64,000 nucleotides of DNA from Nannocystales bacterium (GTDB taxonomy: Bacteria; Myxococcota_A; Polyangia; Nannocystales; Nannocystaceae), in contig JBOEGF010000005.1 in the NCBI GenBank assembly GCA_050633305.1, positions 384,001 to 448,000 of the forward strand, given 5' to 3'. Of the stretch, positions 1 through 64,000 are shown one piece after another (positions within the stretch are counted from its first letter, which is position 1; the number at the start of each line of letters is the position of its first letter). The position numbers and the translations under genes were made by a program. Below the pieces are notes generated by a model that was not told where the DNA came from, made no database searches, and saw only the letters and a list, made by a program, of their open reading frames with translations.

Positions 1-47
1 GCGTAGATCGCGAGGAGAGAGACGGCGGAGGCGATGAGGGAGAGCAT
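1..47 (-). CDS. 5' end of a CDS running off the window (MLSLIASAVSLLAIY...), probable signal peptide or membrane N-terminus
   Basis: ATG at 47, 3 nt after the kinase stop; hydrophobic open frame to the window edge. Confidence 0.55.
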   Translation of the reverse strand, partial: MLSLIASAVSLLAIY

Positions 48-50
48 GGG

Positions 51-1598
51 TCAGGTCTTGCGCTTGCGTTGGCGTCTGGCGTGGACGCGTCGAACCTTGC
101 GCGTGAGTTCTTCGATACGTACGGGGATCGGGACGACATCCGCGACCCCGAGCCGCAGCAGGTGCGAGATCCGTTCCACTTCTGATGTGTCCGCGATGGC
201 GACCACTGTGTGACCGTCTTGGACGGTTCGCGCCAGGGCCCCATCACCGCCGCCTGAGACGATGACGACACTGCACTGGGGCGTATCTCCACCATGGGGC
301 TCAACGGGGGGCTCAACGGGGGGCTCAACGGGGGGCTCAACGGGGGGCTCAACGGGGGGCTCAACGGGGATCACTCGGATCCCGTTGCTCGCGAGGGCCA
401 TGACGATTTCTTCGGTCAGCTCCCCTACGAATCCTGCATCGATGATCTCGACGCCGCTGGGGAGCGAGGCGTCGGGGGCGAGGGCCATGGCGGCTGGCAC
501 CGAGATCATGCGGTCGGTGCGCTCGCCGAGCATCCGGTCGCTACGGCTGCGGTGCCGGGCGCCGGAGAGGGTGCCCGAAACACGCTGCAGCTCTTCGCCG
601 ACCCGCTCGATGCTTGGTCTCTCGAACGGCTGCTTGGCGAGCATGTGTAGGACGAGTGCTTCGAAGTCGCTGGGGATGCCCGCATCCGGAGCCCGCTCTC
701 GGAGGGAAACGGGCGCCACGTACAGATGCTGGGTGAGCACGTTCATCCAGCTGCCGAGGAACGGTGGCCACCCGGTGGCCATCTCGTACAGCATGCATCC
801 GAACGAGTAGACGTCCCCTGGGGGACCGACGACCTTGCCTTGGGCCTGCTCCGGCGAGAGGTACGCGGGCGTTCCCACGACGAGTCCCTCCTTGGTGAGG
901 CGTCCCATGTCCTCGCCGCCTTCGACGAAGGCCAGTCCAAAGTCGAGCACACGGATGGCTTCTCGTTCGCCGTCCTGCTCGAGGAAGATGTTCTCGGGCT
1001 TGAGGTCGCGGTGAACGAGCGGGATCGTGTGCGCGGCCGCGAGAACGTCCACGAGCGGGGTCGCTATTTCGAGGAGCCGGTCCAGCGGGAGTGGAGTTCC
1101 GTCGTGCATGAAATCGCGAAGCGGCGCGCCCTCGAGCAACTCCATCGCGATGTAGACATGGGACTCGGAAGCTCCGACATCGAAGATGCGAACCGCGACC
1201 GGATGGGTGAGCGTGGCCGCAACCCGGGCTTCTCGCTCGAAGCGACGACGCCCCAGATCGTTGACCGCGAGGTGCGGCGCGAGCAGTTTGAGCGCGACTT
1301 CACGACCGAGGTTGAGCTGGGTCGCTCGGTACACCGAGCCCATCCCGCCTTGGCCGATGAGCTCCGCAATCTCGAACTTACCGTCCACGATCGTGCCCCG
1401 AGGAATGAGCTCGTCTCCCTCGTTCGCGTCGGTGAACTGCTCGTGCTGCGCGTCGCGAGTTGTCGAGGGGTCTTCGAGTCCGCGAAAGGCCTCGGTGACT
1501 TCGACGCGTTGGGGAGGCGCTTGAGGCCGCTGTGTTTGTGGCGACCGACCGGCCGCAGGCACGGGTGCTTTCGCGATGATCGTCTTTCCGGACTTCAC
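51..1598 (-). CDS. Hanks-type Ser/Thr protein kinase with a C-terminal degenerate receiver-like domain
   Basis: GQGGMG, VALK, HRDLKPEN, DFG and GTPAYLSPE motifs; GTG start at 1598 overlaps the cyclase TGA (GTGA coupling); tail RLGVADVVPIPVRIEEL is receiver-like. Confidence 0.9.
   Translation of the reverse strand: MKSGKTIIAKAPVPAAGRSPQTQRPQAPPQRVEVTEAFRGLEDPSTTRDAQHEQFTDANEGDELIPRGTIVDGKFEIAELIGQGGMGSVYRATQLNLGREVALKLLAPHLAVNDLGRRRFEREARVAATLTHPVAVRIFDVGASESHVYIAMELLEGAPLRDFMHDGTPLPLDRLLEIATPLVDVLAAAHTIPLVHRDLKPENIFLEQDGEREAIRVLDFGLAFVEGGEDMGRLTKEGLVVGTPAYLSPEQAQGKVVGPPGDVYSFGCMLYEMATGWPPFLGSWMNVLTQHLYVAPVSLRERAPDAGIPSDFEALVLHMLAKQPFERPSIERVGEELQRVSGTLSGARHRSRSDRMLGERTDRMISVPAAMALAPDASLPSGVEIIDAGFVGELTEEIVMALASNGIRVIPVEPPVEPPVEPPVEPPVEPPVEPHGGDTPQCSVVIVSGGGDGALARTVQDGHTVVAIADTSEVERISHLLRLGVADVVPIPVRIEELTRKVRRVHARRQRKRKT
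298..369. repeat. Perfect 12-bp tandem repeat (ggctcaacgggg x6) encoding (PVEP)6
   Basis: Read directly in the sequence; in frame within the kinase. Confidence 0.95.
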
Positions 1599-3346
1599 AG
1601 GTTCAGCTCGAACAGGCGGGTCGGAGTCTCGTGCCCCGCCAGCGTCCGCTCGCCCAGCTCGGTGAACGAGAACCCGTCGCCCGCCGCTTCCTTCGTCTGC
1701 TCCGTGATCAAGATCTGCTGAGGTCGAGCGATCGCCTCCAGACGGGCTGCCACGTTCACGGCGTCGCCGATCGCCGTGTACTCCATCCGAGTCTTCGAGC
1801 CGATGTTCCCCACGACCGCTTCCCCGGAGTTGATCCCCACGGCGATCTGGATCGTCACGCCGTACTTCTTCTTCCAGTTCGCGTTCCCGATCTCCAGCCA
1901 TGAAACGATCTCTTCCGCGGCTTCCAAGGCCCGTGCGGCGTGGTCCGGCTCGTCGCTGGGAGCGCCCCAGATCGCCATGACGCAGTCGCCGATGAACTTG
2001 TCGACCGTACCATCGTGACGAAACACGATGTCGGTCAGGATCGTGAACAGCTCGTTGAGGATCTGAACCGTGGCCTCGGGTTCGAGCTCCTGAGTCAGCG
2101 GCGTGAATGCCACGACGTCTGCGAACAACACTGTAATTTCACGGCGGGCCCCGCCAAGGCCCATGTCCTGCTCGCGCTTGACCACTTTGTCGACCAGTTC
2201 GGCCGGAAGGTAGCGGCCCAAGTCGGCACGAATTGCTTCCTCTTCGCGGATCCGGACCTCGGAGGCTTGCAGGTCGTTCGCGGCCTGACTCATGGCGCGC
2301 CCCAAGACGGCCAGCTCGTCAGAGGTCTTGATCTCGACGGTCTCTGTGAAGTTTCGCCGCGCCAGTGAATCCGCGAACGTGCTCAGTTGCTCGATCGGGC
2401 TGGTGACCTGCCGGGACAAGACCACGCTGGCGATCATGGCGATGACGAGCGCGGCAATCACGGCCCCGGTGACGATGCGCTGGACGCGAGTGACCGGGGC
2501 ATACGCGACGTCGCGAGGGACCTGTGCGACCAGAGCCCAGCGGCGCGCTCTCAGACCGACGACGGTTCCGACCCATTGGCTCCCATCCGAGCCCGTGTAC
2601 TCCGCGGATTGGGAGAATCTGCGTTTCTCGCCCAGCTCGATCCCTCGCAACGCGCCTTCATCCGCTCCGCTGGCCAAGGTGTCTGCGAGCTCGCGGTTCG
2701 GGTGTGCGAGGTAGCGCTGCTCCTCGTCGACGACGTATAGAGCGTTGGTCAGGTCCGTGAAGTGGGCGTCTGCCTGGGACTCGACCCGTCGCTGGATCTC
2801 GGCCGTGGAGACCAGGCTGACCGCATATCCGGTGACCGTGTCTTCGGCGCGCAACGGAACCACGATGGGCAGCCGCGGACCGTGAGCGGTGACCGTTGCG
2901 AGTCCGGTCGCGACGCCCTCGATCGTTGCCACCTCCCGGAGCTCGGCGGCGAGCGTTGGAGGCGTCTGGAAGTTCTCAAGGCGGCCCTCGACGATGGGGG
3001 TAATGACCTCTCCTTTTGCGTCGTAGATGATCGCGTTGTCGAGGACCTCGTTGCTCTCGACGAGCACCGTCGACATCGAGATGCGCGCATCCTCGGAGAG
3101 GGTGTCGTTGGTGAGCGTCCGGCCGATCGCGTCGAGGCCATCCTGGGCTTGGGATAACTCGTGTTCGATCGCCTCCGCGACAACCTCGAGCACCGCGATC
3201 TGGAGCTCTCGATATGAGGTCTCGACCGTCGCACGGGTGAGCTCGATCGCCGCCCAACCAACGCCGACGATGTGGACGATGAGCAGGAGGGCTGCGAAGA
3301 CCGCGAGCTTGATCCGCAGGGGGAAGCGGACGGAGCGATCGCTCAT
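1595..3346 (-). CDS. Membrane class III adenylate cyclase (TM, Cache-like sensor, TM, HAMP, cyclase)
   Basis: LFADV, DKFIGDCVM, GINSG and YTAIGDAVNVAARL motifs; two TM segments; HAMP-like TSDELAVL. Confidence 0.92.
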   Translation of the reverse strand: MSDRSVRFPLRIKLAVFAALLLIVHIVGVGWAAIELTRATVETSYRELQIAVLEVVAEAIEHELSQAQDGLDAIGRTLTNDTLSEDARISMSTVLVESNEVLDNAIIYDAKGEVITPIVEGRLENFQTPPTLAAELREVATIEGVATGLATVTAHGPRLPIVVPLRAEDTVTGYAVSLVSTAEIQRRVESQADAHFTDLTNALYVVDEEQRYLAHPNRELADTLASGADEGALRGIELGEKRRFSQSAEYTGSDGSQWVGTVVGLRARRWALVAQVPRDVAYAPVTRVQRIVTGAVIAALVIAMIASVVLSRQVTSPIEQLSTFADSLARRNFTETVEIKTSDELAVLGRAMSQAANDLQASEVRIREEEAIRADLGRYLPAELVDKVVKREQDMGLGGARREITVLFADVVAFTPLTQELEPEATVQILNELFTILTDIVFRHDGTVDKFIGDCVMAIWGAPSDEPDHAARALEAAEEIVSWLEIGNANWKKKYGVTIQIAVGINSGEAVVGNIGSKTRMEYTAIGDAVNVAARLEAIARPQQILITEQTKEAAGDGFSFTELGERTLAGHETPTRLFELNL

Positions 3347-5172
3347 GGAATCCTCGAAAGGGCCTGCTCCAGCTCACCGAACCGAAGTTGAAGGCCCGGC
3401 CAGTCCACGATCCCGCTGGCGGCGACCGTCCGCAGCGCGTCCTCGACGTCCGAGCGGAGTTTGAGTGCCACACCACGCGCGGATTCCCCTGTGAGCATCG
3501 CCGCCAAGATGTTGAGGTTGGCGTGCGCGTCGTCGAGCGCGGTCTGGGAAGGCATCGAGCCATCTCCGGCCAGGAGGGGGCGCAGTGCCGCCATGCGCTC
3601 TGTCGGGCTCGCGAGTGTGTCCTGCGAGAACAGGCCAGAGTCCATGGCCATGGTCTCTCGTCGTTGGCCTGAAGGGGTCGACTGCGGCCGCACCACGGGC
3701 CGCGCTCGCGTCTCGGAGACCGGTCTGGGAACCTCGAACGAGAACGTCGAGCCGTGCCCGACCTCGCTCTCCACCCAGATCCGCCCGCCGTGGGCGTCGA
3801 CGATCGACTTGGAGATGACCAACCCCAGGCCCGAGCCCATCTTGGTGCGGCGGGTGCTGGAATCGAGTTGGCTGAACTTCTTGAACAGGCGGGGAAGATC
3901 GCGGGCGGCGATACCTGGGCCTTGGTCGCGGACGCGGACGCGGACCCGGCTGCCGTTGGTTGGCTCGATGTCGATCGTGACGACGCTGGACTCCGGGGAG
4001 AACTTGATCGCGTTGGAAACCAGATTTGTGATCACCTGGTGGATGCGGTCGCGGTCGATGTGGACGGCGTCGGGCGCGGTGGACTGCACGTCCAGCGTGA
4101 CGCCCGCTTGGGTCGCGAGTGCACCGATCTCGCGAGCGACATCGTGGGCAACCTCGCCCATGGAGACGGTCTTGCGTTTGAGCCCCAGCCGTCCCGACTC
4201 CATCTTCTCGAGGTCGAGGATGTCGTTGATCAGGCGGATCAGACGGTCGGTGTTTGTCCGCGCGATCCGGGTCAGGTCTCGCGCCTTTTGGGGGAGTTCT
4301 CCTGCGACACCGCCTTCGAGCAGGCCCAATGAGCCCCGGATCGAGGTGAGAGGCGTGCGAAGCTCGTGCGACACGATCGAGACGAACTCGTCCTTCATGC
4401 GTTGTGCCTTGAGCCGCTCGGTCACGTCGGTCGCGACACCGACCACGCCGTCTCGCGCTCCGTCCCGAGAAGAGTAGGGGGAGCACCGAACCTCATAGGC
4501 GAGCGAACCAACCTCGATCGTGCTGACCGCAACGCGGCCCGAGAGTGCCTCGCGCACGATCTCCAGCAGGTCGGGCATCTGCGCGTAAGCCTCGAACACG
4601 CTCTCGCCCACAAGCTCGGGGGAGGCGAAGGCCGCCCCAACCGCGCCCATGCCCTCGATCAGGGTGAACTGTCCTTCATCGTTGAGCGCGAACAACACGA
4701 TGGGTGCTCCGGTCACGATCGTGCGCAGGCGGGCCTGCGAGCGGCGGAGTTCTTCCTCCGTCTTTCTCTGCGATGTGACGTCGCGATGCGAGAGGACCAG
4801 ACAGCGAGGCTCGATGTCGGCGGGACGAACCTCGGTTCGCCACCATCGAATCTTGTGCTCGGAGGTCCGGACCCGGTACGTCAGGGTCCGAGGATGAGGG
4901 GCGCTGCCATCGAGCGCGGCATCGATGGCTCGGCCCAGCTGCGCACCCGCGTGGCGAAGCGTTGGCTCGAGGTCGTCGAGGCTCGCCCGGTAGGCGTCAC
5001 CGACGTCTCCTCGAGCCTTGCCGGCCAAGGGCGGGCCGTCGTCGGCGAGCCAAGCTGCATTCGCAACCCAGAGCTCACCGGAGGGGCCGACGAGCGCGCT
5101 GGGAAGTTCCAGCGCGTCGACGATGGCCTGGGCGTAGCGCCGCGCATCGGGAGCCATGCCCATGGATACCAT
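3343..5172 (-). CDS. PAS-domain sensor histidine kinase
   Basis: H-box SHELRTPLTSI, N-box NLVSNAIKFS, DQGPGI, GSGLGL; PAS/PAC-like segments. Confidence 0.93.
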   Translation of the reverse strand: MVSMGMAPDARRYAQAIVDALELPSALVGPSGELWVANAAWLADDGPPLAGKARGDVGDAYRASLDDLEPTLRHAGAQLGRAIDAALDGSAPHPRTLTYRVRTSEHKIRWWRTEVRPADIEPRCLVLSHRDVTSQRKTEEELRRSQARLRTIVTGAPIVLFALNDEGQFTLIEGMGAVGAAFASPELVGESVFEAYAQMPDLLEIVREALSGRVAVSTIEVGSLAYEVRCSPYSSRDGARDGVVGVATDVTERLKAQRMKDEFVSIVSHELRTPLTSIRGSLGLLEGGVAGELPQKARDLTRIARTNTDRLIRLINDILDLEKMESGRLGLKRKTVSMGEVAHDVAREIGALATQAGVTLDVQSTAPDAVHIDRDRIHQVITNLVSNAIKFSPESSVVTIDIEPTNGSRVRVRVRDQGPGIAARDLPRLFKKFSQLDSSTRRTKMGSGLGLVISKSIVDAHGGRIWVESEVGHGSTFSFEVPRPVSETRARPVVRPQSTPSGQRRETMAMDSGLFSQDTLASPTERMAALRPLLAGDGSMPSQTALDDAHANLNILAAMLTGESARGVALKLRSDVEDALRTVAASGIVDWPGLQLRFGELEQALSRIP

Positions 5173-5193
5173 CGAGGGGCCGAGCGGAGCGGC

Positions 5194-6099
5194 CTAGATG
5201 AAGCGAACGCCGAGCAGGACAGAGGTGATCGTGTCGAGCTGCTCGACCTCTGGGAGGGGGTCGTTCTCGTACCGGAGCGTGAAGGTGGTTGAAAGGCTGA
5301 CCCGGTTGTTGAGGTTCGCCGTGAGGGCCGTGGCCCAGTTGATCCGGAAGACCGGCGCGTCGACGACCGACTGTAGGTACTCGATCCCGGTATCGAACGT
5401 GACGTATTCGTTGAGGTTGTTGGTGTAGCCGCCGAACAGGCGTGCGGCGTGGTTGGTAAACGTCTTCGCCTCCAGTGAGATGACCTCGCCGGCGTCGTCG
5501 CGAGTTGCCCGACCGTCGTACGTTCTGATGTCGTACTGGAAGTCGTATCCTGCTTCGAACCAAAGCCGCTGCTTCGGGTCGGTGAGGGCGTAGAACGAGA
5601 AACCGGGGTCCACGTTCATTCGGTAGGCGAGCCCCTGGAAGGAGTCGGTGCGCGCTGTCGTCTGCAGGAACATCGACCATCGCTTCGCGAAGAACCAGTC
5701 GTAGCGGACCATCCCCTGTAGGTTGCGAACTGTGACCTCAGCCTCGGGATCGCTGTCGAGCTCCGTCGGAACCGATGCCCGCCCGTAGTTTCCTGCGGCG
5801 TCGGTGCGGAACTGGTGAGCGCCACGGCGGAGACGGAAGTTGATGAGGGCGGTCGCGGAGGTTGCGACCGCGTTGCCTGTCGACATGAAACCCCCCAGGG
5901 AGGCGTTCAACTCGGTCGCGTCGTCGGCTTTCTCGTCGTCGGGGGTCGCTGACGCGGCGAACGTTCCCTGCCCGGCGACTTCTGTGTTGCCGGTCGTGGC
6001 GGGGTCTTTGGTGACGGTGCCTTCGGGGGGCTGAGCAAGCGTGTAGCCTGCGGTTCCGAGATTGATGGCGGAGAAGGTCAGTAGAGCGAGGGCGTTCAT
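5194..6099 (-). CDS. DUF481/YdiY-like outer-membrane beta-barrel protein
   Basis: Signal peptide, STGNA motif, amphipathic strands, C-terminal DTITSVLLGVRF; SD GGAAGGA before ATG 6099. Confidence 0.8.
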   Translation of the reverse strand: MNALALLTFSAINLGTAGYTLAQPPEGTVTKDPATTGNTEVAGQGTFAASATPDDEKADDATELNASLGGFMSTGNAVATSATALINFRLRRGAHQFRTDAAGNYGRASVPTELDSDPEAEVTVRNLQGMVRYDWFFAKRWSMFLQTTARTDSFQGLAYRMNVDPGFSFYALTDPKQRLWFEAGYDFQYDIRTYDGRATRDDAGEVISLEAKTFTNHAARLFGGYTNNLNEYVTFDTGIEYLQSVVDAPVFRINWATALTANLNNRVSLSTTFTLRYENDPLPEVEQLDTITSVLLGVRFI

Positions 6100-6130
6100 G
6101 CGCGTCCTTCCGGTAGCTGTGACTGACCAT

Positions 6131-6146
6131 TGCAGGACCGGGGCCA
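6131..6146 (-). promoter_or_regulatory. Sigma-54 (-24/-12) promoter for the leftward operon
   Basis: TGGCCCCGGTCCTGCA = GG-N10-GC on the minus strand, about 30 nt before the ATG at 6099. Confidence 0.7.
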
Positions 6147-6204
6147 ACGTTGCCAACTCTTGCGAAATTCGGAGTTGTGGGGGTGTTCGGACCGGTCGGC
6201 CCTC

Positions 6205-6219
6205 GGGGCACGCTGCCCC
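6205..6219. promoter_or_regulatory. Palindromic candidate enhancer site GGGGCA-N3-TGCCCC
   Basis: Perfect inverted repeat about 60 nt upstream of the sigma-54 promoter; near-identical copy at 7731. Confidence 0.55.
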
Positions 6220-6318
6220 AGCGCGGCGCCTCGCCTCCCCCGCACGCCCGCTCAGACCGCGTTTTCACGCAGGTTTGGCGACCGCTGGCTTGGAACGAAC
6301 AATGCTATAGAGGGAGGC

Positions 6319-7698
6319 GTGCCCGACGCGAAAGACAACGGCCGCCTCCTCGTCGTTGAGGATGATCAAGACCTTCGAGAACTCCTCAGCGCGGGCTTAA
6401 CCGCGCACGGGTTCTCGGTCGAGAAAGCGGGATCCGCCGAGGCGTCACTCAAGCAGCTCGAGTCCGAGCGCTTCGATGTGGTCCTGGTGGACTTGAATCT
6501 CCCCGGTATGAGCGGCCTGGAACTCTGTTCACGGGTGGTGGCAGAAACCACCTCCGCTGTCGTGATCATGACGGCGTTCGCGTCGATCAAGAGCGCGGTC
6601 GAGGCGATGAGGGCTGGGGCCTACGACTACATTCTCAAGCCGCTCGACGTCGACGCGGTCGCCCTCCGGCTCGGACGTGTCGTCAAGGAGCGATGGATTC
6701 ACGAGGAGGCCCGCCGCTTGCGGGACGTCGTGCATCCCACGGGCGGCTTCGGCAGCCTCACCGGAACGAGCGCTCCGATGCAGCGGATCTACGACCTGTT
6801 GGGTCGGGCCGCGCCGTCGGAGGCGTCGGTGTTGATCACCGGCGAGAGCGGGACGGGCAAAGAGCTGGCTGCGCGTGCGTTGCATGATCACAGCAACCGC
6901 CGGGACGGACCGTTCGTCGCCCTCAACTGCTCGGCCGTCCCCGAGCAGCTCATCGAGAGCGAGTTGTTCGGCCACGCGCGAGGCTCGTTCACCGACGCAC
7001 GGAACGATCGCGTGGGTCTCTTTGCCCAGGCCAACGGTGGAACGTTGTTTCTCGACGAGATCGGAGAGATCCCCGGGCCGATGCAAGCCAAGCTTCTGCG
7101 GGCGCTCGAGGAGCGGCGGGTTCGACCCGTCGGCTCCAACAAGGAGATGGAGATTGATGTCCGCATCGTCGCGGCGACGAACCGTGACCTCGAGGCTTGG
7201 GCCGAGCAGGGGCGTTTCAGGGAAGACCTCTACTTCCGGATCAATGTCATCCACGCCCAGCTTCCCCCGCTACGCGCTCGTGGCACGGACGTACTGCTGC
7301 TGGCGCAACACTTCCTGCGTCGGTTCTCCGCGCAGGAGGCCAAGGAGGTCAACGGAATCGACCCGGTTGCCGCGCAGCGTCTGTGCGACTACGAGTGGCC
7401 AGGCAACGTCCGGGAGCTTCGCAACTGCATCGAGCGCGCGGTCGCATTGACGCGGTTTGCAGAGCTGTCCCTCGAGGACCTCCCCGAGCGCATCCGAACC
7501 TTCAAACGGTCGCATGTTGTGGTGGCATCGGACGACCCGTCCGAACTCGTGCCGATCGAGGAGGTCGAACGCCGCTACATCATGCGAGTGCTCGAAGCCG
7601 TCGGCGGCAGCAAGACCGCCGCCTCGAAGATCCTCGGTCTCGATCGGAAGACGCTTTATCGACGGCTCGAGCGCTACAAGGCGCAGGGCCTCACGTGA
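6319..7698 (+). CDS. Sigma-54-dependent response regulator (NtrC/AtoC family)
   Basis: Receiver domain, GESGTGKE, ESELFGH, GSFTDA, FLDEIGE, WPGNVREL, Fis HTH; SD GGAGG before GTG 6319. Confidence 0.95.
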   Translation: MPDAKDNGRLLVVEDDQDLRELLSAGLTAHGFSVEKAGSAEASLKQLESERFDVVLVDLNLPGMSGLELCSRVVAETTSAVVIMTAFASIKSAVEAMRAGAYDYILKPLDVDAVALRLGRVVKERWIHEEARRLRDVVHPTGGFGSLTGTSAPMQRIYDLLGRAAPSEASVLITGESGTGKELAARALHDHSNRRDGPFVALNCSAVPEQLIESELFGHARGSFTDARNDRVGLFAQANGGTLFLDEIGEIPGPMQAKLLRALEERRVRPVGSNKEMEIDVRIVAATNRDLEAWAEQGRFREDLYFRINVIHAQLPPLRARGTDVLLLAQHFLRRFSAQEAKEVNGIDPVAAQRLCDYEWPGNVRELRNCIERAVALTRFAELSLEDLPERIRTFKRSHVVVASDDPSELVPIEEVERRYIMRVLEAVGGSKTAASKILGLDRKTLYRRLERYKAQGLT

Positions 7699-7730
7699 GC
7701 AACGCGGCGGAAGCGGGACATGGCCCCGTC

Positions 7731-7758
7731 GGGGCACCGAGCCCCGGGCACGGTGTCC
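7731..7758. promoter_or_regulatory. Tandem candidate enhancer sites GGGGCACCGAGCCCC / CGGGCACGGTGTCC
   Basis: First site is one mismatch from the 6205 palindrome; about 55 nt upstream of the second sigma-54 promoter. Confidence 0.5.
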
Positions 7759-7798
7759 TGCTTTCGTCGGAACTGGCCGACCTTTTGTGGTGAGTGGT

Positions 7799-7814
7799 TG
7801 GCCCGACGCATGCA
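7799..7814 (+). promoter_or_regulatory. Sigma-54 (-24/-12) promoter for the receiver/Hpt operon
   Basis: TGGCCCGACGCATGCA = GG-N10-GC. Confidence 0.7.
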
Positions 7815-7839
7815 AATCTCGAAGGGTGGAGGCGGAGTG

Positions 7840-8217
7840 GTGGCGATTCGCAAGGTGGTGCTGTGCGACGATGATCCCGATATTCGGGCGATTGGCGAGA
7901 TCTCTCTCCGCGATGTGGGCGGGTGGGATGTCGTGTGTGTGAACGATGGCTTCGCGGCGGTGGAGGCGGCTCGGGCGGAGATGCCGGACCTGATCCTGCT
8001 GGACATCATGATGCCGAGGCTCGATGGCCCGGGCACGTTCGCGAAGCTCCGGGAGGATCCGCAGTGCAGTGCGATCCCCGTTGTCTTCATGACCGCGAAG
8101 GCGCAGTCACACGAGCTGCGCGGATACACGGACCTCGGTGCGGCCGGAGTCATCGCGAAGCCCTTCGACCCGCTCACACTGCCCGAGCAGATTCGCGCGC
8201 TGGTGGAGACACCATGA
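7840..8217 (+). CDS. Single-domain response regulator (CheY-like)
   Basis: CDDD, LILLDIMMP, FMTA, KPFD; SD GGAGG upstream. Confidence 0.92.
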   Translation: MAIRKVVLCDDDPDIRAIGEISLRDVGGWDVVCVNDGFAAVEAARAEMPDLILLDIMMPRLDGPGTFAKLREDPQCSAIPVVFMTAKAQSHELRGYTDLGAAGVIAKPFDPLTLPEQIRALVETP

Positions 8218-8525
8218 GTTCGGACGCATCCAAGGCCGCCGCGCGAGACAAGCTCGCCGCGCTTCGCAACGGCTTCGCAACGAGGCTGCGTGAGCGGGTG
8301 CGCGTGCTCGAGGATGCGGTCGAGGCTGCGTGTTCTCGAGACGATCTCGGCGTGCGTCAGACCGAGGCGCTCGCCCATCAACTCGCTGGGACCGCGGGGT
8401 CATACGGGTTCGTCGAGGTTGGGGAGCTCTCGGCCGAACTCGAGGCGCTGTGTCAGGCCGGGTTTGAGCCGGATGCGGCAAGGGCGATCATCGAGCGTCT
8501 TTGGACCGCGCTCGGACGCCCCTGA
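8214..8525 (+). CDS. Hpt (histidine phosphotransfer) protein
   Basis: AHQLAGTAGSYGF motif; ATGA overlap with the receiver gene. Confidence 0.88.
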   Translation: MSSDASKAAARDKLAALRNGFATRLRERVRVLEDAVEAACSRDDLGVRQTEALAHQLAGTAGSYGFVEVGELSAELEALCQAGFEPDAARAIIERLWTALGRP

Positions 8526-8544
8526 GGCCCGCCTCCCAAACAGA

Positions 8545-8575
8545 TCGGCCCCGTGCGAGTACGCTCCGGGGCCGA
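8545..8575. terminator. GC-rich hairpin between convergent genes
   Basis: tcggccccg...cggggccga inverted repeat; no U-tract. Confidence 0.45.
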
Positions 8576-8606
8576 CGATGCTGCGCCCCCGGTCGGGGTC
8601 CGCAGG

Positions 8607-9992
8607 CTACTCGTCCTGCAGCTTGAACTCGATCCGGCGGTTCTCTGCCCGCCCGGACTTCGTGTCGTTGTCGGCGATCGGCTCGTCTGGCCCCAAGCCC
8701 TTGGTCTCGATGCGAGATGAGTCGATCCCCGCATCCACGAAGTACTGCTTCACAGCGTCGGCCCGGCGCTCCGAGAGGTCCACGTTGGAGGTCCGCGATC
8801 CCACGGAGTCGGTGTGCCCCGAAACCTCGATACGAATCTCGGGGTACTTGTTGAGGACCCGAATCGCGCGCTTGAGCACCTTGTAGCTGTCGCGCCGGAT
8901 GGTGGCCTTGCCCGAGGCGAAGTTGATACCCTTGATGACGCCGTTGAACTCCTCGATCTCGGCGGGCCGTTCGTCGGGGCAGCCGTCCTTGTCCTTGAAC
9001 TTGTTGTAGTTCTCGGCCTCGTCCGGGCAGGAGTCGTCTCGGTTCATGATGCCATCGCCGTCGTCGTCGGGGATGGGACAGCCGCCGGGGTTGTCGCTCC
9101 ACTGCGTGGGACAGCGGTCGCGGCTGTCCGGAATTCCGTCGGCGTCGGAGTCCTTCTCCTTGGTGGGGCATCCGTCGTTGCCGTCTCCAGCCTCGTCCGG
9201 GCACACGTCGTAGAAGTCGGGAACGCCGTCGTCGTCGGAATCACTGCGTCGGCCGCCTCCCTTGCCGTTGCGAATGCGTTTGAACCGGAGCGTGACATCG
9301 AGGCCGAGCAAGAGCTCGCCGTGGTGGGCCCGCTCGCCGTCGTTGCCTCCGCCCTCGACGATGTGTCGGCCATCGAGTCGGAGCGCGATCCACTTGTTGA
9401 TGTGGGCCTTGACCCCGGGTCCCCAGTGGAAAACGCCCTCCGCGGCTTGCAGAAGCGGGTCACTTGAACGGATGCCGAGCAGGCCGCCGCCGAGGACGAG
9501 GGTGGGGGTGATGCGGTAGGGCAGCTGCCCGACGATATGACCGCGGAATGTCCAGAACGCGCCGTTGGTGTCGCGTTGCGGGGCTCGGGTGGGCATGGCG
9601 CCGCCTTCGAGGCCAATACCGACGAACCGGATCGGGAAGTACGTCGCACGACCGCCGATGTCGGCGTTGGTCTTGTTTACGAACGGTTGCGTGTCGACTC
9701 CCTGGTCGAACAGGCCGTGGTTGTCCGCCCGAAAGAACAATCCTCCGTACAGCCCGAGGTCGAGCTCGTTGTTCTCAGGGGCCCACCGTTGCATCCACGG
9801 CTTTTCGCGCTCCGCCTCGACCTCTTCGGACGCCTTCTTCTTTTTCTCAGCCTTCCCCAACGCCTTGCCCCCCTTTGCAGAGAATTCAACCTTTCCCTCC
9901 GCTGAAGGGGCGGCTCGAGCGGTCCCGGGAAGGAGTGCCGCGGAGGCGAGGGTGCAAAGCGTAGTTGGGAGCAGCGTTCGAAGGACGTTCAT
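8607..9992 (-). CDS. OmpA-family outer-membrane protein with thrombospondin type 3 repeats
   Basis: N-terminal barrel; DxDxDGxPDxxDxCP repeats; OmpA C-domain GHTD, LSERRA, NRRIEF. Confidence 0.92.
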   Translation of the reverse strand: MNVLRTLLPTTLCTLASAALLPGTARAAPSAEGKVEFSAKGGKALGKAEKKKKASEEVEAEREKPWMQRWAPENNELDLGLYGGLFFRADNHGLFDQGVDTQPFVNKTNADIGGRATYFPIRFVGIGLEGGAMPTRAPQRDTNGAFWTFRGHIVGQLPYRITPTLVLGGGLLGIRSSDPLLQAAEGVFHWGPGVKAHINKWIALRLDGRHIVEGGGNDGERAHHGELLLGLDVTLRFKRIRNGKGGGRRSDSDDDGVPDFYDVCPDEAGDGNDGCPTKEKDSDADGIPDSRDRCPTQWSDNPGGCPIPDDDGDGIMNRDDSCPDEAENYNKFKDKDGCPDERPAEIEEFNGVIKGINFASGKATIRRDSYKVLKRAIRVLNKYPEIRIEVSGHTDSVGSRTSNVDLSERRADAVKQYFVDAGIDSSRIETKGLGPDEPIADNDTKSGRAENRRIEFKLQDE

Positions 9993-10429
9993 GCGCGAGT
10001 ACCGTGGTCGTCCAGAGTCCTGCAAGCTCTAGACCGTCGTAGTCTACGCACGACACGCTCGGTTACCAAACTCAGCCGCTCTATCCTTGTCCCTTTGGGG
10101 CAGATTGGGACGGGGCCTGCCGATGTTGTCTCGGCATGAGTCGGATGTTCGGGGGCCGGTGTCCTGCGAAGGCAGGAGGTCCGACGGCCGACGCGAGGGG
10201 GATGACCGTCAGAACTCACCGTCGTCGAGGTCGGGTACGCCACGGCGCGGAGGTTCCGAGGACCGGCGTGCCTGGTGCGTCCTGGGCCCAACAGACCTCC
10301 GGGTGACGTTGGTGTATTTCAGTTCGCAGGATCGTCCGGAACGACCCCGCCAAGCACAGGATTTCCGTCGTCTGGGTTTGACGCAACACTCGCGCTGTTC
10401 CGAAGTTCTCGGTTCCGGCACAGTGAGGC

Positions 10430-10828
10430 ATGACCATCTCCGTCCTGGTTGTCGACGATGACGCGGACCTGCGTCGCGGGCTACGGGCACTGCTGGAGGT
10501 GCACGGTCTCGAGGTGCTCGATGCAGGCACGTTGCGCGAGGCGGATGCGCTGGCTCGTCTCTACGAGCCGGCCCTTCTGGTGGTGGACGGGGTGTTGCCC
10601 GACGGCAATGGAATCGAGTGGATTTCGATCCTCCGCTCGGAAGGTATGGCGACCGAGGTCATCTTCATGTCCAACATCCTCGCGAAGGGGCGGTGGCTCG
10701 GAGTTCTGGGAAAGCTTGGTGTCCGTCACCGGATCAACAAGCGGGAGACCCCGCTCGAGCGCATCGCAGAGATCGTGGTGCAGTCGATGCCGCTCAAGGG
10801 CCAGCATCGAATTGGGGACGACCCGTAG
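10430..10828 (+). CDS. Single-domain response regulator
   Basis: VLVVDDD, LLVVDGVLPDGNG, FMS, NK. Confidence 0.8.
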   Translation: MTISVLVVDDDADLRRGLRALLEVHGLEVLDAGTLREADALARLYEPALLVVDGVLPDGNGIEWISILRSEGMATEVIFMSNILAKGRWLGVLGKLGVRHRINKRETPLERIAEIVVQSMPLKGQHRIGDDP

Positions 10829-10851
10829 GGGACGGCCCCCCGGCTTCGGTC

Positions 10852-11970
10852 CTATCGTGAGAGCGTAAATCGCTGAACCTCGTTGCTCTCGGCGATGAGG
10901 ACGAGGTCGTGATTCGGCCCGACCAGTGCGACGCCCTCCCACTGGTTGGGCGAGAGCATCAGTTCGCCGAGAATGGTTCCATCGCCGGAGGGGTCGAGCT
11001 GAATCACGCGCGTCCCGGTGTGCGAGATGATCAACACGTTGCCGTCGCGTGCGTCGAATGCGATGCCCGCGAGGTCCAGAGAACTGCCGGAGCCGGGCAA
11101 GGCTTCGTCCGCGATGAACGGCTCCTCAACGGTGAGAGCGGCGTCGTTCCAGTCGAGGTCTTCGTCTGTCACGTCCGGCCGCGCGAAGCGGAAGAACCTG
11201 CGAGGGGCGTTGGGGTCCTGTCCCTCGCCCACAGCGTAGAACACCTCCGCTGCGGGGTCGTAGGTGATCCCTTCGAGTCCGTTGTTGCCGACCGGCGGTG
11301 GTGGCGCGAGTGTCAGCGTTTGTTTGACCGCGACGGAGACGCTTTCATCGCCATCGGGGACGTCGGCGATGTAGACGCCGTAGCCCCCCTCAAAGGCGAC
11401 CGCAACCTCGCCGCCGCCGAGGTAGGTGAGGCCTTCTGTGTCGTTCCCGTTGATCCCACCGAGGCTGATTGAGCGAATCGGGGCGGAGAAGTCGTCCGCG
11501 GGGTACTCGAAGAATCGTGCGGCGCCGTTCTGCACGACCCACACGCGGTCGGTGTCGTAGTTCCAGGTGACGCCAGACGCATCGTCTCCGGGCGCGGGGA
11601 GGGAGGTGGTGGGCCCGGCTTCTTCATACTCGGAGACGTTGACCGGGGTGTTGGACCCCGACGTTGCCTCGCCGGACCCAGTCGTTTCATCTCCGGAGGA
11701 AGAGCCGGTCTCGACGGAACTGGAGGCGGTTGTCGGGGCGTCCGTGCTGGTCCCGGAAGTGGAAGGGTCCTGACTCGTGGCGCTGGTGGCCCCCGTGGCC
11801 GTGGCGCCTGCGGACGAGCCCTCCGTAGGGTCGCCGGACGAGCTGTCGAACCCACCTGTCGATGCGGCCGCAGTCTCGGTGTTCCCGGAGGGGGTCTCTG
11901 CATCGTCGGCGCATGCGAGGAGCGCGACCGAGGGAAGAAGAAGGACGAAGACAGACCGTGACAAGCTCAT
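10852..11970 (-). CDS. SdiA-regulated/YjiK-like beta-propeller lipoprotein
   Basis: Lipobox LLAC; S/T-rich linker; SGVTWN, DTEGLTY, NNGLEGITYD, QWEGVAL blades. Confidence 0.75.
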   Translation of the reverse strand: MSLSRSVFVLLLPSVALLACADDAETPSGNTETAAASTGGFDSSSGDPTEGSSAGATATGATSATSQDPSTSGTSTDAPTTASSSVETGSSSGDETTGSGEATSGSNTPVNVSEYEEAGPTTSLPAPGDDASGVTWNYDTDRVWVVQNGAARFFEYPADDFSAPIRSISLGGINGNDTEGLTYLGGGEVAVAFEGGYGVYIADVPDGDESVSVAVKQTLTLAPPPPVGNNGLEGITYDPAAEVFYAVGEGQDPNAPRRFFRFARPDVTDEDLDWNDAALTVEEPFIADEALPGSGSSLDLAGIAFDARDGNVLIISHTGTRVIQLDPSGDGTILGELMLSPNQWEGVALVGPNHDLVLIAESNEVQRFTLSR

Positions 11971-12037
11971 GCGAGGACAAGACGTGCGGCGGAGTGCACA
12001 TGGCTCGTTTTTCTTGGACTCCGGCGGGGGGGGAGCG

Positions 12038-14128
12038 CTAGGGCGCATGCTCCACGTACGCGATGCCGCTGAGGCCTGCTTCGTACTCCGCCCGAACGGC
12101 GAAGCTGGAGCATCCGGAGTCGTCCACGAACACGAGCTGGGACTCAGGCACCGACGCGAGCTCCTGTTCCGCACCTCCGTCCATGCACGAGACTCTCCAG
12201 CCGATGACCGCATCTCGCCGCTCGCTGCTGTGGTGTTCCCAAGCCACGCGTTGGCCGTTCGGCACGGTCTTCACCCGGACGACCAAGGGGGGGATGAGGT
12301 CATCGAGGTAGCCCCAGAAGTACTCCGACATGGATTCTCCTTCGGCGGTTGCACCGCGATCGCCTCGAAGGTCCATCGTTCCACCACCCACGGTGATCGC
12401 CGCTGGGTTGTGGTAGCTCGCCATGTTGCGCGCGATGATGTCCTCGCCAGGGATGGGCCATCGTCTTGTCTGGGTCAACTCGTCGTACCCGTCGTCGCCG
12501 TAGAACGTGTCCGAACGCCCGCGAAAGTAGAGCTGGGATGAGGGAAGGTACTGAGGGGCCTCGCCCTGGTCGGCTGTTCCCGACACGTCCCAGAGCACGA
12601 CGCTGCTCGTCATGTCGATGTTGTCGAGGAATGCCGCGCCCTGGGTTCCACCTCCGAAGCCCCGTGCCAGGCCGAAGAACGAGTTCTCGACCCGGACCGG
12701 CTTGTCCGACTGAAGGAGCCATGCGCCGCAACGGTTGGACTGCGGGGTGCAGGTCCCCTCGGAGTCGTAGGAGACGATGTGGTCCCAGACATGGGTTCGT
12801 CCGGCGCCTTGGTCCATCAAGGATAGGGACAGGTCGTTGTTGACCGCGAGCAGACCCGAGGACGCCAACGTGGCGGGCATGCTCTCGCAGTTCGTCGCGG
12901 GAAACGCCGAGAGACCCGCGTAGTTGTTGTAGTGCGGGGCGGTCTCCGCGAGAGAATCGAACACCGTGTTGTCCTGACTGAGATGCTGGGCATCGCAGTA
13001 GTCGCTGAACCCACCGTACGGCTGGTCTCCGCGGTGTTCGTCCAGGCGGACGAGGGAACGCCGGGTGAGCGATGCATCGGAGGAGCGCGTCATGATCCCG
13101 TAGCGGTTGTGACCCCAGTCGTAGCTGTTCTGGATCAGGGGCGAGCCTCCGTTGACGCGGAGTCCGGCTTGCGAGCAAACGCCCTCGGATGCCTCCTGGA
13201 AGTTCGAGCAGGGGCGCCCTTCGGTCCCGGTCCCCTGAGTTCCCATGAAGTCCAGCAGGATGCGGGAGTCGGTAGAGGCCATGAAGGAGGCTCGCAGGGC
13301 GTCTCGTGAGACGAAACCAACGAGCGCGACGTACTGCGGCCCTTCGAGCTGAAACCCGTTCTTCTGGGTCGGAATGCCGTCGTGCGCCTCGCCGGTCACC
13401 TCGACACCACCGGGTGTGCGGGCGATGACCGTACTGAACTGCCCCGCGACTCCGGCGGTTGGGGTGGTTTCCTTGAAGGCGTTCTCGTAGCTCTCGTCGC
13501 CGCTCGTCGAGATCGGGTAGATGCCGTCGGGAAAGACGATCGTGTCACCGCTGGCCATCGTAAGGCTGGCGTCTCGAAGGTTTGGCGAGAGGCCGTCTTC
13601 CCCGGCAACCCGCAATCGGCTGCTGCCGGTGTTGTCCACGTGCACGACCATCGACGCGTAGGCCGAACCGGCGTAGTTGCTGCACTTGATGCGGATGTGA
13701 AACCCGCGGCCAAATGTGAGACCCGTCGTGTCCCATCGGATGTGGCCGGTTTCAGGGTCCACCTCGACATCGTCGTCGCCCAGGTCCTTTCGGCAGACCG
13801 CGACCTCGCCGTCGATGGTGGGTGTGAACTCGAACGTGTCGCCCAGGCGGACCTCGTGCAGCCCCATGTCCTCGATCGTGGGCGGCTGGGTGGGAACGGA
13901 GCCGTCCCCGGGGTCGGTGGCCGAGTCCGAGCTGTCTGCCCCCGTTTCGCCTGCGGACGAGGACGCGGACGCCGACCCTCCAGCTCCCTCTGTCTCGCTC
14001 GGGTTCGTGGCTGCAGAGCCCCCGGTGTCGGTTCCTCCCCCAAGCTGCTCATCGGAGGGGGATGAACACCCCGTGGCGAGGACTCCGAGTCCCAGGATCG
14101 TCGAGTACAGCGGGGTGCGGGCGTGCAT
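12038..14128 (-). CDS. Large lipoprotein: Ig-like domain plus probable right-handed beta-helix, function unknown
   Basis: Lipobox ATGC; VDPETGHIRW Ig-like strand; GDTIVFPDGIY beta-helix cap; several Cys pairs. Confidence 0.65.
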   Translation of the reverse strand: MHARTPLYSTILGLGVLATGCSSPSDEQLGGGTDTGGSAATNPSETEGAGGSASASSSAGETGADSSDSATDPGDGSVPTQPPTIEDMGLHEVRLGDTFEFTPTIDGEVAVCRKDLGDDDVEVDPETGHIRWDTTGLTFGRGFHIRIKCSNYAGSAYASMVVHVDNTGSSRLRVAGEDGLSPNLRDASLTMASGDTIVFPDGIYPISTSGDESYENAFKETTPTAGVAGQFSTVIARTPGGVEVTGEAHDGIPTQKNGFQLEGPQYVALVGFVSRDALRASFMASTDSRILLDFMGTQGTGTEGRPCSNFQEASEGVCSQAGLRVNGGSPLIQNSYDWGHNRYGIMTRSSDASLTRRSLVRLDEHRGDQPYGGFSDYCDAQHLSQDNTVFDSLAETAPHYNNYAGLSAFPATNCESMPATLASSGLLAVNNDLSLSLMDQGAGRTHVWDHIVSYDSEGTCTPQSNRCGAWLLQSDKPVRVENSFFGLARGFGGGTQGAAFLDNIDMTSSVVLWDVSGTADQGEAPQYLPSSQLYFRGRSDTFYGDDGYDELTQTRRWPIPGEDIIARNMASYHNPAAITVGGGTMDLRGDRGATAEGESMSEYFWGYLDDLIPPLVVRVKTVPNGQRVAWEHHSSERRDAVIGWRVSCMDGGAEQELASVPESQLVFVDDSGCSSFAVRAEYEAGLSGIAYVEHAP

Positions 14129-14211
14129 CGGGGAGTAGACGCCGGGCCACAGGGCGATGGCTCAAAAAACTCCGGGGGCCGGGAACGGCCGCAAACAGCG
14201 CGTGCCTGGCG

Positions 14212-16212
14212 CTAGAAGCTGAACACGAGCTCGCTTCGCACGCCTTCGAAGTCGGGCAGCGTGCGACATGAGCCGTTCACACAAACCCGCCCTCCGACCT
14301 GCCGACCGGCGAAGATTCGGATGAAACTGGAGCCCCAGAAGTTGATCTGTGCCTGCATGCCCGGCCAGAGATGAGGGCGGCACGTGGAGCCTGAGCCCCC
14401 GCTACATTCTTCGTCGGTCAGCGAAGGTTCACCAGGCGGTGTTGGAAGCTCGGTATCGAAACCCTGCAGGTAGGTGACCGAGAACCACGGGCTCATGCTG
14501 TAGCCGAATGTGAACAACCCGCGGAAGAAGTCCTCGCGTTGACCGACGGTCGCCAGGTTTTCCCAGCGTCCCTCTCCGCGGAAGGCCAGTGCGTGAACCA
14601 GGGCGCCTGTGCGGGCAACAGGGACGGTGACGTAGAACTCGGCATGGGGAAAGCGTCGCCGCAGTGCTCCTTCGCCCGGGGTCGGCTCGCGGAGCCACCG
14701 CTCGTACCGATAGCCGGCGGAGACCTGGGCGACGAGGTCGGACTTGGGCTTGCGAAAAATGATGCCACCAAAGTTGTGGGTTGCGAGCAGCCCTTCGCTG
14801 TCCTCGAGGCCAAACTGGTCCTGTCGTTCGTTCTGCGCATAGGCATAGGCGAGGGTGTTTCCAAACACCGTCAGTCCGCGTTCGCGCCACGTGTGGTCGA
14901 CGCGCATCCGTCCGCCGGTCGCGTTGAGGTTGCCCGGAACCTGCTGGTCTTCCCGCTCGAGTGTGGGATTCTCGGTGTACTGCAGCAGGGCGTTCTGGCC
15001 GACCGCCAGCAGGTAGTCGCGGTAATGTTTGCCCTCGACGAGGATGGTTGTCGTGCCCGTGTAAAACGTGTTCGAGCTGTAGAGGCTGTACCCGTTGTAG
15101 CCCTGGGATTCGAATTCGGTTCCTGCCAGGTTCGGGTTCCGCATCAGGCCGCTCGCGCCGACGAACGTGTCCCAGACGCCTCCGATCCGAGCGCGGCCGA
15201 TGTCGCCTCCGAACTGATGCAGGTACTCGTCGATGACCCCCGCCGTCACCTCGTCGCCAAAGTCGAGGTAGACGTAGTTCGCTCCCACATCGACGCGTCC
15301 GGGCAACGGAACCTCGACGCGGCCGCCCGCAAGGAAGTCCGAGCACACCGTCCACAACGGGTTGCCCGTATCGGGGTCGATGGCCCCATCGACGTCGCAT
15401 CCGGCTTCGTTGGCGTCTTGACTGAAGGTATAGGACTTGGCGGGGTACCCGGGGTCGGAGATCAGTTGGCGTGTGGCGAAGTCGCTGTTCTGGCGGTTGG
15501 CGAAGCCCGCGATCGCGGTCGCGCGGATGGGTTTGGTGCGGACATCGACTCGGCCACCTTTGATGGTTGCGTCGACCCCGATCTCGTCGATCTTCCGGAC
15601 GGACAGGCCCAACCCGCGCCCCATGTTGACGTTGAAGTCCCCGCCGTACGCGCTGACGTGTTTGGTGTCGAGTCGGACCGTGGCTCGCTCGAGTCTGACG
15701 TCGCCCTCCACGGGAACACATGTGCCCATCGCCTCGGAGCAGCCCCTGTCTTCGGTGAACCAGATGTTCTGCGAGTCCAGTCGGAACTGAGTGCCGAGAG
15801 TGGCTCGTTTCATCCTCGTGTCCTGGCCGAGGTTGAGGCGGTTCACGAGGGAGACGAAGTTGTCGTCAGAACCCTCGGTGTTGTAGTTCTCGCGGTACCA
15901 CTCCGTGTACAGCGTGTTGCGGACCCAGGGCTGCACGACGGCTCCGCTCGCGGCCTCGAGCTTGGGGATGCGGGGGTTGAAGCTCTTCTTGGCCGACCGC
16001 CGAGCGTTGTCCGGCACGGGTTGCGCAGGGGGGGACGGGGACGTACCCGAGGAAGGCGGTGCGCCTGGTTTGGCGGGGGCGGTCTGGGCCGGAGGTTCGG
16101 GGGCTCCACGGACCTGCATCGGGCCACTGTATTGGCGTGCATCGTCTGGCGCGCCCCGGGCGACGGAGGGCGCCAGGAGGATGGCGACCCCGAGCACGCA
16201 ACGCAGAGTCAC
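14212..16212 (-). CDS. DUF6029-like outer-membrane beta-barrel protein
   Basis: Signal peptide; GRGLGLS; C-terminal GRQVGGRVCVNGSCRTLPDFEGVRSELVFSF ending in Phe. Confidence 0.72.
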   Translation of the reverse strand: MTLRCVLGVAILLAPSVARGAPDDARQYSGPMQVRGAPEPPAQTAPAKPGAPPSSGTSPSPPAQPVPDNARRSAKKSFNPRIPKLEAASGAVVQPWVRNTLYTEWYRENYNTEGSDDNFVSLVNRLNLGQDTRMKRATLGTQFRLDSQNIWFTEDRGCSEAMGTCVPVEGDVRLERATVRLDTKHVSAYGGDFNVNMGRGLGLSVRKIDEIGVDATIKGGRVDVRTKPIRATAIAGFANRQNSDFATRQLISDPGYPAKSYTFSQDANEAGCDVDGAIDPDTGNPLWTVCSDFLAGGRVEVPLPGRVDVGANYVYLDFGDEVTAGVIDEYLHQFGGDIGRARIGGVWDTFVGASGLMRNPNLAGTEFESQGYNGYSLYSSNTFYTGTTTILVEGKHYRDYLLAVGQNALLQYTENPTLEREDQQVPGNLNATGGRMRVDHTWRERGLTVFGNTLAYAYAQNERQDQFGLEDSEGLLATHNFGGIIFRKPKSDLVAQVSAGYRYERWLREPTPGEGALRRRFPHAEFYVTVPVARTGALVHALAFRGEGRWENLATVGQREDFFRGLFTFGYSMSPWFSVTYLQGFDTELPTPPGEPSLTDEECSGGSGSTCRPHLWPGMQAQINFWGSSFIRIFAGRQVGGRVCVNGSCRTLPDFEGVRSELVFSF

Positions 16213-16216
16213 CCGA

Positions 16217-16735
16217 TCAGCCTGGGCGGAGCACGGTTTCGAGGAAGGCTGCGAGGTCTTCGGTGTCGCCGGTCATGTATCCCTGGTGCTCCTTGAGGAC
16301 CTTGCCCGTCGCGTCGAGGACAACGTAGTACGGGATCTCGCCTCGGGGATTGAAGCGCGTGAGGACCTGAGTCTCGCGGTCGAGGAGGACCGGGAATTCG
16401 TAGCCTTCCCGCTCCGCCCACGGCCCGACTTGCGCAGCGGTATCAGGGCCGTCGATGGAGATCGCATAGATCTCCAGGCCACGATCTCTCATGCCCGGAT
16501 ACATCTTGTTCATCTTGGTCAGCTCTTGCTGACACGGCTGGCACCACGTGGCCCAGAACGCGAGCACAAACACGTCATCATCAGCCGCAGCGGTGGGAGT
16601 GACCATCGCGCCTTGGAGGTTGGGGAGCGCCAGGTCGATGCCGCCGGAACCGCCGGGGCTGGAGGAGCCGGGCGCGCCTGATCCTGCGCAGCCGATCAAC
16701 GTCATCGCGAGGAGCATCGGCAGGAAACGGCGCAT
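16217..16735 (-). CDS. TlpA-family thiol-disulfide reductase lipoprotein
   Basis: Lipobox LIGC; FWATWCQPC; cis-Pro IP motif. Confidence 0.9.
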   Translation of the reverse strand: MRRFLPMLLAMTLIGCAGSGAPGSSSPGGSGGIDLALPNLQGAMVTPTAAADDDVFVLAFWATWCQPCQQELTKMNKMYPGMRDRGLEIYAISIDGPDTAAQVGPWAEREGYEFPVLLDRETQVLTRFNPRGEIPYYVVLDATGKVLKEHQGYMTGDTEDLAAFLETVLRPG

Positions 16736-17475
16736 CACGGCACCTCGTAGGGCGACGCCAGCACGGCGCCGATCTGGGTTCGAAGGACATCGAGTCCGAC
16801 CTTCTGTCCCTCGGACTTCCATCGGATGTTCCCGTTGGCATCGATGAGCATGTTGATCGGTGTCGCTGCCTGTGGATTCTGAAGGTACACGCCCGTCCAC
16901 GCGTTGGTCTGGTCGACCAAGACGGGGAATGCGAGGTCGAGTTCGATCTGGCGGTCTGCCCATTCTCCCGTGACCCAGTCCTCGCAGAAGGAACTGGTCG
17001 GGAGCTGCGAGGTCCAGTCTTGAAACATGACCTGGACGATCTCCAACCCCTGGCCTTCAAACTCCTCGTACAGCTCGGGGAACTCCAGGGTCTCCTCTTG
17101 GCAGGGCCCGCACCAGCCGGCTCCAATGTTGATCAACAGCGCCTTGTTGCCCGCCTCGGGGCACATGAAGCTGTCGAACTCGACGACATCGCCGTCGCAT
17201 CCCTCGAGGTTGAAGCCGAGCGTGTTGGCGAGGCGGTCACCGACGCCGGTGCCGTAGGGGCCCGCGGGGTATCCACATTGGCCGTCGGCAGCGCGGTCGA
17301 GTTGCGATTCGTCGAGGCTGGAGCCGTTGCCCGTCTCGGCCATGGTTTCCCCAGCGGTCGCTGCCCCGGTCTCGGGAGGGGGCGCACAAGCCGCGATGGA
17401 GGCACTCGCCCAAACAAGGATGGCTCGGCGGGTGGCCGAACGAGGGAGTCGAGGCATCATCCGTGGCAGTCGCAT
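16735..17475 (-). CDS. TlpA/redoxin-family lipoprotein
   Basis: IAAC lipobox; YPAGPYG; AGWCGPC; TP motif; start uncertain. Confidence 0.85.
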   Translation of the reverse strand: MRLPRMMPRLPRSATRRAILVWASASIAACAPPPETGAATAGETMAETGNGSSLDESQLDRAADGQCGYPAGPYGTGVGDRLANTLGFNLEGCDGDVVEFDSFMCPEAGNKALLINIGAGWCGPCQEETLEFPELYEEFEGQGLEIVQVMFQDWTSQLPTSSFCEDWVTGEWADRQIELDLAFPVLVDQTNAWTGVYLQNPQAATPINMLIDANGNIRWKSEGQKVGLDVLRTQIGAVLASPYEVP

Positions 17476-17577
17476 CGTTGGCTCTTGAGTGCACCTCATC
17501 GTACACGTGTTGCGCAAACCGGCGCCGGGGAGAGGTTTCCTGCGGCCCGGGCGTACAACGGGGCGCAGCTGCCGAGG

Positions 17578-18096
17578 TTACTTCTGTCCGTCAGGCCTGC
17601 GGGTCGACTCGGATCGTGGCTCGGCCGGCTCGAGCTGCGTTTCGAGGAACGCTTCCAGTTCCGCGACGCCGCTTGGGGAGTAGCCACGGCGGGTCTCGAT
17701 GCGCTCGCCCTCCGCATTGAACACCACGAGGTAGGGAATCGACGCGGTTGGAGAGAACCATGCGAATAAACCGGACCCGGACTCGATCAGAACGGGGAAG
17801 GCGTAGTGGTTGGACTGGACCCACGTCTCGACGTTGTCGAGCGTATCCGGGCCGTCGACCGAGATCGCATACAGCTCGAGACCGCGCGGGTGCAGTCGCA
17901 GGTACATCTCGTTCATCTCGGCCAGCTCCCGCTGGCACGGGCCGCACCACGTCGCCCAAAACGCGAGCACCACCACGTTGCCGTCCGAAAGCGGCGTGAC
18001 CTCGTTGCCGTCGAGGTCGGGCAGCGTGAAGTTGAGCGACGGCGCGCAGCCGGTCAGCCCGAGCAACGCGACAACGGCCAGACGTTGGGCCCGCAC
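17578..18096 (-). CDS. TlpA-family thiol-disulfide reductase lipoprotein
   Basis: LTGC lipobox; FWATWCGPC; clear paralog of 16217-16735. Confidence 0.9.
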   Translation of the reverse strand: MRAQRLAVVALLGLTGCAPSLNFTLPDLDGNEVTPLSDGNVVVLAFWATWCGPCQRELAEMNEMYLRLHPRGLELYAISVDGPDTLDNVETWVQSNHYAFPVLIESGSGLFAWFSPTASIPYLVVFNAEGERIETRRGYSPSGVAELEAFLETQLEPAEPRSESTRRPDGQK

Positions 18097-18097
18097 C

Positions 18098-19477
18098 TCA
18101 GTCCACCAGTGGCGTATGGGTGAGGTGCTCGTAGAGCTCGCCCGGGGCGATGCCCTGGGTGCGCGCGGCCGCGACCCGTTCCAGCTCCTCTTCGATCAGC
18201 AGCCGGATGTGAATCTCGGGGTAGGCACCCTCGAGCGGGCGGCCGTTGATGAAGTAGCCCGGAGTGCCGTTGACGCCCAGGGCCATGGAGAGCGCGAGGT
18301 CGGCCTCGACCCGGTCGGCGGCACTCTGCGAGCTCATCTCCTTCTCAAACACGGCCATGTCGAGCCCGATCTCTCGGGCGATGGTGCGCAGGTCCTCGGA
18401 CCCGAACTTGGGGCCGAAGGCATACAGCGCGTCATGGAACTCCCAGAACTTGCCCTGGCTCTGCGCTGCGACGCCGGCACGAGCGGCGGGGTCTGCGTGA
18501 CGGTGAAACGGCAACGGCTTGTGCTTGTGCACCACTCGGATCTTGTCCCCGTAGTGCGCCTCGATACGCTCCATGGTGGCGTTGCCTTTGGCGCAGAACG
18601 GGCACGCGAAGTCGCCGAAACTCACGATGGTGATCGGAGCGTCGTCGGGTCCCTTGCGTGGTGAGTCTCCCAGCGGGACGACGTAGACACCGTCGGGATC
18701 GAGTCCCCGCCGGCCCTTGGCGTATTGCACCTCTTCGAACCCGCCACGGAGCGTCTCGTCGTAGAGCTGCTGGTCCGGCACGCCTGCGGATCGGAGATCG
18801 TCGGCGTAGCGCAGTTCTTCGCCGATGATTCGGTCGAACTCCGCGAGGGGCTTGGCCCCAGAGATGACGCGGCCGTTGATGAAGAACGTGGGGGTCGAGG
18901 ACACGCCCAGGCGCCGGGCTTGTCGAGCGTCGCGGCGGACTTCGGGTCCGTACTCGAGGGTGTCGAGGTCGCGGACCAACGCGTTCATGTCGAGCCCCAC
19001 GTGCTTCGCGTACGAGAGGATGACGCCCGGGTCGAGACGTTGACCGGAGAACAGCAGGTCATGGAACTCCCAGAACTTGCCCTGCCCCTGCGCCGAGCGG
19101 GCCGCCATGGCTGCAAGCAGCGCGTTGGCGTGGTTGTCCAGAGGCAGGGCCTTGTAGGCAATGCGGACATCGTCCGGGTACAGGTCTCGTAGGCGCTTGA
19201 GTGTTTCGAGCCCTTGCACACAGAACGGGCACTCGAAGTCACTGAACATCACCACCGTCACCGCAGCGGTCGCCGGGCCGAGCGTGGGCGCGTCGCCGAG
19301 CTTCACGACAAAACGTTCGACGTCGGCGTCGGTTCGAGCGGCTTGGGCGCGATCGGAACCCGCAGCCGACGGAGCGGCAGGTTCGGCGGGAGGCTGCGGC
19401 GCGGCGGGGCCCTTGGTGCAGGCCAGGAGCAGGCTCGCAGCGAGCGAAGCCGAGCAGATCGCGGTGCGCGTACGCAT
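18098..19477 (-). CDS. Tandem-domain DsbA-family lipoprotein
   Basis: Two thioredoxin-fold domains, FSDFECPFC and FGDFACPFC, with GVSSTP / GVNGTP; LLAC lipobox. Confidence 0.9.
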   Translation of the reverse strand: MRTRTAICSASLAASLLLACTKGPAAPQPPAEPAAPSAAGSDRAQAARTDADVERFVVKLGDAPTLGPATAAVTVVMFSDFECPFCVQGLETLKRLRDLYPDDVRIAYKALPLDNHANALLAAMAARSAQGQGKFWEFHDLLFSGQRLDPGVILSYAKHVGLDMNALVRDLDTLEYGPEVRRDARQARRLGVSSTPTFFINGRVISGAKPLAEFDRIIGEELRYADDLRSAGVPDQQLYDETLRGGFEEVQYAKGRRGLDPDGVYVVPLGDSPRKGPDDAPITIVSFGDFACPFCAKGNATMERIEAHYGDKIRVVHKHKPLPFHRHADPAARAGVAAQSQGKFWEFHDALYAFGPKFGSEDLRTIAREIGLDMAVFEKEMSSQSAADRVEADLALSMALGVNGTPGYFINGRPLEGAYPEIHIRLLIEEELERVAAARTQGIAPGELYEHLTHTPLVD

Positions 19478-19567
19478 GAGCACGGGTTGTAACGCTACAA
19501 TCGACGTCCTCGCTACGTTGATGGGAACCGAAATGGCGCTTCGTGCGTCTGACGAGAAGGATTCGCA

Positions 19568-20548
19568 GTGGAACACGTGCAATGCCGACAGATCCGCCAC
19601 TCCTACGACGGCGTTCGAGACGCCATCGGGGGGCTCGACCTCGAGATCAAGCGCGGAGAGGTGCTTGCCCTGATCGGGCCCAACGGCGCTGGGAAGAGCA
19701 CCACGCTGCGGATCCTCGCGACGTTGCAACGGCCCGATGAGGGCACCGTGACCTGGGATGGTTCGGATGCCTGGACCGAGCGCTACGCACTGCGCCAGCG
19801 CATCGGCTTCTTGGGTGATGGCACCGCGCTGTACCCCAGCATGACCGCCGCGGGTTACCTGCGGTTCTTTGCCGAGTGTTACGGGCTCAGCGATTCAGAT
19901 GCCAAGAAGAGGGTGGCTGTCGTGCTCGACATGTTCGATCTCTCGACCAAAGCCGAGGCGACGATCAGCGCCCTGTCCAAGGGCATGCGGCAGCGATTGG
20001 CGATCGCCCGGACCATGATTCACGACCCCGAGCTGTTGCTGCTCGACGAGCCCGCCGATGGGCTCGATCCCCTTGCGCGTCGGCAGCTTCGAGACGTGTT
20101 GCGACGCGTGGCCGACCAAGGCGTTGGCATCGTCGTCAGCTCGCACATCCTTCGAGAGTTGGATCGCTTCGTCGACACCGTCGCCCTCATTCAAAAGGGG
20201 CGACTCGAGGTGCACGGCGGCGTCGAAGAGGTCATCGCCGACTACGATGTTGGTCGCCGGTTGCACCACGTCGAGGTGACGAACGGACTTGCGACCGCGC
20301 TCGAAGTGCTGCGAAAGCACGAGGGATTGATCGAAGGCGTCGAGCCGCTGCACAAGGACGAAGAGGCCGTGGATCCGAAGACCAGCCCGCGCGGGCGGAT
20401 CAAGGTACGGATCCACGGTGATGAGCGTCGAGCCGCAACGATCCTCAAGGACATGGTCCTGGCTGACGTCGAGGTGATCTCGATGGCCAAGGTCCGCAGC
20501 GACCTCGAGGACGTGTATCAGAGCATCGGGCGTGACGAAGTCAGCTGA
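19568..20548 (+). CDS. ABC transporter ATP-binding protein (ABC-2 type)
   Basis: GPNGAGKS, LSKGM, LLLLDEP, SSH; SD AGAAGGA. Confidence 0.93.
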   Translation: MEHVQCRQIRHSYDGVRDAIGGLDLEIKRGEVLALIGPNGAGKSTTLRILATLQRPDEGTVTWDGSDAWTERYALRQRIGFLGDGTALYPSMTAAGYLRFFAECYGLSDSDAKKRVAVVLDMFDLSTKAEATISALSKGMRQRLAIARTMIHDPELLLLDEPADGLDPLARRQLRDVLRRVADQGVGIVVSSHILRELDRFVDTVALIQKGRLEVHGGVEEVIADYDVGRRLHHVEVTNGLATALEVLRKHEGLIEGVEPLHKDEEAVDPKTSPRGRIKVRIHGDERRAATILKDMVLADVEVISMAKVRSDLEDVYQSIGRDEVS

Positions 20549-20650
20549 GCCACGGTCCTTCGTCCTCTCGTCTTGCGCGCCGACCGCGAGTCGGCTCGAA
20601 GAAATTGCCGCCGCACAGACATCTGCGGACCTGCGCGGTGTTGAGATGAT

Positions 20651-21871
20651 GTGACCAGCTCAATTGGCCCCCGTGCCGTCCTTGTCTCGATTTTCTTACT
20701 CTTAGGTCCCGCGTGCAGCTCCGACTCCTCGCAGGACGAGCCCGAGGGCGGTTCGTCGGGGGGGATTGGGAGCACCTCCGGCAATGAAACCTCCGGGAGC
20801 GGAGTCGGCAGTTCGTCGGGGTTACCGGGGACCTCCGGGAGCGACTCTTCGGGGACACCTGACGCCTCCTCCTCGGGAGGAGATTCGTCCGGAGAAGCCC
20901 CAGACCTCTCGCCCTACCAGCCCATTGTCGACAGTATCGATACCCCTGGCGCACAGGTCGCCGTGATCGAGCCGGACGGTGACGTTTGGTTCGGCGTCGG
21001 CGGTGACGCGGCGCAGGGCGAGCCCATGACGACGGACCACCGGCTCCTGATCGGGAGCAACACCAAGACATGGACCGCTGCGGTCACGTTGATGCTGGTG
21101 GACGAAGGGGAGCTTTCGCTCGATGACGCCGCGAGCACCTGGGTCGATACTCTCGACCCGGCGATCACGATCCGCGACCTGCTCCAGCACACCAGTGGTC
21201 TTGGCGAGTACTTCGAGCACCCCGACATGAAGGGGCACGGGGGCGACCCGTGGGCGCCCGCCGACCTCATCGCGCTTGGTCAGGGGGTCCGCGATGATGG
21301 TCCTGGAGCCTCCGTCTACTCGAACACCAACTACATCGCGCTGGGGTTGGTGCTGGAGGCGATCGAGGAGCAACCCTACGCCGAGGTCATTCAGACGCGA
21401 CTCTTCGAACCTCTCGAACTCGGCGATTCCGGTGTCGTCACTGACTCGTTCCCCGAGGACCTCGCACTTGGAGACGGCGGTGCGCTCGGCGTTGTGACGC
21501 CCGAGCATCCTTCGGTGGGGTGGGCGGCCGGGGCGGGCTATTCCACGGCGGAGGACCTCGCTGAGTTCTACCGAGCCATGCTTGCCGGGGAACTCTACAG
21601 CGACGCGTTGTTACAGCAGCAGCTCGACGACGTCCCCTCGGACCTTGGGTTTGGGCAACCGGGCGTGACGGAAGCTTATGGCCTTGGGCTGATGATGGTG
21701 GGCGTTGGCGGGCAAGAGCTCACCGGACACCTGGGCTCGCTGACCGGGTTCCATGGCTGGGGGCTGCGCGACGATGTGAGCGGTGGGCTCGTTGTCGTGC
21801 TGACGAACAACAGCGAGGTGACGTCGGTCGGTGCAGTCTTGGAGGCGCTCGCCGTTGCGGCCGAGGAGTGA
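20651..21871 (+). CDS. Serine hydrolase lipoprotein (beta-lactamase / D-Ala-D-Ala peptidase family)
   Basis: SxxK (GSNTK), LLQHTSG, YSN, GHLG; lipobox GPAC. Confidence 0.88.
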   Translation: MTSSIGPRAVLVSIFLLLGPACSSDSSQDEPEGGSSGGIGSTSGNETSGSGVGSSSGLPGTSGSDSSGTPDASSSGGDSSGEAPDLSPYQPIVDSIDTPGAQVAVIEPDGDVWFGVGGDAAQGEPMTTDHRLLIGSNTKTWTAAVTLMLVDEGELSLDDAASTWVDTLDPAITIRDLLQHTSGLGEYFEHPDMKGHGGDPWAPADLIALGQGVRDDGPGASVYSNTNYIALGLVLEAIEEQPYAEVIQTRLFEPLELGDSGVVTDSFPEDLALGDGGALGVVTPEHPSVGWAAGAGYSTAEDLAEFYRAMLAGELYSDALLQQQLDDVPSDLGFGQPGVTEAYGLGLMMVGVGGQELTGHLGSLTGFHGWGLRDDVSGGLVVVLTNNSEVTSVGAVLEALAVAAEE

Positions 21872-21892
21872 GAACGCGCCCCTGGGTTGCGG

Positions 21893-23287
21893 CTAGAGCT
21901 CGACCCAGCGGCGCATGCCCACCGCTTGCAGAAAACGCTCGTCGTGACTCACCACGACGAGTCCGCCGGCCCAGTTCCGCAGCACGGACTCCAGCGCCGC
22001 GAGGCCCTCGAAATCGAGATGGTCCGTGGGCTCATCGAGGACCAGAAGCTCAGGGATGCAGGTTTCGGCGAGCGCACAGATCAGCGCCGCGCGCAGTCGT
22101 TCGCCGGGGCTGAGGTTGCGCAGGGGGCGGTCGGCGAGGGCAAAGGGAAACCGATGCGCGCGGAGGACCGCTGCGACGTCTTCGAAGGGCTTTGCGTCGG
22201 CGAGTCGGTCGAGCACGCTCTCCTCCAGACACCAGTTGGCGGTGTTCTGCGAGATGTAGGCGATTCGGTGCCTTTCGCACTGGGCCCGGCCGGAACGAGG
22301 GGATAGCTCGCCCAAGAGCACGCGCAGCAGGGTGCTCTTGCCCGAACCATTGGGCCCAACGACGGCCACCCGGTCACGCCCAACCTCGAGGTCGATGCTC
22401 TCGAAGAGCGTCTCCTCCCCGTGGCGGACACAGACGTTCTCGAGGACCGCGAGGGGTCCCTGGGGCGGGGGAAGGTCTGGAAGTACGACGTCCAGAGGCA
22501 GATTCACAGTCAAGGCTCGGCGGGTCGCCTTCGCCCAAGCGCGTGCATCCCTCCGTCGAGCCCGCTGAATCCCGTCTCGCCGGCTTTGGCTCTCCTGCGC
22601 CGCAGACCTTTTCCCGTTCAGCAACGAGCGTGGGGTGCACCGCCCCAACTCACGCACCCGACCCAGGTTCTTTTTTCGGTCTCGGCTTTGTTGCGTACGG
22701 TGGTGGGTGCGTTCTTGGGCGACGAGGTTGTTGAGGGTCCGGACGTATCTTGTCTGCTCCGCATCGGCATGCAGCCGGAGGTCGTCTTGGAGCGCTTCGA
22801 ACGTGCCATGAACGTGACGACTGCCCGATTCTGCGACCACGAAGAAGTCTTCGAACGCAGAGAGGAGCCGTTGTTCGTGGGAGACGACGAGCAGCGCGCC
22901 TTCCCATCGTTGCAGCCGTCGCACCAGCCACGCGATCCCGTCGGAGTCGAGATCGTGACTCGGTTCGTCGAACAGCAAGAGGTCGGGAGCGGCCGCGAAG
23001 GCGGCTTCGAGTCGGCGTCGTTGGACCTGTCCCGGGCTGTGCAGCGGGGAGGAAACGGTGGCTTGTTGGGAGACCACGCCCCGGGTGCCCGTACGGTGAA
23101 CAACCCCGGCCGTCGGGGACGCCTCGCCTGCCAGGACCCGGAGCAAGGATGACTTCCCGACCCCGTTGCGGCCCACGAGCGCGACTTGGTCTCCCTGGCC
23201 GAGCTGCAGACTGAGCTCGCGCAGGAGAGGGCGCCCGCCCGGTGTGTCCAGACAAAGGCCTCGGGCGGAGAGCAAGGGAGCTGTCAT
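21893..23287 (-). CDS. ABC-F family ribosome-associated ATPase
   Basis: Two NBDs (GRNGVGKS..DEPSHDLD; GPNGSGKS..LSPGE..DEPTDHLD..VSHD), long basic linker, no TM; ATGA overlap with hflX. Confidence 0.85.
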   Translation of the reverse strand: MTAPLLSARGLCLDTPGGRPLLRELSLQLGQGDQVALVGRNGVGKSSLLRVLAGEASPTAGVVHRTGTRGVVSQQATVSSPLHSPGQVQRRRLEAAFAAAPDLLLFDEPSHDLDSDGIAWLVRRLQRWEGALLVVSHEQRLLSAFEDFFVVAESGSRHVHGTFEALQDDLRLHADAEQTRYVRTLNNLVAQERTHHRTQQSRDRKKNLGRVRELGRCTPRSLLNGKRSAAQESQSRRDGIQRARRRDARAWAKATRRALTVNLPLDVVLPDLPPPQGPLAVLENVCVRHGEETLFESIDLEVGRDRVAVVGPNGSGKSTLLRVLLGELSPRSGRAQCERHRIAYISQNTANWCLEESVLDRLADAKPFEDVAAVLRAHRFPFALADRPLRNLSPGERLRAALICALAETCIPELLVLDEPTDHLDFEGLAALESVLRNWAGGLVVVSHDERFLQAVGMRRWVEL

Positions 23288-24654
23288 CGTTGCCTCCGTC
23301 GGGTCACGCGCGCGATCTTCTCCACGACGTGCGCCGGACCTTGAATGAGGAATTGGGTACCCGTGGGCGCTGCCGCAGACTTCAAGACACGGCAGCGTGC
23401 GTAGATGGCCTCGGTGACCTCCGAGCGTGTGTACGGAACGAACACCTCCCGCGTGGCGTGGTTGGCCCTGGATGCTTCGAGGAGTCGGGCGCGGAGACGC
23501 TCGATGTCTGTTGGGTTGTGCGTGCTGATCGCCTCGAACGGAGCGTCTTCGGCGAGCTGGCGGAGGTGCTCGATCTGCAGTCCGTCGCACATCTCGACCT
23601 TGTTGAACACGATGAACCGCGGCGTGTTCGCGGCGCCAAGCCGTCCCAAGACCTCCCGCGTTGACTCGAGGTGTCGCGCCACCTCTGGGTCCGAGGCATC
23701 GAGGACCACGACCAGCACAGATGCCTCGGCTGCTTCGGCCAGCGTTGTTTCGAAGCTGGCGTAGAGCCTCTCGGGGAGGTCTCGGATGAATCCGACCGTG
23801 TCGCTGATCAGGATGTCCCCGCCGTGCCGGCTCAGCGCGCGTGAGGTCGTGTCGAGCGTTTCGAACGGACGGTCACGGACCGAGAGGTCGGCGGAGGTGA
23901 GGGCGTTCATCAACGATGTCTTGCCCGCGTTCGTGTAACCAACGAGCACCAGGCGAGCGCAGTCGGACCGGCGCGTGCGTTGTGCCCGGTCTGCAACCTT
24001 GAGTTTGGCCAACCGACGTTGGAGTTCGGAGAGCCGAGAATCGAGCCGCCGGGCGAACAGCTCCGATGCCGTCTCGCCCGCGCCCTTGCTTCCCATGATG
24101 CCGCCCGCTTGCTGGTCCATGTTGAGCCCGATGCCGCGAATCCGAGGTCGCAGGTACTGGAGGTGGGCGATCTCGACCTGAATGCGGGCGCGTGGGGTTG
24201 TGGCGTGTTGCTCGAAGACGTTGAGGATTACCGCCTCTCGGTCGCAGATCGGCAACCCCACGAGGTCCTCGAGGTTTCGAGTCTGTGACGGGGTGAGCTC
24301 AGCATCGACCACCAACATGTCGGCGCCGCACTCCTCCGCAGTTGCAGCGACACGGCTTGCGACCCCGCGTCCCACGAACGTCCGCGGGTCGGCCTCGGCC
24401 AAACGCTGACTCTCACTGCCAACGATGCGGTCTCCCTGGGCCTGGACGAGCCCTGTGATCTCGGCGAGTTGTGCCTGAGGAACGCTTCGATGACGACGGA
24501 CGACCGACAACACGTAGCAGGCGTTGCCGTCCTCGTGAGCGGTACGAGGACGCCGTTGTTTGGCGTCCCAGTGGGTGGTCAGGTCCTCGAGTTGCCCCTC
24601 ATCTGCGAGCGGCACCTCGATGTGTTCGTCGATCGGTTTCGAATGGAATTTCAT
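23284..24654 (-). CDS. hflX: GTPase HflX, divergent paralog
   Basis: LTPSQTRNLE, DREAVILNVF, GAGET, GYTNAGKTS, FETLD, DTVGFI, NKVE. Confidence 0.92.
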   Translation of the reverse strand: MKFHSKPIDEHIEVPLADEGQLEDLTTHWDAKQRRPRTAHEDGNACYVLSVVRRHRSVPQAQLAEITGLVQAQGDRIVGSESQRLAEADPRTFVGRGVASRVAATAEECGADMLVVDAELTPSQTRNLEDLVGLPICDREAVILNVFEQHATTPRARIQVEIAHLQYLRPRIRGIGLNMDQQAGGIMGSKGAGETASELFARRLDSRLSELQRRLAKLKVADRAQRTRRSDCARLVLVGYTNAGKTSLMNALTSADLSVRDRPFETLDTTSRALSRHGGDILISDTVGFIRDLPERLYASFETTLAEAAEASVLVVVLDASDPEVARHLESTREVLGRLGAANTPRFIVFNKVEMCDGLQIEHLRQLAEDAPFEAISTHNPTDIERLRARLLEASRANHATREVFVPYTRSEVTEAIYARCRVLKSAAAPTGTQFLIQGPAHVVEKIARVTRRRQR

Positions 24655-24847
24655 GCGGTAGGCCCTTTCGGGCCGCTCTACGCGACATGCGTCGCGGGCG
24701 GCCTGGAGCGCGCAACCGGGGTTGTGAGCGCTCAGGTTCGTCGTGAGTTGGTGGCCACGGCGTGCGTCAAACAGCGCGGGTTCTGCAGAGAACCCGGACA
24801 CCGGACCGTTGTCCTCGAGGCGGGCAGTGCCGCCGAGGGACCAACAT

Positions 24848-24871
24848 TCAAACGAAGTTGAAGAACCGCAT
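24848..24871 (-). CDS. Putative leader peptide MRFFNFV upstream of hflX
   Basis: ATG CGG TTC TTC AAC TTC GTT TGA, 9 nt after a sigma-70-like promoter and followed by several hairpins. Confidence 0.5.
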   Translation of the reverse strand: MRFFNFV

Positions 24872-24880
24872 GATGGGGAA

Positions 24881-24909
24881 GGCGTAGCGCCGTTGTCGGG
24901 GAGGCGCAA
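24881..24909 (-). promoter_or_regulatory. Sigma-70-like promoter TTGCGC-N17-TACGCC
   Basis: Exact 17-nt spacing; imperfect -10 element. Confidence 0.45.
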
Positions 24910-24937
24910 GGACGAACTTGAAAAAGCGCGGCTCGTC

Positions 24938-25459
24938 TCAGAATCCAAGCCGCGGTGTCGCGCTCGCGTAACGCTTCCATCGTTCGCCGAAGCGCTCCGC
25001 CAGCGCGCGCTCTTCGAGTTGCAGTCGAGCGACCAAAAGCGGGAGCTGGGCGGCGGCGAGAAATCCCGAGAACAAACTTGGGGCTGCGACGAACAACCCG
25101 AGCGTCCAACACAGGAGGCCGAGTTCGGACGGGTGCCGCATCACGCCATGGATGCCGGTCGTCACGAGGTGCTCGGCGTTCGCTTCGGTGCGGAACAGGG
25201 AGCCAAGGTTGCGCATGGCGGCGGCGCGGAGCCAGCCCCCGCCAACCAAGAGCCCCGCGGCGATGAGGGCTTGGGGGACTCCGGCGGCCCGAACCGACGC
25301 GTAGATCGAGGCCCCAAGTAGGAGCACGCTTGCCGTCAGCGCGATGACTCGCAAGGCTTGGTCATTGCGGTGGGTGCCCTCGGCGCGGGCCGGAGGTGAG
25401 ACCAGCGCCTCTTGCAGGATCGCGGCACCGATCCCGCACAGGACGAGCAGCGAACTCAC
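24938..25459 (-). CDS. Isoprenylcysteine carboxyl methyltransferase (ICMT/PEMT)-family membrane protein
   Basis: HLVTTGIHGVMRHP, EERALAERFG, TM helices. Confidence 0.8.
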   Translation of the reverse strand: MSSLLVLCGIGAAILQEALVSPPARAEGTHRNDQALRVIALTASVLLLGASIYASVRAAGVPQALIAAGLLVGGGWLRAAAMRNLGSLFRTEANAEHLVTTGIHGVMRHPSELGLLCWTLGLFVAAPSLFSGFLAAAQLPLLVARLQLEERALAERFGERWKRYASATPRLGF

Positions 25460-26067
25460 TGGCCGGCGACGTGGGCCGCGACCGCCTGCTCGATCACATC
25501 GGCAGGCATGCCCATAGCTGCACCCGCGCGGTGCAGGACCTGGTGGTCCTGAGGCTGGACCTGCCGAGTGGGAGCGAGCGTGGAGAGCATCAAACGCAGC
25601 AGCAGAGTCTTGCCGTCGGCGGAGAAGTCTTGGGTTTGGGCTTGAAAGGTCGGCTCAAGTTGGGCCTGGGCCTGCTGCGCGAACTGGACATCCTGGTGAA
25701 TGACTTCTTCGGCGACGAAGTCTTGGGTCACCTCTTGAAGCGCCGTGCGGAGCGCGTTCACGTTCTCCGGCTGGTAGCGGTTCGCGAACAACATGGCCAG
25801 CACCGACAGTCGCCGGAGCCTGTCGAACATCTCGGCGCGCTCGGCCGCAGGGTCATGGTGGAGCGCTTCCATGTCGAAGGTTCCGGCGCACGCATTGCAT
25901 TCGAGGTACTCGCCCGCCGTTCCCAAGGGGATGACCGGGATGAAGTACAGCGTGAACCATCGCTTCTGCTTCTTGTGCGAGTAGGGCTTCTGGGGACCGC
26001 AGCGCGGGCAGTTGAACACCCCCTGTCCTGCTGTGGGGTTGGTCGTACGAGTGCCGAAGATGATCAT
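25456..26067 (-). CDS. Zinc-ribbon protein with TerB-like helical C-terminus
   Basis: MIIFG, CPRC, WFTLYFIPVIPL, CNAC. Confidence 0.8.
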   Translation of the reverse strand: MIIFGTRTTNPTAGQGVFNCPRCGPQKPYSHKKQKRWFTLYFIPVIPLGTAGEYLECNACAGTFDMEALHHDPAAERAEMFDRLRRLSVLAMLFANRYQPENVNALRTALQEVTQDFVAEEVIHQDVQFAQQAQAQLEPTFQAQTQDFSADGKTLLLRLMLSTLAPTRQVQPQDHQVLHRAGAAMGMPADVIEQAVAAHVAGQ

Positions 26068-26112
26068 GACCGGCCCGAACTGTACCGCACCCCGGTGTGC
26101 GAGACTGGGTGC

Positions 26113-26682
26113 ATGGCTGCGCAGGACGCCACTCGGTGGGACGCGAAGTATCGAGGGCGAGCCCTGCCGACGCCGGGCCCAAGTGCGGCGTTGGAGTCGG
26201 TCGCCTCGTGGATCCCCGGCCAAGGTCGGCTCCTCGATCTGGCGGGGGGCGACGGCGCACAGGCCGTATGGCTTGCGGCACGAGGATTGGAGGTCACGCT
26301 CTGTGACGTCTCCGGCGTTGCACTGGAACGGGCAAAACGTGTTGCCGCAGCATCCGGGCAGAGCCTCACGACGCTGCAGATCGATCTCGAGATCGTGCCG
26401 CTCCCTGAAGGGCCGTGGTCGGCCGTGGTGTGTTCGAACTATCTACAACTGTCGTTGTGGCCTGCGGTGGCGAGCGCGTTGCGCCCTGGCGGAAGAGCGA
26501 TCTGGCTGCACCCCACCATCGAAAACCTGACGCGGCACGAGAAACCGAGTCGTCGATTTCTCCTCGAGCCCGGACAGGGCGAGCGCGTCATCGCCGACGC
26601 TGGCCTCGGGGTCGAGTTTACCGAGGAATCGTGGGTCGCCGGCCGCCACCTGTCCTGCGTGGTTGGATCGCGGGGTGCATGA
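26113..26682 (+). CDS. Class I SAM-dependent methyltransferase (TehB-like)
   Basis: WDAKY, LDLAGGDG, DVS, LRPGG. Confidence 0.85.
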   Translation: MAAQDATRWDAKYRGRALPTPGPSAALESVASWIPGQGRLLDLAGGDGAQAVWLAARGLEVTLCDVSGVALERAKRVAAASGQSLTTLQIDLEIVPLPEGPWSAVVCSNYLQLSLWPAVASALRPGGRAIWLHPTIENLTRHEKPSRRFLLEPGQGERVIADAGLGVEFTEESWVAGRHLSCVVGSRGA

Positions 26683-26701
26683 GCGGGGGGTTACTGCGCT
26701 G

Positions 26702-27613
26702 TCAGCCGAACTGAACCGCGCTGACATGGGCGTGCATGAGCTGCGTTTGTAGCGGGATCTTGGCCTGATCTTCTTGTGCCGCGCCCGCGGCCACCATGAG
26801 CGGGAGCAGGTGCTCCGCGCGTGGATGGCATGCTCGGGCGGCGGGGGCTTGTTGCCACTGGGCCAAGCGTCGGGCTCGCTCGGACGGCGAGGCGAGAGTC
26901 GTCTCGACCATCCAATCGTCAAACGCCTTCGAGTCGTTGGCGACTTGGCGTTGTCCAGAGGCACTACCGCGCGCGGCACCGAATCCTCGCATGTTGTGGT
27001 AGCTCATTCCGCTGCCCACGATCAGGATCCCCTGCTTGCGCAGAGGGGCGAGCGCGCGGCCCATCGCGAAATGCTGCTGCGGATCCAACGACGCCAGCAG
27101 GGAGACCTGGAAGGTCGGGATGGAGGCGTTGGGGAAGGGCACCATCAGTGGGACGAATGCACCATGGTCGAAGCCGCGACGTTTGTCGGCTGCGGTCTTG
27201 AAACCTGCCGCGCCGAGATGCTCCTGGACCAGGGCTGCGGCTTCCGGGTCTCCCGGTGCGTTCCACTGGTACTCGTACGCCTCGGCTGGAAAACCGCCGT
27301 AGTCGTAGAGCATCGGGGGGCGGGGCGCGGATTGCACGGTGGGGACGCCCTCCTCCCAGTGGGCTGAGATGCACAGGATCGCCCGGGGGGGCCGCGGGAG
27401 TCCATCGGCCATGGTTGCGAGGTAGTTGCGAAGCGGCGCGTAAGCGTCGCGCATGCCCATGTCGACGATGGTCCACGGACCACCACCGTGCGGGACGAAG
27501 AGCGTTGGCAGGACGATGTCGGTCATGGCTCGTTGCTGCTCCTTGGGGCGTGCACAGCCTCCGAGTGCGAGGCTCGCGGCTCCGGTCAGGAAGCTTCGGC
27601 GCTTGTGATGCAC
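26702..27613 (-). CDS. DODA/YgiD-type extradiol ring-cleavage dioxygenase (LigB family), possibly a Tat lipoprotein
   Basis: PHGGGP, SAHW, YDYGGFP, RGFDHG, GSGMSYHN, HPRAEHLLP; N-terminal KRRSFL and LGGC. Confidence 0.88.
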   Translation of the reverse strand: MHHKRRSFLTGAASLALGGCARPKEQQRAMTDIVLPTLFVPHGGGPWTIVDMGMRDAYAPLRNYLATMADGLPRPPRAILCISAHWEEGVPTVQSAPRPPMLYDYGGFPAEAYEYQWNAPGDPEAAALVQEHLGAAGFKTAADKRRGFDHGAFVPLMVPFPNASIPTFQVSLLASLDPQQHFAMGRALAPLRKQGILIVGSGMSYHNMRGFGAARGSASGQRQVANDSKAFDDWMVETTLASPSERARRLAQWQQAPAARACHPRAEHLLPLMVAAGAAQEDQAKIPLQTQLMHAHVSAVQFG

Positions 27614-27736
27614 GGCCGTAGCGTAGCTCCGTGAGGGGACCGATGGGGTGGAACGGTCCTTTGCCCGTCGCGAAACCGAGTCATCGCTGCGTCGGCAAAG
27701 TGGGCGGCCCGCTGCCGCAGGCCGCCCGGTGTTGTC

Positions 27737-28900
27737 TCAGCGAATACCGGTCACAAGACCGGCACCCACCGTCTTCCCGCCCTCACGCATGGCAAAACGC
27801 ATGCCGACCTCGACCGCCACAGGGTGTTGCAGCTCGAAGTTCACCGTCGCGCGGTCACCGGGGCGGATGAGGTCCCCTCCGGTCTCGAGTGCGGCCGACA
27901 CATCGGTTGCGCCGAAGAACAGCTGCGGCGTGTACCCGCTCCCGAAGGGAGTGTGGCGTCCGCCCTCATCCTTGCGGAGGATGAAGACCTCGGCGGTGCC
28001 CCGCTGGTGGGGCGCAATGCTGCCCGGCAAGGCGAGCACCGATCCCCGGGCGATCTGGTCCCGCTTCACACCCCGGAGCAGGAGACCGACGTTGAGTCCG
28101 GCACTGGCTTCGGGGATGTCGCGATGGAAAGCCTGGATGCCTGTCACCACCACTTCACCGCCCTGCTCGCCCACGATGTCGACGGACGCGCCACGAGGGA
28201 GGACCCCACGCGAGACACGACCCGTGACCACGGTTCCACGCCCTTCGATCGTGTGCACGTTCTCCACGGGCATGAGGAATGCGCCCGTGAGGTCCCGCGC
28301 GGGTTCCTCGACGTCGTTGTCGAGCGCGCGGACGAGCGCTTGCACGGCCAGCACGGACGGGTCATCCCATCGCTGTTCGGTTGCAGCCTGCATGGCTTGC
28401 AACGCCGAGCCGCGGACGATGGTCGCGTTCTCGAACCCGTTGGCATCGAGCAACTCGGTGGTTTCCAGCTCGACCAGCTCGAGCAACTCCTCGTTGCTCA
28501 GGTCGACTTTGTTCACGAACACCACGAGTTGTTTCACGCCCACTTGTCGTGCCAACAGGACGTGTTCACGGGTCTGGGGCTCGGGGCCCTGCGACCCGTC
28601 GACGAGCAAGATTGCGCCGTCCATCTGGGACGCACCCGTGATCATGTTCTTCACGTAGTCGGCGTGGCCGGGGCAGTCGATGTGGGCGTAGTGCCGGATG
28701 CGCGAGTCGTACTGGACGTGTGCGGTGTTGATCGTGATGCCGCGCTCTCGCTCTTCGGGTGCGTTGTCGATCTGCTCGAACGCCTTTGCGGTGCCGCCAA
28801 AGTCGTGCGCGCACACCAGACTCAATGCCGCGGTGAGGGTCGTCTTGCCGTGATCGACGTGGCCGATCGTGCCGATGTTGACGTGGGTTTTGGTGACCAT
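27737..28900 (-). CDS. tuf: Elongation factor Tu, divergent orphan paralog
   Basis: [59 protein letters not shown]; not in an rpsL/fusA or tRNA-secE context. Confidence 0.95.
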
Positions 28901-29040
28901 CTTCTCGTTCCTTGGAGCAGTGCTCCCTCGAAGTCCCATGGGTTGAACGCCCCCAGGTGCGTTGGGACGGGCCGAACCTGGGCGCAGGCCTGCGGGGTCG
29001 CGGGCGGTCTCGGTGGTGCGCGCGCTCGGTTCGAGCACGC

Positions 29041-29072
29041 AAAAAAGCCCCGTGCGCTGCTGCGTACGGGGC
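29041..29072 (-). terminator. Intrinsic terminator (attenuator) in the tuf 5' leader
   Basis: GCCCCGTACGC-AGCA-GCGCACGGGGC followed by TTTTTT, 140 nt upstream of the tuf ATG and downstream of the promoter. Confidence 0.85.
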
Positions 29073-29092
29073 CCTGGTGGCGAACCGGGATG

Positions 29093-29218
29093 TTAATCCG
29101 CGGCGTTCCCAGAAGAGGAGGTCCGTGCACAGCGAGCGCGCCTACGTTCCGATGTCCCCGGATCCGTAAGGACCAGGGCCAGTCGTAGGGCGCCATCGGC
29201 TGTGCAGGTGCGGACCAT
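29093..29218 (-). CDS. Putative attenuator leader peptide (41 aa, MVRTCTADGALRLALV...)
   Basis: ATG 11 nt after the -10 element; TAA about 20 nt before the terminator; overlaps the alternative pairing segments. Confidence 0.5.
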   Translation of the reverse strand: MVRTCTADGALRLALVLTDPGTSERRRARCARTSSSGNAAD

Positions 29219-29229
29219 TGTTGGTCGCC

Positions 29230-29257
29230 AACATGGCACCGAACAGGAGAACGTCAA
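29230..29257 (-). promoter_or_regulatory. Sigma-70-like promoter TTGACG-N16-CATGTT (TGn extended -10)
   Basis: Near-consensus -35; positioned directly ahead of the leader. Confidence 0.6.
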
Positions 29258-29351
29258 GGGGTTTTGGCTCTGCATCCGCGGATGGACGAACGCCCCGGCA
29301 GGTCCGATTCGGAGACGGAGGTCTTGCTTGGAGGCGTGCACCTGCGGCGTG

Positions 29352-32333
29352 TCAGGGCCGCGGGTGTTGCTCACGCCAGCGCGCGACGTCCCGCCGAATC
29401 TTGTCGGCCCACGGCTCTTGTACGCCAACGGTGAGCGCCTCCGCCTCTTCGACAGCCTCGGTCGCGAGCGGAAAATCGGCGGGGTCGGCGACGAGTCGAG
29501 CCGCGACGAAGACCAGGTTCTCGGCGAAGAGCTGAGGGCTGGGGTGGTCGGCACGCAGGGCCTCCAGGGTCTGGAGCAGGGACCGTCGTGCGTCGTCGTG
29601 TCGCTCGAGCCCACGGAAGGCGTCGGCCTGTTCGAGCCGCAGCAGCGCCGGGACGAGCCCGGCGGTCAGCGACAGTGTCTGGGCGCCTCGGAGTCCCCGC
29701 GTGCTGTGGGAGAGCGCGGAGTCCCACTGTTGTGCGGCGTTGGCCATTTGGGCGGCCACGATCCGAGTTCGGACGATCGGCATCGAGCCCTCGGGGTTGA
29801 GGCGGGCTGCCACCTCGACGAGCTCTGTGGTGTGCACCCATGCTGCATGGGCTCCACGTGCGTCGAGTAGGCAGTAGGTCCGGTTTTGCAGCGACTCCAC
29901 GTGGAACTCGCCGTGCAGCCGGTCTGCGGTCTCGAACGCGGCGTCGGCACGCTCGAAGGTGTCGATTGCGTCGTCGCACCGCTTTGCGATGCCCAACACG
30001 GACCCGCGGGTCGAGAGGGTGCGGGCGAGCTCGAGCGGGTCCTGCTCGTCGAGTTTGCGGAACAACGTGACCGCTCGATCGATGCTGGCCAGCGCCTCGT
30101 CGGCTCGTTCGAGGTCACCGAGCACCATCCCCTGGTCGCGCAGGGCCCGGAGCAACGCATAGGACTCCCCTTGTGTCTCCTGCGCGATGGAAACCCGACG
30201 GGTGTGACGCCTGGCGGCGCCCTCGAGGTCCCCGTGCTGGGCGTCGAGGTTGGCCATGAAGCCAAGTGGAAACAGCAGACGCGAATCGGTAGGACCGTGG
30301 CGCGTCTGTAGGGCCTCGATGACCTGCTCACCCTCTCGCCGGGCTTCGTCGCCGCGTCCCATCAATGACAGAATTCGGGCGCGCTCGATTCTCTGTGTCC
30401 AGGCGGCGACGTCGTCGCCCTCGGACATTTCGACCTTCACTGCCAGCGCTTCTTCGATGAGTGTGAGCGCGGTGGTGAGTTCTCCCCGGCCGACGGCGAG
30501 CTGGGCTCCAACTTCCGCCAGGTAGCGTTGGGAGTTCGGGTCGGGGCGTCGCTCGAGCGCGCCCTGAGCGATCCTCAGAAGGCGCGCCCCCTCGGCCGCG
30601 GTGCTCTGGTGAGCGCCGACGAGCAGCGCAAGCCCACCTGCTCCCCGGGGAACGTACCGGTGGTACCCGCTGGCCAACGACCGGCTCAAGACTCGCTCGT
30701 AGTCCGCCTTCGCGCGTTCTCGGAGCCCGTCCGTGGCGGCAAGGTCTGCCCGCAGGAGCCGTACCTCGATCTCGGCGGGCTCGTAGCCGGTGGCTTTGGC
30801 AAGGTCGAGCAGTGCGTCGACGCGTCGCTCGAGCCGTTGCCTCGACCCTGTCGCGAGCAGCGTTCGAAGCTCGGCGACATCGGAGCGGAGTTCGGCGACG
30901 GTGGCCCGTGTCGCGGCGTCGGCCGGAGGCGCGACGTCCCCGCGCAGGAGCTCGGTGTCTTCGCAGTCGGAGACGCGCGGCAGTTTGCCCAAGACTTGGT
31001 CGACCCGAGACACGATATTCCGAGTCGGAACACGAACGGTTCGCAGGATGCCGGTGGCGGTGGCGAGTTGCTCGTCGAGACAGGTCGCGCGCAGGTCGTA
31101 CATGGCTTCGGACTGACTCTGCTCGACTCGCGCGGCGAGACACGCGTCGGTGCGGCTCGCTGCCCAGGCATTGGCGAACGCGTCCAATCTCGCCGCGATC
31201 AGGGTCCCAGCGGAAGTCGCATGGGGGATGTCGGCTTGTCCGTACGCCTGCTCGACGTGGTCGCGTTCCTCGTCGTTCCACAATGCCGACATCCCTTCAG
31301 CTGCGGCGATGCACGGCTTGTCTCCCAGTGCCCATTGAGCCGAGACGACGGCGCCCGCTGTGAGGCTGACAAGCGCCGCTGCGGCGCCGACCCTTCGTCG
31401 AGCCGTGGCAGGGTCTCGCTCGAGCGCGTCGAGCAAGGCGTCCATGCTCGGGTACCGCGCCTCGGGTGTTCCGGCCAGGCCTTGGCAGAGGATCGGCCAT
31501 ACTCTGGTAGGCGCTCGGCCGGGCGGCGGCGTCCGAATGCGGCCCGCCATAATCTCTGCGAGAGGGTCCTCGGCTGCGGCGTCAGCCCGGAATGGCGCCT
31601 GAGCATGGAGGGCCACGTACAGGCTCACGCAGAAGGCGAACTGGTCGGCGGCGGCCGTGAGGGGCTCGCCCCGACATTGCTCGGGCGGCATGTACATCGG
31701 GGTACCGACCGGGCTGAGCGTGGTGGTCACGCTGGTCAGTGGGTTGGGGGACGCCTCAGAATCTGAGGCCGAGGCCGAGGTCTCCTCGTTGACGACGCGG
31801 TGTGCGAGACCGAAGTCTGCAACGCGAGGCCGCCCTTCGGCGTCCAACAACACGTTATCGGGCTTGAAGTCGCGGTGCACCAAGTCGATCGCATGGGCAG
31901 CTGCGAGCCCGCGGCCCGCCGCGACGAACATGTCGAGGACCTGGGCAGGACTCCGGTGCTGCGCGGTCAGCCACCCGCGTAGCGAGCCCCCGGGCGCGAA
32001 CTCCATCGCGATGAAAACCTCCCCCTCGTATGTCCCGACCTCGAACACAGTCAAGACGTTGGGGTGGGACAGTCGTGCCATTGCCCTCGCCTCTCGCTGC
32101 AACCGCGCGGTGCCGCCGGCGAAGTCGCGGTGCAGCTTGATCGCCACCGTTCGTTCCAGGCGAGGGTCCCAAGCGCGATACACCACGCCCATTCCTCCCG
32201 CACCGATCTTCCGTTCGATCACGAAGTGCCCAACCTGGTCGCCTTCGTTGACGAGCAGCGGTGTCACATTGATCGCAGGGGCGGCTGCGAGCTCGCGTAG
32301 AGCAGACCCCAGCGAACTGAGGTCCGAGTGCAT
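29352..32333 (-). CDS. Ser/Thr protein kinase with TM segment and TPR-like extracellular region
   Basis: GAGGMG, VAIK, HRDFKPDN, DFG, GTPMYMPPE, ADQFAFC; helical repeats; alternative start at GTG 32366. Confidence 0.92.
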   Translation of the reverse strand: MHSDLSSLGSALRELAAAPAINVTPLLVNEGDQVGHFVIERKIGAGGMGVVYRAWDPRLERTVAIKLHRDFAGGTARLQREARAMARLSHPNVLTVFEVGTYEGEVFIAMEFAPGGSLRGWLTAQHRSPAQVLDMFVAAGRGLAAAHAIDLVHRDFKPDNVLLDAEGRPRVADFGLAHRVVNEETSASASDSEASPNPLTSVTTTLSPVGTPMYMPPEQCRGEPLTAAADQFAFCVSLYVALHAQAPFRADAAAEDPLAEIMAGRIRTPPPGRAPTRVWPILCQGLAGTPEARYPSMDALLDALERDPATARRRVGAAAALVSLTAGAVVSAQWALGDKPCIAAAEGMSALWNDEERDHVEQAYGQADIPHATSAGTLIAARLDAFANAWAASRTDACLAARVEQSQSEAMYDLRATCLDEQLATATGILRTVRVPTRNIVSRVDQVLGKLPRVSDCEDTELLRGDVAPPADAATRATVAELRSDVAELRTLLATGSRQRLERRVDALLDLAKATGYEPAEIEVRLLRADLAATDGLRERAKADYERVLSRSLASGYHRYVPRGAGGLALLVGAHQSTAAEGARLLRIAQGALERRPDPNSQRYLAEVGAQLAVGRGELTTALTLIEEALAVKVEMSEGDDVAAWTQRIERARILSLMGRGDEARREGEQVIEALQTRHGPTDSRLLFPLGFMANLDAQHGDLEGAARRHTRRVSIAQETQGESYALLRALRDQGMVLGDLERADEALASIDRAVTLFRKLDEQDPLELARTLSTRGSVLGIAKRCDDAIDTFERADAAFETADRLHGEFHVESLQNRTYCLLDARGAHAAWVHTTELVEVAARLNPEGSMPIVRTRIVAAQMANAAQQWDSALSHSTRGLRGAQTLSLTAGLVPALLRLEQADAFRGLERHDDARRSLLQTLEALRADHPSPQLFAENLVFVAARLVADPADFPLATEAVEEAEALTVGVQEPWADKIRRDVARWREQHPRP

Positions 32334-32458
32334 CGGCACGGAGTCGTCACGCCTTGCCACCGACACCCACTATACCGCCCTCCGTTGCGACTCACGGAAG
32401 ACTTCCCGTGGGTGCCGACAGCCGACGGCCGGACCGTTCGAGGAGTCCCTCGGGGCTG

Positions 32459-33199
32459 CTAGAGGCGCTCCACTACGCACGAGGTGAGCGTCCAGTTCTC
32501 TTTGCTTGTCGACCGAAGTGCGATGCCGAACGCTGGGTTCTCGACCTCCGCGGAAGGCACGGTGATCATGAACCTCAACGTGTCGGCCACAAACGAGAAG
32601 CTCGCCGCGCTGGTTGTGAAGAATCCCCCGGGGTAGGTCACGCCGCCCCGAACGGACATCGTCTCGGTGAATTCCCCGGAGCACTCGACCAGGAGGTCGT
32701 GGCCCACGAGCTCGGGGCGCAGTGGCATCATGATGCTGACCCCGCCGTCGCCCTCGACGTTGATCTGCGCTTCTCTCCAGCTGGCGACGCCGGCTTGCCA
32801 CTGCACCTTGTAGCCGAAGAAAAAGAAGCCTCGGCTGGACGGTCTCGTTGGTGTCAGCTTGGACGGTCGCGAGAGCCGCAGAGGGGCGACGTCGAACATC
32901 TTCTTCTCGATCGTCCCGGCCGCAGGGTTCGAGGTCGTCCGCATCGAGCCGAACTGGGCGTCGAAGTTGTTGTCGAACGTCGCCTCCTTCGGCGCCAACC
33001 CCATCCGCACCACCCCCTTGCGCACCGTGACCGCCGGTCCTTTTGCGGTGGCCTTCTTGATCGCTGCCGTCCCTTTGCTGGGGCGCCGCTTCCGGTGTTT
33101 GGTGGGCGCTGCCTTCTTCGTGGCAGGGGCGCTGTGGGCGGAGCCCGTGAGCAGAAGAGCAAGAGAGCAGATGGACAAGACAGCGGGGGTGCGGCGCAT
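32459..33199 (-). CDS. Hypothetical secreted protein
   Basis: Signal peptide, Lys/Ala-rich linker, beta-rich domain; SD GAAGGA. Confidence 0.7.
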   Translation of the reverse strand: MRRTPAVLSICSLALLLTGSAHSAPATKKAAPTKHRKRRPSKGTAAIKKATAKGPAVTVRKGVVRMGLAPKEATFDNNFDAQFGSMRTTSNPAAGTIEKKMFDVAPLRLSRPSKLTPTRPSSRGFFFFGYKVQWQAGVASWREAQINVEGDGGVSIMMPLRPELVGHDLLVECSGEFTETMSVRGGVTYPGGFFTTSAASFSFVADTLRFMITVPSAEVENPAFGIALRSTSKENWTLTSCVVERL

Positions 33200-33432
33200 C
33201 AGAGGTGTTCCTTCGGATCGGTAGGTGCGCGGCGAAGGGTTTGTGACACGCTGAGTTTCCCCGGACCCGGCGGCGCGGCGCTCGGCAGGCCGGTCGCGGC
33301 CGTGAGCCCCGGCTCCGGATGCCTGACCGGGGTGTCGGTTTGAGCTTGAGGCGGTTTTCCGGCCGAGCGCTGCTTGCGCTTTTCCGGACACGGGGCCCGG
33401 AGGGTTCGCGCTCCGTGGTATCCACCCAACGC

Positions 33433-34341
33433 ATGCGCTTCTTGGCCGTTGTTAATCCTGCAGCTGGTGGTGGCCGCTGTGGCAAGGAGTACCCCGCGGC
33501 GATCCGGCGGCTCGAGGATGCCGGCCTGGAGGTCGATGTGGTGACGACGTCCGGGCCTGGCGAGGCGGTGGAGTTGGTACGGAAAGCCTGGGCGGACGGG
33601 CAGCGGCGTTTCCTTGCGGTGGGCGGAGATGGAACCGGCTACGAGCTGGTCAACGGCATGTTCCCACTGGCACTCGAAGGTGAAGAGGAGCCGCCTCAGC
33701 TGGGGTTCCTTCCGCTGGGAACGGGCAACTCATTCCTCCGGGACTTCATGAAGCCCGGCGACAAGGACGGAGCGGGGCACGCCCTCGGTGCGCTCCTCGA
33801 ACAACGGCTTCGGTCGATCGATGTGGTTCGCATCGAGCACGACAAGGGCGAAAACTTCTACATCAACCTGTTCGCGATCGGCTTCGCCGCGGACGTCAAC
33901 TCTCGTGCGGCTCGGTACAAGAACTGGGGCGAGTTTGGGTACATCGGCAGCGTGGTCGCGGAGACCCTGGGTCTGGCGCCGAACACCTACCCCCTGCGTG
34001 AGGACGGCGGTGCGCTGAACCAGGACCCCGCGGCGTTCATCGCGATCTGCAACAGCAAGTTCACCGGAGGCACGATGATGATGGCGCCCAACGCCGACAC
34101 TGGGGACGGCAAGGTCGACGTCGTGCACGTGGGCGCCTTGGGCCGGATCGGTCTGTTGCGCGCGTTCCCCAAGTTGTTCGAGGGAAAACACCTCGACCTC
34201 GACGTTGTGCGGGGCAGTCAGCCCAGTCGTGTGGAGTTCGAACTCGACGGTCCGACGAACATCATGCTCGATGGGGAAGCGCTGTACGTGCAGCCCAAGG
34301 TGATCGAGGTGCTGCCGGGCGCGCTTCAGGTCTTCGCCTGA
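33433..34341 (+). CDS. Diacylglycerol kinase family lipid kinase (YegS/DagK-like)
   Basis: NPAAG, GGDGT, PLGTGN, DGE. Confidence 0.92.
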   Translation: MRFLAVVNPAAGGGRCGKEYPAAIRRLEDAGLEVDVVTTSGPGEAVELVRKAWADGQRRFLAVGGDGTGYELVNGMFPLALEGEEEPPQLGFLPLGTGNSFLRDFMKPGDKDGAGHALGALLEQRLRSIDVVRIEHDKGENFYINLFAIGFAADVNSRAARYKNWGEFGYIGSVVAETLGLAPNTYPLREDGGALNQDPAAFIAICNSKFTGGTMMMAPNADTGDGKVDVVHVGALGRIGLLRAFPKLFEGKHLDLDVVRGSQPSRVEFELDGPTNIMLDGEALYVQPKVIEVLPGALQVFA

Positions 34342-34342
34342 C

Positions 34343-34373
34343 AGCCGGCCCGAACGAGACGCTCGGGCCGGCT
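34343..34373. terminator. Hairpin between convergent genes
   Basis: Perfect 11-bp stem agccggcccga / tcgggccggct. Confidence 0.55.
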
Positions 34374-34381
34374 CGGCGCAC

Positions 34382-36652
<2,271 letters not shown>

Positions 36653-36671
36653 GGCGCGGAGGGTATCGCGT

Positions 36672-37886
36672 TCAGAAGCGGCCTTCGACGGTGAGTCCAC
36701 CAAGTCCCGGTCCGCCCAGAGGCGCGACGGAGAGCCTCTCAGCGCGACGTTCAAGGGTGTGCGAACGGTTGCGCGCCCCAGCGGCCAAGCCGATGAGCGC
36801 GGCTGCGCCGACCGCCAGTCCAACCCCTGCGAACGTTGCTGCACGGCGGCTGGACCTGTATCTGTCGATGTCTGCGTCGAGTTCGGCGACCCGTTCGGAT
36901 GCCCGTCGCTGCTCCGCGTCGCTCGCAAAGAACGGGTCATGCTCATCCGCGGTTTGTGCCTCGAGGTCCCGGTCGAACTCGGCCATGCCGATCTGAATCG
37001 AGCGAACCCCTGCGAAGAGCCCCGCACCGAGTGCACCCGCCACGGTCAAGCCCGTCCCAATCCGGGCCCCCCGCCGGACACCGCTCCACCGTTCTGCAGC
37101 CGTTCGGAGCGCCTCGGCTTCGGTTGCGTTTTGTGCATGCTCAGCGGAGAGCAACGAGCCGCCCACACCGAGCGGAGCGAGCTCGACGCGTAGGAGCGCG
37201 CCGCATTGCGCGGGGGGTCGTGCTTCGACGAGGTTTGTGTCCCCGCAGCGTGCAAGGTCTCCGTCTCTGCGTAGGGTCTCGGTCGACCGAGCCAGGCTCA
37301 CGCCACCGCCCGCGCCGTGGACCGATGCTCCAACGTCTCCGTCGATGGCGCTGCCCGTGTACAGCGAGAAGGCGCCCACGGTCATCGCGGTCACGAGATG
37401 CGTGGCCCCGCTGCACGCCGCGGCGTTTCCGATTGCACGTGCTTGGTCGACGCCCGCTTCGCGTTGTCCGACGACGATCATGTCGACGTTGAGTTGGCCC
37501 TCCCGAGACAGCGCGGACTCGAGACGCGCCGCGCCGAGCGGGAGCTTCGCCCACAGGGCATCTCGGTCTCGGATCCGTAGCTCGTCTCGCTTGTGCGTGA
37601 GCGGGTGATAGGCGTACTCGCCCTCGAGTTCGCACCGCGAGAGCACCTGCATCTGGCAACCGTCGTACCGGACTGCTACGAGGCCTTGGCCAGCCGCAGC
37701 CTCCAGTTGGGCCCTGTCTGCCGCGGGCCACTCGACCAGCAGCGGTTGGGTCTCGTCGGGTGTTGTAGGGCACGCGGTTGGGCTTGCCAGCGCAGATGAA
37801 GCCGTGGGGACCGACGACCCTGGTGTGTTTGCCTGGCAACCCGACAGGAGAAGCAGGCTCGTGGCCACGAGGGAAAGCATCCGCAC
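36672..37886 (-). CDS. Hypothetical lipoprotein with C-terminal hydrophobic segments
   Basis: LSGC lipobox; Cys-containing domain [21 protein letters not shown]. Confidence 0.7.
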
Positions 37887-37965
37887 GTCAACAACTGACG
37901 CGTCACTCCCACGATCGATACAACCGCATCGGACGCGGATGTGCGGGCGCTGGGACTCGCCCCGC

Positions 37966-39468
37966 TCAGCTCGAGGGTTTTCCCGGGGCCGGGTGCGGGG
38001 GACGAGGGGGAAGCACCAGACTGATGCGAGCTCCGTCGTCGCTGTCGATCTTCAGGTGCCCGCCATGCATGTCCACGATCTTGTGTGCGATGGCCATGCC
38101 GAGTCCTGTCCCGGTTTCTTTGGTCGTGAAGAACGGCTCGAAGATTCGGGGGGCGACCGCCTCGTCGATGCCTGGGCCGTTGTCGGCGACCACGATCCGT
38201 GCGCCGGCGCCGTCTTGGTGGACGGACAGTTCCACCTGGCCGTTCTCTTGCTCGCGCACGGCTTCGAGTGCGTTGCGAAGCAAGTTGAGCAGGACCTGTT
38301 CGATCCGCTGGCGGTCCACCTCAACAGGGATGTCGCGGGCCTCGCACAGCGTGATGAGGGTGACACCGATCTCGTCTGCGACCGGGCGTTCGAGGCTGGC
38401 CACGTGCTCGATCAGCTCGCAGAGGTTGGTCGGGCGGGCGTTGATCGCCGTGGGGCGGGCGAAGGTGAGGAAGTCAGACACGAGCGCGCCGAGTCGGAGG
38501 ATCTCCTCGCGAACCGTATCCAGCGGCTCGAGGACCTTGGGGTCTTCGCTGAGTTTCCGAACCCGACGCTCGAGGAGCTGGAGCTGGAGGTTGGCGGCAT
38601 TGAGCGGGTTGCGAATCTCGTGGGCGAGGCCGGCGGAGACGGTGCCGACCGCAGCGAGTTTCTCGGCCATCCGGGTCCGCCGTTCCAGCTCTGCAATGTC
38701 GGTGATGTCGAGTCCCGAAGCGTAGATTCGAAACGCGGGTCCTTCACCGAGCGCGGAGAGTTGCCAGCTGATGCTCCGCTCCTCGAGGCGTCCATCCTCA
38801 GCGCGCCGGGTGATCAACCCGTCGACACTGACTCCTGCGGCGTTGTCTTGCACGGACGCGAAGGCCTCGCGGGCGGTGCCGCGGACCCGCGGCGGAACAC
38901 AGGTCTCCAACCAGTCGGCGCCTTCGAGGTCCTCGCATCGCAGCCCTGTTGCCGCTGCGACAGCGGGGTTCGCCTGCACCACTCGGAGGTCTCCATCCAG
39001 GACCAGCAGCAGAGCCTGGACGGTGTCCACCATCGTCCGCAGCGCTTCTTCACTGCGACCGAGTCGGGACTGCAGCGACGCCGCGCGTCGACGCAGATCG
39101 ACTTGCCTGAACGCGCGCTCGACGTTGGCGATCAGATCTTCGGGGTCGAAGGGCTTGAGGATGTACGCGAACGCATCGGACTTTACGGCCTCGGCCGCGT
39201 CGTGGATCGAGGCGTTTCCGGTGACCAAGAGGACCTCTTGGAGCCCGTCCCCGGTCTTGAGTTGGGGGACGATCTTGGGACCGCGGGCGTCCGGCAACTG
39301 AACGTCGAGCAGTGCGATGTCGAAGCCGGCCTTCGCCAGCTCCAGGCCAAGCTCAGCGTTGTCCGCTGTCTGCACGGTGGCACCCTCGCCCTCGAGGATC
39401 TCTTGGAGGTTCTCGACGAGGTCGGCGTGGTCGTCGATGACGATGATGCGTGCGCCCGAAAGCCGCAT
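37966..39468 (-). CDS. Hybrid receiver-PAS-histidine kinase (NmpS-like architecture)
   Basis: IDDH, LLDVQLPD, KPFD; AHEIRNPL, NLLRNA, DNGPG, FFTTK, GTGLG. Confidence 0.92.
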   Translation of the reverse strand: MRLSGARIIVIDDHADLVENLQEILEGEGATVQTADNAELGLELAKAGFDIALLDVQLPDARGPKIVPQLKTGDGLQEVLLVTGNASIHDAAEAVKSDAFAYILKPFDPEDLIANVERAFRQVDLRRRAASLQSRLGRSEEALRTMVDTVQALLLVLDGDLRVVQANPAVAAATGLRCEDLEGADWLETCVPPRVRGTAREAFASVQDNAAGVSVDGLITRRAEDGRLEERSISWQLSALGEGPAFRIYASGLDITDIAELERRTRMAEKLAAVGTVSAGLAHEIRNPLNAANLQLQLLERRVRKLSEDPKVLEPLDTVREEILRLGALVSDFLTFARPTAINARPTNLCELIEHVASLERPVADEIGVTLITLCEARDIPVEVDRQRIEQVLLNLLRNALEAVREQENGQVELSVHQDGAGARIVVADNGPGIDEAVAPRIFEPFFTTKETGTGLGMAIAHKIVDMHGGHLKIDSDDGARISLVLPPRPPHPAPGKPSS

Positions 39469-39518
39469 TCTGCCCAGTGTGCGCCGTGCCCCGCCCGCAG
39501 GGAAGGCACAAAGTGGTG

Positions 39519-40541
39519 CTACGGCTGCTGCTGTGCGCGCGGAAAGTGCACACAGACCCGGGCGCCTCCATCTGAGAGGTTTTCGGCTGAGGCTTGGCCT
39601 CCGTGGCGCCGCGCGACGCTGTCCACCAGGGCGAGGCCAAGACCAATTCCCGACGTCGTGGAGAGAGGGTCGAACGCGTCACGCAGAAGTTGCGCCTCGA
39701 ACCCGGGGCCCTGATCTCTGACCCACAGGACCAGCGCGTCGCTCGACTCCGTGGCCCCGAGCCGAAGCACGCCCTCGCCCCGCATCGCCGTGTTTGCGTT
39801 TCGCAGCAGGTTGACCAGCACCCGCTGCAGGAGGCCGGGGTCGGCATCGACGCGGAGACCCGAGGGGGTCTCGATGAGTCCACGCATCGCGGATGGCAAC
39901 GCGGCTTCCTCGAGGGCGAGGGAGAACGCCTCCCGCACGTCGAGAGACTCGAGTCGCGGCGGCGCGTTGCGGGCCAGATGCATCAGGTCCTCGATGATGC
40001 GATGGCAATTCTCAACCTGGCGCCCGATCTTCTCGATGTGCCGCCCTGTTTTCTCGTCGCTGGGAGCCCGCCGCTGCAGAAGGTAGAGCGAGGACTGGAT
40101 CACGCCCATCGGATTGCGGAGTTCGTGGCCCAGCGTTCCTGCGGCCTTGCCCAGCATCGCGAGCCGATTCCTCTGAGACGTGGGGTCGTCGAAGCGGGCC
40201 TGGGCGACGACGGTCGTGATGCGTAGTTCCGCCTCGGTCCACGCGGTGAGCCGTTCGGCGAGCGCGGGGTCCTGGAGCCGCCGGGCTTGGGAGACGCGCA
40301 GGAGCGCCTCGACGTGTTGCGGGAGGGAGGTCGCCTCCAGGGCGCTATCGGCGAGCGATGCGCGAAGCTGTCCGGTCTGGGCGTCGTCGGATCGGACAGC
40401 CTCGATCCACTGCCGATATCGCTGCGCGTCGAATCCGAGCTCGCGTGCGTCGTCGTCGGCGCGGCCGAGCAAGACCCCAAGGACCTCGGAGGAGAGTGAC
40501 TCCCCGCGTAGGGGCCACGAGACTGCGTCCCAATCCGACAT
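39519..40541 (-). CDS. Histidine kinase with helical N-terminal domain (possibly a degenerate globin sensor)
   Basis: GHELRNPM, NLLRNA, DQGPG, GIGLGL. Confidence 0.85.
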   Translation of the reverse strand: MSDWDAVSWPLRGESLSSEVLGVLLGRADDDARELGFDAQRYRQWIEAVRSDDAQTGQLRASLADSALEATSLPQHVEALLRVSQARRLQDPALAERLTAWTEAELRITTVVAQARFDDPTSQRNRLAMLGKAAGTLGHELRNPMGVIQSSLYLLQRRAPSDEKTGRHIEKIGRQVENCHRIIEDLMHLARNAPPRLESLDVREAFSLALEEAALPSAMRGLIETPSGLRVDADPGLLQRVLVNLLRNANTAMRGEGVLRLGATESSDALVLWVRDQGPGFEAQLLRDAFDPLSTTSGIGLGLALVDSVARRHGGQASAENLSDGGARVCVHFPRAQQQP

Positions 40542-40619
40542 TTCACGATCAACTTCAGACAAGACCAGCCGTTCGCCAAGCCGCTTTTTCCGCGCTCCGC
40601 CCGCTGCGTTGATTGCGCT

Positions 40620-40634
40620 ACGCAAAAACTGCGC
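40620..40634. promoter_or_regulatory. Palindromic site ACGCA-N5-TGCGC between divergent genes
   Basis: CGCA-AAAAC-TGCG inverted repeat, with a second TGCGC half-site just upstream. Confidence 0.45.
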
Positions 40635-40673
40635 GGCGACGGCGTGAACCGCGGGATATGCCCACTAGAGCGC

Positions 40674-42080
40674 ATGTCTGGCACGGACGCCCCCACCGAA
40701 GAGACTCGAATCCTGGTCGTGGACGACGAGGCCGCAGCCCGCAACGCGCTCGTCGAGCTGCTTCGCGAGGAGGGGTTCGCCGTACACTCGGCGGCGGACG
40801 GCTTCAAGGCGCTCGGCCAAGTCGACGCGTGGAGCCCCCACCTCATCATCACCGACGTGAAGATGCCTGGCCTCGATGGGCTGGAGCTGATGAAGAAGCT
40901 GCGCGTGCGGGGAGACGTCGTGGGCATCGTGGTGATGACCGCGTTCGGTTCCGTCGAGAGCGCCGTCGAGGCCATGCAGCAGGGCGCCGACGACTACCTG
41001 ACCAAGCCCGTGCACTTCCCCGAGTTGTTGGTCGTCGTCCGCAAAGTGCTGGAGCACCAACACCTTCGGCAAGAAAACTCGCTGCTCAAGTCCGAGCTGA
41101 GTGAGGCCGGGAGTGACGGGGTGCAGTGGATCGGGACGTCGAAAGCATCTCGCGACTTGGTCGCACTGATCCGTCAGGTCGCGCACTCGGATGCGCCCGC
41201 CTTGGTGCTGGGCGATCACGGCACGGGCAAGCAACTCGTGGCGCGAGCGCTTCATGATTGGGGAGCGCGCGCTGCCGGGCCGTTCGTCACGGTGCACTGC
41301 GCCGGGCTGGAAGAGTCCGTCCTCGAAGCGGAGGTGTTCGGTCACGTCGCAGGGGCATTGCCGGGCACGACCTCAGCACGCGACGGGGCGTTGGCCCGAG
41401 CGAACGGCGGAACGCTACTTCTCAACGACGTCTCCCACCTTCCAGGTGGCGCCCAGAACCGTCTGCTGCGGTTCCTACAAGAGGGGGTCTTCGAGCGTCT
41501 CGGTGGATCCGAGACCGAAACCGCGGACGTTCGGATCGTTGCGGCGTGTGATCTGGACCTTCAGCAAGTCGAGACGTTCCGAGATGAGCTGTACTACCGG
41601 CTCAACGTGGTGACGCTGCGGGTTCCGTCGCTTCGGCAGCGGTGGGAGGACCTCCCCGCGCTCGCGATGCACTTCCTTCAGGTGCACGCGAAGCAGCGCG
41701 GAAAACACATTCGGGGATTCAGCGATCGTACGCTTCACGTCCTGCAGCACTTCGACTGGAAGGACAACGTTCGTCAGCTTGAACATTGCGTCGAGCGGGC
41801 GGTCGTTTTGTGCAACGAGCGAGAGGTTCAGCCGCGCCACCTGCCTCGCGAGGTCCTTCACCACAGTCCGGGCGACAGCGGAGACGCACCGCGTATGCCG
41901 GGGTCCTCGATGGCCGACATCGAGAAGTACGCGATCCTCAGCACGCTCGAGCTGGTGCGGGGATCGACGCGGAAAGCCGCAGAAATCCTCGGCATCTCGC
42001 CGCGTAAGATTCAGTACCGCCTCGCGGAGTATCGAGAAGCCGGCCCGTCTGGTGTGCCGGCCGTCAAGCCGACGAAATAG
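40674..42080 (+). CDS. NtrC-family response regulator with degenerate AAA+ motifs
   Basis: Intact receiver and Fis HTH; GDHGTGKQ; GALPGT in place of GAFTGA; LLLNDV in place of FLDEI. Confidence 0.9.
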   Translation: MSGTDAPTEETRILVVDDEAAARNALVELLREEGFAVHSAADGFKALGQVDAWSPHLIITDVKMPGLDGLELMKKLRVRGDVVGIVVMTAFGSVESAVEAMQQGADDYLTKPVHFPELLVVVRKVLEHQHLRQENSLLKSELSEAGSDGVQWIGTSKASRDLVALIRQVAHSDAPALVLGDHGTGKQLVARALHDWGARAAGPFVTVHCAGLEESVLEAEVFGHVAGALPGTTSARDGALARANGGTLLLNDVSHLPGGAQNRLLRFLQEGVFERLGGSETETADVRIVAACDLDLQQVETFRDELYYRLNVVTLRVPSLRQRWEDLPALAMHFLQVHAKQRGKHIRGFSDRTLHVLQHFDWKDNVRQLEHCVERAVVLCNEREVQPRHLPREVLHHSPGDSGDAPRMPGSSMADIEKYAILSTLELVRGSTRKAAEILGISPRKIQYRLAEYREAGPSGVPAVKPTK

Positions 42081-42243
42081 CGTCGGCCGCGACGCGAGCG
42101 TGAAGCCCGTGTTGGCCAGGGTGTAACGCTACGACCACTCGACCCGTCTCACCCGCGGGCCGTCACAGCGTTGGTTCGCGGCGGGTGTTGATCATGGCCC
42201 CGTTGCTCGCCGTGAGATGCTCCTGCCAGGCCGAGATCCGTTC

Positions 42244-43878
42244 ATGACGCACGCACCCAACAAACCTGTCCAAGTTGCGACCTGGTCTGCACTCGAGGAC
42301 CGCGCGCCTTCCTATGCGCTCGTGGCCAACGTCGACCTCGTTGTCACCCGCTTCGATGACCGCGTGTCTGTGCTGTACGGGCGTTGCCTGCACCGCGGCG
42401 CGCTGATGTCCGATGGCACCGTGCAGGGCAACGACCTGGTGTGCGGGCTTCACGGCTGGGACTACCAGCTCGACTCGGGCGTGAGTGCCTACGACAACAA
42501 GGAGGCGCTCCATCGATTCGAGGCCTGGATCGACGTCGACAAGGACGCCGTCTTTGTCGACGAGTCCGAGGTCGCGGCGTGGCACGAGGAACACCCGCAG
42601 GCCTACGACCGGGACGCGTATCTGGGCCTCTACGACGACCCCCATGGGGGACCTGAGGAGCCCTACAACAAGCGGACGCGCAGCCTTGCCGTGCTGGGAC
42701 CACAGAAGACGGGCCATCACGGTCCCATGTCGTCGATGGGCGTGGCTCTGACCGAGCTACCCCGTTGGGACTCGATCCAAATCCTCACGGCCCAGCTTCA
42801 CCGAAAGCCTCGGCTCGATGAGGACGTGGTCGGCAGCGGAATCACGATCGGCCCCAACGCGAAGAAGCCCATGCAGCTGAAGATCCCGCTGTTCGTCAGC
42901 GACATGAGCTTCGGGGCGCTGAGTGAGGAGGCCAAGGTTGCCTTGGCGAAGGGCGCTGAGGCGGCGGGGACCGGGATCTGTTCTGGTGAAGGGGGCATGC
43001 TTCCTGAGGAACACGCCGAGAACTCCCGGTACTTCTACGAACTCGCGTCGGCGAGGTTCGGCTGGAGTCTCGACAAGGTCGAGGGGGTCCAGGCGTTTCA
43101 CTTCAAGGGCGGGCAGGGGGCCAAGACCGGGACCGGTGGGCACCTACCCGGAGACAAGGTGAAGGGGAAGATCGCCGAGGTCCGTCAGCTCGATCCTGGC
43201 ACAGCCGCGATCAGCCCTGCGACCTTCAGAGACCTCAGCACCCCTGCCGACTTTCAAGCCGTGGCGGACCAAGTTCGAGAGCGCAGCGGCGGTATTCCGA
43301 TCGGGTTCAAACTCAGTGCCCAACACATCGAGGCTGACCTCGACTTCGCGCTCACGGCGACGGCGGACTACATCATCCTCGATGGCCGCGGCGGTGGGAC
43401 CGGGGCCGCGCCAGAGGTGTTCAGGCAGAACATCTCGGTCCCCACAATGGTCGCGCTTGCTCGCGCGCGTCGGCATCTCGACCGTCGTGGACGGGGGGAT
43501 GTCACGCTGATCATCACCGGAGGATTGCGAACCGAGTCGGACTTCGTCAAAGCGCTGGCACTGGGGGCGGATGGGGTCGCGGTCTCCAACGCCGCCATGC
43601 AGGCGATCGGCTGCCTTGGCATGCGGGCCTGCCACACCAACAACTGTCCGGTTGGGATCGCGACCCAGAAATCCCACCTTCGGCGACGTTTGGAAATCGA
43701 CAAGTCCGCAGCGCAGCTCACCAACTTCTTCGACACCACAGTCGGTTTGATGAAGGTGCTGGCCCGCGCGTGTGGCCACGAGCACGTCTCGCAGTTCTGC
43801 CTCGACGACCTGACGACCTACGATCGCGACCTCGCCTACCTGACCGGCGTGCCCTATGCCGGCGTTGTGCCGTTGTAG
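42244..43878 (+). CDS. Rieske [2Fe-2S] domain fused to a glutamate synthase FMN-binding domain
   Basis: CLHRG..CGLHG; SDMSFGALS, SGEGG, GQGAKTGTGGHLPG, DGRGGGTGA, CLGMRACHTNNC. Confidence 0.9.
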   Translation: MTHAPNKPVQVATWSALEDRAPSYALVANVDLVVTRFDDRVSVLYGRCLHRGALMSDGTVQGNDLVCGLHGWDYQLDSGVSAYDNKEALHRFEAWIDVDKDAVFVDESEVAAWHEEHPQAYDRDAYLGLYDDPHGGPEEPYNKRTRSLAVLGPQKTGHHGPMSSMGVALTELPRWDSIQILTAQLHRKPRLDEDVVGSGITIGPNAKKPMQLKIPLFVSDMSFGALSEEAKVALAKGAEAAGTGICSGEGGMLPEEHAENSRYFYELASARFGWSLDKVEGVQAFHFKGGQGAKTGTGGHLPGDKVKGKIAEVRQLDPGTAAISPATFRDLSTPADFQAVADQVRERSGGIPIGFKLSAQHIEADLDFALTATADYIILDGRGGGTGAAPEVFRQNISVPTMVALARARRHLDRRGRGDVTLIITGGLRTESDFVKALALGADGVAVSNAAMQAIGCLGMRACHTNNCPVGIATQKSHLRRRLEIDKSAAQLTNFFDTTVGLMKVLARACGHEHVSQFCLDDLTTYDRDLAYLTGVPYAGVVPL

Positions 43879-43929
43879 CGGGTCCTCCGACGCGGCCCGA
43901 CCTCTTCCCCAACAAGACGACGTTCCATC

Positions 43930-46746
43930 ATGTGGACCACCCTCGGAACCATCTCACCTTCGAAACTCGCCGATGCCCGGCTGTCCGTGCACTGGGCCTC
44001 CCAGCTCCCCGCTGCGGTGGCTGCGGCTGTGTTGCCCCACCGCGACGACTACGCGCACACCAACCTGGGTTGGGACTCCGCAACCGGAGCGCTGTTGAGT
44101 CGAGCTCTCGGCGAGGAACGGGCGGTCTACGCTGGTTTACGCGTCCGAGACCTGAGCTGGGTCGTCGTGGAGAACGGAGAGGTTGTCGCCTCGCTCGACG
44201 CCGACGGAAAAACACTGGCGCAAGGGCAAGCGTGGTTCGCGGAGTCGGTGGGGAAGGTCTCGGGAACCGGCATCCCCTCGTTCCCGCTGTTTGAGCACGA
44301 CATGCCCGCGGCCGCTGTTGAGGGAGGCGGGGTCTTTGACGCCAAAGGCCAGGCCGCCGAACGTGCAGAACTCGCGCTTTGGATCGCCAACGCGCACTTC
44401 GTCCTCGAACGATTCGTCCGGGACGACGGGGCTGCTTCGCAGGTGCGGTTGTGGCCTCACCATTTCGACCTCGCCAGCCTGATCACGCTCGTACAGCATG
44501 AGGACGCCGAGCAAGCCAAGTCGGTGAATGTCGGCTTCAGCTTCGGTGACGGGAGCTTTGACCAGCCCTACGCATACGTCAGTCCTTGGCCGTACCCGAC
44601 CGATCGCAACGAGACTCCTGCGCTCGTGCACGGCGCGTGGCAGACCGACGGCTTCTTCGCGGCCGTTGCAACTGGGGAAGTGCTTGTCGAGGGGGGAGAA
44701 GGACAGAGTCAGCGCACCGAGCAGTTCCTCGCCCAGGCATCCAACCAGAGCCGAGCGATGCTGGGGCTGCCTTCCGCCCCTCGTCGTAGCGCCAAGCTCG
44801 TTTGGTACAAGGCCGCGGAGCCGGAGGAACTCGAAGAAGGACGGGTCAAGAGCGTCACCGCGGGCCACCGAGGCGTTTGTCTGACGCGGCACGAGGGCTG
44901 CTACTCCGCCTTGACCAACGCCTGTCCCCACCAGGGCGGACCGTTGGGAGAGGGGTCCATCGAGAAGGGCTGGCTTCGCTGCCCGTGGCACGGGTGGGAC
45001 TTTGATCCGCACACCGGCCAGTCTCCGGGGGCGCTCGAGGATGGCCTCGAGACGTTTGCAGTCGAGGTCCGAGACGACGGTGTGTACGTCGGCGTGGAAC
45101 CCGAGGACCCGCATGTGCGCGACGCGTCGGACGTCATGGCTGAGACCATGGTCGGTTGGGGGGTGAAGTGGGTGTTCGGCATGGTGGGGCACTCCAACCT
45201 TGGGCTCGCGGACGCGCTCCGTCGGCGCACCGAGGCGGGCGAGCTGGGGTACATCGGCATCCGTCACGAGGGCGCTGCATCGTTTGCCGTGTCTGCCTAT
45301 GGCAAGCTCACCGGACGTCCCGCAGCTTGCCTCGCGATCGCGGGTCCGGGGGCGACGAACCTGCTCACCGGGTTGTGGGATGCGCATGTCGACCGGGCGC
45401 CCGCGCTTGCGTTGACCGGCCAGGTGCAGTCGCAGGTCCTCGGTCGGGGCGCGTTTCAGGAGATCGATCTCGAGGCCGCCTACGGAGGCGTTGCGCAGTT
45501 CCACGCGACGGTTCTGCACGACAGCCCGTTCGCAGAGCTGATGAACCTGGCGTGCAAGAAGTCGATCTTGGGCCGCGGGGTCTCACACTTGGTCTTCCCG
45601 GACGAGGTGCAGACGCTTCCGGTCGGGGACACCCCCGCGGGTGGCCCACAAGGGCGCATGCCCGACCTCCATGTCGCTCCTGCTCCTGCTTCGCTCGATG
45701 CTGCCGAAGCGGCGCTGAAGGCCTGCAAACGCCCGGTCATCATCGTTGGGCACGGTGCGCGTTTCTCGATGGATGCCGTGCGGAGCTTCGCGGACGCCTT
45801 CGGCGTTCCGGTCGTCACCACGTTCAAAGCCAAAGGACAGATCTCCGACAGCCACCCCTTGGGCTGCGGCGTCTTGGGGCGCAGCGGCACCCCGGTTGCG
45901 AGCTGGTTCATGAACGAAGCGGATCTGTTGTTGGTTCTTGGCAGCAGCTTCAGCAATCACACGGGCATCACGGACTACAAGACCATTGTGCAAGTGGACT
46001 TCGAAGCGGATGCGCTCGGTCGCAAGCACCCCGTCTCGGTCCCGGTGCTCGGAGAGATCGGTGTCACGCTCGAAGCGTTGGGCCAACGGATGAAGGGGCA
46101 CGTTGGCTTCGAGGACCAGCGGACCGAAGTAGCCGAACGCTGGGTGCTTTGGCGGGCCGAAAAGCACAGCCGGCTCCGCGACGACATGGGCAAGGGGCTG
46201 AGCAGCGCCACCATCTTCGATGCGCTCACTCGCCTCGCGCCCAAGGACGCCATCATGGCCGTGGATGTTGGCAACAACACCTACTCGTTTGGCCGCTACT
46301 TCGAGGCCGACCAACACGCGGTGTTGATGTCGGGCTACCTGGGCTCGATCGGGTTTGCGCTTCCCGCCGCGATGGGAGCGTGGGCGGCGACGCAAGAGGA
46401 TGACCCGCGCTTCAACGGACGCAAGGTCATCTCGGTGTCCGGCGATGGGGGACTGGGGCAGTACCTCGCCGACCTCACCACCTGGGCCAAGTACGGGATG
46501 AACATCACCCACGTCCTGCTCAACAACGGAGAGTTGGGGAAGATCAGCAAGGAGCAGCGAGTGGGGGGATGGGACGTTTGGGAAACCTCCCTGCACAACC
46601 CGAACTTCTCGGAGTTTGCCAACAACTGTGGCGTGCTGGGCATCCGGGTCACAGCAGCAGACGAACTCGACACGGCCCTGGAGGCGGCCCTGGCACACGA
46701 TGGCCCCGCGCTGGTCGAGGTCATGGCAGACGCGCTGCTGTTCTAG
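43930..46746 (+). CDS. Three-part fusion: DUF5996-like domain + Rieske + ThDP-dependent pyruvate-oxidase-like enzyme
   Basis: WPHHFD..GFSFGD..PYAYVSPWP; CPHQG..CPWHG; RHEGAA, GPGATN, GDGG..LLNN. Confidence 0.88.
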   Translation: MWTTLGTISPSKLADARLSVHWASQLPAAVAAAVLPHRDDYAHTNLGWDSATGALLSRALGEERAVYAGLRVRDLSWVVVENGEVVASLDADGKTLAQGQAWFAESVGKVSGTGIPSFPLFEHDMPAAAVEGGGVFDAKGQAAERAELALWIANAHFVLERFVRDDGAASQVRLWPHHFDLASLITLVQHEDAEQAKSVNVGFSFGDGSFDQPYAYVSPWPYPTDRNETPALVHGAWQTDGFFAAVATGEVLVEGGEGQSQRTEQFLAQASNQSRAMLGLPSAPRRSAKLVWYKAAEPEELEEGRVKSVTAGHRGVCLTRHEGCYSALTNACPHQGGPLGEGSIEKGWLRCPWHGWDFDPHTGQSPGALEDGLETFAVEVRDDGVYVGVEPEDPHVRDASDVMAETMVGWGVKWVFGMVGHSNLGLADALRRRTEAGELGYIGIRHEGAASFAVSAYGKLTGRPAACLAIAGPGATNLLTGLWDAHVDRAPALALTGQVQSQVLGRGAFQEIDLEAAYGGVAQFHATVLHDSPFAELMNLACKKSILGRGVSHLVFPDEVQTLPVGDTPAGGPQGRMPDLHVAPAPASLDAAEAALKACKRPVIIVGHGARFSMDAVRSFADAFGVPVVTTFKAKGQISDSHPLGCGVLGRSGTPVASWFMNEADLLLVLGSSFSNHTGITDYKTIVQVDFEADALGRKHPVSVPVLGEIGVTLEALGQRMKGHVGFEDQRTEVAERWVLWRAEKHSRLRDDMGKGLSSATIFDALTRLAPKDAIMAVDVGNNTYSFGRYFEADQHAVLMSGYLGSIGFALPAAMGAWAATQEDDPRFNGRKVISVSGDGGLGQYLADLTTWAKYGMNITHVLLNNGELGKISKEQRVGGWDVWETSLHNPNFSEFANNCGVLGIRVTAADELDTALEAALAHDGPALVEVMADALLF

Positions 46747-48638
46747 GGGGCTGCGTCTCCTCGCTGGGGTCTTTTCGCGTTGTCGCCCTCGGCGACGAGC
46801 TGGTGTAGGTGCCAGGCCCGTACTGCGTTCTCGCGTTGTGCGGCGTTCCAGGCGGCTCGCGCTCGTCCGATGAGAACGACCGGCGTGATGATCAACCCCA
46901 GGCTACCGACCGCCAGCACGACAGGGGTAAACGTGGGGTGCAAGCCGGTGATCCCCGGTAGGATTTGGATCGAGTCCTGCGCAAAAACCGTCTGCGCCGG
47001 GATCCAGCCGAGCGCCTCGAGGACAACCGGCCCGAGAATCCCCAGAGCGCTCATCGCCGCGGCCACCAGACGCTCACGGCGATAAGGGGACAGGCTGAAT
47101 GCGACCGCCTGTCCCATGAGGATCGTGGGCAGCAGCAGGTACGGGCCGAAGAGTCGAGTCATGCTCGACAAGGCGAGCGTGCCCACCAGGATCACCAGCA
47201 ACGAGTGCGAACGAACATAGCGGTCTTGTCGAGCCGCCCACCAACTGACCCCAGCGGCGGCGACCATCAGGACCGTGGAGATGGCGAGCGACATACCGTC
47301 GCGAAGCCCCATGAGGAGCAGAAGGGGGACGTAGAACACCCAGGAGATGAAGCCGATCGCACCGTCGCGGGCGGCAAGGCGCATGTGCTCCTGGTGCAGG
47401 GCGTCGATTTCCGTGTCGGCTTCGGGGGGGAGTTCCTTCGGCGGGTGTTCGAGAAGGTCGACCATCGTTGCGATCGCGTCGCGATTGCTTGGGTCGAGTC
47501 CGAGTGCGCGGCCAATGGCTTGCAACGCCATCCCTCGAGCCTCCTCGTCCCCCTCGAGCGCACGCGCGCCGAGGCCTTGCGCGTGCTCTGCAAGCTCCGA
47601 CGCGGCGACCCGTCTCAACTCGAGGTTCTGGTCACCGTCCAAGAACGCGGTCAAGGAGGCATGAAGTGCCCGGGCGCTATGGAAACGATCGCCGGGATCC
47701 GTCGCGGTCGCACGGAGACAGATCGCCTCGAGCTCTGGAGGCACGTCGAGGTCCGGGTACCTTCGGGAGATTCTGGCGTCGGCACCGTCGATGGTCGCGG
47801 CGACGAGCGCTGCACCCGAGTCCCCGGCGTGGAGCTTCTCGAGGGTGAGGGCTTCGAACAGGACCGCGCCCAGCGCATACACATCGCTGGCACGGGTTGC
47901 CTGCTGCCGAAGCTGTTCGGGCGACGCGTAGCCCGGGGTTCCCAAGACCGCGCCGACTTGTGTCTCGTCATCGCGACTGGACGGGAGCGAAAGCTCGTCC
48001 AGCTCTGGTGCGTCTTCGATCTTTGCGAGGCCCCAGTCGAGGACGTAGACCTCTCCGTACCCTCCGAGCATGATGTTGGCGGGCTTGAGATCACGATGGA
48101 TCACGCCACGCTCGTGCGCGAAGTCGACGGCCAAGCAGACCTGGGCGAACGCATTGAGCAGTCGCCTTCGGGTGTCGGCTGGCTTGGCCGTCCCCGAACG
48201 CATGCGCCGCAAGATCTGGAGCAGGGACTCTCCCTTGACCCGCTTCATCGTGAAGTACGTTCGGCCGTCGTGTGCGCGCGACAACTCGTACACCGGAACG
48301 ATCGCCGGGTGCTCGAGTTGGCCTTGGACACGGGCTTCGCGAAGGAACCGTCGGCGTGCGGCGGCGTCGTGCTCGACTCCTTCGCGGATCTGCTTCATTG
48401 CGACCTCGCGGCCGATGACCGGGTCGGTGCACAGAAACACCTCGCCCATGCCCCCACGACCCAGCAGTTCCCGTCCCTCGTAACGGCCCCCGCGAACGGC
48501 GAGGGGCTCGTCGGCGTCCGGGTCGCTCACCGAAGTCGCGGGCGGTTGTGCCGAAAGCGCCCCGAGAGTGTCGGCTTCCGCCACGTCCGGCACAACCGTC
48601 GCGACGTCCGCGGGGGCATCCGGGGTGGGATCCTTCAC
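46743..48638 (-). CDS. Ser/Thr protein kinase with C-terminal multi-pass membrane domain
   Basis: GRGGMG, VAMK, HRDLKPAN, DWG, GTPGYASPE; several TM helices. Confidence 0.92.
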   Translation of the reverse strand: MKDPTPDAPADVATVVPDVAEADTLGALSAQPPATSVSDPDADEPLAVRGGRYEGRELLGRGGMGEVFLCTDPVIGREVAMKQIREGVEHDAAARRRFLREARVQGQLEHPAIVPVYELSRAHDGRTYFTMKRVKGESLLQILRRMRSGTAKPADTRRRLLNAFAQVCLAVDFAHERGVIHRDLKPANIMLGGYGEVYVLDWGLAKIEDAPELDELSLPSSRDDETQVGAVLGTPGYASPEQLRQQATRASDVYALGAVLFEALTLEKLHAGDSGAALVAATIDGADARISRRYPDLDVPPELEAICLRATATDPGDRFHSARALHASLTAFLDGDQNLELRRVAASELAEHAQGLGARALEGDEEARGMALQAIGRALGLDPSNRDAIATMVDLLEHPPKELPPEADTEIDALHQEHMRLAARDGAIGFISWVFYVPLLLLMGLRDGMSLAISTVLMVAAAGVSWWAARQDRYVRSHSLLVILVGTLALSSMTRLFGPYLLLPTILMGQAVAFSLSPYRRERLVAAAMSALGILGPVVLEALGWIPAQTVFAQDSIQILPGITGLHPTFTPVVLAVGSLGLIITPVVLIGRARAAWNAAQRENAVRAWHLHQLVAEGDNAKRPQRGDAAP

Positions 48639-48729
48639 CGACGCATCGTAGCGCGTTGGGGCAGCGGTCGACTTCAGGTGCGGCCCATGCCCGGAAGCGG
48701 TCGATCTCATGCTAGGAATCGCTCACGCC

Positions 48730-50571
48730 ATGACCGATTCGAGCGAAGCCACCGAGCAGACTCCTTCCACAGGCGCCGAAGAGGTTCGTTGGGACCTTTC
48801 AGACCTCTACAAGGATCTGGACGACCCGCAGTTGGACGCGGACCTGGCCGAGTTGGTCTCGATGGCCGAGTCGTTCTCCACCGAGTACGAGGGCAAGCTC
48901 GCCACGAAGCTGGGGGCCTCGCTCGAGAGCCAGGCCGCAATGACCTGCCTCGCCGAGAAACTCATGGTCTACCTGTTCCTGCGGCGCAGCACGGACGCGA
49001 CCAACCCCAAGATTCAGCAGAAGCTCGGTGTTGTCCAGGAAACATGGAGCCGAACCGAGGCCAACCACCTCAACTTCTTCGAACACGAGCTGGTTGCGAT
49101 GCCGGAGGAGACCTACCAGGGGTTGCTCTCGAGCGATGCGGTGGTCAAGCGCCACCAATCGATGATCGACAACGTGCGCATCAACGGAAAGTACCTGCTC
49201 GAGGAAGGGGTCGAGCGTGCTCTGACGCTGCGCGGTCCGTTTGGGCCCTCAGAGTGGTCCGACTACATCGACGAGTGGGAGGCTGAGCTGCGGTTCGAGT
49301 TCGAGGGGCAGTCGATGATGCTCCCTCAGATCTTGCATGTGATCAGCAATCACCCCGACGGCGACGTGCGTGACCAGGCTCTGGGTGTGTTCAGCAAGGG
49401 GCTGACGGAGCAGAAGTTTGACCGCCTGATGGCGCGCACGCTCAACGTGGTCATCGGGGCGAAGTCGGTGGAGGACGCCGAGCGGGGCTACGCGAGTCCC
49501 ATGTCGGCCCGAAACCTCGGCAACAAGATCGACGATGCCACCGTAGAGGCCTTGCACGACGTGGTGGCACAGACGGGGGCCAAGCACGCCCGCCGCTACT
49601 ACAACCTGCTTCGTAAGCATCTGGGCCGAGACACGCTGCGCTGGAGTGACCGCAACGCCAAGCTTCCTTTCGCAGACAACCGTGTCGTGCCTTGGGCAGA
49701 GTGTATGGACACGGTGCTCTCAGCCTACGGCTCGTTCAGCCCCACGCTGAAGGGACTCGTCTCCACGATGGTCGACCGGAAGTGGGTCGACGCGCCGCCC
49801 TACGAGGGAAAGACCGGCGGAGCGTTCAACTTCGCCGTGTGCCTGCCAGGAGAAGAGGCGCGGGCCTACAACTTCCTCAACTACATGGGCTCGACCCGTG
49901 ATGTGATGACGGTCGCCCACGAGGCGGGCCATGGTGTGCACGGGATGTTGGCTGCCAATGCTCAGGGCCCGCTGATGTTCCGTGCACCGATGGCCTACGC
50001 CGAAACAGCGTCGATCTTCGGCGAGATGACCACGTTCAAGTACCTGCTCGACCGGGCAGAAACCGACGAGCAGCGTTTGGTCATGCTCATGGACAAGTGC
50101 TCGGACCACATCAACACGGTGGTCCGCCAGATCTCGTTCTCCAACTTCGAGCGCCGTATCCACGACGCACGCAAGGCCGGCAAGCTGACCGCCGACGACT
50201 ACGCCGGGCACTGGATGCACGTGACCTACGACTTCTACGGGAAGCCGGGCGACCTCTTCACGTACGACCACACCGAGAACCTGTGGTCGTATGTCAGCCA
50301 CTTCTTGCGTCCGTTCTACGTCTACGCATACGCATTCGGAGAGCTGTTCACGCAGTCCCTGTTCGCGGTGCAGGACAAGTTTGGGGACGACTTCGAGGGC
50401 ATGTACCTCGACCTCCTCAAGGCCGGGGGCAGCAAGGATGCAGTCCAGTTGATGGCACCGTTCGGGCTCGACCCACGGGAGGCGTCGTTCTGGAGCGATG
50501 GCATCGAGGGCAGCCTCGCGAAGTGGCTCGATGAGGCCGAAACGATCAGCGCCAGGATGGGAGTCGAGTAG
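48730..50571 (+). CDS. pepF: M3B oligoendopeptidase F family peptidase
   Basis: WDLSDLY, GKTGGAF, HEAGH, AETASIFGE, PFYVYAYAFG. Confidence 0.9.
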   Translation: MTDSSEATEQTPSTGAEEVRWDLSDLYKDLDDPQLDADLAELVSMAESFSTEYEGKLATKLGASLESQAAMTCLAEKLMVYLFLRRSTDATNPKIQQKLGVVQETWSRTEANHLNFFEHELVAMPEETYQGLLSSDAVVKRHQSMIDNVRINGKYLLEEGVERALTLRGPFGPSEWSDYIDEWEAELRFEFEGQSMMLPQILHVISNHPDGDVRDQALGVFSKGLTEQKFDRLMARTLNVVIGAKSVEDAERGYASPMSARNLGNKIDDATVEALHDVVAQTGAKHARRYYNLLRKHLGRDTLRWSDRNAKLPFADNRVVPWAECMDTVLSAYGSFSPTLKGLVSTMVDRKWVDAPPYEGKTGGAFNFAVCLPGEEARAYNFLNYMGSTRDVMTVAHEAGHGVHGMLAANAQGPLMFRAPMAYAETASIFGEMTTFKYLLDRAETDEQRLVMLMDKCSDHINTVVRQISFSNFERRIHDARKAGKLTADDYAGHWMHVTYDFYGKPGDLFTYDHTENLWSYVSHFLRPFYVYAYAFGELFTQSLFAVQDKFGDDFEGMYLDLLKAGGSKDAVQLMAPFGLDPREASFWSDGIEGSLAKWLDEAETISARMGVE

Positions 50572-50730
50572 CTCCACACGAACCGCAACGGCGATCACGC
50601 TCTTCTTCGCGGTCTTTGCTCCCGCCATCGGAGCGTGCGGCGATCCACGCCCGCATGGCCCAAAACCCTGCCGAGTGAGCTTGGCGCATCATTGCGGGCG
50701 CGGCACGGGCCAGCCTGCTACGCTTGGGCC

Positions 50731-50898
50731 GTGGTTTCGAAGGTCCTTGCGGCGATCGCTATCTTCGCAGTCGCGGCGCGCGTGTTCGTGCGCCGCGACT
50801 CCGAGATCGCGCGACGCTTCCGGATCTTCGTCAACGTCAGCCTACTGGCCATCCTGGTCCTGTACGCGACCCGGCTCGTTCAGCTCTACGTGATCTAG
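50731..50898 (+). CDS. Small two-helix membrane protein
   Basis: 55 aa with two hydrophobic segments; codon usage typical of the region. Confidence 0.55.
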   Translation: MVSKVLAAIAIFAVAARVFVRRDSEIARRFRIFVNVSLLAILVLYATRLVQLYVI

Positions 50899-50952
50899 GC
50901 TCTCGGCGCTGTCGGCCGGGCATGTCTAGTGCTTCTTGGGGCACTCACGCGG

Positions 50953-51711
50953 CTACTCCGCGAACCGGTGTACCGGGACCTCCCGATGTAGCCACGGTAG
51001 ATACCCGTACCGCGCCTCGAGGTCCTCGCCCTCGGGCGGCATCCAGCTGGCCACGACGACTCCGCTGTCGAGCCCGAGTTGCTCCGCGGGGTCGGAGGGG
51101 TTGGAGCGAAACTGCGCGAACTCCAGGTCGCGAAGATGCGGAGAGGCTGCAAGCGCCTCCGCCGACGCTATTGTCAGGTGGTTGTCCGCAACGGACAGCC
51201 AGCGAAGGTTCGCGGCGTGCGGCGAGTCGGCGACCAGCTGTAGGTGGAGGTCGTGCAGGCCGCAGCCGTCCATCCGCAGGGTGCGAATCTTGGCCAGAGC
51301 GGCCGAATCGGCGAGGGCCTCATCGACATCTCGTACGGCGCTCAGATCCAGATGCTGCACGGGTGCGAGGGCGTGGATCTCATCGGCGTGGTTGACGAAG
51401 TTCGACGCACTCAGCCTGATGAGTCCGACGAACCCTCGCAAAAACAGAAAACCGTCGATCCAAGCGTCGATCCCTTGCGTCCAGACGGAGCCATAGGTGT
51501 CCAAAAGCTCCTGGATGCGTTGCCGATTGCTGAGCGAGGCGGGGTTCCTTCGGTCCAGCCCGACTCCATCGAGCTGTAGGCGAATCAGCTCGCCCCGCGA
51601 TGTCCAGCTCGGGTCGGTCAGCGCGTCGCACCAAGCCGCATAGTCGAGCCGGGGCGCGTCCTCATCCGGAGACGCGAGGACCGCCGCGAGTAGTTCTGCC
51701 TCATCTGCCAT
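50953..51711 (-). CDS. TIGR02996-like domain + LRR protein (candidate immunity protein)
   Basis: LLAAVLASPDEDAPRLDYAAW..RGELIRLQ, FLRGF, LRR-like repeats; SD GGAAAGGA. Confidence 0.8.
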   Translation of the reverse strand: MADEAELLAAVLASPDEDAPRLDYAAWCDALTDPSWTSRGELIRLQLDGVGLDRRNPASLSNRQRIQELLDTYGSVWTQGIDAWIDGFLFLRGFVGLIRLSASNFVNHADEIHALAPVQHLDLSAVRDVDEALADSAALAKIRTLRMDGCGLHDLHLQLVADSPHAANLRWLSVADNHLTIASAEALAASPHLRDLEFAQFRSNPSDPAEQLGLDSGVVVASWMPPEGEDLEARYGYLPWLHREVPVHRFAE

Positions 51712-51766
51712 TCGTGGTCATCCTTTCCAAGTTCATCATCGACCCGTTTCGTCTGTCTTCCGCGCG

Positions 51767-54079
51767 TCACCGGTTCGGATAGGAGAACCGGACCTTTCCC
51801 TCTCGCACCAGCTTCGCGAGGAACCTCATCGAGTGCTGGGTGTCGCGGGTGTTGACCAGGGCTTGGTACCGAGCGCTCTCGCTGTACTCGCCAAACTCGG
51901 CATCGGGCATCATCGTCACCATCTCCTCCCGGTTGGCCCGAATGTCAGCTGCGAATGTTCCGAATCTCAGCGTTGCATCTGCAACCGCGCGGCGGCGTCG
52001 CCCGACGACCGCGTTGAATCGTCTCCGCCTGATGCCGCTGGCCGCGATGAACGCTTCGCTGGCCCCGCGAGGCGTCCTCTGTTCCGCTCTGAGCGCAGCG
52101 TCTTCCGCCCTGACCCGACCGCTCGCTTCCCTGAGCGCGGCTTCGGCGGCCCTGAGCTCTTCAAGCATGCCGCGAACGTCCCCGCCTGCGGTGGGAATGC
52201 AGACTGCGATCAGCTCGCGGAGGTTCTCGTAGCCATTGAGCTCTTTTCGGAAGAAGACGATGCGCTCAGCGTAGTCGGGCCGGATGAGGTATTGAACCTC
52301 TCGGAGGGTCATCGTGTTGATGTTCCTGTTGTATGTCTCGGGGATTGCTCTCCCTGGGAGGTGGCCAGGCGTCGGCGGACTCCTGAAGTACCCGTTCGCA
52401 ACGGCTGTGTTGATCGCACAAATGATGAAGCCGTCCGGCACTGCGCACTTCGGCAACGTGTCGTGGTAGTCCCACATGGCGGCGGCATCGAGAGCCTCGC
52501 CGTTCTGCCAGTCTCCAATCCCCTGACCAGGGTAGTTGTTGCTTGCAGCGCCAAGGATCCGGACGCGGCCGTTGTCCGCTTGCAACCCGACCATCCGGTT
52601 TTCGAGTTGAAGTGGAGCGAAGTTTAGCTGCCTCGCAAATGACTTCGGTTGGCCGAGCGTGTTTGACTGCTGTCCATTGGGGATGACGAGTCGGCTGTAG
52701 AGCCTGGTGGGGTTGGGATCGCCAAGCCCATAGATCACGTTCATCTGGTACTCGCCGCCGTACATCCACCATCCGTTCTCCTCGTCCAGGACTCTCTCCT
52801 GTTGAAAGAAGTCTCGAATGGTGCCCCGGGCGCCTCCCGAGCTCTGGAGCCGGACATCGACTTTGTTCGACTCCTCGTCGAACTCAACCTCGTTGAGTGA
52901 GGCGTTCTTTCCCATCCTGCCCTTGACCCCCGCTGGGAAGATGTTGCTTTCTTGGTCAGTCTCCAGGATTCCTGTGCCGTCGTAGAGGTCGCCAAGTTCG
53001 AATCGTTTGCCCAACTCGAAGGGCGGCAGCACCAGTGGGGGATGCGGCGCCCAGTGGGGGTGGCTTTCTGGGTACTGGAGAAATGTCCTGTTTCGAGGGT
53101 TGAGGAGAATTGGCGTCAGACCTGAGCGCCCGAACCAGTCCGCCGGGCAGTCGGCGTCACGGGCCTTCTCTGCTGCGTTGAGGCCCACGCCCCCACCCGC
53201 AGTGACGCAGATTCGTTCGGTGAAGTGCCAACTCACTTCATCGCGAATCGCATCGACGCCGTTCATGACCTTGCGGTTCTTCTGCTCGTCGGTCCAGTTT
53301 TCCGGCGAGATCCATGGAGGGGTTCGTGCCGCGACAATGACGTCGCTTTCATTCGGGGCAGGCTGACCTGCCGTCGGGAAGACCTGAGGGCGCCCCGGCC
53401 CCGTGCAAATGTCGATCTTCGATGCGTAGACCAACTCCGCAGTGCCGGTCGAGGGGTCGTACAGGCACAAGCGATAGGGGGCCTCGCCCGGCGGGTGGGC
53501 GGGCCATGCTCGGTGCGCTTGGACGTTGACCAGGCCGACGACACCGTCCCCACCTTCTTCATTCGCGAAGTCGCCCTCCGGGAGACCGACCTGGCTCGGA
53601 CGGCGCTGGATGAGGGCGACCCAGCGTTCTCGGGTTTGTCCCTCGGCGCCCTTGGCTCGCTCGGCCTCCGCGTCGATCCTGTCTCCAAAGTGCTGGGAGT
53701 CTAGGCCGGAGTCTTTCGTTGGCCCCGTCATCATTGCGTCGTTGTCGAAGCCTGGGAAACTCAAGAGGTGGTTCGGTTGCCCCAACCCGTGCTGGAAGTA
53801 CTTGGGCCACGGGTTCGGAAACCCGATGTGCATGATCGTCTTGCCTTCGACGCGGTTGTCGTCCGAGCGATCCGCCTGCAGTGTCGTGCTGTTGACAACA
53901 GCCATGGGTCCCCTTCCGATGATCACGTAATAGACCTCGGGCGGCTGCATGTTGATCGCGTTGACACCGCCTCCCAGCGCGGCGGCAGCCTGCACTGGAG
54001 GCGGGGCCGGCTGGACCGGCTGCGCTGCTTGGTTCCGCTGGAGCTGAGCGAAGATGTTCAGAGGATTAGCTTGACCCAT
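51767..54079 (-). CDS. 770-aa candidate toxin/effector with flavoprotein-like motifs and a ComEA-like HhH domain
   Basis: VIIGRGPMA, ICTGPG, AGGGVGLNAA, RILGAA; NINTMTLREVQ..AERIVFFR..NGYENLREL. Confidence 0.65.
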   Translation of the reverse strand: MGQANPLNIFAQLQRNQAAQPVQPAPPPVQAAAALGGGVNAINMQPPEVYYVIIGRGPMAVVNSTTLQADRSDDNRVEGKTIMHIGFPNPWPKYFQHGLGQPNHLLSFPGFDNDAMMTGPTKDSGLDSQHFGDRIDAEAERAKGAEGQTRERWVALIQRRPSQVGLPEGDFANEEGGDGVVGLVNVQAHRAWPAHPPGEAPYRLCLYDPSTGTAELVYASKIDICTGPGRPQVFPTAGQPAPNESDVIVAARTPPWISPENWTDEQKNRKVMNGVDAIRDEVSWHFTERICVTAGGGVGLNAAEKARDADCPADWFGRSGLTPILLNPRNRTFLQYPESHPHWAPHPPLVLPPFELGKRFELGDLYDGTGILETDQESNIFPAGVKGRMGKNASLNEVEFDEESNKVDVRLQSSGGARGTIRDFFQQERVLDEENGWWMYGGEYQMNVIYGLGDPNPTRLYSRLVIPNGQQSNTLGQPKSFARQLNFAPLQLENRMVGLQADNGRVRILGAASNNYPGQGIGDWQNGEALDAAAMWDYHDTLPKCAVPDGFIICAINTAVANGYFRSPPTPGHLPGRAIPETYNRNINTMTLREVQYLIRPDYAERIVFFRKELNGYENLRELIAVCIPTAGGDVRGMLEELRAAEAALREASGRVRAEDAALRAEQRTPRGASEAFIAASGIRRRRFNAVVGRRRRAVADATLRFGTFAADIRANREEMVTMMPDAEFGEYSESARYQALVNTRDTQHSMRFLAKLVREGKVRFSYPNR

Positions 54080-54863
54080 GTCTTCGAAGCCTTTCGTCGG
54101 CGCTGTTTCGCTGCACTCGAGTCAGCCTTGCGTACCGCCGGATCGCGAGCAGCCCGCTGGCGTGGAGGCGCCCCGCGTGGTCGGTCGGGTTCTCCGCCGT
54201 CCGACGCTGCACCGCGCGGGACGCCCAGGGGTGGAACGGGTCCTGGTCGAAGCCGCGACCCAGCAGAAACATCAGCATCACCCAGACACCGACACCTGCG
54301 TTCGTGGTCAGCCCGTGTGCGTGTGTCAAGGAACGACCGTGTTCGATGAGCTGCTGAACTGCGGGCTCGCCGAGCAGTTCGTACTTGGGGCGGAACATTA
54401 GGCCGAGAAGTTGGTGAAGCCCTGGGTCGTCTTCGCTGTGTGCCGCAATCTCGTCGAAGTCATGGTGGAGCACCCACGCCAGTGCCCGTCGGTACAGGGC
54501 TCCGTCGGGACCGATCATGGGCTCCATTCGGGCAGCCGAGGTCGCCAGCAGGGCGGCCATGGCGTCTCTGCGGTTGGCGGCGTTGTGCTTGCGCAGGCTC
54601 GCGCCGGCCCACGGTAGCTGCGGGTCTTCGTCGAAATGGACCCCCAGCAAGACCATCAGGCTCACGAAGGCCGATACGTCGGCCTGCGCGTGAAAACCAT
54701 GTCTCTGTGCACGCGCAATCCCGATGTCGACGGCCGCACGCGCGCCCGGGTCGGTGAGCACCAAGCAGTGTTGTGGAAAGTGAACCCAAAGGTCCTCGAG
54801 GACCGCCTCGCGCGTCTGGATGTGCTTTGGGGTCCCCGATTGGAGTGCTTCGTGTTGGGTCAT
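54066..54863 (-). CDS. Tandem helical domain protein, T6SS adaptor (DUF4123 C-terminal)-like
   Basis: Two copies of FP..G..RA..HG..V..LM.LLG..FD.DP..PWA. Confidence 0.65.
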   Translation of the reverse strand: MTQHEALQSGTPKHIQTREAVLEDLWVHFPQHCLVLTDPGARAAVDIGIARAQRHGFHAQADVSAFVSLMVLLGVHFDEDPQLPWAGASLRKHNAANRRDAMAALLATSAARMEPMIGPDGALYRRALAWVLHHDFDEIAAHSEDDPGLHQLLGLMFRPKYELLGEPAVQQLIEHGRSLTHAHGLTTNAGVGVWVMLMFLLGRGFDQDPFHPWASRAVQRRTAENPTDHAGRLHASGLLAIRRYARLTRVQRNSADERLRRHGSS

Positions 54864-54877
54864 CGGCAGGCGCTCCG

Positions 54878-55525
54878 CTACGCGTTCCCGGCATGAACGG
54901 CCGACAGGGCGGCGACCGTGGCCTGGTCGAGCTCCCCGGTGGGGTCGAGTTCTTGGACCCGCTGAAACCGCCGCAACGCAGCGGCGGTTGCGTCGTCGAG
55001 TGTTCCGTGGGCCTGGCCCTCGTAGTAGCCGAGGTTTGCCAGGCGGGCCTGCGCACCGTCGACGTCTTCGGTCGGGTTGAGCGTTCGTGGTGAGATGTCG
55101 TAGACCCGCTCCTCGTCTCCCTCGCCGACCCGCAAGATGACCTTGGTCAGGTCCGGCGGGACATACACTTCAACAACTCCGTTCGCGTCTGTCGTCCCGG
55201 CAAACGTCTTCCCGCTGTGCTCGAGGGTGTAGTCGAGGTTGGCGAGCGGTTCGTCGCACTCGAGCAGCTGAAGACGCAGCATCTCCGGTACCCCTTTGAG
55301 CTCAAAGCGATGGAGCTTCCCCGTCGGGCAGGTTTCTTCGCGCGGCTTCAGGGGGGGGATCTGCACGATGTCCCCGGGCTTGAGGACGAAGGGGGTGTCA
55401 CGCGTGGCCTTGAGTTCCGCGTTGGCGGGGTGGGACCACAGCGACTCCCAGAAAAAGCCGTGTTCGTAGGCGATGCTCGACATGCACTCGCCTTGTTGGA
55501 CCGTGTGTTTCTTCGTGGAACTCAT
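54878..55525 (-). CDS. LysM-like + transthyretin-like + peptidoglycan-binding domain protein
   Basis: HTVQQGECMSSIA..LKPGD; GTTDANG; QARLANLGYY..ALRRFQ..TGELD. Confidence 0.82.
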   Translation of the reverse strand: MSSTKKHTVQQGECMSSIAYEHGFFWESLWSHPANAELKATRDTPFVLKPGDIVQIPPLKPREETCPTGKLHRFELKGVPEMLRLQLLECDEPLANLDYTLEHSGKTFAGTTDANGVVEVYVPPDLTKVILRVGEGDEERVYDISPRTLNPTEDVDGAQARLANLGYYEGQAHGTLDDATAAALRRFQRVQELDPTGELDQATVAALSAVHAGNA

Positions 55526-55560
55526 CGGGACAGACTTCGTTGGTGTTGCGAAACGACTCG

Positions 55561-56103
55561 TCACAGGGGTTCGGCGTGGACGTAACTCCAGGCCTCGCTG
55601 TCGAATTCAGGGAACGACACTTTGCAGGTACCGGCCTTTCGGATTTCCCGAATCTCGGCCCGTCCGTCGTGGTCGAGGCTGCCGCTGTGGGTTCGGCCGG
55701 CGGGGTCCAGGAGGCGATACGCGGCTCCGGCGATGGGTTCGTCCAGGGCGTTGACGAGCTCGAGCACAACGGCGTGGAGCGGAACTTCGTCCTCGTTGTC
55801 GTCCTCGGGGAGCAGCGCGGTGAGGTCGGTCGGTGCGGATGACCCCTTGGCTGACCCCGCGGATGGATGCCAAGCGACGTACTCGAGCTCCCCGCAGGCG
55901 AGGGCTCGCATCGCCTTTTCCGCGATGCGATCACCGGATTCGACCCACGCGTTGAGGAGGTTTGCGAGCGCTCGGGCGCCCGAAACGGTACTCGCGAACT
56001 CGCGGACTTCGAGCTCAACCTGGCGTGGCACATCCACGAATCTCCGGAACGGACTTCCCGAGACTTGGAGGGCGCCGAACCCGAGTTGCAGGCGTCGAAA
56101 CAT
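55561..56103 (-). CDS. Hypothetical protein with C-terminal transthyretin-like (VgrG/PAAR-extension-type) domain
   Basis: LELVNALDEPIAGAAYRL..GSLDHDGRA..GTCKVSFPE. Confidence 0.65.
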   Translation of the reverse strand: MFRRLQLGFGALQVSGSPFRRFVDVPRQVELEVREFASTVSGARALANLLNAWVESGDRIAEKAMRALACGELEYVAWHPSAGSAKGSSAPTDLTALLPEDDNEDEVPLHAVVLELVNALDEPIAGAAYRLLDPAGRTHSGSLDHDGRAEIREIRKAGTCKVSFPEFDSEAWSYVHAEPL

Positions 56104-56502
56104 GGAGACCTCACGATGTTTTCGCGCCGCGGACCTCCCAATGTCGCCCCGGTTTCGCCGCGGGCTCGGGGGGGTCGAGCGGGGTCATAGAAGCGATCAA
56201 TCGGTCGGATAGGGACGAAGTATTGGCAACGCTGCCGCCGTCATAGGCGACGAGCTCGGCGGCGAAAAGGGCCGCACGGGTCCATCGGCCTTCACGGCCG
56301 TGGGCGGCTTCTGCGGTCCTCGGTAGGAGGTGTCCTGCACATCGGGATTCCGTCTCGATCGAAGAACCCGGGGCCGGGCGCGCCACACCCTCCAACGGCA
56401 CTGACCCGTCGCCGTCGCTCGTCCACAAGAGCCTCTCGCGGATGCTGACCTCGCGATGCGTGCCTCGCACCGTGTCGTGTGTAGAGCCGAAGGAGGCCTA
56501 CA

Positions 56503-57774
56503 TTGAGCCTCGACCAGGAGAGGCCCCCGCCGCATGAGCTGCCTATGGGCGAGCCTGCCGTCGACCAATCCGAAGCGCTTCAGCGGCTCTACGAAACGTT
56601 CCCGTACCCAAGGGAGGTTTCCGGCCTCGACGACTTCAAGGCGGGCAAGCGGCAGCCGATCTGGAACCCCAAGACCAGCTACTCGGTGTTCTTTCCGGAA
56701 TCGAAGCCCCGTGCGGACCTCGATATCCTCGTCGCCGGGTGTGGAACCAACCTCGTCCCCGTGTTCGGCGCCTTCATGCCCGAGGCGCGAATCGTTGGGG
56801 TCGACATCTCGACCGCCTCGCTGGAGATCAGCGCCGAACAGTGCGCCTCGAATGGCATCGCCAACGTCGAGCATCGAAGGCTCCGCCTCGAGGAGGTCGC
56901 ATCGCTGGGAGAGAGCTTCGACTTCGTGTGTTGCACAGGCGTGCTTCACCACCTCGAGGACCCCGTCGCCGGGCTGCGGGCACTCGGCGACGTGACGCGG
57001 CCCGATGGCGCGATCATGGCGATGGTGTACGCCCGGTACGGTCGGCAGGGCATCTACATGCTTCAGGAGCTGGCGACGATGCTGGGCCTGCGTATCGACG
57101 AACTCAGCGCAGCCAAGACCCAGAAACTCCTCGCCTTGCTGCCTGCGACGCACCCCTTCCGGGCGGTCTACCGTGAGGTCGGAGAGATGATCAGCATCGA
57201 GGAGGTGATGGACATGATCCTCAACCCCCGGGACCGAAGCTTTCGGGTTCACGATGTTCGGGACCTGGTGGACGGCGCTGGGCTCCGCTTCCATCGCTGG
57301 CTCGGCAACGCGCCCTACTTGCCGGAGATGACGGCGCTGGGGCAGGCAGGTCTGCTACCCGAAGCCGACGCGCTTGGGCCTTGGGACCGGGCCGCCGCTG
57401 CCGAGCTGGCGTTTGGGAACATCATCAAGCACAGCTTTGTCGTCACCCATCCCGGACGAGAGAGCGCCGCGGAGCTGTTCGAGGGAGCCGCGCTCCTCGA
57501 CGCGTATCCAGCGTTGTCGACTCACCTCAGGGTCGAGCATTCCGGAGCGAATCTGGTCGTCACCAACGAGGGCCATGCGGTGCCGATCCAGACGGCCGCG
57601 CCGGTTGCCGAGATGGCCGCGTTGCTCAAGGCGTGCGACGGCAGTCGGACCGTTGCCCAGTTGGCCTCTGCGCTCGGGGACACGGTGGTCTCCGCATACC
57701 GGCATCTGTACAACGCGGATGCGATCACGCTTTCGCGGGTCCCGTGCGTCACACCGACGTCTGCACCTCGCTGA
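56503..57774 (+). CDS. Class I SAM-dependent methyltransferase
   Basis: YETFPYP, ILVAGCGT, GVDIS, GVLHHLEDP, MVYARYGR; AGGAGG 6 nt before the TTG start. Confidence 0.88.
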   Translation: MSLDQERPPPHELPMGEPAVDQSEALQRLYETFPYPREVSGLDDFKAGKRQPIWNPKTSYSVFFPESKPRADLDILVAGCGTNLVPVFGAFMPEARIVGVDISTASLEISAEQCASNGIANVEHRRLRLEEVASLGESFDFVCCTGVLHHLEDPVAGLRALGDVTRPDGAIMAMVYARYGRQGIYMLQELATMLGLRIDELSAAKTQKLLALLPATHPFRAVYREVGEMISIEEVMDMILNPRDRSFRVHDVRDLVDGAGLRFHRWLGNAPYLPEMTALGQAGLLPEADALGPWDRAAAAELAFGNIIKHSFVVTHPGRESAAELFEGAALLDAYPALSTHLRVEHSGANLVVTNEGHAVPIQTAAPVAEMAALLKACDGSRTVAQLASALGDTVVSAYRHLYNADAITLSRVPCVTPTSAPR

Positions 57775-57911
57775 GTGCTTCGGAGCCGTCCCACAGCGCG
57801 TCTGGACCCGGTGCATCAGCGGCTGGGGCAGCGTGCGCTGTGGTCTCCGACTGCGGTCCGAGCATCGAGCGCTTGCGTGCCGTCGCCGCGCGACGCTACC
57901 GTCCGAGCGCC

Positions 57912-59879
57912 ATGCTGTCCCACGCTGCTCGTCTCTGTGTTGCCGCGCTGCTGGTCTCGACGACCGTCGGCGCCTGTGATTCGACCAAACCCGCCCCCAA
58001 GGCGACGAAGCCGGATGCGGAGGCAGCCGACAAGGCGGCCGCCGACGCGAAGGCCGTCAAAGATCAGGCGGCCAAGCGTGTCGCGATCGACCCCAACGGC
58101 AAGGCGGGGAAGAGCCCGTTCGAGAAGAAGTCGGACAAGACGCCCGAGCAAGCCAAGACGTTTGCGGAGAAAACCGACAAAGAACTCAAGGAGCTTTGGA
58201 CGCGCTCGGCCAAGGCACAGTGGACCAAGGCCACGGACATCACCGACGAGCACGACAAGGCCGCCGCGCTGCTCACCGCAGAGGTGATGGCGTACGAGAC
58301 CAAGGCGATCGCCGAAGCTGCGACGTTCGATGGCGTGAAGGCCGAGCCGGACGTTCGTCGGCAGATCGACCTCCTCAAAGTCTCGAGCACCGTCCCGGCT
58401 CCCGACGACGAGGTGAAGCGGAAGCAGCTCGCCGACATCACATCAAAGCTGGAGAGCACCTACGGCAAGGGGAAGTTCTGCACCAATCCCGACGACGACA
58501 AGACCTGCAAGGACCTGGGCGAGCTCTCCGACGTATTGGCGACCAGTCGGGACTACGACGAGCAGCTCGCGGCCTGGGAGGGCTGGCGCACGATCTCCGT
58601 GCCCATGAAGGAGGACTACACCAGGTTCGTCGAACTGGGGAACGAGGGTGCCAAGGCGATCGGATTCTCGGACATGGGCGTGCTGTGGCGCAGCCGATAC
58701 GACATGTCCCCAGAGGCGTTCGAGCAGGAGATGGACCGGTTGTGGGGGCAGGTCAAGCCGCTGTACGAGCAGCTGCACTGCCACATTCGCGCGTCACTGA
58801 GCGAGAAATACGGTGCCGACAAGGTCCCCGCCGACGGCATGATCCCCGCGCACCTCTCGGGCAACATGTGGACGCAGGACTTCATCAACCTGTACCCGAT
58901 GCTCGAGCCTCACAAGGGGCAGCCCAGCATCGACGTCACCAAGGCGCTCAAGAAGAAGAAGACCACCGAGGTCGAGATGGTGAAGATGGGCGAGGCCTTC
59001 TTCACATCGATGGGCCTCAACCCGCTGCCGGATACGTTCTGGGAGCGCTCGATGTTCGTCAAACCGAAGGATCGTGACGCCGTCTGTCATGCCAGCGCGT
59101 GGGACGTGACCTCGAACAACGATCTGCGCATCAAGATGTGCATCAAGATCAACCACGAGGACCTCGTGACGATCCACCACGAGCTTGGGCACAACTACTA
59201 CTACAACAACTACTTCACGAAGCCGGTCCTGTTCCAACAGGGCGCGCACGACGGCTTTCACGAGGCGATCGGCGATGCCATCGCACTGTCGATCACACCG
59301 AAGTATCTCAACGAAATCGGCCTTCTCGGGAAGGTCTCCGAGAGCGATGAGGCGGTGGTCAACAAGCAGATGCAGGACGCGTTGGCGAAGATCGCCTTCC
59401 TGCCGTTTGGCAAGATGATCGACCAGTGGCGCTGGGACGTGTTCTCCGGGAAGGTGAAACCCGAGCAGTACAACGCGCACTGGTGGAAGCTTCGCGCCAA
59501 GTACCAGGGGGTCATGCCGCCGACGGCGCGCTCCGAAGAGCACTTCGATCCCGGCGCGAAGTACCACATCCCCGCCAACACCCCGTACGCCCGCTACTTC
59601 ATGGCGCACATCCTTCAGTTCCAATTTCACAAGGCGATGTGCCAAGCCGCCGGGCACGAAGGGCCACTTCACACCTGCTCGGTCTACGGCAGCAAGGAGG
59701 CCGGCGCGAAATTGGCCGCCATGCTGGAGATGGGCAGCAGCCAGCCGTGGCCTGATGCGCTCGAGAAGCTCACGGGAACGCGCGAGATGGATGGCGCTGC
59801 GGTCGTCGAGTACTTCGCGCCACTCATGGGATACCTGAAGGAGCAGAACGAAGGTCGCAGCTGCGGCTGGGATGGTTGA
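57912..59879 (+). CDS. M2 family (ACE-like) peptidyl-dipeptidase lipoprotein
   Basis: CHASAWD, HHELGH, GFHEAIGD, FDPGAKYHIP, YARYF; VGAC lipobox. Confidence 0.95.
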   Translation: MLSHAARLCVAALLVSTTVGACDSTKPAPKATKPDAEAADKAAADAKAVKDQAAKRVAIDPNGKAGKSPFEKKSDKTPEQAKTFAEKTDKELKELWTRSAKAQWTKATDITDEHDKAAALLTAEVMAYETKAIAEAATFDGVKAEPDVRRQIDLLKVSSTVPAPDDEVKRKQLADITSKLESTYGKGKFCTNPDDDKTCKDLGELSDVLATSRDYDEQLAAWEGWRTISVPMKEDYTRFVELGNEGAKAIGFSDMGVLWRSRYDMSPEAFEQEMDRLWGQVKPLYEQLHCHIRASLSEKYGADKVPADGMIPAHLSGNMWTQDFINLYPMLEPHKGQPSIDVTKALKKKKTTEVEMVKMGEAFFTSMGLNPLPDTFWERSMFVKPKDRDAVCHASAWDVTSNNDLRIKMCIKINHEDLVTIHHELGHNYYYNNYFTKPVLFQQGAHDGFHEAIGDAIALSITPKYLNEIGLLGKVSESDEAVVNKQMQDALAKIAFLPFGKMIDQWRWDVFSGKVKPEQYNAHWWKLRAKYQGVMPPTARSEEHFDPGAKYHIPANTPYARYFMAHILQFQFHKAMCQAAGHEGPLHTCSVYGSKEAGAKLAAMLEMGSSQPWPDALEKLTGTREMDGAAVVEYFAPLMGYLKEQNEGRSCGWDG

Positions 59880-59900
59880 GCGGGTCGGTGGGCTCCGAAC

Positions 59901-59957
59901 GTCCTCGGGGGAAGGCAATCCGCGTTGCGAATCGCTTCCGGCCTCCCCGCGATTTCG
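59901..59957. repeat. REP-like intergenic element, copy 1
   Basis: Reverse complement closely matches 62814-62870 (shared core cggaagcgattcgcaa). Confidence 0.7.
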
Positions 59958-60036
59958 CGTCGTGAATCACTTGGTGTGAGCCAGCCCTTTCTCGCGAACC
60001 CCGAACCCGGTTATGTTCCGGGGCTTCGGGGTTCTT

Positions 60037-61077
60037 ATGCGTCGCGTTTGTCTTGTCGTTTCTTGCATTGCTGTACTCGGGCTCGGGTGTAGCTCCGAGG
60101 TGATCAATCCGTTCTCCAGCGCCACGATGGGCGCGATGGAGAGCAGCTCGGGCGCAGCGCCCGACTCGACTTCGGGCCCGCGGACGACAGGGATCAGCGG
60201 GGCCAGCATCAGCGCGAGTGGTGGGTCGACGACAGACGACGCATCGTCGAGCACCGCGTCTTCAGGCCAGGTGGATTCAAGCTCGACCACCGTGGTCGAA
60301 ACGACCACCGGAACTGTCGACGAAACAACCACTGGCGGTGTCGATGAGACGACCACCGGTGTGATCGACGAGTCGACATCGTCCTCGTCGAGTTCCAGTT
60401 CGTCGAGTTCCAGCTCGTCGAGCTCCAGTTCGTCGAGCTCGAGCTCCTCCACGGGGGACGCCTGCGACCAGCCTCCCACCGACTACGATGACTGCTTCAA
60501 CTCGGGCAACGGGGTTTGTGATGAACCGAACTCCACATGCCTGCTCGACGACGTGATGGCCCCGACCCATGGCGCTTGTGCGGCGCTGGAGTGCGTCGAG
60601 GACTGCGACTGCCCTGCAGCTCCCGATACCGGGACGGCCGAGTCGGTCTGCGGGGACATTTTGTCCGGAGGCGGCACGGCTTGTATTCTCGATTGCTCGG
60701 GCGGTGCGACGTGTCCCGATGGCATGAACTGCATCGGCAACCAGGTGTGCATGTGGCCCGACTTGGTCTGCGACGACCCGCCGCCGGAGGGCGTCTATGG
60801 CGACTGCCTCACCGAGGGCAACGGCGTGTGCAACAACTTGTCTGCGACCTGCCTGCAAGACGACACGATGGCCCCGACCGTGGGCGTGTGCGCTCCGCAG
60901 GGGTGTGAGACGGACTGCGACTGTCCTGCGGCCCCCGCAACCGGAGACGCGACCGTATCGTGTGGGACGATCGTGGATGGTGGCGGGAATGCCTGCTTCC
61001 TCAGCTGCTCCGCGGGCGAGACGTGCCCCGACAGCATGGTCTGCTTCGACGACTTCCTGTGCATGTGGATGCCGTAG
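60037..61077 (+). CDS. Cys-rich lipoprotein with Ser/Thr linker and two tandem Cys-rich domains
   Basis: GLGC lipobox; two repeats of DCDCPAAP.TG.A...C..C.L.C..G.TCPD.M.C. Confidence 0.82.
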   Translation: MRRVCLVVSCIAVLGLGCSSEVINPFSSATMGAMESSSGAAPDSTSGPRTTGISGASISASGGSTTDDASSSTASSGQVDSSSTTVVETTTGTVDETTTGGVDETTTGVIDESTSSSSSSSSSSSSSSSSSSSSSSSSTGDACDQPPTDYDDCFNSGNGVCDEPNSTCLLDDVMAPTHGACAALECVEDCDCPAAPDTGTAESVCGDILSGGGTACILDCSGGATCPDGMNCIGNQVCMWPDLVCDDPPPEGVYGDCLTEGNGVCNNLSATCLQDDTMAPTVGVCAPQGCETDCDCPAAPATGDATVSCGTIVDGGGNACFLSCSAGETCPDSMVCFDDFLCMWMP

Positions 61078-61199
61078 GCCGCCGCGAGATCGCGGGATAG
61101 GCGGTGCCCGCCCTCGCTTTGCTCCTGGGGGCGGGAGGCTCTGGGCTGTCGTGTTTTTCCTGCGTCCGAGAGGGGTTTGTATGCAACCGTCGTGGCGTC

Positions 61200-62779
61200 A
61201 TGCATGTCGCCCGGATCTCGCGTTCTCTGCTTGCCGCGCTGTCGCTTCTCGCCATCACCGGTTGTGACGACCTTCTCGGAGGGTCGTCGGACGACCAGGC
61301 CGAGGCGACGAAGTCCGAGCCCTCGGAGACGGAGGAAAAGAAGGACGAGGCGGAGAAGGAGGCCGACGGCGAGCCCGAGCCCGTCGCGGTTGTGAAGCCG
61401 GACCTTCCTCCGGAAGCGCCGAAGGAGATCGCAGGGCTGCCGTGCTCCGATGGCACAGTTGCTCGAGGCGCCGCTCCCCCCGACGGACATGAAGCGTGGT
61501 GCGAGAAGCCTGCTGATGGGGATGGAGTCGGTGTGCGGCACGGACGGTTTATCCGGTGGCACGACGCTTCGGAGCAGAAGTGGCGCGAGGGCGACTACCG
61601 TGACGGCAAGCGGCACGGCTCATGGACGACCTGGCACGAGGGCGGTGAAAAGGCCGAGGAGGGGGAGTACGCGGACGACCTGAAGTCCGGTGCTTGGACC
61701 CACTACGGCGCGGACGGAAAGAAGACATCCGAGGCTCAGTTTCGGGATGGAAAACGTCAGGGCACCTCCAAGACGTTCTTTGCAGACGGGACACCGGAGA
61801 CTCAGTCGGAGTTCAAGGATGACGTCGAGACCGGAACGTTCGTTCGCTTTCACACCAACGGAAAGAAGGCCGAGGAGGGCGCATACAAGGAGGGCCGGAA
61901 GGACGGGACGTGGCGTACGTTCGACGAGTCCGAGGCTTCGCTGACCGAGGAGGTTTGGAAGGATGGAGTGCTCGAGCCGAGTGACACGATCTGTGGCGAG
62001 GAACTCGTGGCTGGGGGCGCGGCCCCTCCAAAGGGGCTGGAGCAGTGGTGTGAAACCAAGGGCGGCAAGCGCCAGGGGCCCTACAACAAGTGGTTCGAGG
62101 CGAAGACCGAAGACACGCCCCAACTCGAACTCACCGGCTCCTACGACGACGGCCAGAAGACCGGCAAATGGAGCACGTACTACGAGGACGGCGACCTTCG
62201 CGAAGAGGTGACGTACCGAGAGAACCGCCGCGAGGGCGAGTTCCTGGGCTACTGGCAAAATGCGCAGAAGCGGGTCGAGGGCGAGTACTGGGACAACCGA
62301 AAGCAGGGGGCCTGGACGTACTGGTACGGCGGTGGCCAGAAGAACGAGGAGGGCGACTTCAAGCGCGGTCAGAAGCAGGGCGAGTGGCTAGGCTGGCACC
62401 CCGGCGGGGAGCGTCGTTACATCGAGAACTACAGCGACGGCAAGCGAGAGGGCCTGGCTGAGACCTTCCACAAAAACGACAAGCTCGAGTCCAAGGGCAA
62501 GTACAAGGACGACAAGAAGCACGGCAAGTGGACGTTCTTCGACGACACCGGAAAGAAGACCGGGACCTCCAAGTTCATCGCCGGTGAAGAGACCGAGGCG
62601 GACGAGGTCCCCGTGAAGCCGGACCCCAAGCCAGATACAAAGCCGGACACCAAACCAGACACGAAGCCGGACCCCAAACCAGATCCGAAGCCTCCCGTGC
62701 CGACGCCGGACGCGAAGAAGAAAAAGAAGAAGGGCAAGAAGGGGAAAAGAAGAAGGGCAAGAAGGGGAAGAAGAAGTAG
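61200..62779 (+). CDS. MORN-variant/YwqK-like repeat lipoprotein; 3' end frameshifted by a 23-bp duplication (literal ORF runs to 62912)
   Basis: ITGC lipobox; many EGxYxDGK+xGxW repeats; KPDT/KPDP repeats; Lys-rich tail. Confidence 0.8.
62722..62767. repeat. Perfect 23-bp tandem duplication aaaagaagaagggcaagaagggg
   Basis: 62722-62744 is identical to 62745-62767. Confidence 0.9.
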
Positions 62780-62813
62780 GCCAAGCGATTCGCGGGCCAA
62801 GCGATTCGCAGTC

Positions 62814-62870
62814 CGAATCGCGGGGGAGGGCGGAAGCGATTCGCAAAGCGAATTGCGTGCCCTCGAGGAC
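62814..62870. repeat. REP-like intergenic element, copy 2 (inverted relative to copy 1)
   Basis: Matches the reverse complement of 59901-59957; preceded by two extra ccaagcgattcgc units. Confidence 0.7.
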
Positions 62871-62896
62871 CTCCGCAGACCTCCTCCCCCGATCCC

Positions 62897-63484
62897 CTAC
62901 GCCGGGATGTGAAAGCAGATCCCGCCGTCGCAGGTCATCCCGTCCGGACACGTCTGCCCTGCGTCGCACGCCAACACGCATGCCGTCCCACCACCCTTGA
63001 GCGTCTCGCGGCAGACCGACGGCGCGTCCCCGCTGGGCGGTGCGTTGAAGCAGTCGCAGTCGTCGACGCAGTCGCGGATCATGCAGACGTTCGAGCCCTC
63101 GGTGGGTCCGTTGAGACAGCCCACTGTGCCGACGGACGCTCCGGTGCCCATGTAGTTGCATTGCGTGTTGTCGGTGCCACCGTTCTCATCCACGCAGGCG
63201 TTGTACTCGCCGATGACCGGTGGGTCGCACGCGTTGGGGTTGCCCGTCGAGCTGCTGCCCTCTGCCACGCCGGTGGAGCTGCTTCCCTCTGCCACGCCGG
63301 TGGAGCTTCCTGAGCTGCTCCCGGATGTCGTCCCTGGATCCGTCGTGGTCCCCCCTGTGCCCGCGGAGTTCGTGGTCGTCCCGGACGCCATGCCCGTGCT
63401 TCCCGGGGCTCCGGTATCGTCCCCATCGCCGTCACAGGCCCCTAGAAGCAACACAGCGGCACATCCCAAGACAAAACGCGTCAT
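62897..63484 (-). CDS. Cys-rich lipoprotein, single-domain paralog of 60037-61077
   Basis: LGAC lipobox; CVDDCDCFNAPPSGDAPSVC..CVLACDAGQTCPDGMTC. Confidence 0.82.
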   Translation of the reverse strand: MTRFVLGCAAVLLLGACDGDGDDTGAPGSTGMASGTTTNSAGTGGTTTDPGTTSGSSSGSSTGVAEGSSSTGVAEGSSSTGNPNACDPPVIGEYNACVDENGGTDNTQCNYMGTGASVGTVGCLNGPTEGSNVCMIRDCVDDCDCFNAPPSGDAPSVCRETLKGGGTACVLACDAGQTCPDGMTCDGGICFHIPA

Positions 63485-63549
63485 TCCCCGAGTATCTCGC
63501 ACGCACGGCGCGCCCCACAACTCCCGTGCGGAACGTATGCTCCGCGCCG

Positions 63550-64000
63550 ATGCGACGCCTTTCGCTCCTGCTCCTGCACATGGTCATTGCAGGCGGCTGT
63601 GCCCACGAGGCAGCCTCGAAGGTTGTGGACCCTTTGCTGCTGGCCGAGGGGACGATGCTCGAACGAAGCTCGGGGTCTCGAGGAGGCTTCGTGCTCGGCG
63701 ACTTCACCTTCGAGCGGACGAACCTCGATCGGACACCCGCGCCCAACGCCAGCACCGGGCTCTCGCCGGACGGTCTCAGCCGGCCGGCGGAGCGGCTCGA
63801 TTTGCAGATGACGATGTTGGCTGAGGACCGCCGGTGGACGGGGGTATGCAAGGCGTTGCGGGAACCAACCGGGCGCCAGGACTACGCCGCGGTGACCGAA
63901 GAATTCCACGACATGGTGCAGATCGACTGCACCTTCGAGAGCGGCGCCAGCACTTGGAGCTTCGCGATGAAGGGATCGCTCGCGACGAACCTAGGCGGCA
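63550..64000 (+). CDS. Putative lipoprotein, truncated by the window end
   Basis: MRRLSLLLLHMVIAGGC...; frame open to 64000 (absent from the ORF track because it has no stop). Confidence 0.7.
   Translation, partial: MRRLSLLLLHMVIAGGCAHEAASKVVDPLLLAEGTMLERSSGSRGGFVLGDFTFERTNLDRTPAPNASTGLSPDGLSRPAERLDLQMTMLAEDRRWTGVCKALREPTGRQDYAAVTEEFHDMVQIDCTFESGASTWSFAMKGSLATNLGG

Follow-up and report, generated by a model that had tools for sequence, protein, structure and literature searches.

A putative leader-peptide transcription attenuator ahead of a divergent EF-Tu gene in the Myxococcota

Leader-peptide attenuation of transcription is textbook knowledge for amino-acid operons (e.g. trpL, hisL, thrL, leuL and pheL of the enterobacteria) and is known for some resistance genes. 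In the leaders of tet(M), of ABC-F genes and of hflXr, a short upstream open reading frame (uORF), combined with a terminator and an antiterminator, detects when translation is impaired and switches on a ribosome-acting factor; the products of tet(M) and hflXr are translational GTPases. The Streptomyces protein EF-Tu3 is reportedly resistant to three classes of EF-Tu inhibitors, according to the title of a study by Olsthoorn-Tieleman of 2007, and EF-Tu3 / 'actEF-Tu2' is said to have been the subject of a study by van Wezel of 1995. For the hflXr gene of Listeria, a translation-related resistance gene, a ribosome-mediated attenuator is reported (PMC6310831). In Streptomyces coelicolor both tuf3, which encodes EF-Tu3, and hflX belong to the WblC/WhiB7 regulon, and tuf3 is induced by translation stress (PMC7157823). 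The whiB7 leader of the Actinomycetota is itself reported to be uORF-controlled (PMC10274678), and the Streptomyces actEFTu2 is termed 'starvation-induced' (PMC4342817).

The window studied here is the whole stretch of 64,000 nucleotides that was analysed, taken from a Nannocystales bacterium (genome G000). It contains an EF-Tu paralogue, an unusual cargo for a leader that by its sequence is a putative leader-peptide transcription attenuator of the classical kind. Our main reading, to which we assign a probability of roughly 0.6, is that this leader is a leader-peptide transcription attenuator placed ahead of a divergent EF-Tu, with readthrough predicted when the ribosome lags in approximately the first 20 codons of the uORF. 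The features of the unit are as follows (window coordinates):

29252..29257, minus strand: -35 hexamer TTGACG, read from the sequence; identical in 5/5 leader homologues
29230..29238, minus strand: extended -10 element TG-c-CATGTT (hexamer 29235-29230, TG 29238-29237); TGyCATGTT kept in 5/5 homologues
29093..29218, minus strand: uORF of 41 sense codons plus TAA (ATG 29218, TAA 29095-29093)
29199..29216, minus strand: segment 1, 5' strand of P1, uORF codons 1-7; paired with segment 2 in the minimum free energy (MFE) fold
29120..29140, minus strand: segment 2, 3' strand of P1 and alternative antiterminator strand; best upstream partner of segment 3
29054..29073, minus strand: segment 3, 5' arm and loop of the terminator; can pair with segment 2
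29041..29073, minus strand: intrinsic terminator, hairpin 29073-29047 (-21.7 kcal/mol) followed by U6 at 29046-29041
28901..29040, minus strand: distal leader, 140 nt between the U tract and the tuf ATG, with hairpins that are conserved in the alignment
27737..28900, minus strand: divergent EF-Tu paralogue of 387 aa, the regulated gene, assigned by subfamily models, motifs and identity

The computed architecture is that of a trp-type attenuator: a short promoter-proximal ORF, with segment 1 lying within its early codons, three helices (1:2, 2:3 and 3:4) that exclude one another, and an intrinsic terminator ahead of the regulated gene. As in the trpL-type systems, termination is predicted to be the default both without translation and with fast translation. 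Unlike those systems, the G000 uORF lacks a cluster or run of codons for one sensed amino acid, is longer (38-47 codons) and spans the whole of P1; its start is near-leaderless and without a Shine-Dalgarno (SD) sequence, the host is a myxobacterium, and the cargo is a translation factor paralogue and not a biosynthetic operon. With the tet(M), ABC-F and hflXr leaders it shares the combination of a uORF with a terminator and an antiterminator, and by analogy a predicted sensing of translation, but its cargo is an EF-Tu and there is no sequence relation. Among the ribosome-mediated attenuators that a literature search turned up, none had an EF-Tu as its cargo.

The parallel with WblC/WhiB7 is that a uORF senses translation stress (here predicted) and that the output includes a spare, divergent EF-Tu beside the housekeeping one. 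The hflX gene belongs to that regulon, and here an hflX gene lies 2.8 kb from the leader-EF-Tu unit. In the Actinomycetota, however, the uORF controls a transcription factor that activates tuf3, whereas here the uORF and terminator are wired directly to the EF-Tu gene; the two systems belong to different phyla. The protein resembles the Streptomyces EF-Tu3 in being a divergent extra EF-Tu; EF-Tu3 is reportedly inessential and stress-induced, and for the Myxococcota induction is predicted. An earlier reading of this DNA, made from the sequence only, had considered such a switch to be undescribed. This is borne out for the wiring, in that a full-text search that covered few subscription papers found no direct control of an EF-Tu gene by a leader-peptide attenuator, but not for the stress induction of a spare EF-Tu, which is already described for S. 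coelicolor tuf3 (PMC7157823).

All elements named in the sequence-only reading could be located on the minus strand at the positions it had proposed. Its promoter TTGACG-N16-CATGTT is present, with a spacer of 16 nt and an additional TG ahead of the -10 hexamer, and we infer from the motifs that they probably form a working promoter. Both the promoter (29257-29230) and the terminator (29073-29041) were missed by a consensus scan, because its rules require at least 9/12 promoter matches and a terminator loop of 3-8. The near-leaderless uORF of 41 codons was likewise found where it had been placed (29218-29093). Its ATG lies 11 nt after the -10 hexamer and is kept in 5/5 homologues, whereas the other two candidate starts, at 29234 (within the -10 element) and 29196, are not conserved. 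Length changes within the uORF amount to net +3, +18 and -6 nt, such that the frame is held, while the indels past the stop are mostly 1-2 nt. The codon changes in the G000 family are mostly non-synonymous (10/16, 12/18 and 6/8 changed codons), and it is therefore the frame and not the sequence of the peptide that is kept. The peptides are conserved inside genera and have no common motif between genera. The uORF of G000 is not codon-optimised (15/40 codons end in A or T, vs 19.6% in six genes of the window), and the in-frame composition of the uORFs differs from that of the other two frames in Pro (2.7% vs 9.3%) and Thr (7.6% vs 4.8%). The uORF stop lies 19 nt ahead of the terminator stem in G000, and 19-34 nt ahead of it across all lineages that have the three-way topology. 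A role of the uORF as a Cys-rich RiPP precursor beside a resistant EF-Tu was considered and rejected; no maturation genes are found nearby and the peptides are unrelated between genera.

The leader of 196 nt folds with an MFE of -100.3 kcal/mol (z = -6.20), a value equalled by none of 200 shuffles. The MFE structure contains both P1 and the terminator hairpin, and thus also the pairing of 29216-29199 with 29139-29120 that had been proposed from the sequence. The antiterminator, for which approximately 15 bp had been claimed, was found as a duplex of 17 pairs in G000 (-26.2 kcal/mol, vs -21.7 for the terminator), and the GC stem with U6 was confirmed, with the tuf ATG at 28900. Of 300 dinucleotide-shuffled versions of the G000 upstream RNA, 12.7% gave an equally good 2:3 duplex, and the single-lineage shuffle tests in the G000 family gave p = 0.06-0.16. 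Although such a duplex is by itself not rare in GC-rich RNA, it gains weight because both the segment-2 partner and the topology recur. The possibility that the hairpin ends transcription of the kinase gene upstream was considered and ruled out, as it lies 280 nt past the kinase stop with a promoter in between, and the homologues have a different gene at this place.

Homologues of the leader were found in G003 and G005 (two of the 71 other genomes of the family) and on three metagenome contigs; they keep the promoter, ATG, P1, hairpin and loop. A search with the leader DNA in the genome of G000 itself found no copy besides the leader. Six further matches to the leader in the family (23-30 nt, E 3e-4 to 7e-3) were taken as chance, as were two of the four matches of a 20-mer contig scan, which were contigs of Acidobacteriota. 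In 5/5 homologues the terminator arm finds its best upstream partner in segment 2, with energies of -24.4 to -26.9 kcal/mol, and those of the terminators range from -21.7 to -27.5 kcal/mol. Over five sequences, P1 is 96.7% paired in helix 1 and 78.1% in helix 2, the 2:3 helix is 94.9% paired, and the terminator hairpin is 100% paired in each sequence. In an alignment of six sequences both arms and the loop of this hairpin are invariant except for two positions, while the flanks are variable. The U6 tract is kept in four of these six (G000, L048, L049 and L050), whereas G003 and G005 retain the hairpin and lack the U tract. Covariation, which had been put forward as a check, is weak for P1 and the terminator (five pairs with double changes; as high a score arises in 21-22 of 500 shuffles, and the sequences are few and similar) and absent from the antiterminator, the nearly invariant 2:3 helix showing zero double-sided changes.

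The unit is preceded by different genes in G000, in G003 and on the metagenome contigs, and the leader therefore travels with the EF-Tu gene. Between the U tract and this gene, a GGAGC/GCUCC hairpin lies immediately 5' of the start region AAGGA...GAGAAG-ATG; the distal leader as a whole folds with z = -1.83. No sigma-70-like promoter was found in 28901..29040, either with the consensus scan, whose rules are too stringent to decide on the presence of a second promoter, or by eye in the alignment. A comparison of positions 20000-40000, both strands, with the Rfam 15 covariance models, suggested by the sequence-only reading, matched no curated family (0 matches at E<=1). The coverage by two RNA runs (X7 and X13) is limited to 28850-28897, i.e. 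the conserved 5' end of tuf, and derives from other organisms. A DNA run (X1) was the only run that contained half of the sampled words.

How a ribosome could affect the choice between the helices was examined by folding with a ribosome footprint on the uORF. When the nascent transcript is cut before the 3' arm of the terminator and no ribosome is present, 2-6 of the 20 bases of segment 3 pair upstream in 4/5 homologues (14 in G005). With the footprint at P-site codons 1 to approximately 16, at least 10 of the 20 bases, and mostly at least 15, pair upstream in 5/5 homologues, and this pairing disappears once the 5'-masked ribosome covers segment 2. In full-transcript equilibrium folds, G000 and L012 are the only leaders in which the antiterminator is favoured over the terminator, in G000 at P-site codons 5-7 or, if the 5' side is masked, at codons 5-8, 11 and 22; with the ribosome mask it never wins in L048, L050, G003, G005 or L013. 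The proposed rule that a stall in the first codons leads to antitermination is thus consistent with the nascent-transcript folds of all five homologues, but not with the equilibrium folds outside G000 and L012.

The unit is old and widespread. The EF-Tu paralogue is encoded in 38/72 genomes of the family and in 19/401 sampled genomes of the phylum. Among the orthologous loci, a promoter (TTGAC[AG] followed after 16-18 nt by a -10-like hexamer) is found in 32/44 (1.34 expected in shuffles), and a promoter with a closed uORF of at least 12 codons in 31/44 across the phylum (0.43 expected); hence 31 of the 32 promoter-bearing loci have a uORF, vs approximately 32% in the shuffles. In four other lineages of the Myxococcota this EF-Tu paralogue has leaders that are unrelated in sequence but show the same 1:2/2:3/3:4 topology: L012 (antiterminator -25.9 vs terminator -16.1, p = 0.043), L013 (-28.5 vs -20.7, 0/300 shuffles), L082 (-19.3 vs -20.0, 0/200 shuffles) and L081 (-17.3 vs -14.5, p = 0.05). 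In L078 there is a candidate terminator, with a non-significant antiterminator (p = 0.19). The combined p according to Fisher is 3.7e-5 over the six lineages tested, the non-significant one included, and segment 1 overlaps the first uORF codons in every lineage folded. A hairpin with a U-rich tail within 500 nt upstream of the alternative tuf was found by rule in 14/36 orthologous loci and is clear in six (four G000-type sequences, L012 and L013); three of six further orthologous loci lack one. Since terminators are scarce upstream of the gene in other genera, most of these must use the uORF differently. The architecture of the sequence-only reading as a whole (promoter, uORF, 1:2/2:3/3:4 helices and alternative EF-Tu) therefore stands and is strengthened by the comparative data, while its switching rule is backed only in part by the folds.

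The regulated protein scores 514.9 bits on TIGR00485 and thereby misses the equivalog cut-off of 522.4, but passes the EF-Tu subfamily models NF000766 (534.1, cut-off 449), NF009372 (526.4, cut-off 479) and NF009373 (523.7, cut-off 452). It carries the P-loop, DCPGH, NKxD and SAL motifs, and the identity to the canonical tuf genes of relatives is 50-58%. At residues that are common to all 16 canonical copies compared, the clade of the paralogue shows R333G in 34/34, T334A/V in 31/34 and E259Q in 33/34 sequences, D216 is lost in 33/34 and F218 is replaced by C or H in 33/34. We take positions 230, 333 and 334 to be sites of pulvomycin resistance, and the domain-2 pocket to be the site of GE2270A. 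The product would likely be a spare EF-Tu in which the aminoacyl / thiopeptide-pulvomycin pocket is remodelled. Neither a biosynthetic cluster nor another resistance gene adjoins the unit.

By analogy with the trp-type attenuators, from which we infer the direction of switching, the attenuator would work as follows. If no ribosome is present, or if the ribosome keeps up as far as the stop codon, P1 would hold segment 2 and the terminator would form, giving a transcript of approximately 180 nt that ends at the U tract. A ribosome that is slow or stalled on segment 1 or within P1 would leave segment 2 free at the time segment 3 emerges, such that the antiterminator would form first and the EF-Tu gene would be transcribed. 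The most likely signal, again by analogy, would be a general drop in elongation speed relative to transcription (e.g. by translation inhibitors, a shortage of ternary complex, or starvation), and the numerous rare codons of the uORF would tune the response to elongation speed. A further-reaching view, which we regard as tentative and rather doubtful, is that the Myxococcota carry an ancient and self-contained translation speedometer, in which a leaderless peptide races the RNA polymerase and lagging ribosomes directly switch on a second EF-Tu with a rebuilt aminoacyl pocket and three-domain junction (R333G, loss of D216/F218, E259Q), a protein that could be either insensitive to natural inhibitors of ternary-complex formation or specialised for particular aminoacyl-tRNAs; in seven loci a tRNA-Tyr gene is found under the same leader. 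In both cases the cell would swap its elongation factor when needed. Should the switch work as predicted, it would provide a simple read-out of translation-stress sensing in predators with large genomes, together with a naturally occurring EF-Tu from whose remodelled pocket one may learn how the factor escapes inhibitors or alters its substrate preference.

The same attenuator could respond to a specific signal, namely a shortage of charged tRNA-Thr (perhaps tRNA-Ser) at rare early codons such as ACA, in the manner of the thr, his and trp leaders. The sequence-only reading had seen no run of a single amino acid near the start of the leader, which holds for G000, but over 21 leaders that are not mutually independent the share of Thr in residues 1-10 is 12.9%, vs 4.8% in the other two frames, an early enrichment that would fit an amino-acid-specific signal. 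In addition, ACA accounts for 15/47 of the Thr codons in the uORFs (13% in six G000 genes), some leaders have short Thr/Ser clusters (L016, L012 and L083), and codon 6, which is ACA in 5/5 homologues, coincides with the codons at which the antiterminator wins at equilibrium in G000. The invariant ACA is, however, part of the P1/antiterminator helix, and its conservation can be explained by RNA pairing alone; among the first ten residues G000 has just two Thr, and L013, L064 and L067 have none (peptides inspected by eye), and threonine supply has no obvious link to the EF-Tu paralogue. We thus consider a threonine signal unlikely. An arrest of the ribosome by an antibiotic at a motif of the nascent peptide, as in the erm, cat and ABC-F systems, would fit a cargo with clade-wide changes at R333, T334, E259, D216 and F218, some of them at or near what we assume to be pulvomycin and GE2270A sites, and would fit the conservation of the peptides inside genera. 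A drug-specific switch that induces a drug-insensitive EF-Tu is nevertheless quite improbable, given the lack of a peptide motif common to the genera, the mostly non-synonymous codon changes in the G000 family, and the surroundings of the unit, free of biosynthetic and other resistance genes.

The uORF might also not be a sensor at all, if a structured RNA, e.g. a riboswitch or a site bound by a protein (such as EF-Tu in autogenous control, or some other protein of translation), chose between 2:3 and 3:4. The strong and conserved fold, the invariant terminator loop, the conserved hairpins in the 140 nt past the terminator and the poor conservation of the peptide sequence would all agree with this. 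It is very improbable in view of the closed uORF that almost every promoter-bearing locus has (31/32, vs approximately 32% by chance) despite leaders that are unrelated between genera, the frame that is held through indels, the constant overlap of segment 1 with the first codons and the absence of an Rfam match. We give the smallest probability to a terminator that is constitutively leaky or acts as an insulator, or to a switch of opposite polarity, with P1 opened and readthrough allowed by efficient leaderless initiation on the uORF. The preference for the terminator at equilibrium at every ribosome position in 4/5 homologues and the loss of the U tract in G003 and G005 point in this direction, as does the hold of P1 on segment 2 without a ribosome, by which initiation itself is a precondition for readthrough. 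The conservation of the loop and of both strands of the 2:3 helix, and the fact that leaders unrelated in sequence repeat the three-way topology, are however hard to explain without conditional use.

The 451-nt minus-strand gap between a Ser/Thr kinase gene and the gene of a divergent EF-Tu paralogue (P0001) was found to contain all the elements proposed in the sequence-only reading, and re-reading of the minus strand reproduced every coordinate. The promoter, uORF boundaries, hairpin and U tract listed here were read from the sequence.

Features of the locus
32366-29352, minus: Ser/Thr kinase gene (1004 aa), upstream of the gap
29257-29252, minus: -35 hexamer TTGACG, followed by a 16-nt spacer
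29238-29230, minus: extended -10, TG-c-CATGTT
29218, minus: start ATG of the uORF, just 11 nt 3' of the -10 hexamer
29216-29199, minus: segment 1 (uORF codons 1-7), 5' strand of hairpin P1
29139-29120, minus: segment 2, 3' strand of P1
29095-29093, minus: TAA stop of the uORF, after 41 sense codons
29073-29047, minus: GC hairpin (terminator)
29046-29041, minus: U6 tract, then 140 nt to the tuf ATG
28900-27737, minus: EF-Tu gene (387 aa), downstream of the gap

Promoter and terminator were both absent from the output of a simple consensus scan, whose rules admit neither a -10 hexamer with 3 of 6 matches nor a stem with interruptions. The Rfam search that had been suggested as a check matched no family at E<=1 in positions 20000-40000 of the window. 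The leader of 196 nt folds at -100.3 kcal/mol (z = -6.20; none of 200 shuffles as stable), with segments 1 and 2 paired, as claimed, at the base of the long hairpin P1 and the terminator hairpin standing separately. Hairpins are also found in the 140 nt between terminator and tuf (28901-29040, minus; fold z = -1.83), one directly 3' of the U tract and another ahead of the start region. They are conserved in six homologues, and one carries compensatory changes at GCCCGCG/CGCGGGC.

The leader occurs once in its own genome (G000) and was matched by DNA similarity in two of the 71 other family genomes (G003 and G005) and on three metagenome contigs (L048, L050 and L049, the last with a cut leader sequence). 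All homologues retain the promoter elements (-35 and TG-CATGTT), the start ATG, P1 on both its strands, and the terminator hairpin including the loop. U6 is present in G000, L048, L049 and L050; G003 and G005 have a longer terminator stem without a U tract after it. Different genes precede the unit in G000, in G003 and on the metagenome contigs, and the leader is therefore part of tuf rather than of the kinase gene. A contig from a microbial mat DNA run (X1) shows five differences from the window in the stretch from the end of the uORF to the terminator (29074-29096), one of which turns the final uORF codon from GAT into the synonymous GAC; depth is only ~2, and errors or a closely related strain may account for them.

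Among the three start codons considered earlier, ATG 29218 is the sole one conserved in all five sequences; L048 and L050 lack ATG 29196, and ATG 29234 falls within the -10 hexamer. The uORF spans 38-47 codons across the homologues. Its length changes are net +3 between ATG and segment 2 (G003 group versus G000 group), net +18 in L048 and net -6 in L050, and the indels 3' of the stop are mostly of 1 or 2 nt. The arrangement extends to other loci with the same paralogue: among the 44 whose upstream sequence reaches 300 nt or more, 32 contain TTGAC[AG] with a -10-like hexamer (1.34 in shuffles), and in 31 of these a closed ORF of 12 or more codons follows, its ATG no more than 110 nt away (0.43 in shuffles). 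The ATG lies 9-13 nt 3' of the -10 hexamer in many lineages, and in others it is preceded by a Shine-Dalgarno sequence. Compared with the other two frames, the uORF frame is poor in Pro (2.7% versus 9.3%) and His (0.8% versus 3.7%) and rich in Thr (7.6% versus 4.8%). Frame, ATG conservation, co-occurrence with the promoter and composition indirectly support translation of the uORF. The majority of changed uORF codons are non-synonymous (10/16, 12/18 and 6/8), which counts against a strong constraint on the peptide; on sequence comparison the frame is conserved and the peptide sequence only loosely so. The G000 uORF shows no codon optimisation: A/T stands at the third position of 15 of its 40 codons, compared with 19.6% in six window genes, and its codons include CTA, AGG, CTT, GCT, two TCT and two ACA. 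The six loci of one genus group (L056, L063, L068, L071, L057 and L067) carry AGGAG and then an ATG-TGA start-stop mini-ORF 12 nt 5' of the tuf ATG; their 25-codon uORF hardly varies among five of the genomes, L067 differing at about one third of the residues.

An alternative pairing of segment 2 with segment 3 (the 5' arm and loop of the terminator) had been put at about 15 bp; in G000 this duplex has 17 pairs and -26.2 kcal/mol. Segment 2 is the best partner of segment 3 anywhere upstream in 5/5 homologues (-24.4 to -26.9 kcal/mol), compared with -21.7 to -27.5 kcal/mol for the terminator hairpins. Single duplexes of this kind are not unusual for GC-rich RNA (p = 0.06-0.16; 300 shuffles each). 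Across five sequences 94.9% of the antiterminator helix is paired, with no double-sided changes; P1 and terminator are 81.6% paired with five pairs changed on both sides, values reached by 21-22 of 500 shuffles. Covariation, one of the checks suggested earlier, is therefore weak overall. Where the G000 antiterminator has a C/A mismatch, G003 has a G-U pair, both strands having changed between the two sub-lineages.

In equilibrium folds of the full transcript with a ribosome footprint, G000 alone has an antiterminator that beats the terminator, with the P site on codons 5-7. When the whole 5' side is masked it wins at codons 5-8, 11 and 22 in G000 and at 3-19 in L012, a locus from another genus; under either ribosome mask it never replaces the terminator in L048, L050, G003, G005 and L013. 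Transcripts cut before the 3' arm of the terminator represent the kinetically relevant moment. Without a ribosome, 2-6 of the 20 segment-3 bases are paired upstream in four of five homologues (14 in G005); with the footprint on P-site codons 1 to ~16, at least 10 and mostly at least 15 are so paired in all five. Upstream pairing persists to about codon 22 when the whole 5' side is masked, and drops away when the ribosome covers segment 2.

The strongest evidence for an attenuator is that leaders of the same paralogue with no detectable sequence in common with G000 (L012, L013, L082 and L081) have its design.

Competing helices in unrelated leaders (antiterminator; terminator, kcal/mol)
L012 (another genus): -25.9; -16.1; p = 0.043; antiterminator strand paired in the MFE with nt 8-26, the first uORF codons
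L013 (another family): -28.5; -20.7; 0/300 shuffles; antiterminator strand pairs within the uORF in the MFE
L082: -19.3; -20.0; 0/200 shuffles; MFE partner nt 18-28
L081: -17.3; -14.5; p = 0.05; MFE partner nt 17-29
L078: candidate terminator only; antiterminator not significant (p = 0.19)

Fisher combination over six lineages, with G000 standing for its family and L078 included, gives 3.7e-5, and 0.011 without the two strongest. The uORF stop lies 19-34 nt from the terminator stem in all six. Comparative evidence of this kind makes the proposed 1:2 / 2:3 / 3:4 attenuator architecture well supported. A hairpin with U-rich tail was found within 500 nt upstream of the paralogue in 14 of 36 loci, clearly in six of those, and was not found in that position in L083, L080 and L084. 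Since terminators are rare in other genera, the conserved uORF must in most of them act without a canonical intrinsic terminator.

In seven of the 34 loci scanned (L014, L018, L058, L062, L064, L070 and L075) a tRNA-Tyr(GTA) gene lies between uORF leader and EF-Tu paralogue, and the leader would control both together in those genomes. L074 has two tRNA-Pro genes on the opposite strand. In L017, L020 and L021 the Shine-Dalgarno sequence is closely preceded by a 5-bp hairpin with a GAAAGA loop, ~25-45 nt from the tuf ATG, with compensatory changes among the three loci; L020 has ~95-nt tandem repeats farther upstream.

The leader elements, their conservation and the mutually competing pairings are demonstrated, and by analogy the leader would be expected to behave as trp-type attenuators do. 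Without a ribosome, or with one that keeps pace and halts 19 nt before the stem, P1 would hold segment 2 and the terminator would form. A ribosome lagging in about the first 20 codons would leave segment 2 free as segment 3 emerges, so that the antiterminator could form and tuf be transcribed. The predicted direction of switching and the predicted signal are plausible. The G000 uORF lacks a codon run, as previously noted, and uORF peptides of different genera are unrelated. The simplest signal would therefore be how fast the ribosome moves compared with RNA polymerase, in line with the proposal of the sequence-only reading. The signal may have a Thr-specific component, as Thr makes up 12.9% of the first ten uORF residues (4.8% in other frames), ACA accounts for 15 of 47 uORF Thr codons, and codon 6 is ACA in 5/5 homologues, although this codon sits inside a helix.

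The paralogue itself passed three EF-Tu subfamily models, its TIGR00485 equivalog score (514.9 bits) being below the cut-off of 522.4. The housekeeping tuf copies of its own genome are truncated by contig ends (C90, C52 and C53), as expected for collapsed duplicate tuf genes, and P0001 was compared with the canonical copies of relatives instead (50-58% identity). It belongs to a separate clade of single-copy orthologues (62-84% identical to P0001), present in 38 of 72 family genomes (E<=1e-142) and in 19 of 401 sampled across the phylum. In an alignment of 34 paralogues with 16 canonical copies (numbering by alignment to PDB 7bbn_A), the paralogues depart at residues common to all 16: R333 to G and M112 to Q or E (34/34 each), D216 lost, F218 to C or H and E259 to Q (33/34 each), T334 to A or V (31/34), and D/E272, D in all 16, to L (26/34). 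The GTPase motifs of P0001 are intact; judged by its sequence, it is a real but rebuilt EF-Tu. Of the changed residues, R333, D216, F218 and E259 sit in the aminoacyl pocket and at the three-domain junction. We take residues 215-228 and 273 to line this pocket and to be the GE2270A site, and 230/333/334 to be pulvomycin-resistance positions in E. coli. Synteny around tuf is limited to a dioxygenase-like neighbour gene, and to the genus.

The switch logic of G000 is that of classical leader-peptide attenuators and also of ribosome-mediated attenuators of resistance genes. Full-text literature, with subscription papers mostly outside it, yielded no description of a uORF switch directly on an EF-Tu gene or of the Myxococcota paralogue. 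The nearest biological parallel is the regulation of Streptomyces coelicolor tuf3, which according to PMC7157823 is activated, like hflX, by WblC/WhiB7 and induced by translation inhibitors. In that system a regulatory uORF is on whiB7 itself (PMC10274678), whereas in the Myxococcota unit the putative uORF switch would act on the EF-Tu gene directly. An hflX gene (TIGR03156, 314.9 bits) also lies near the paralogue, at 23284-24948 (minus), 2.8 kb downstream on the same strand.
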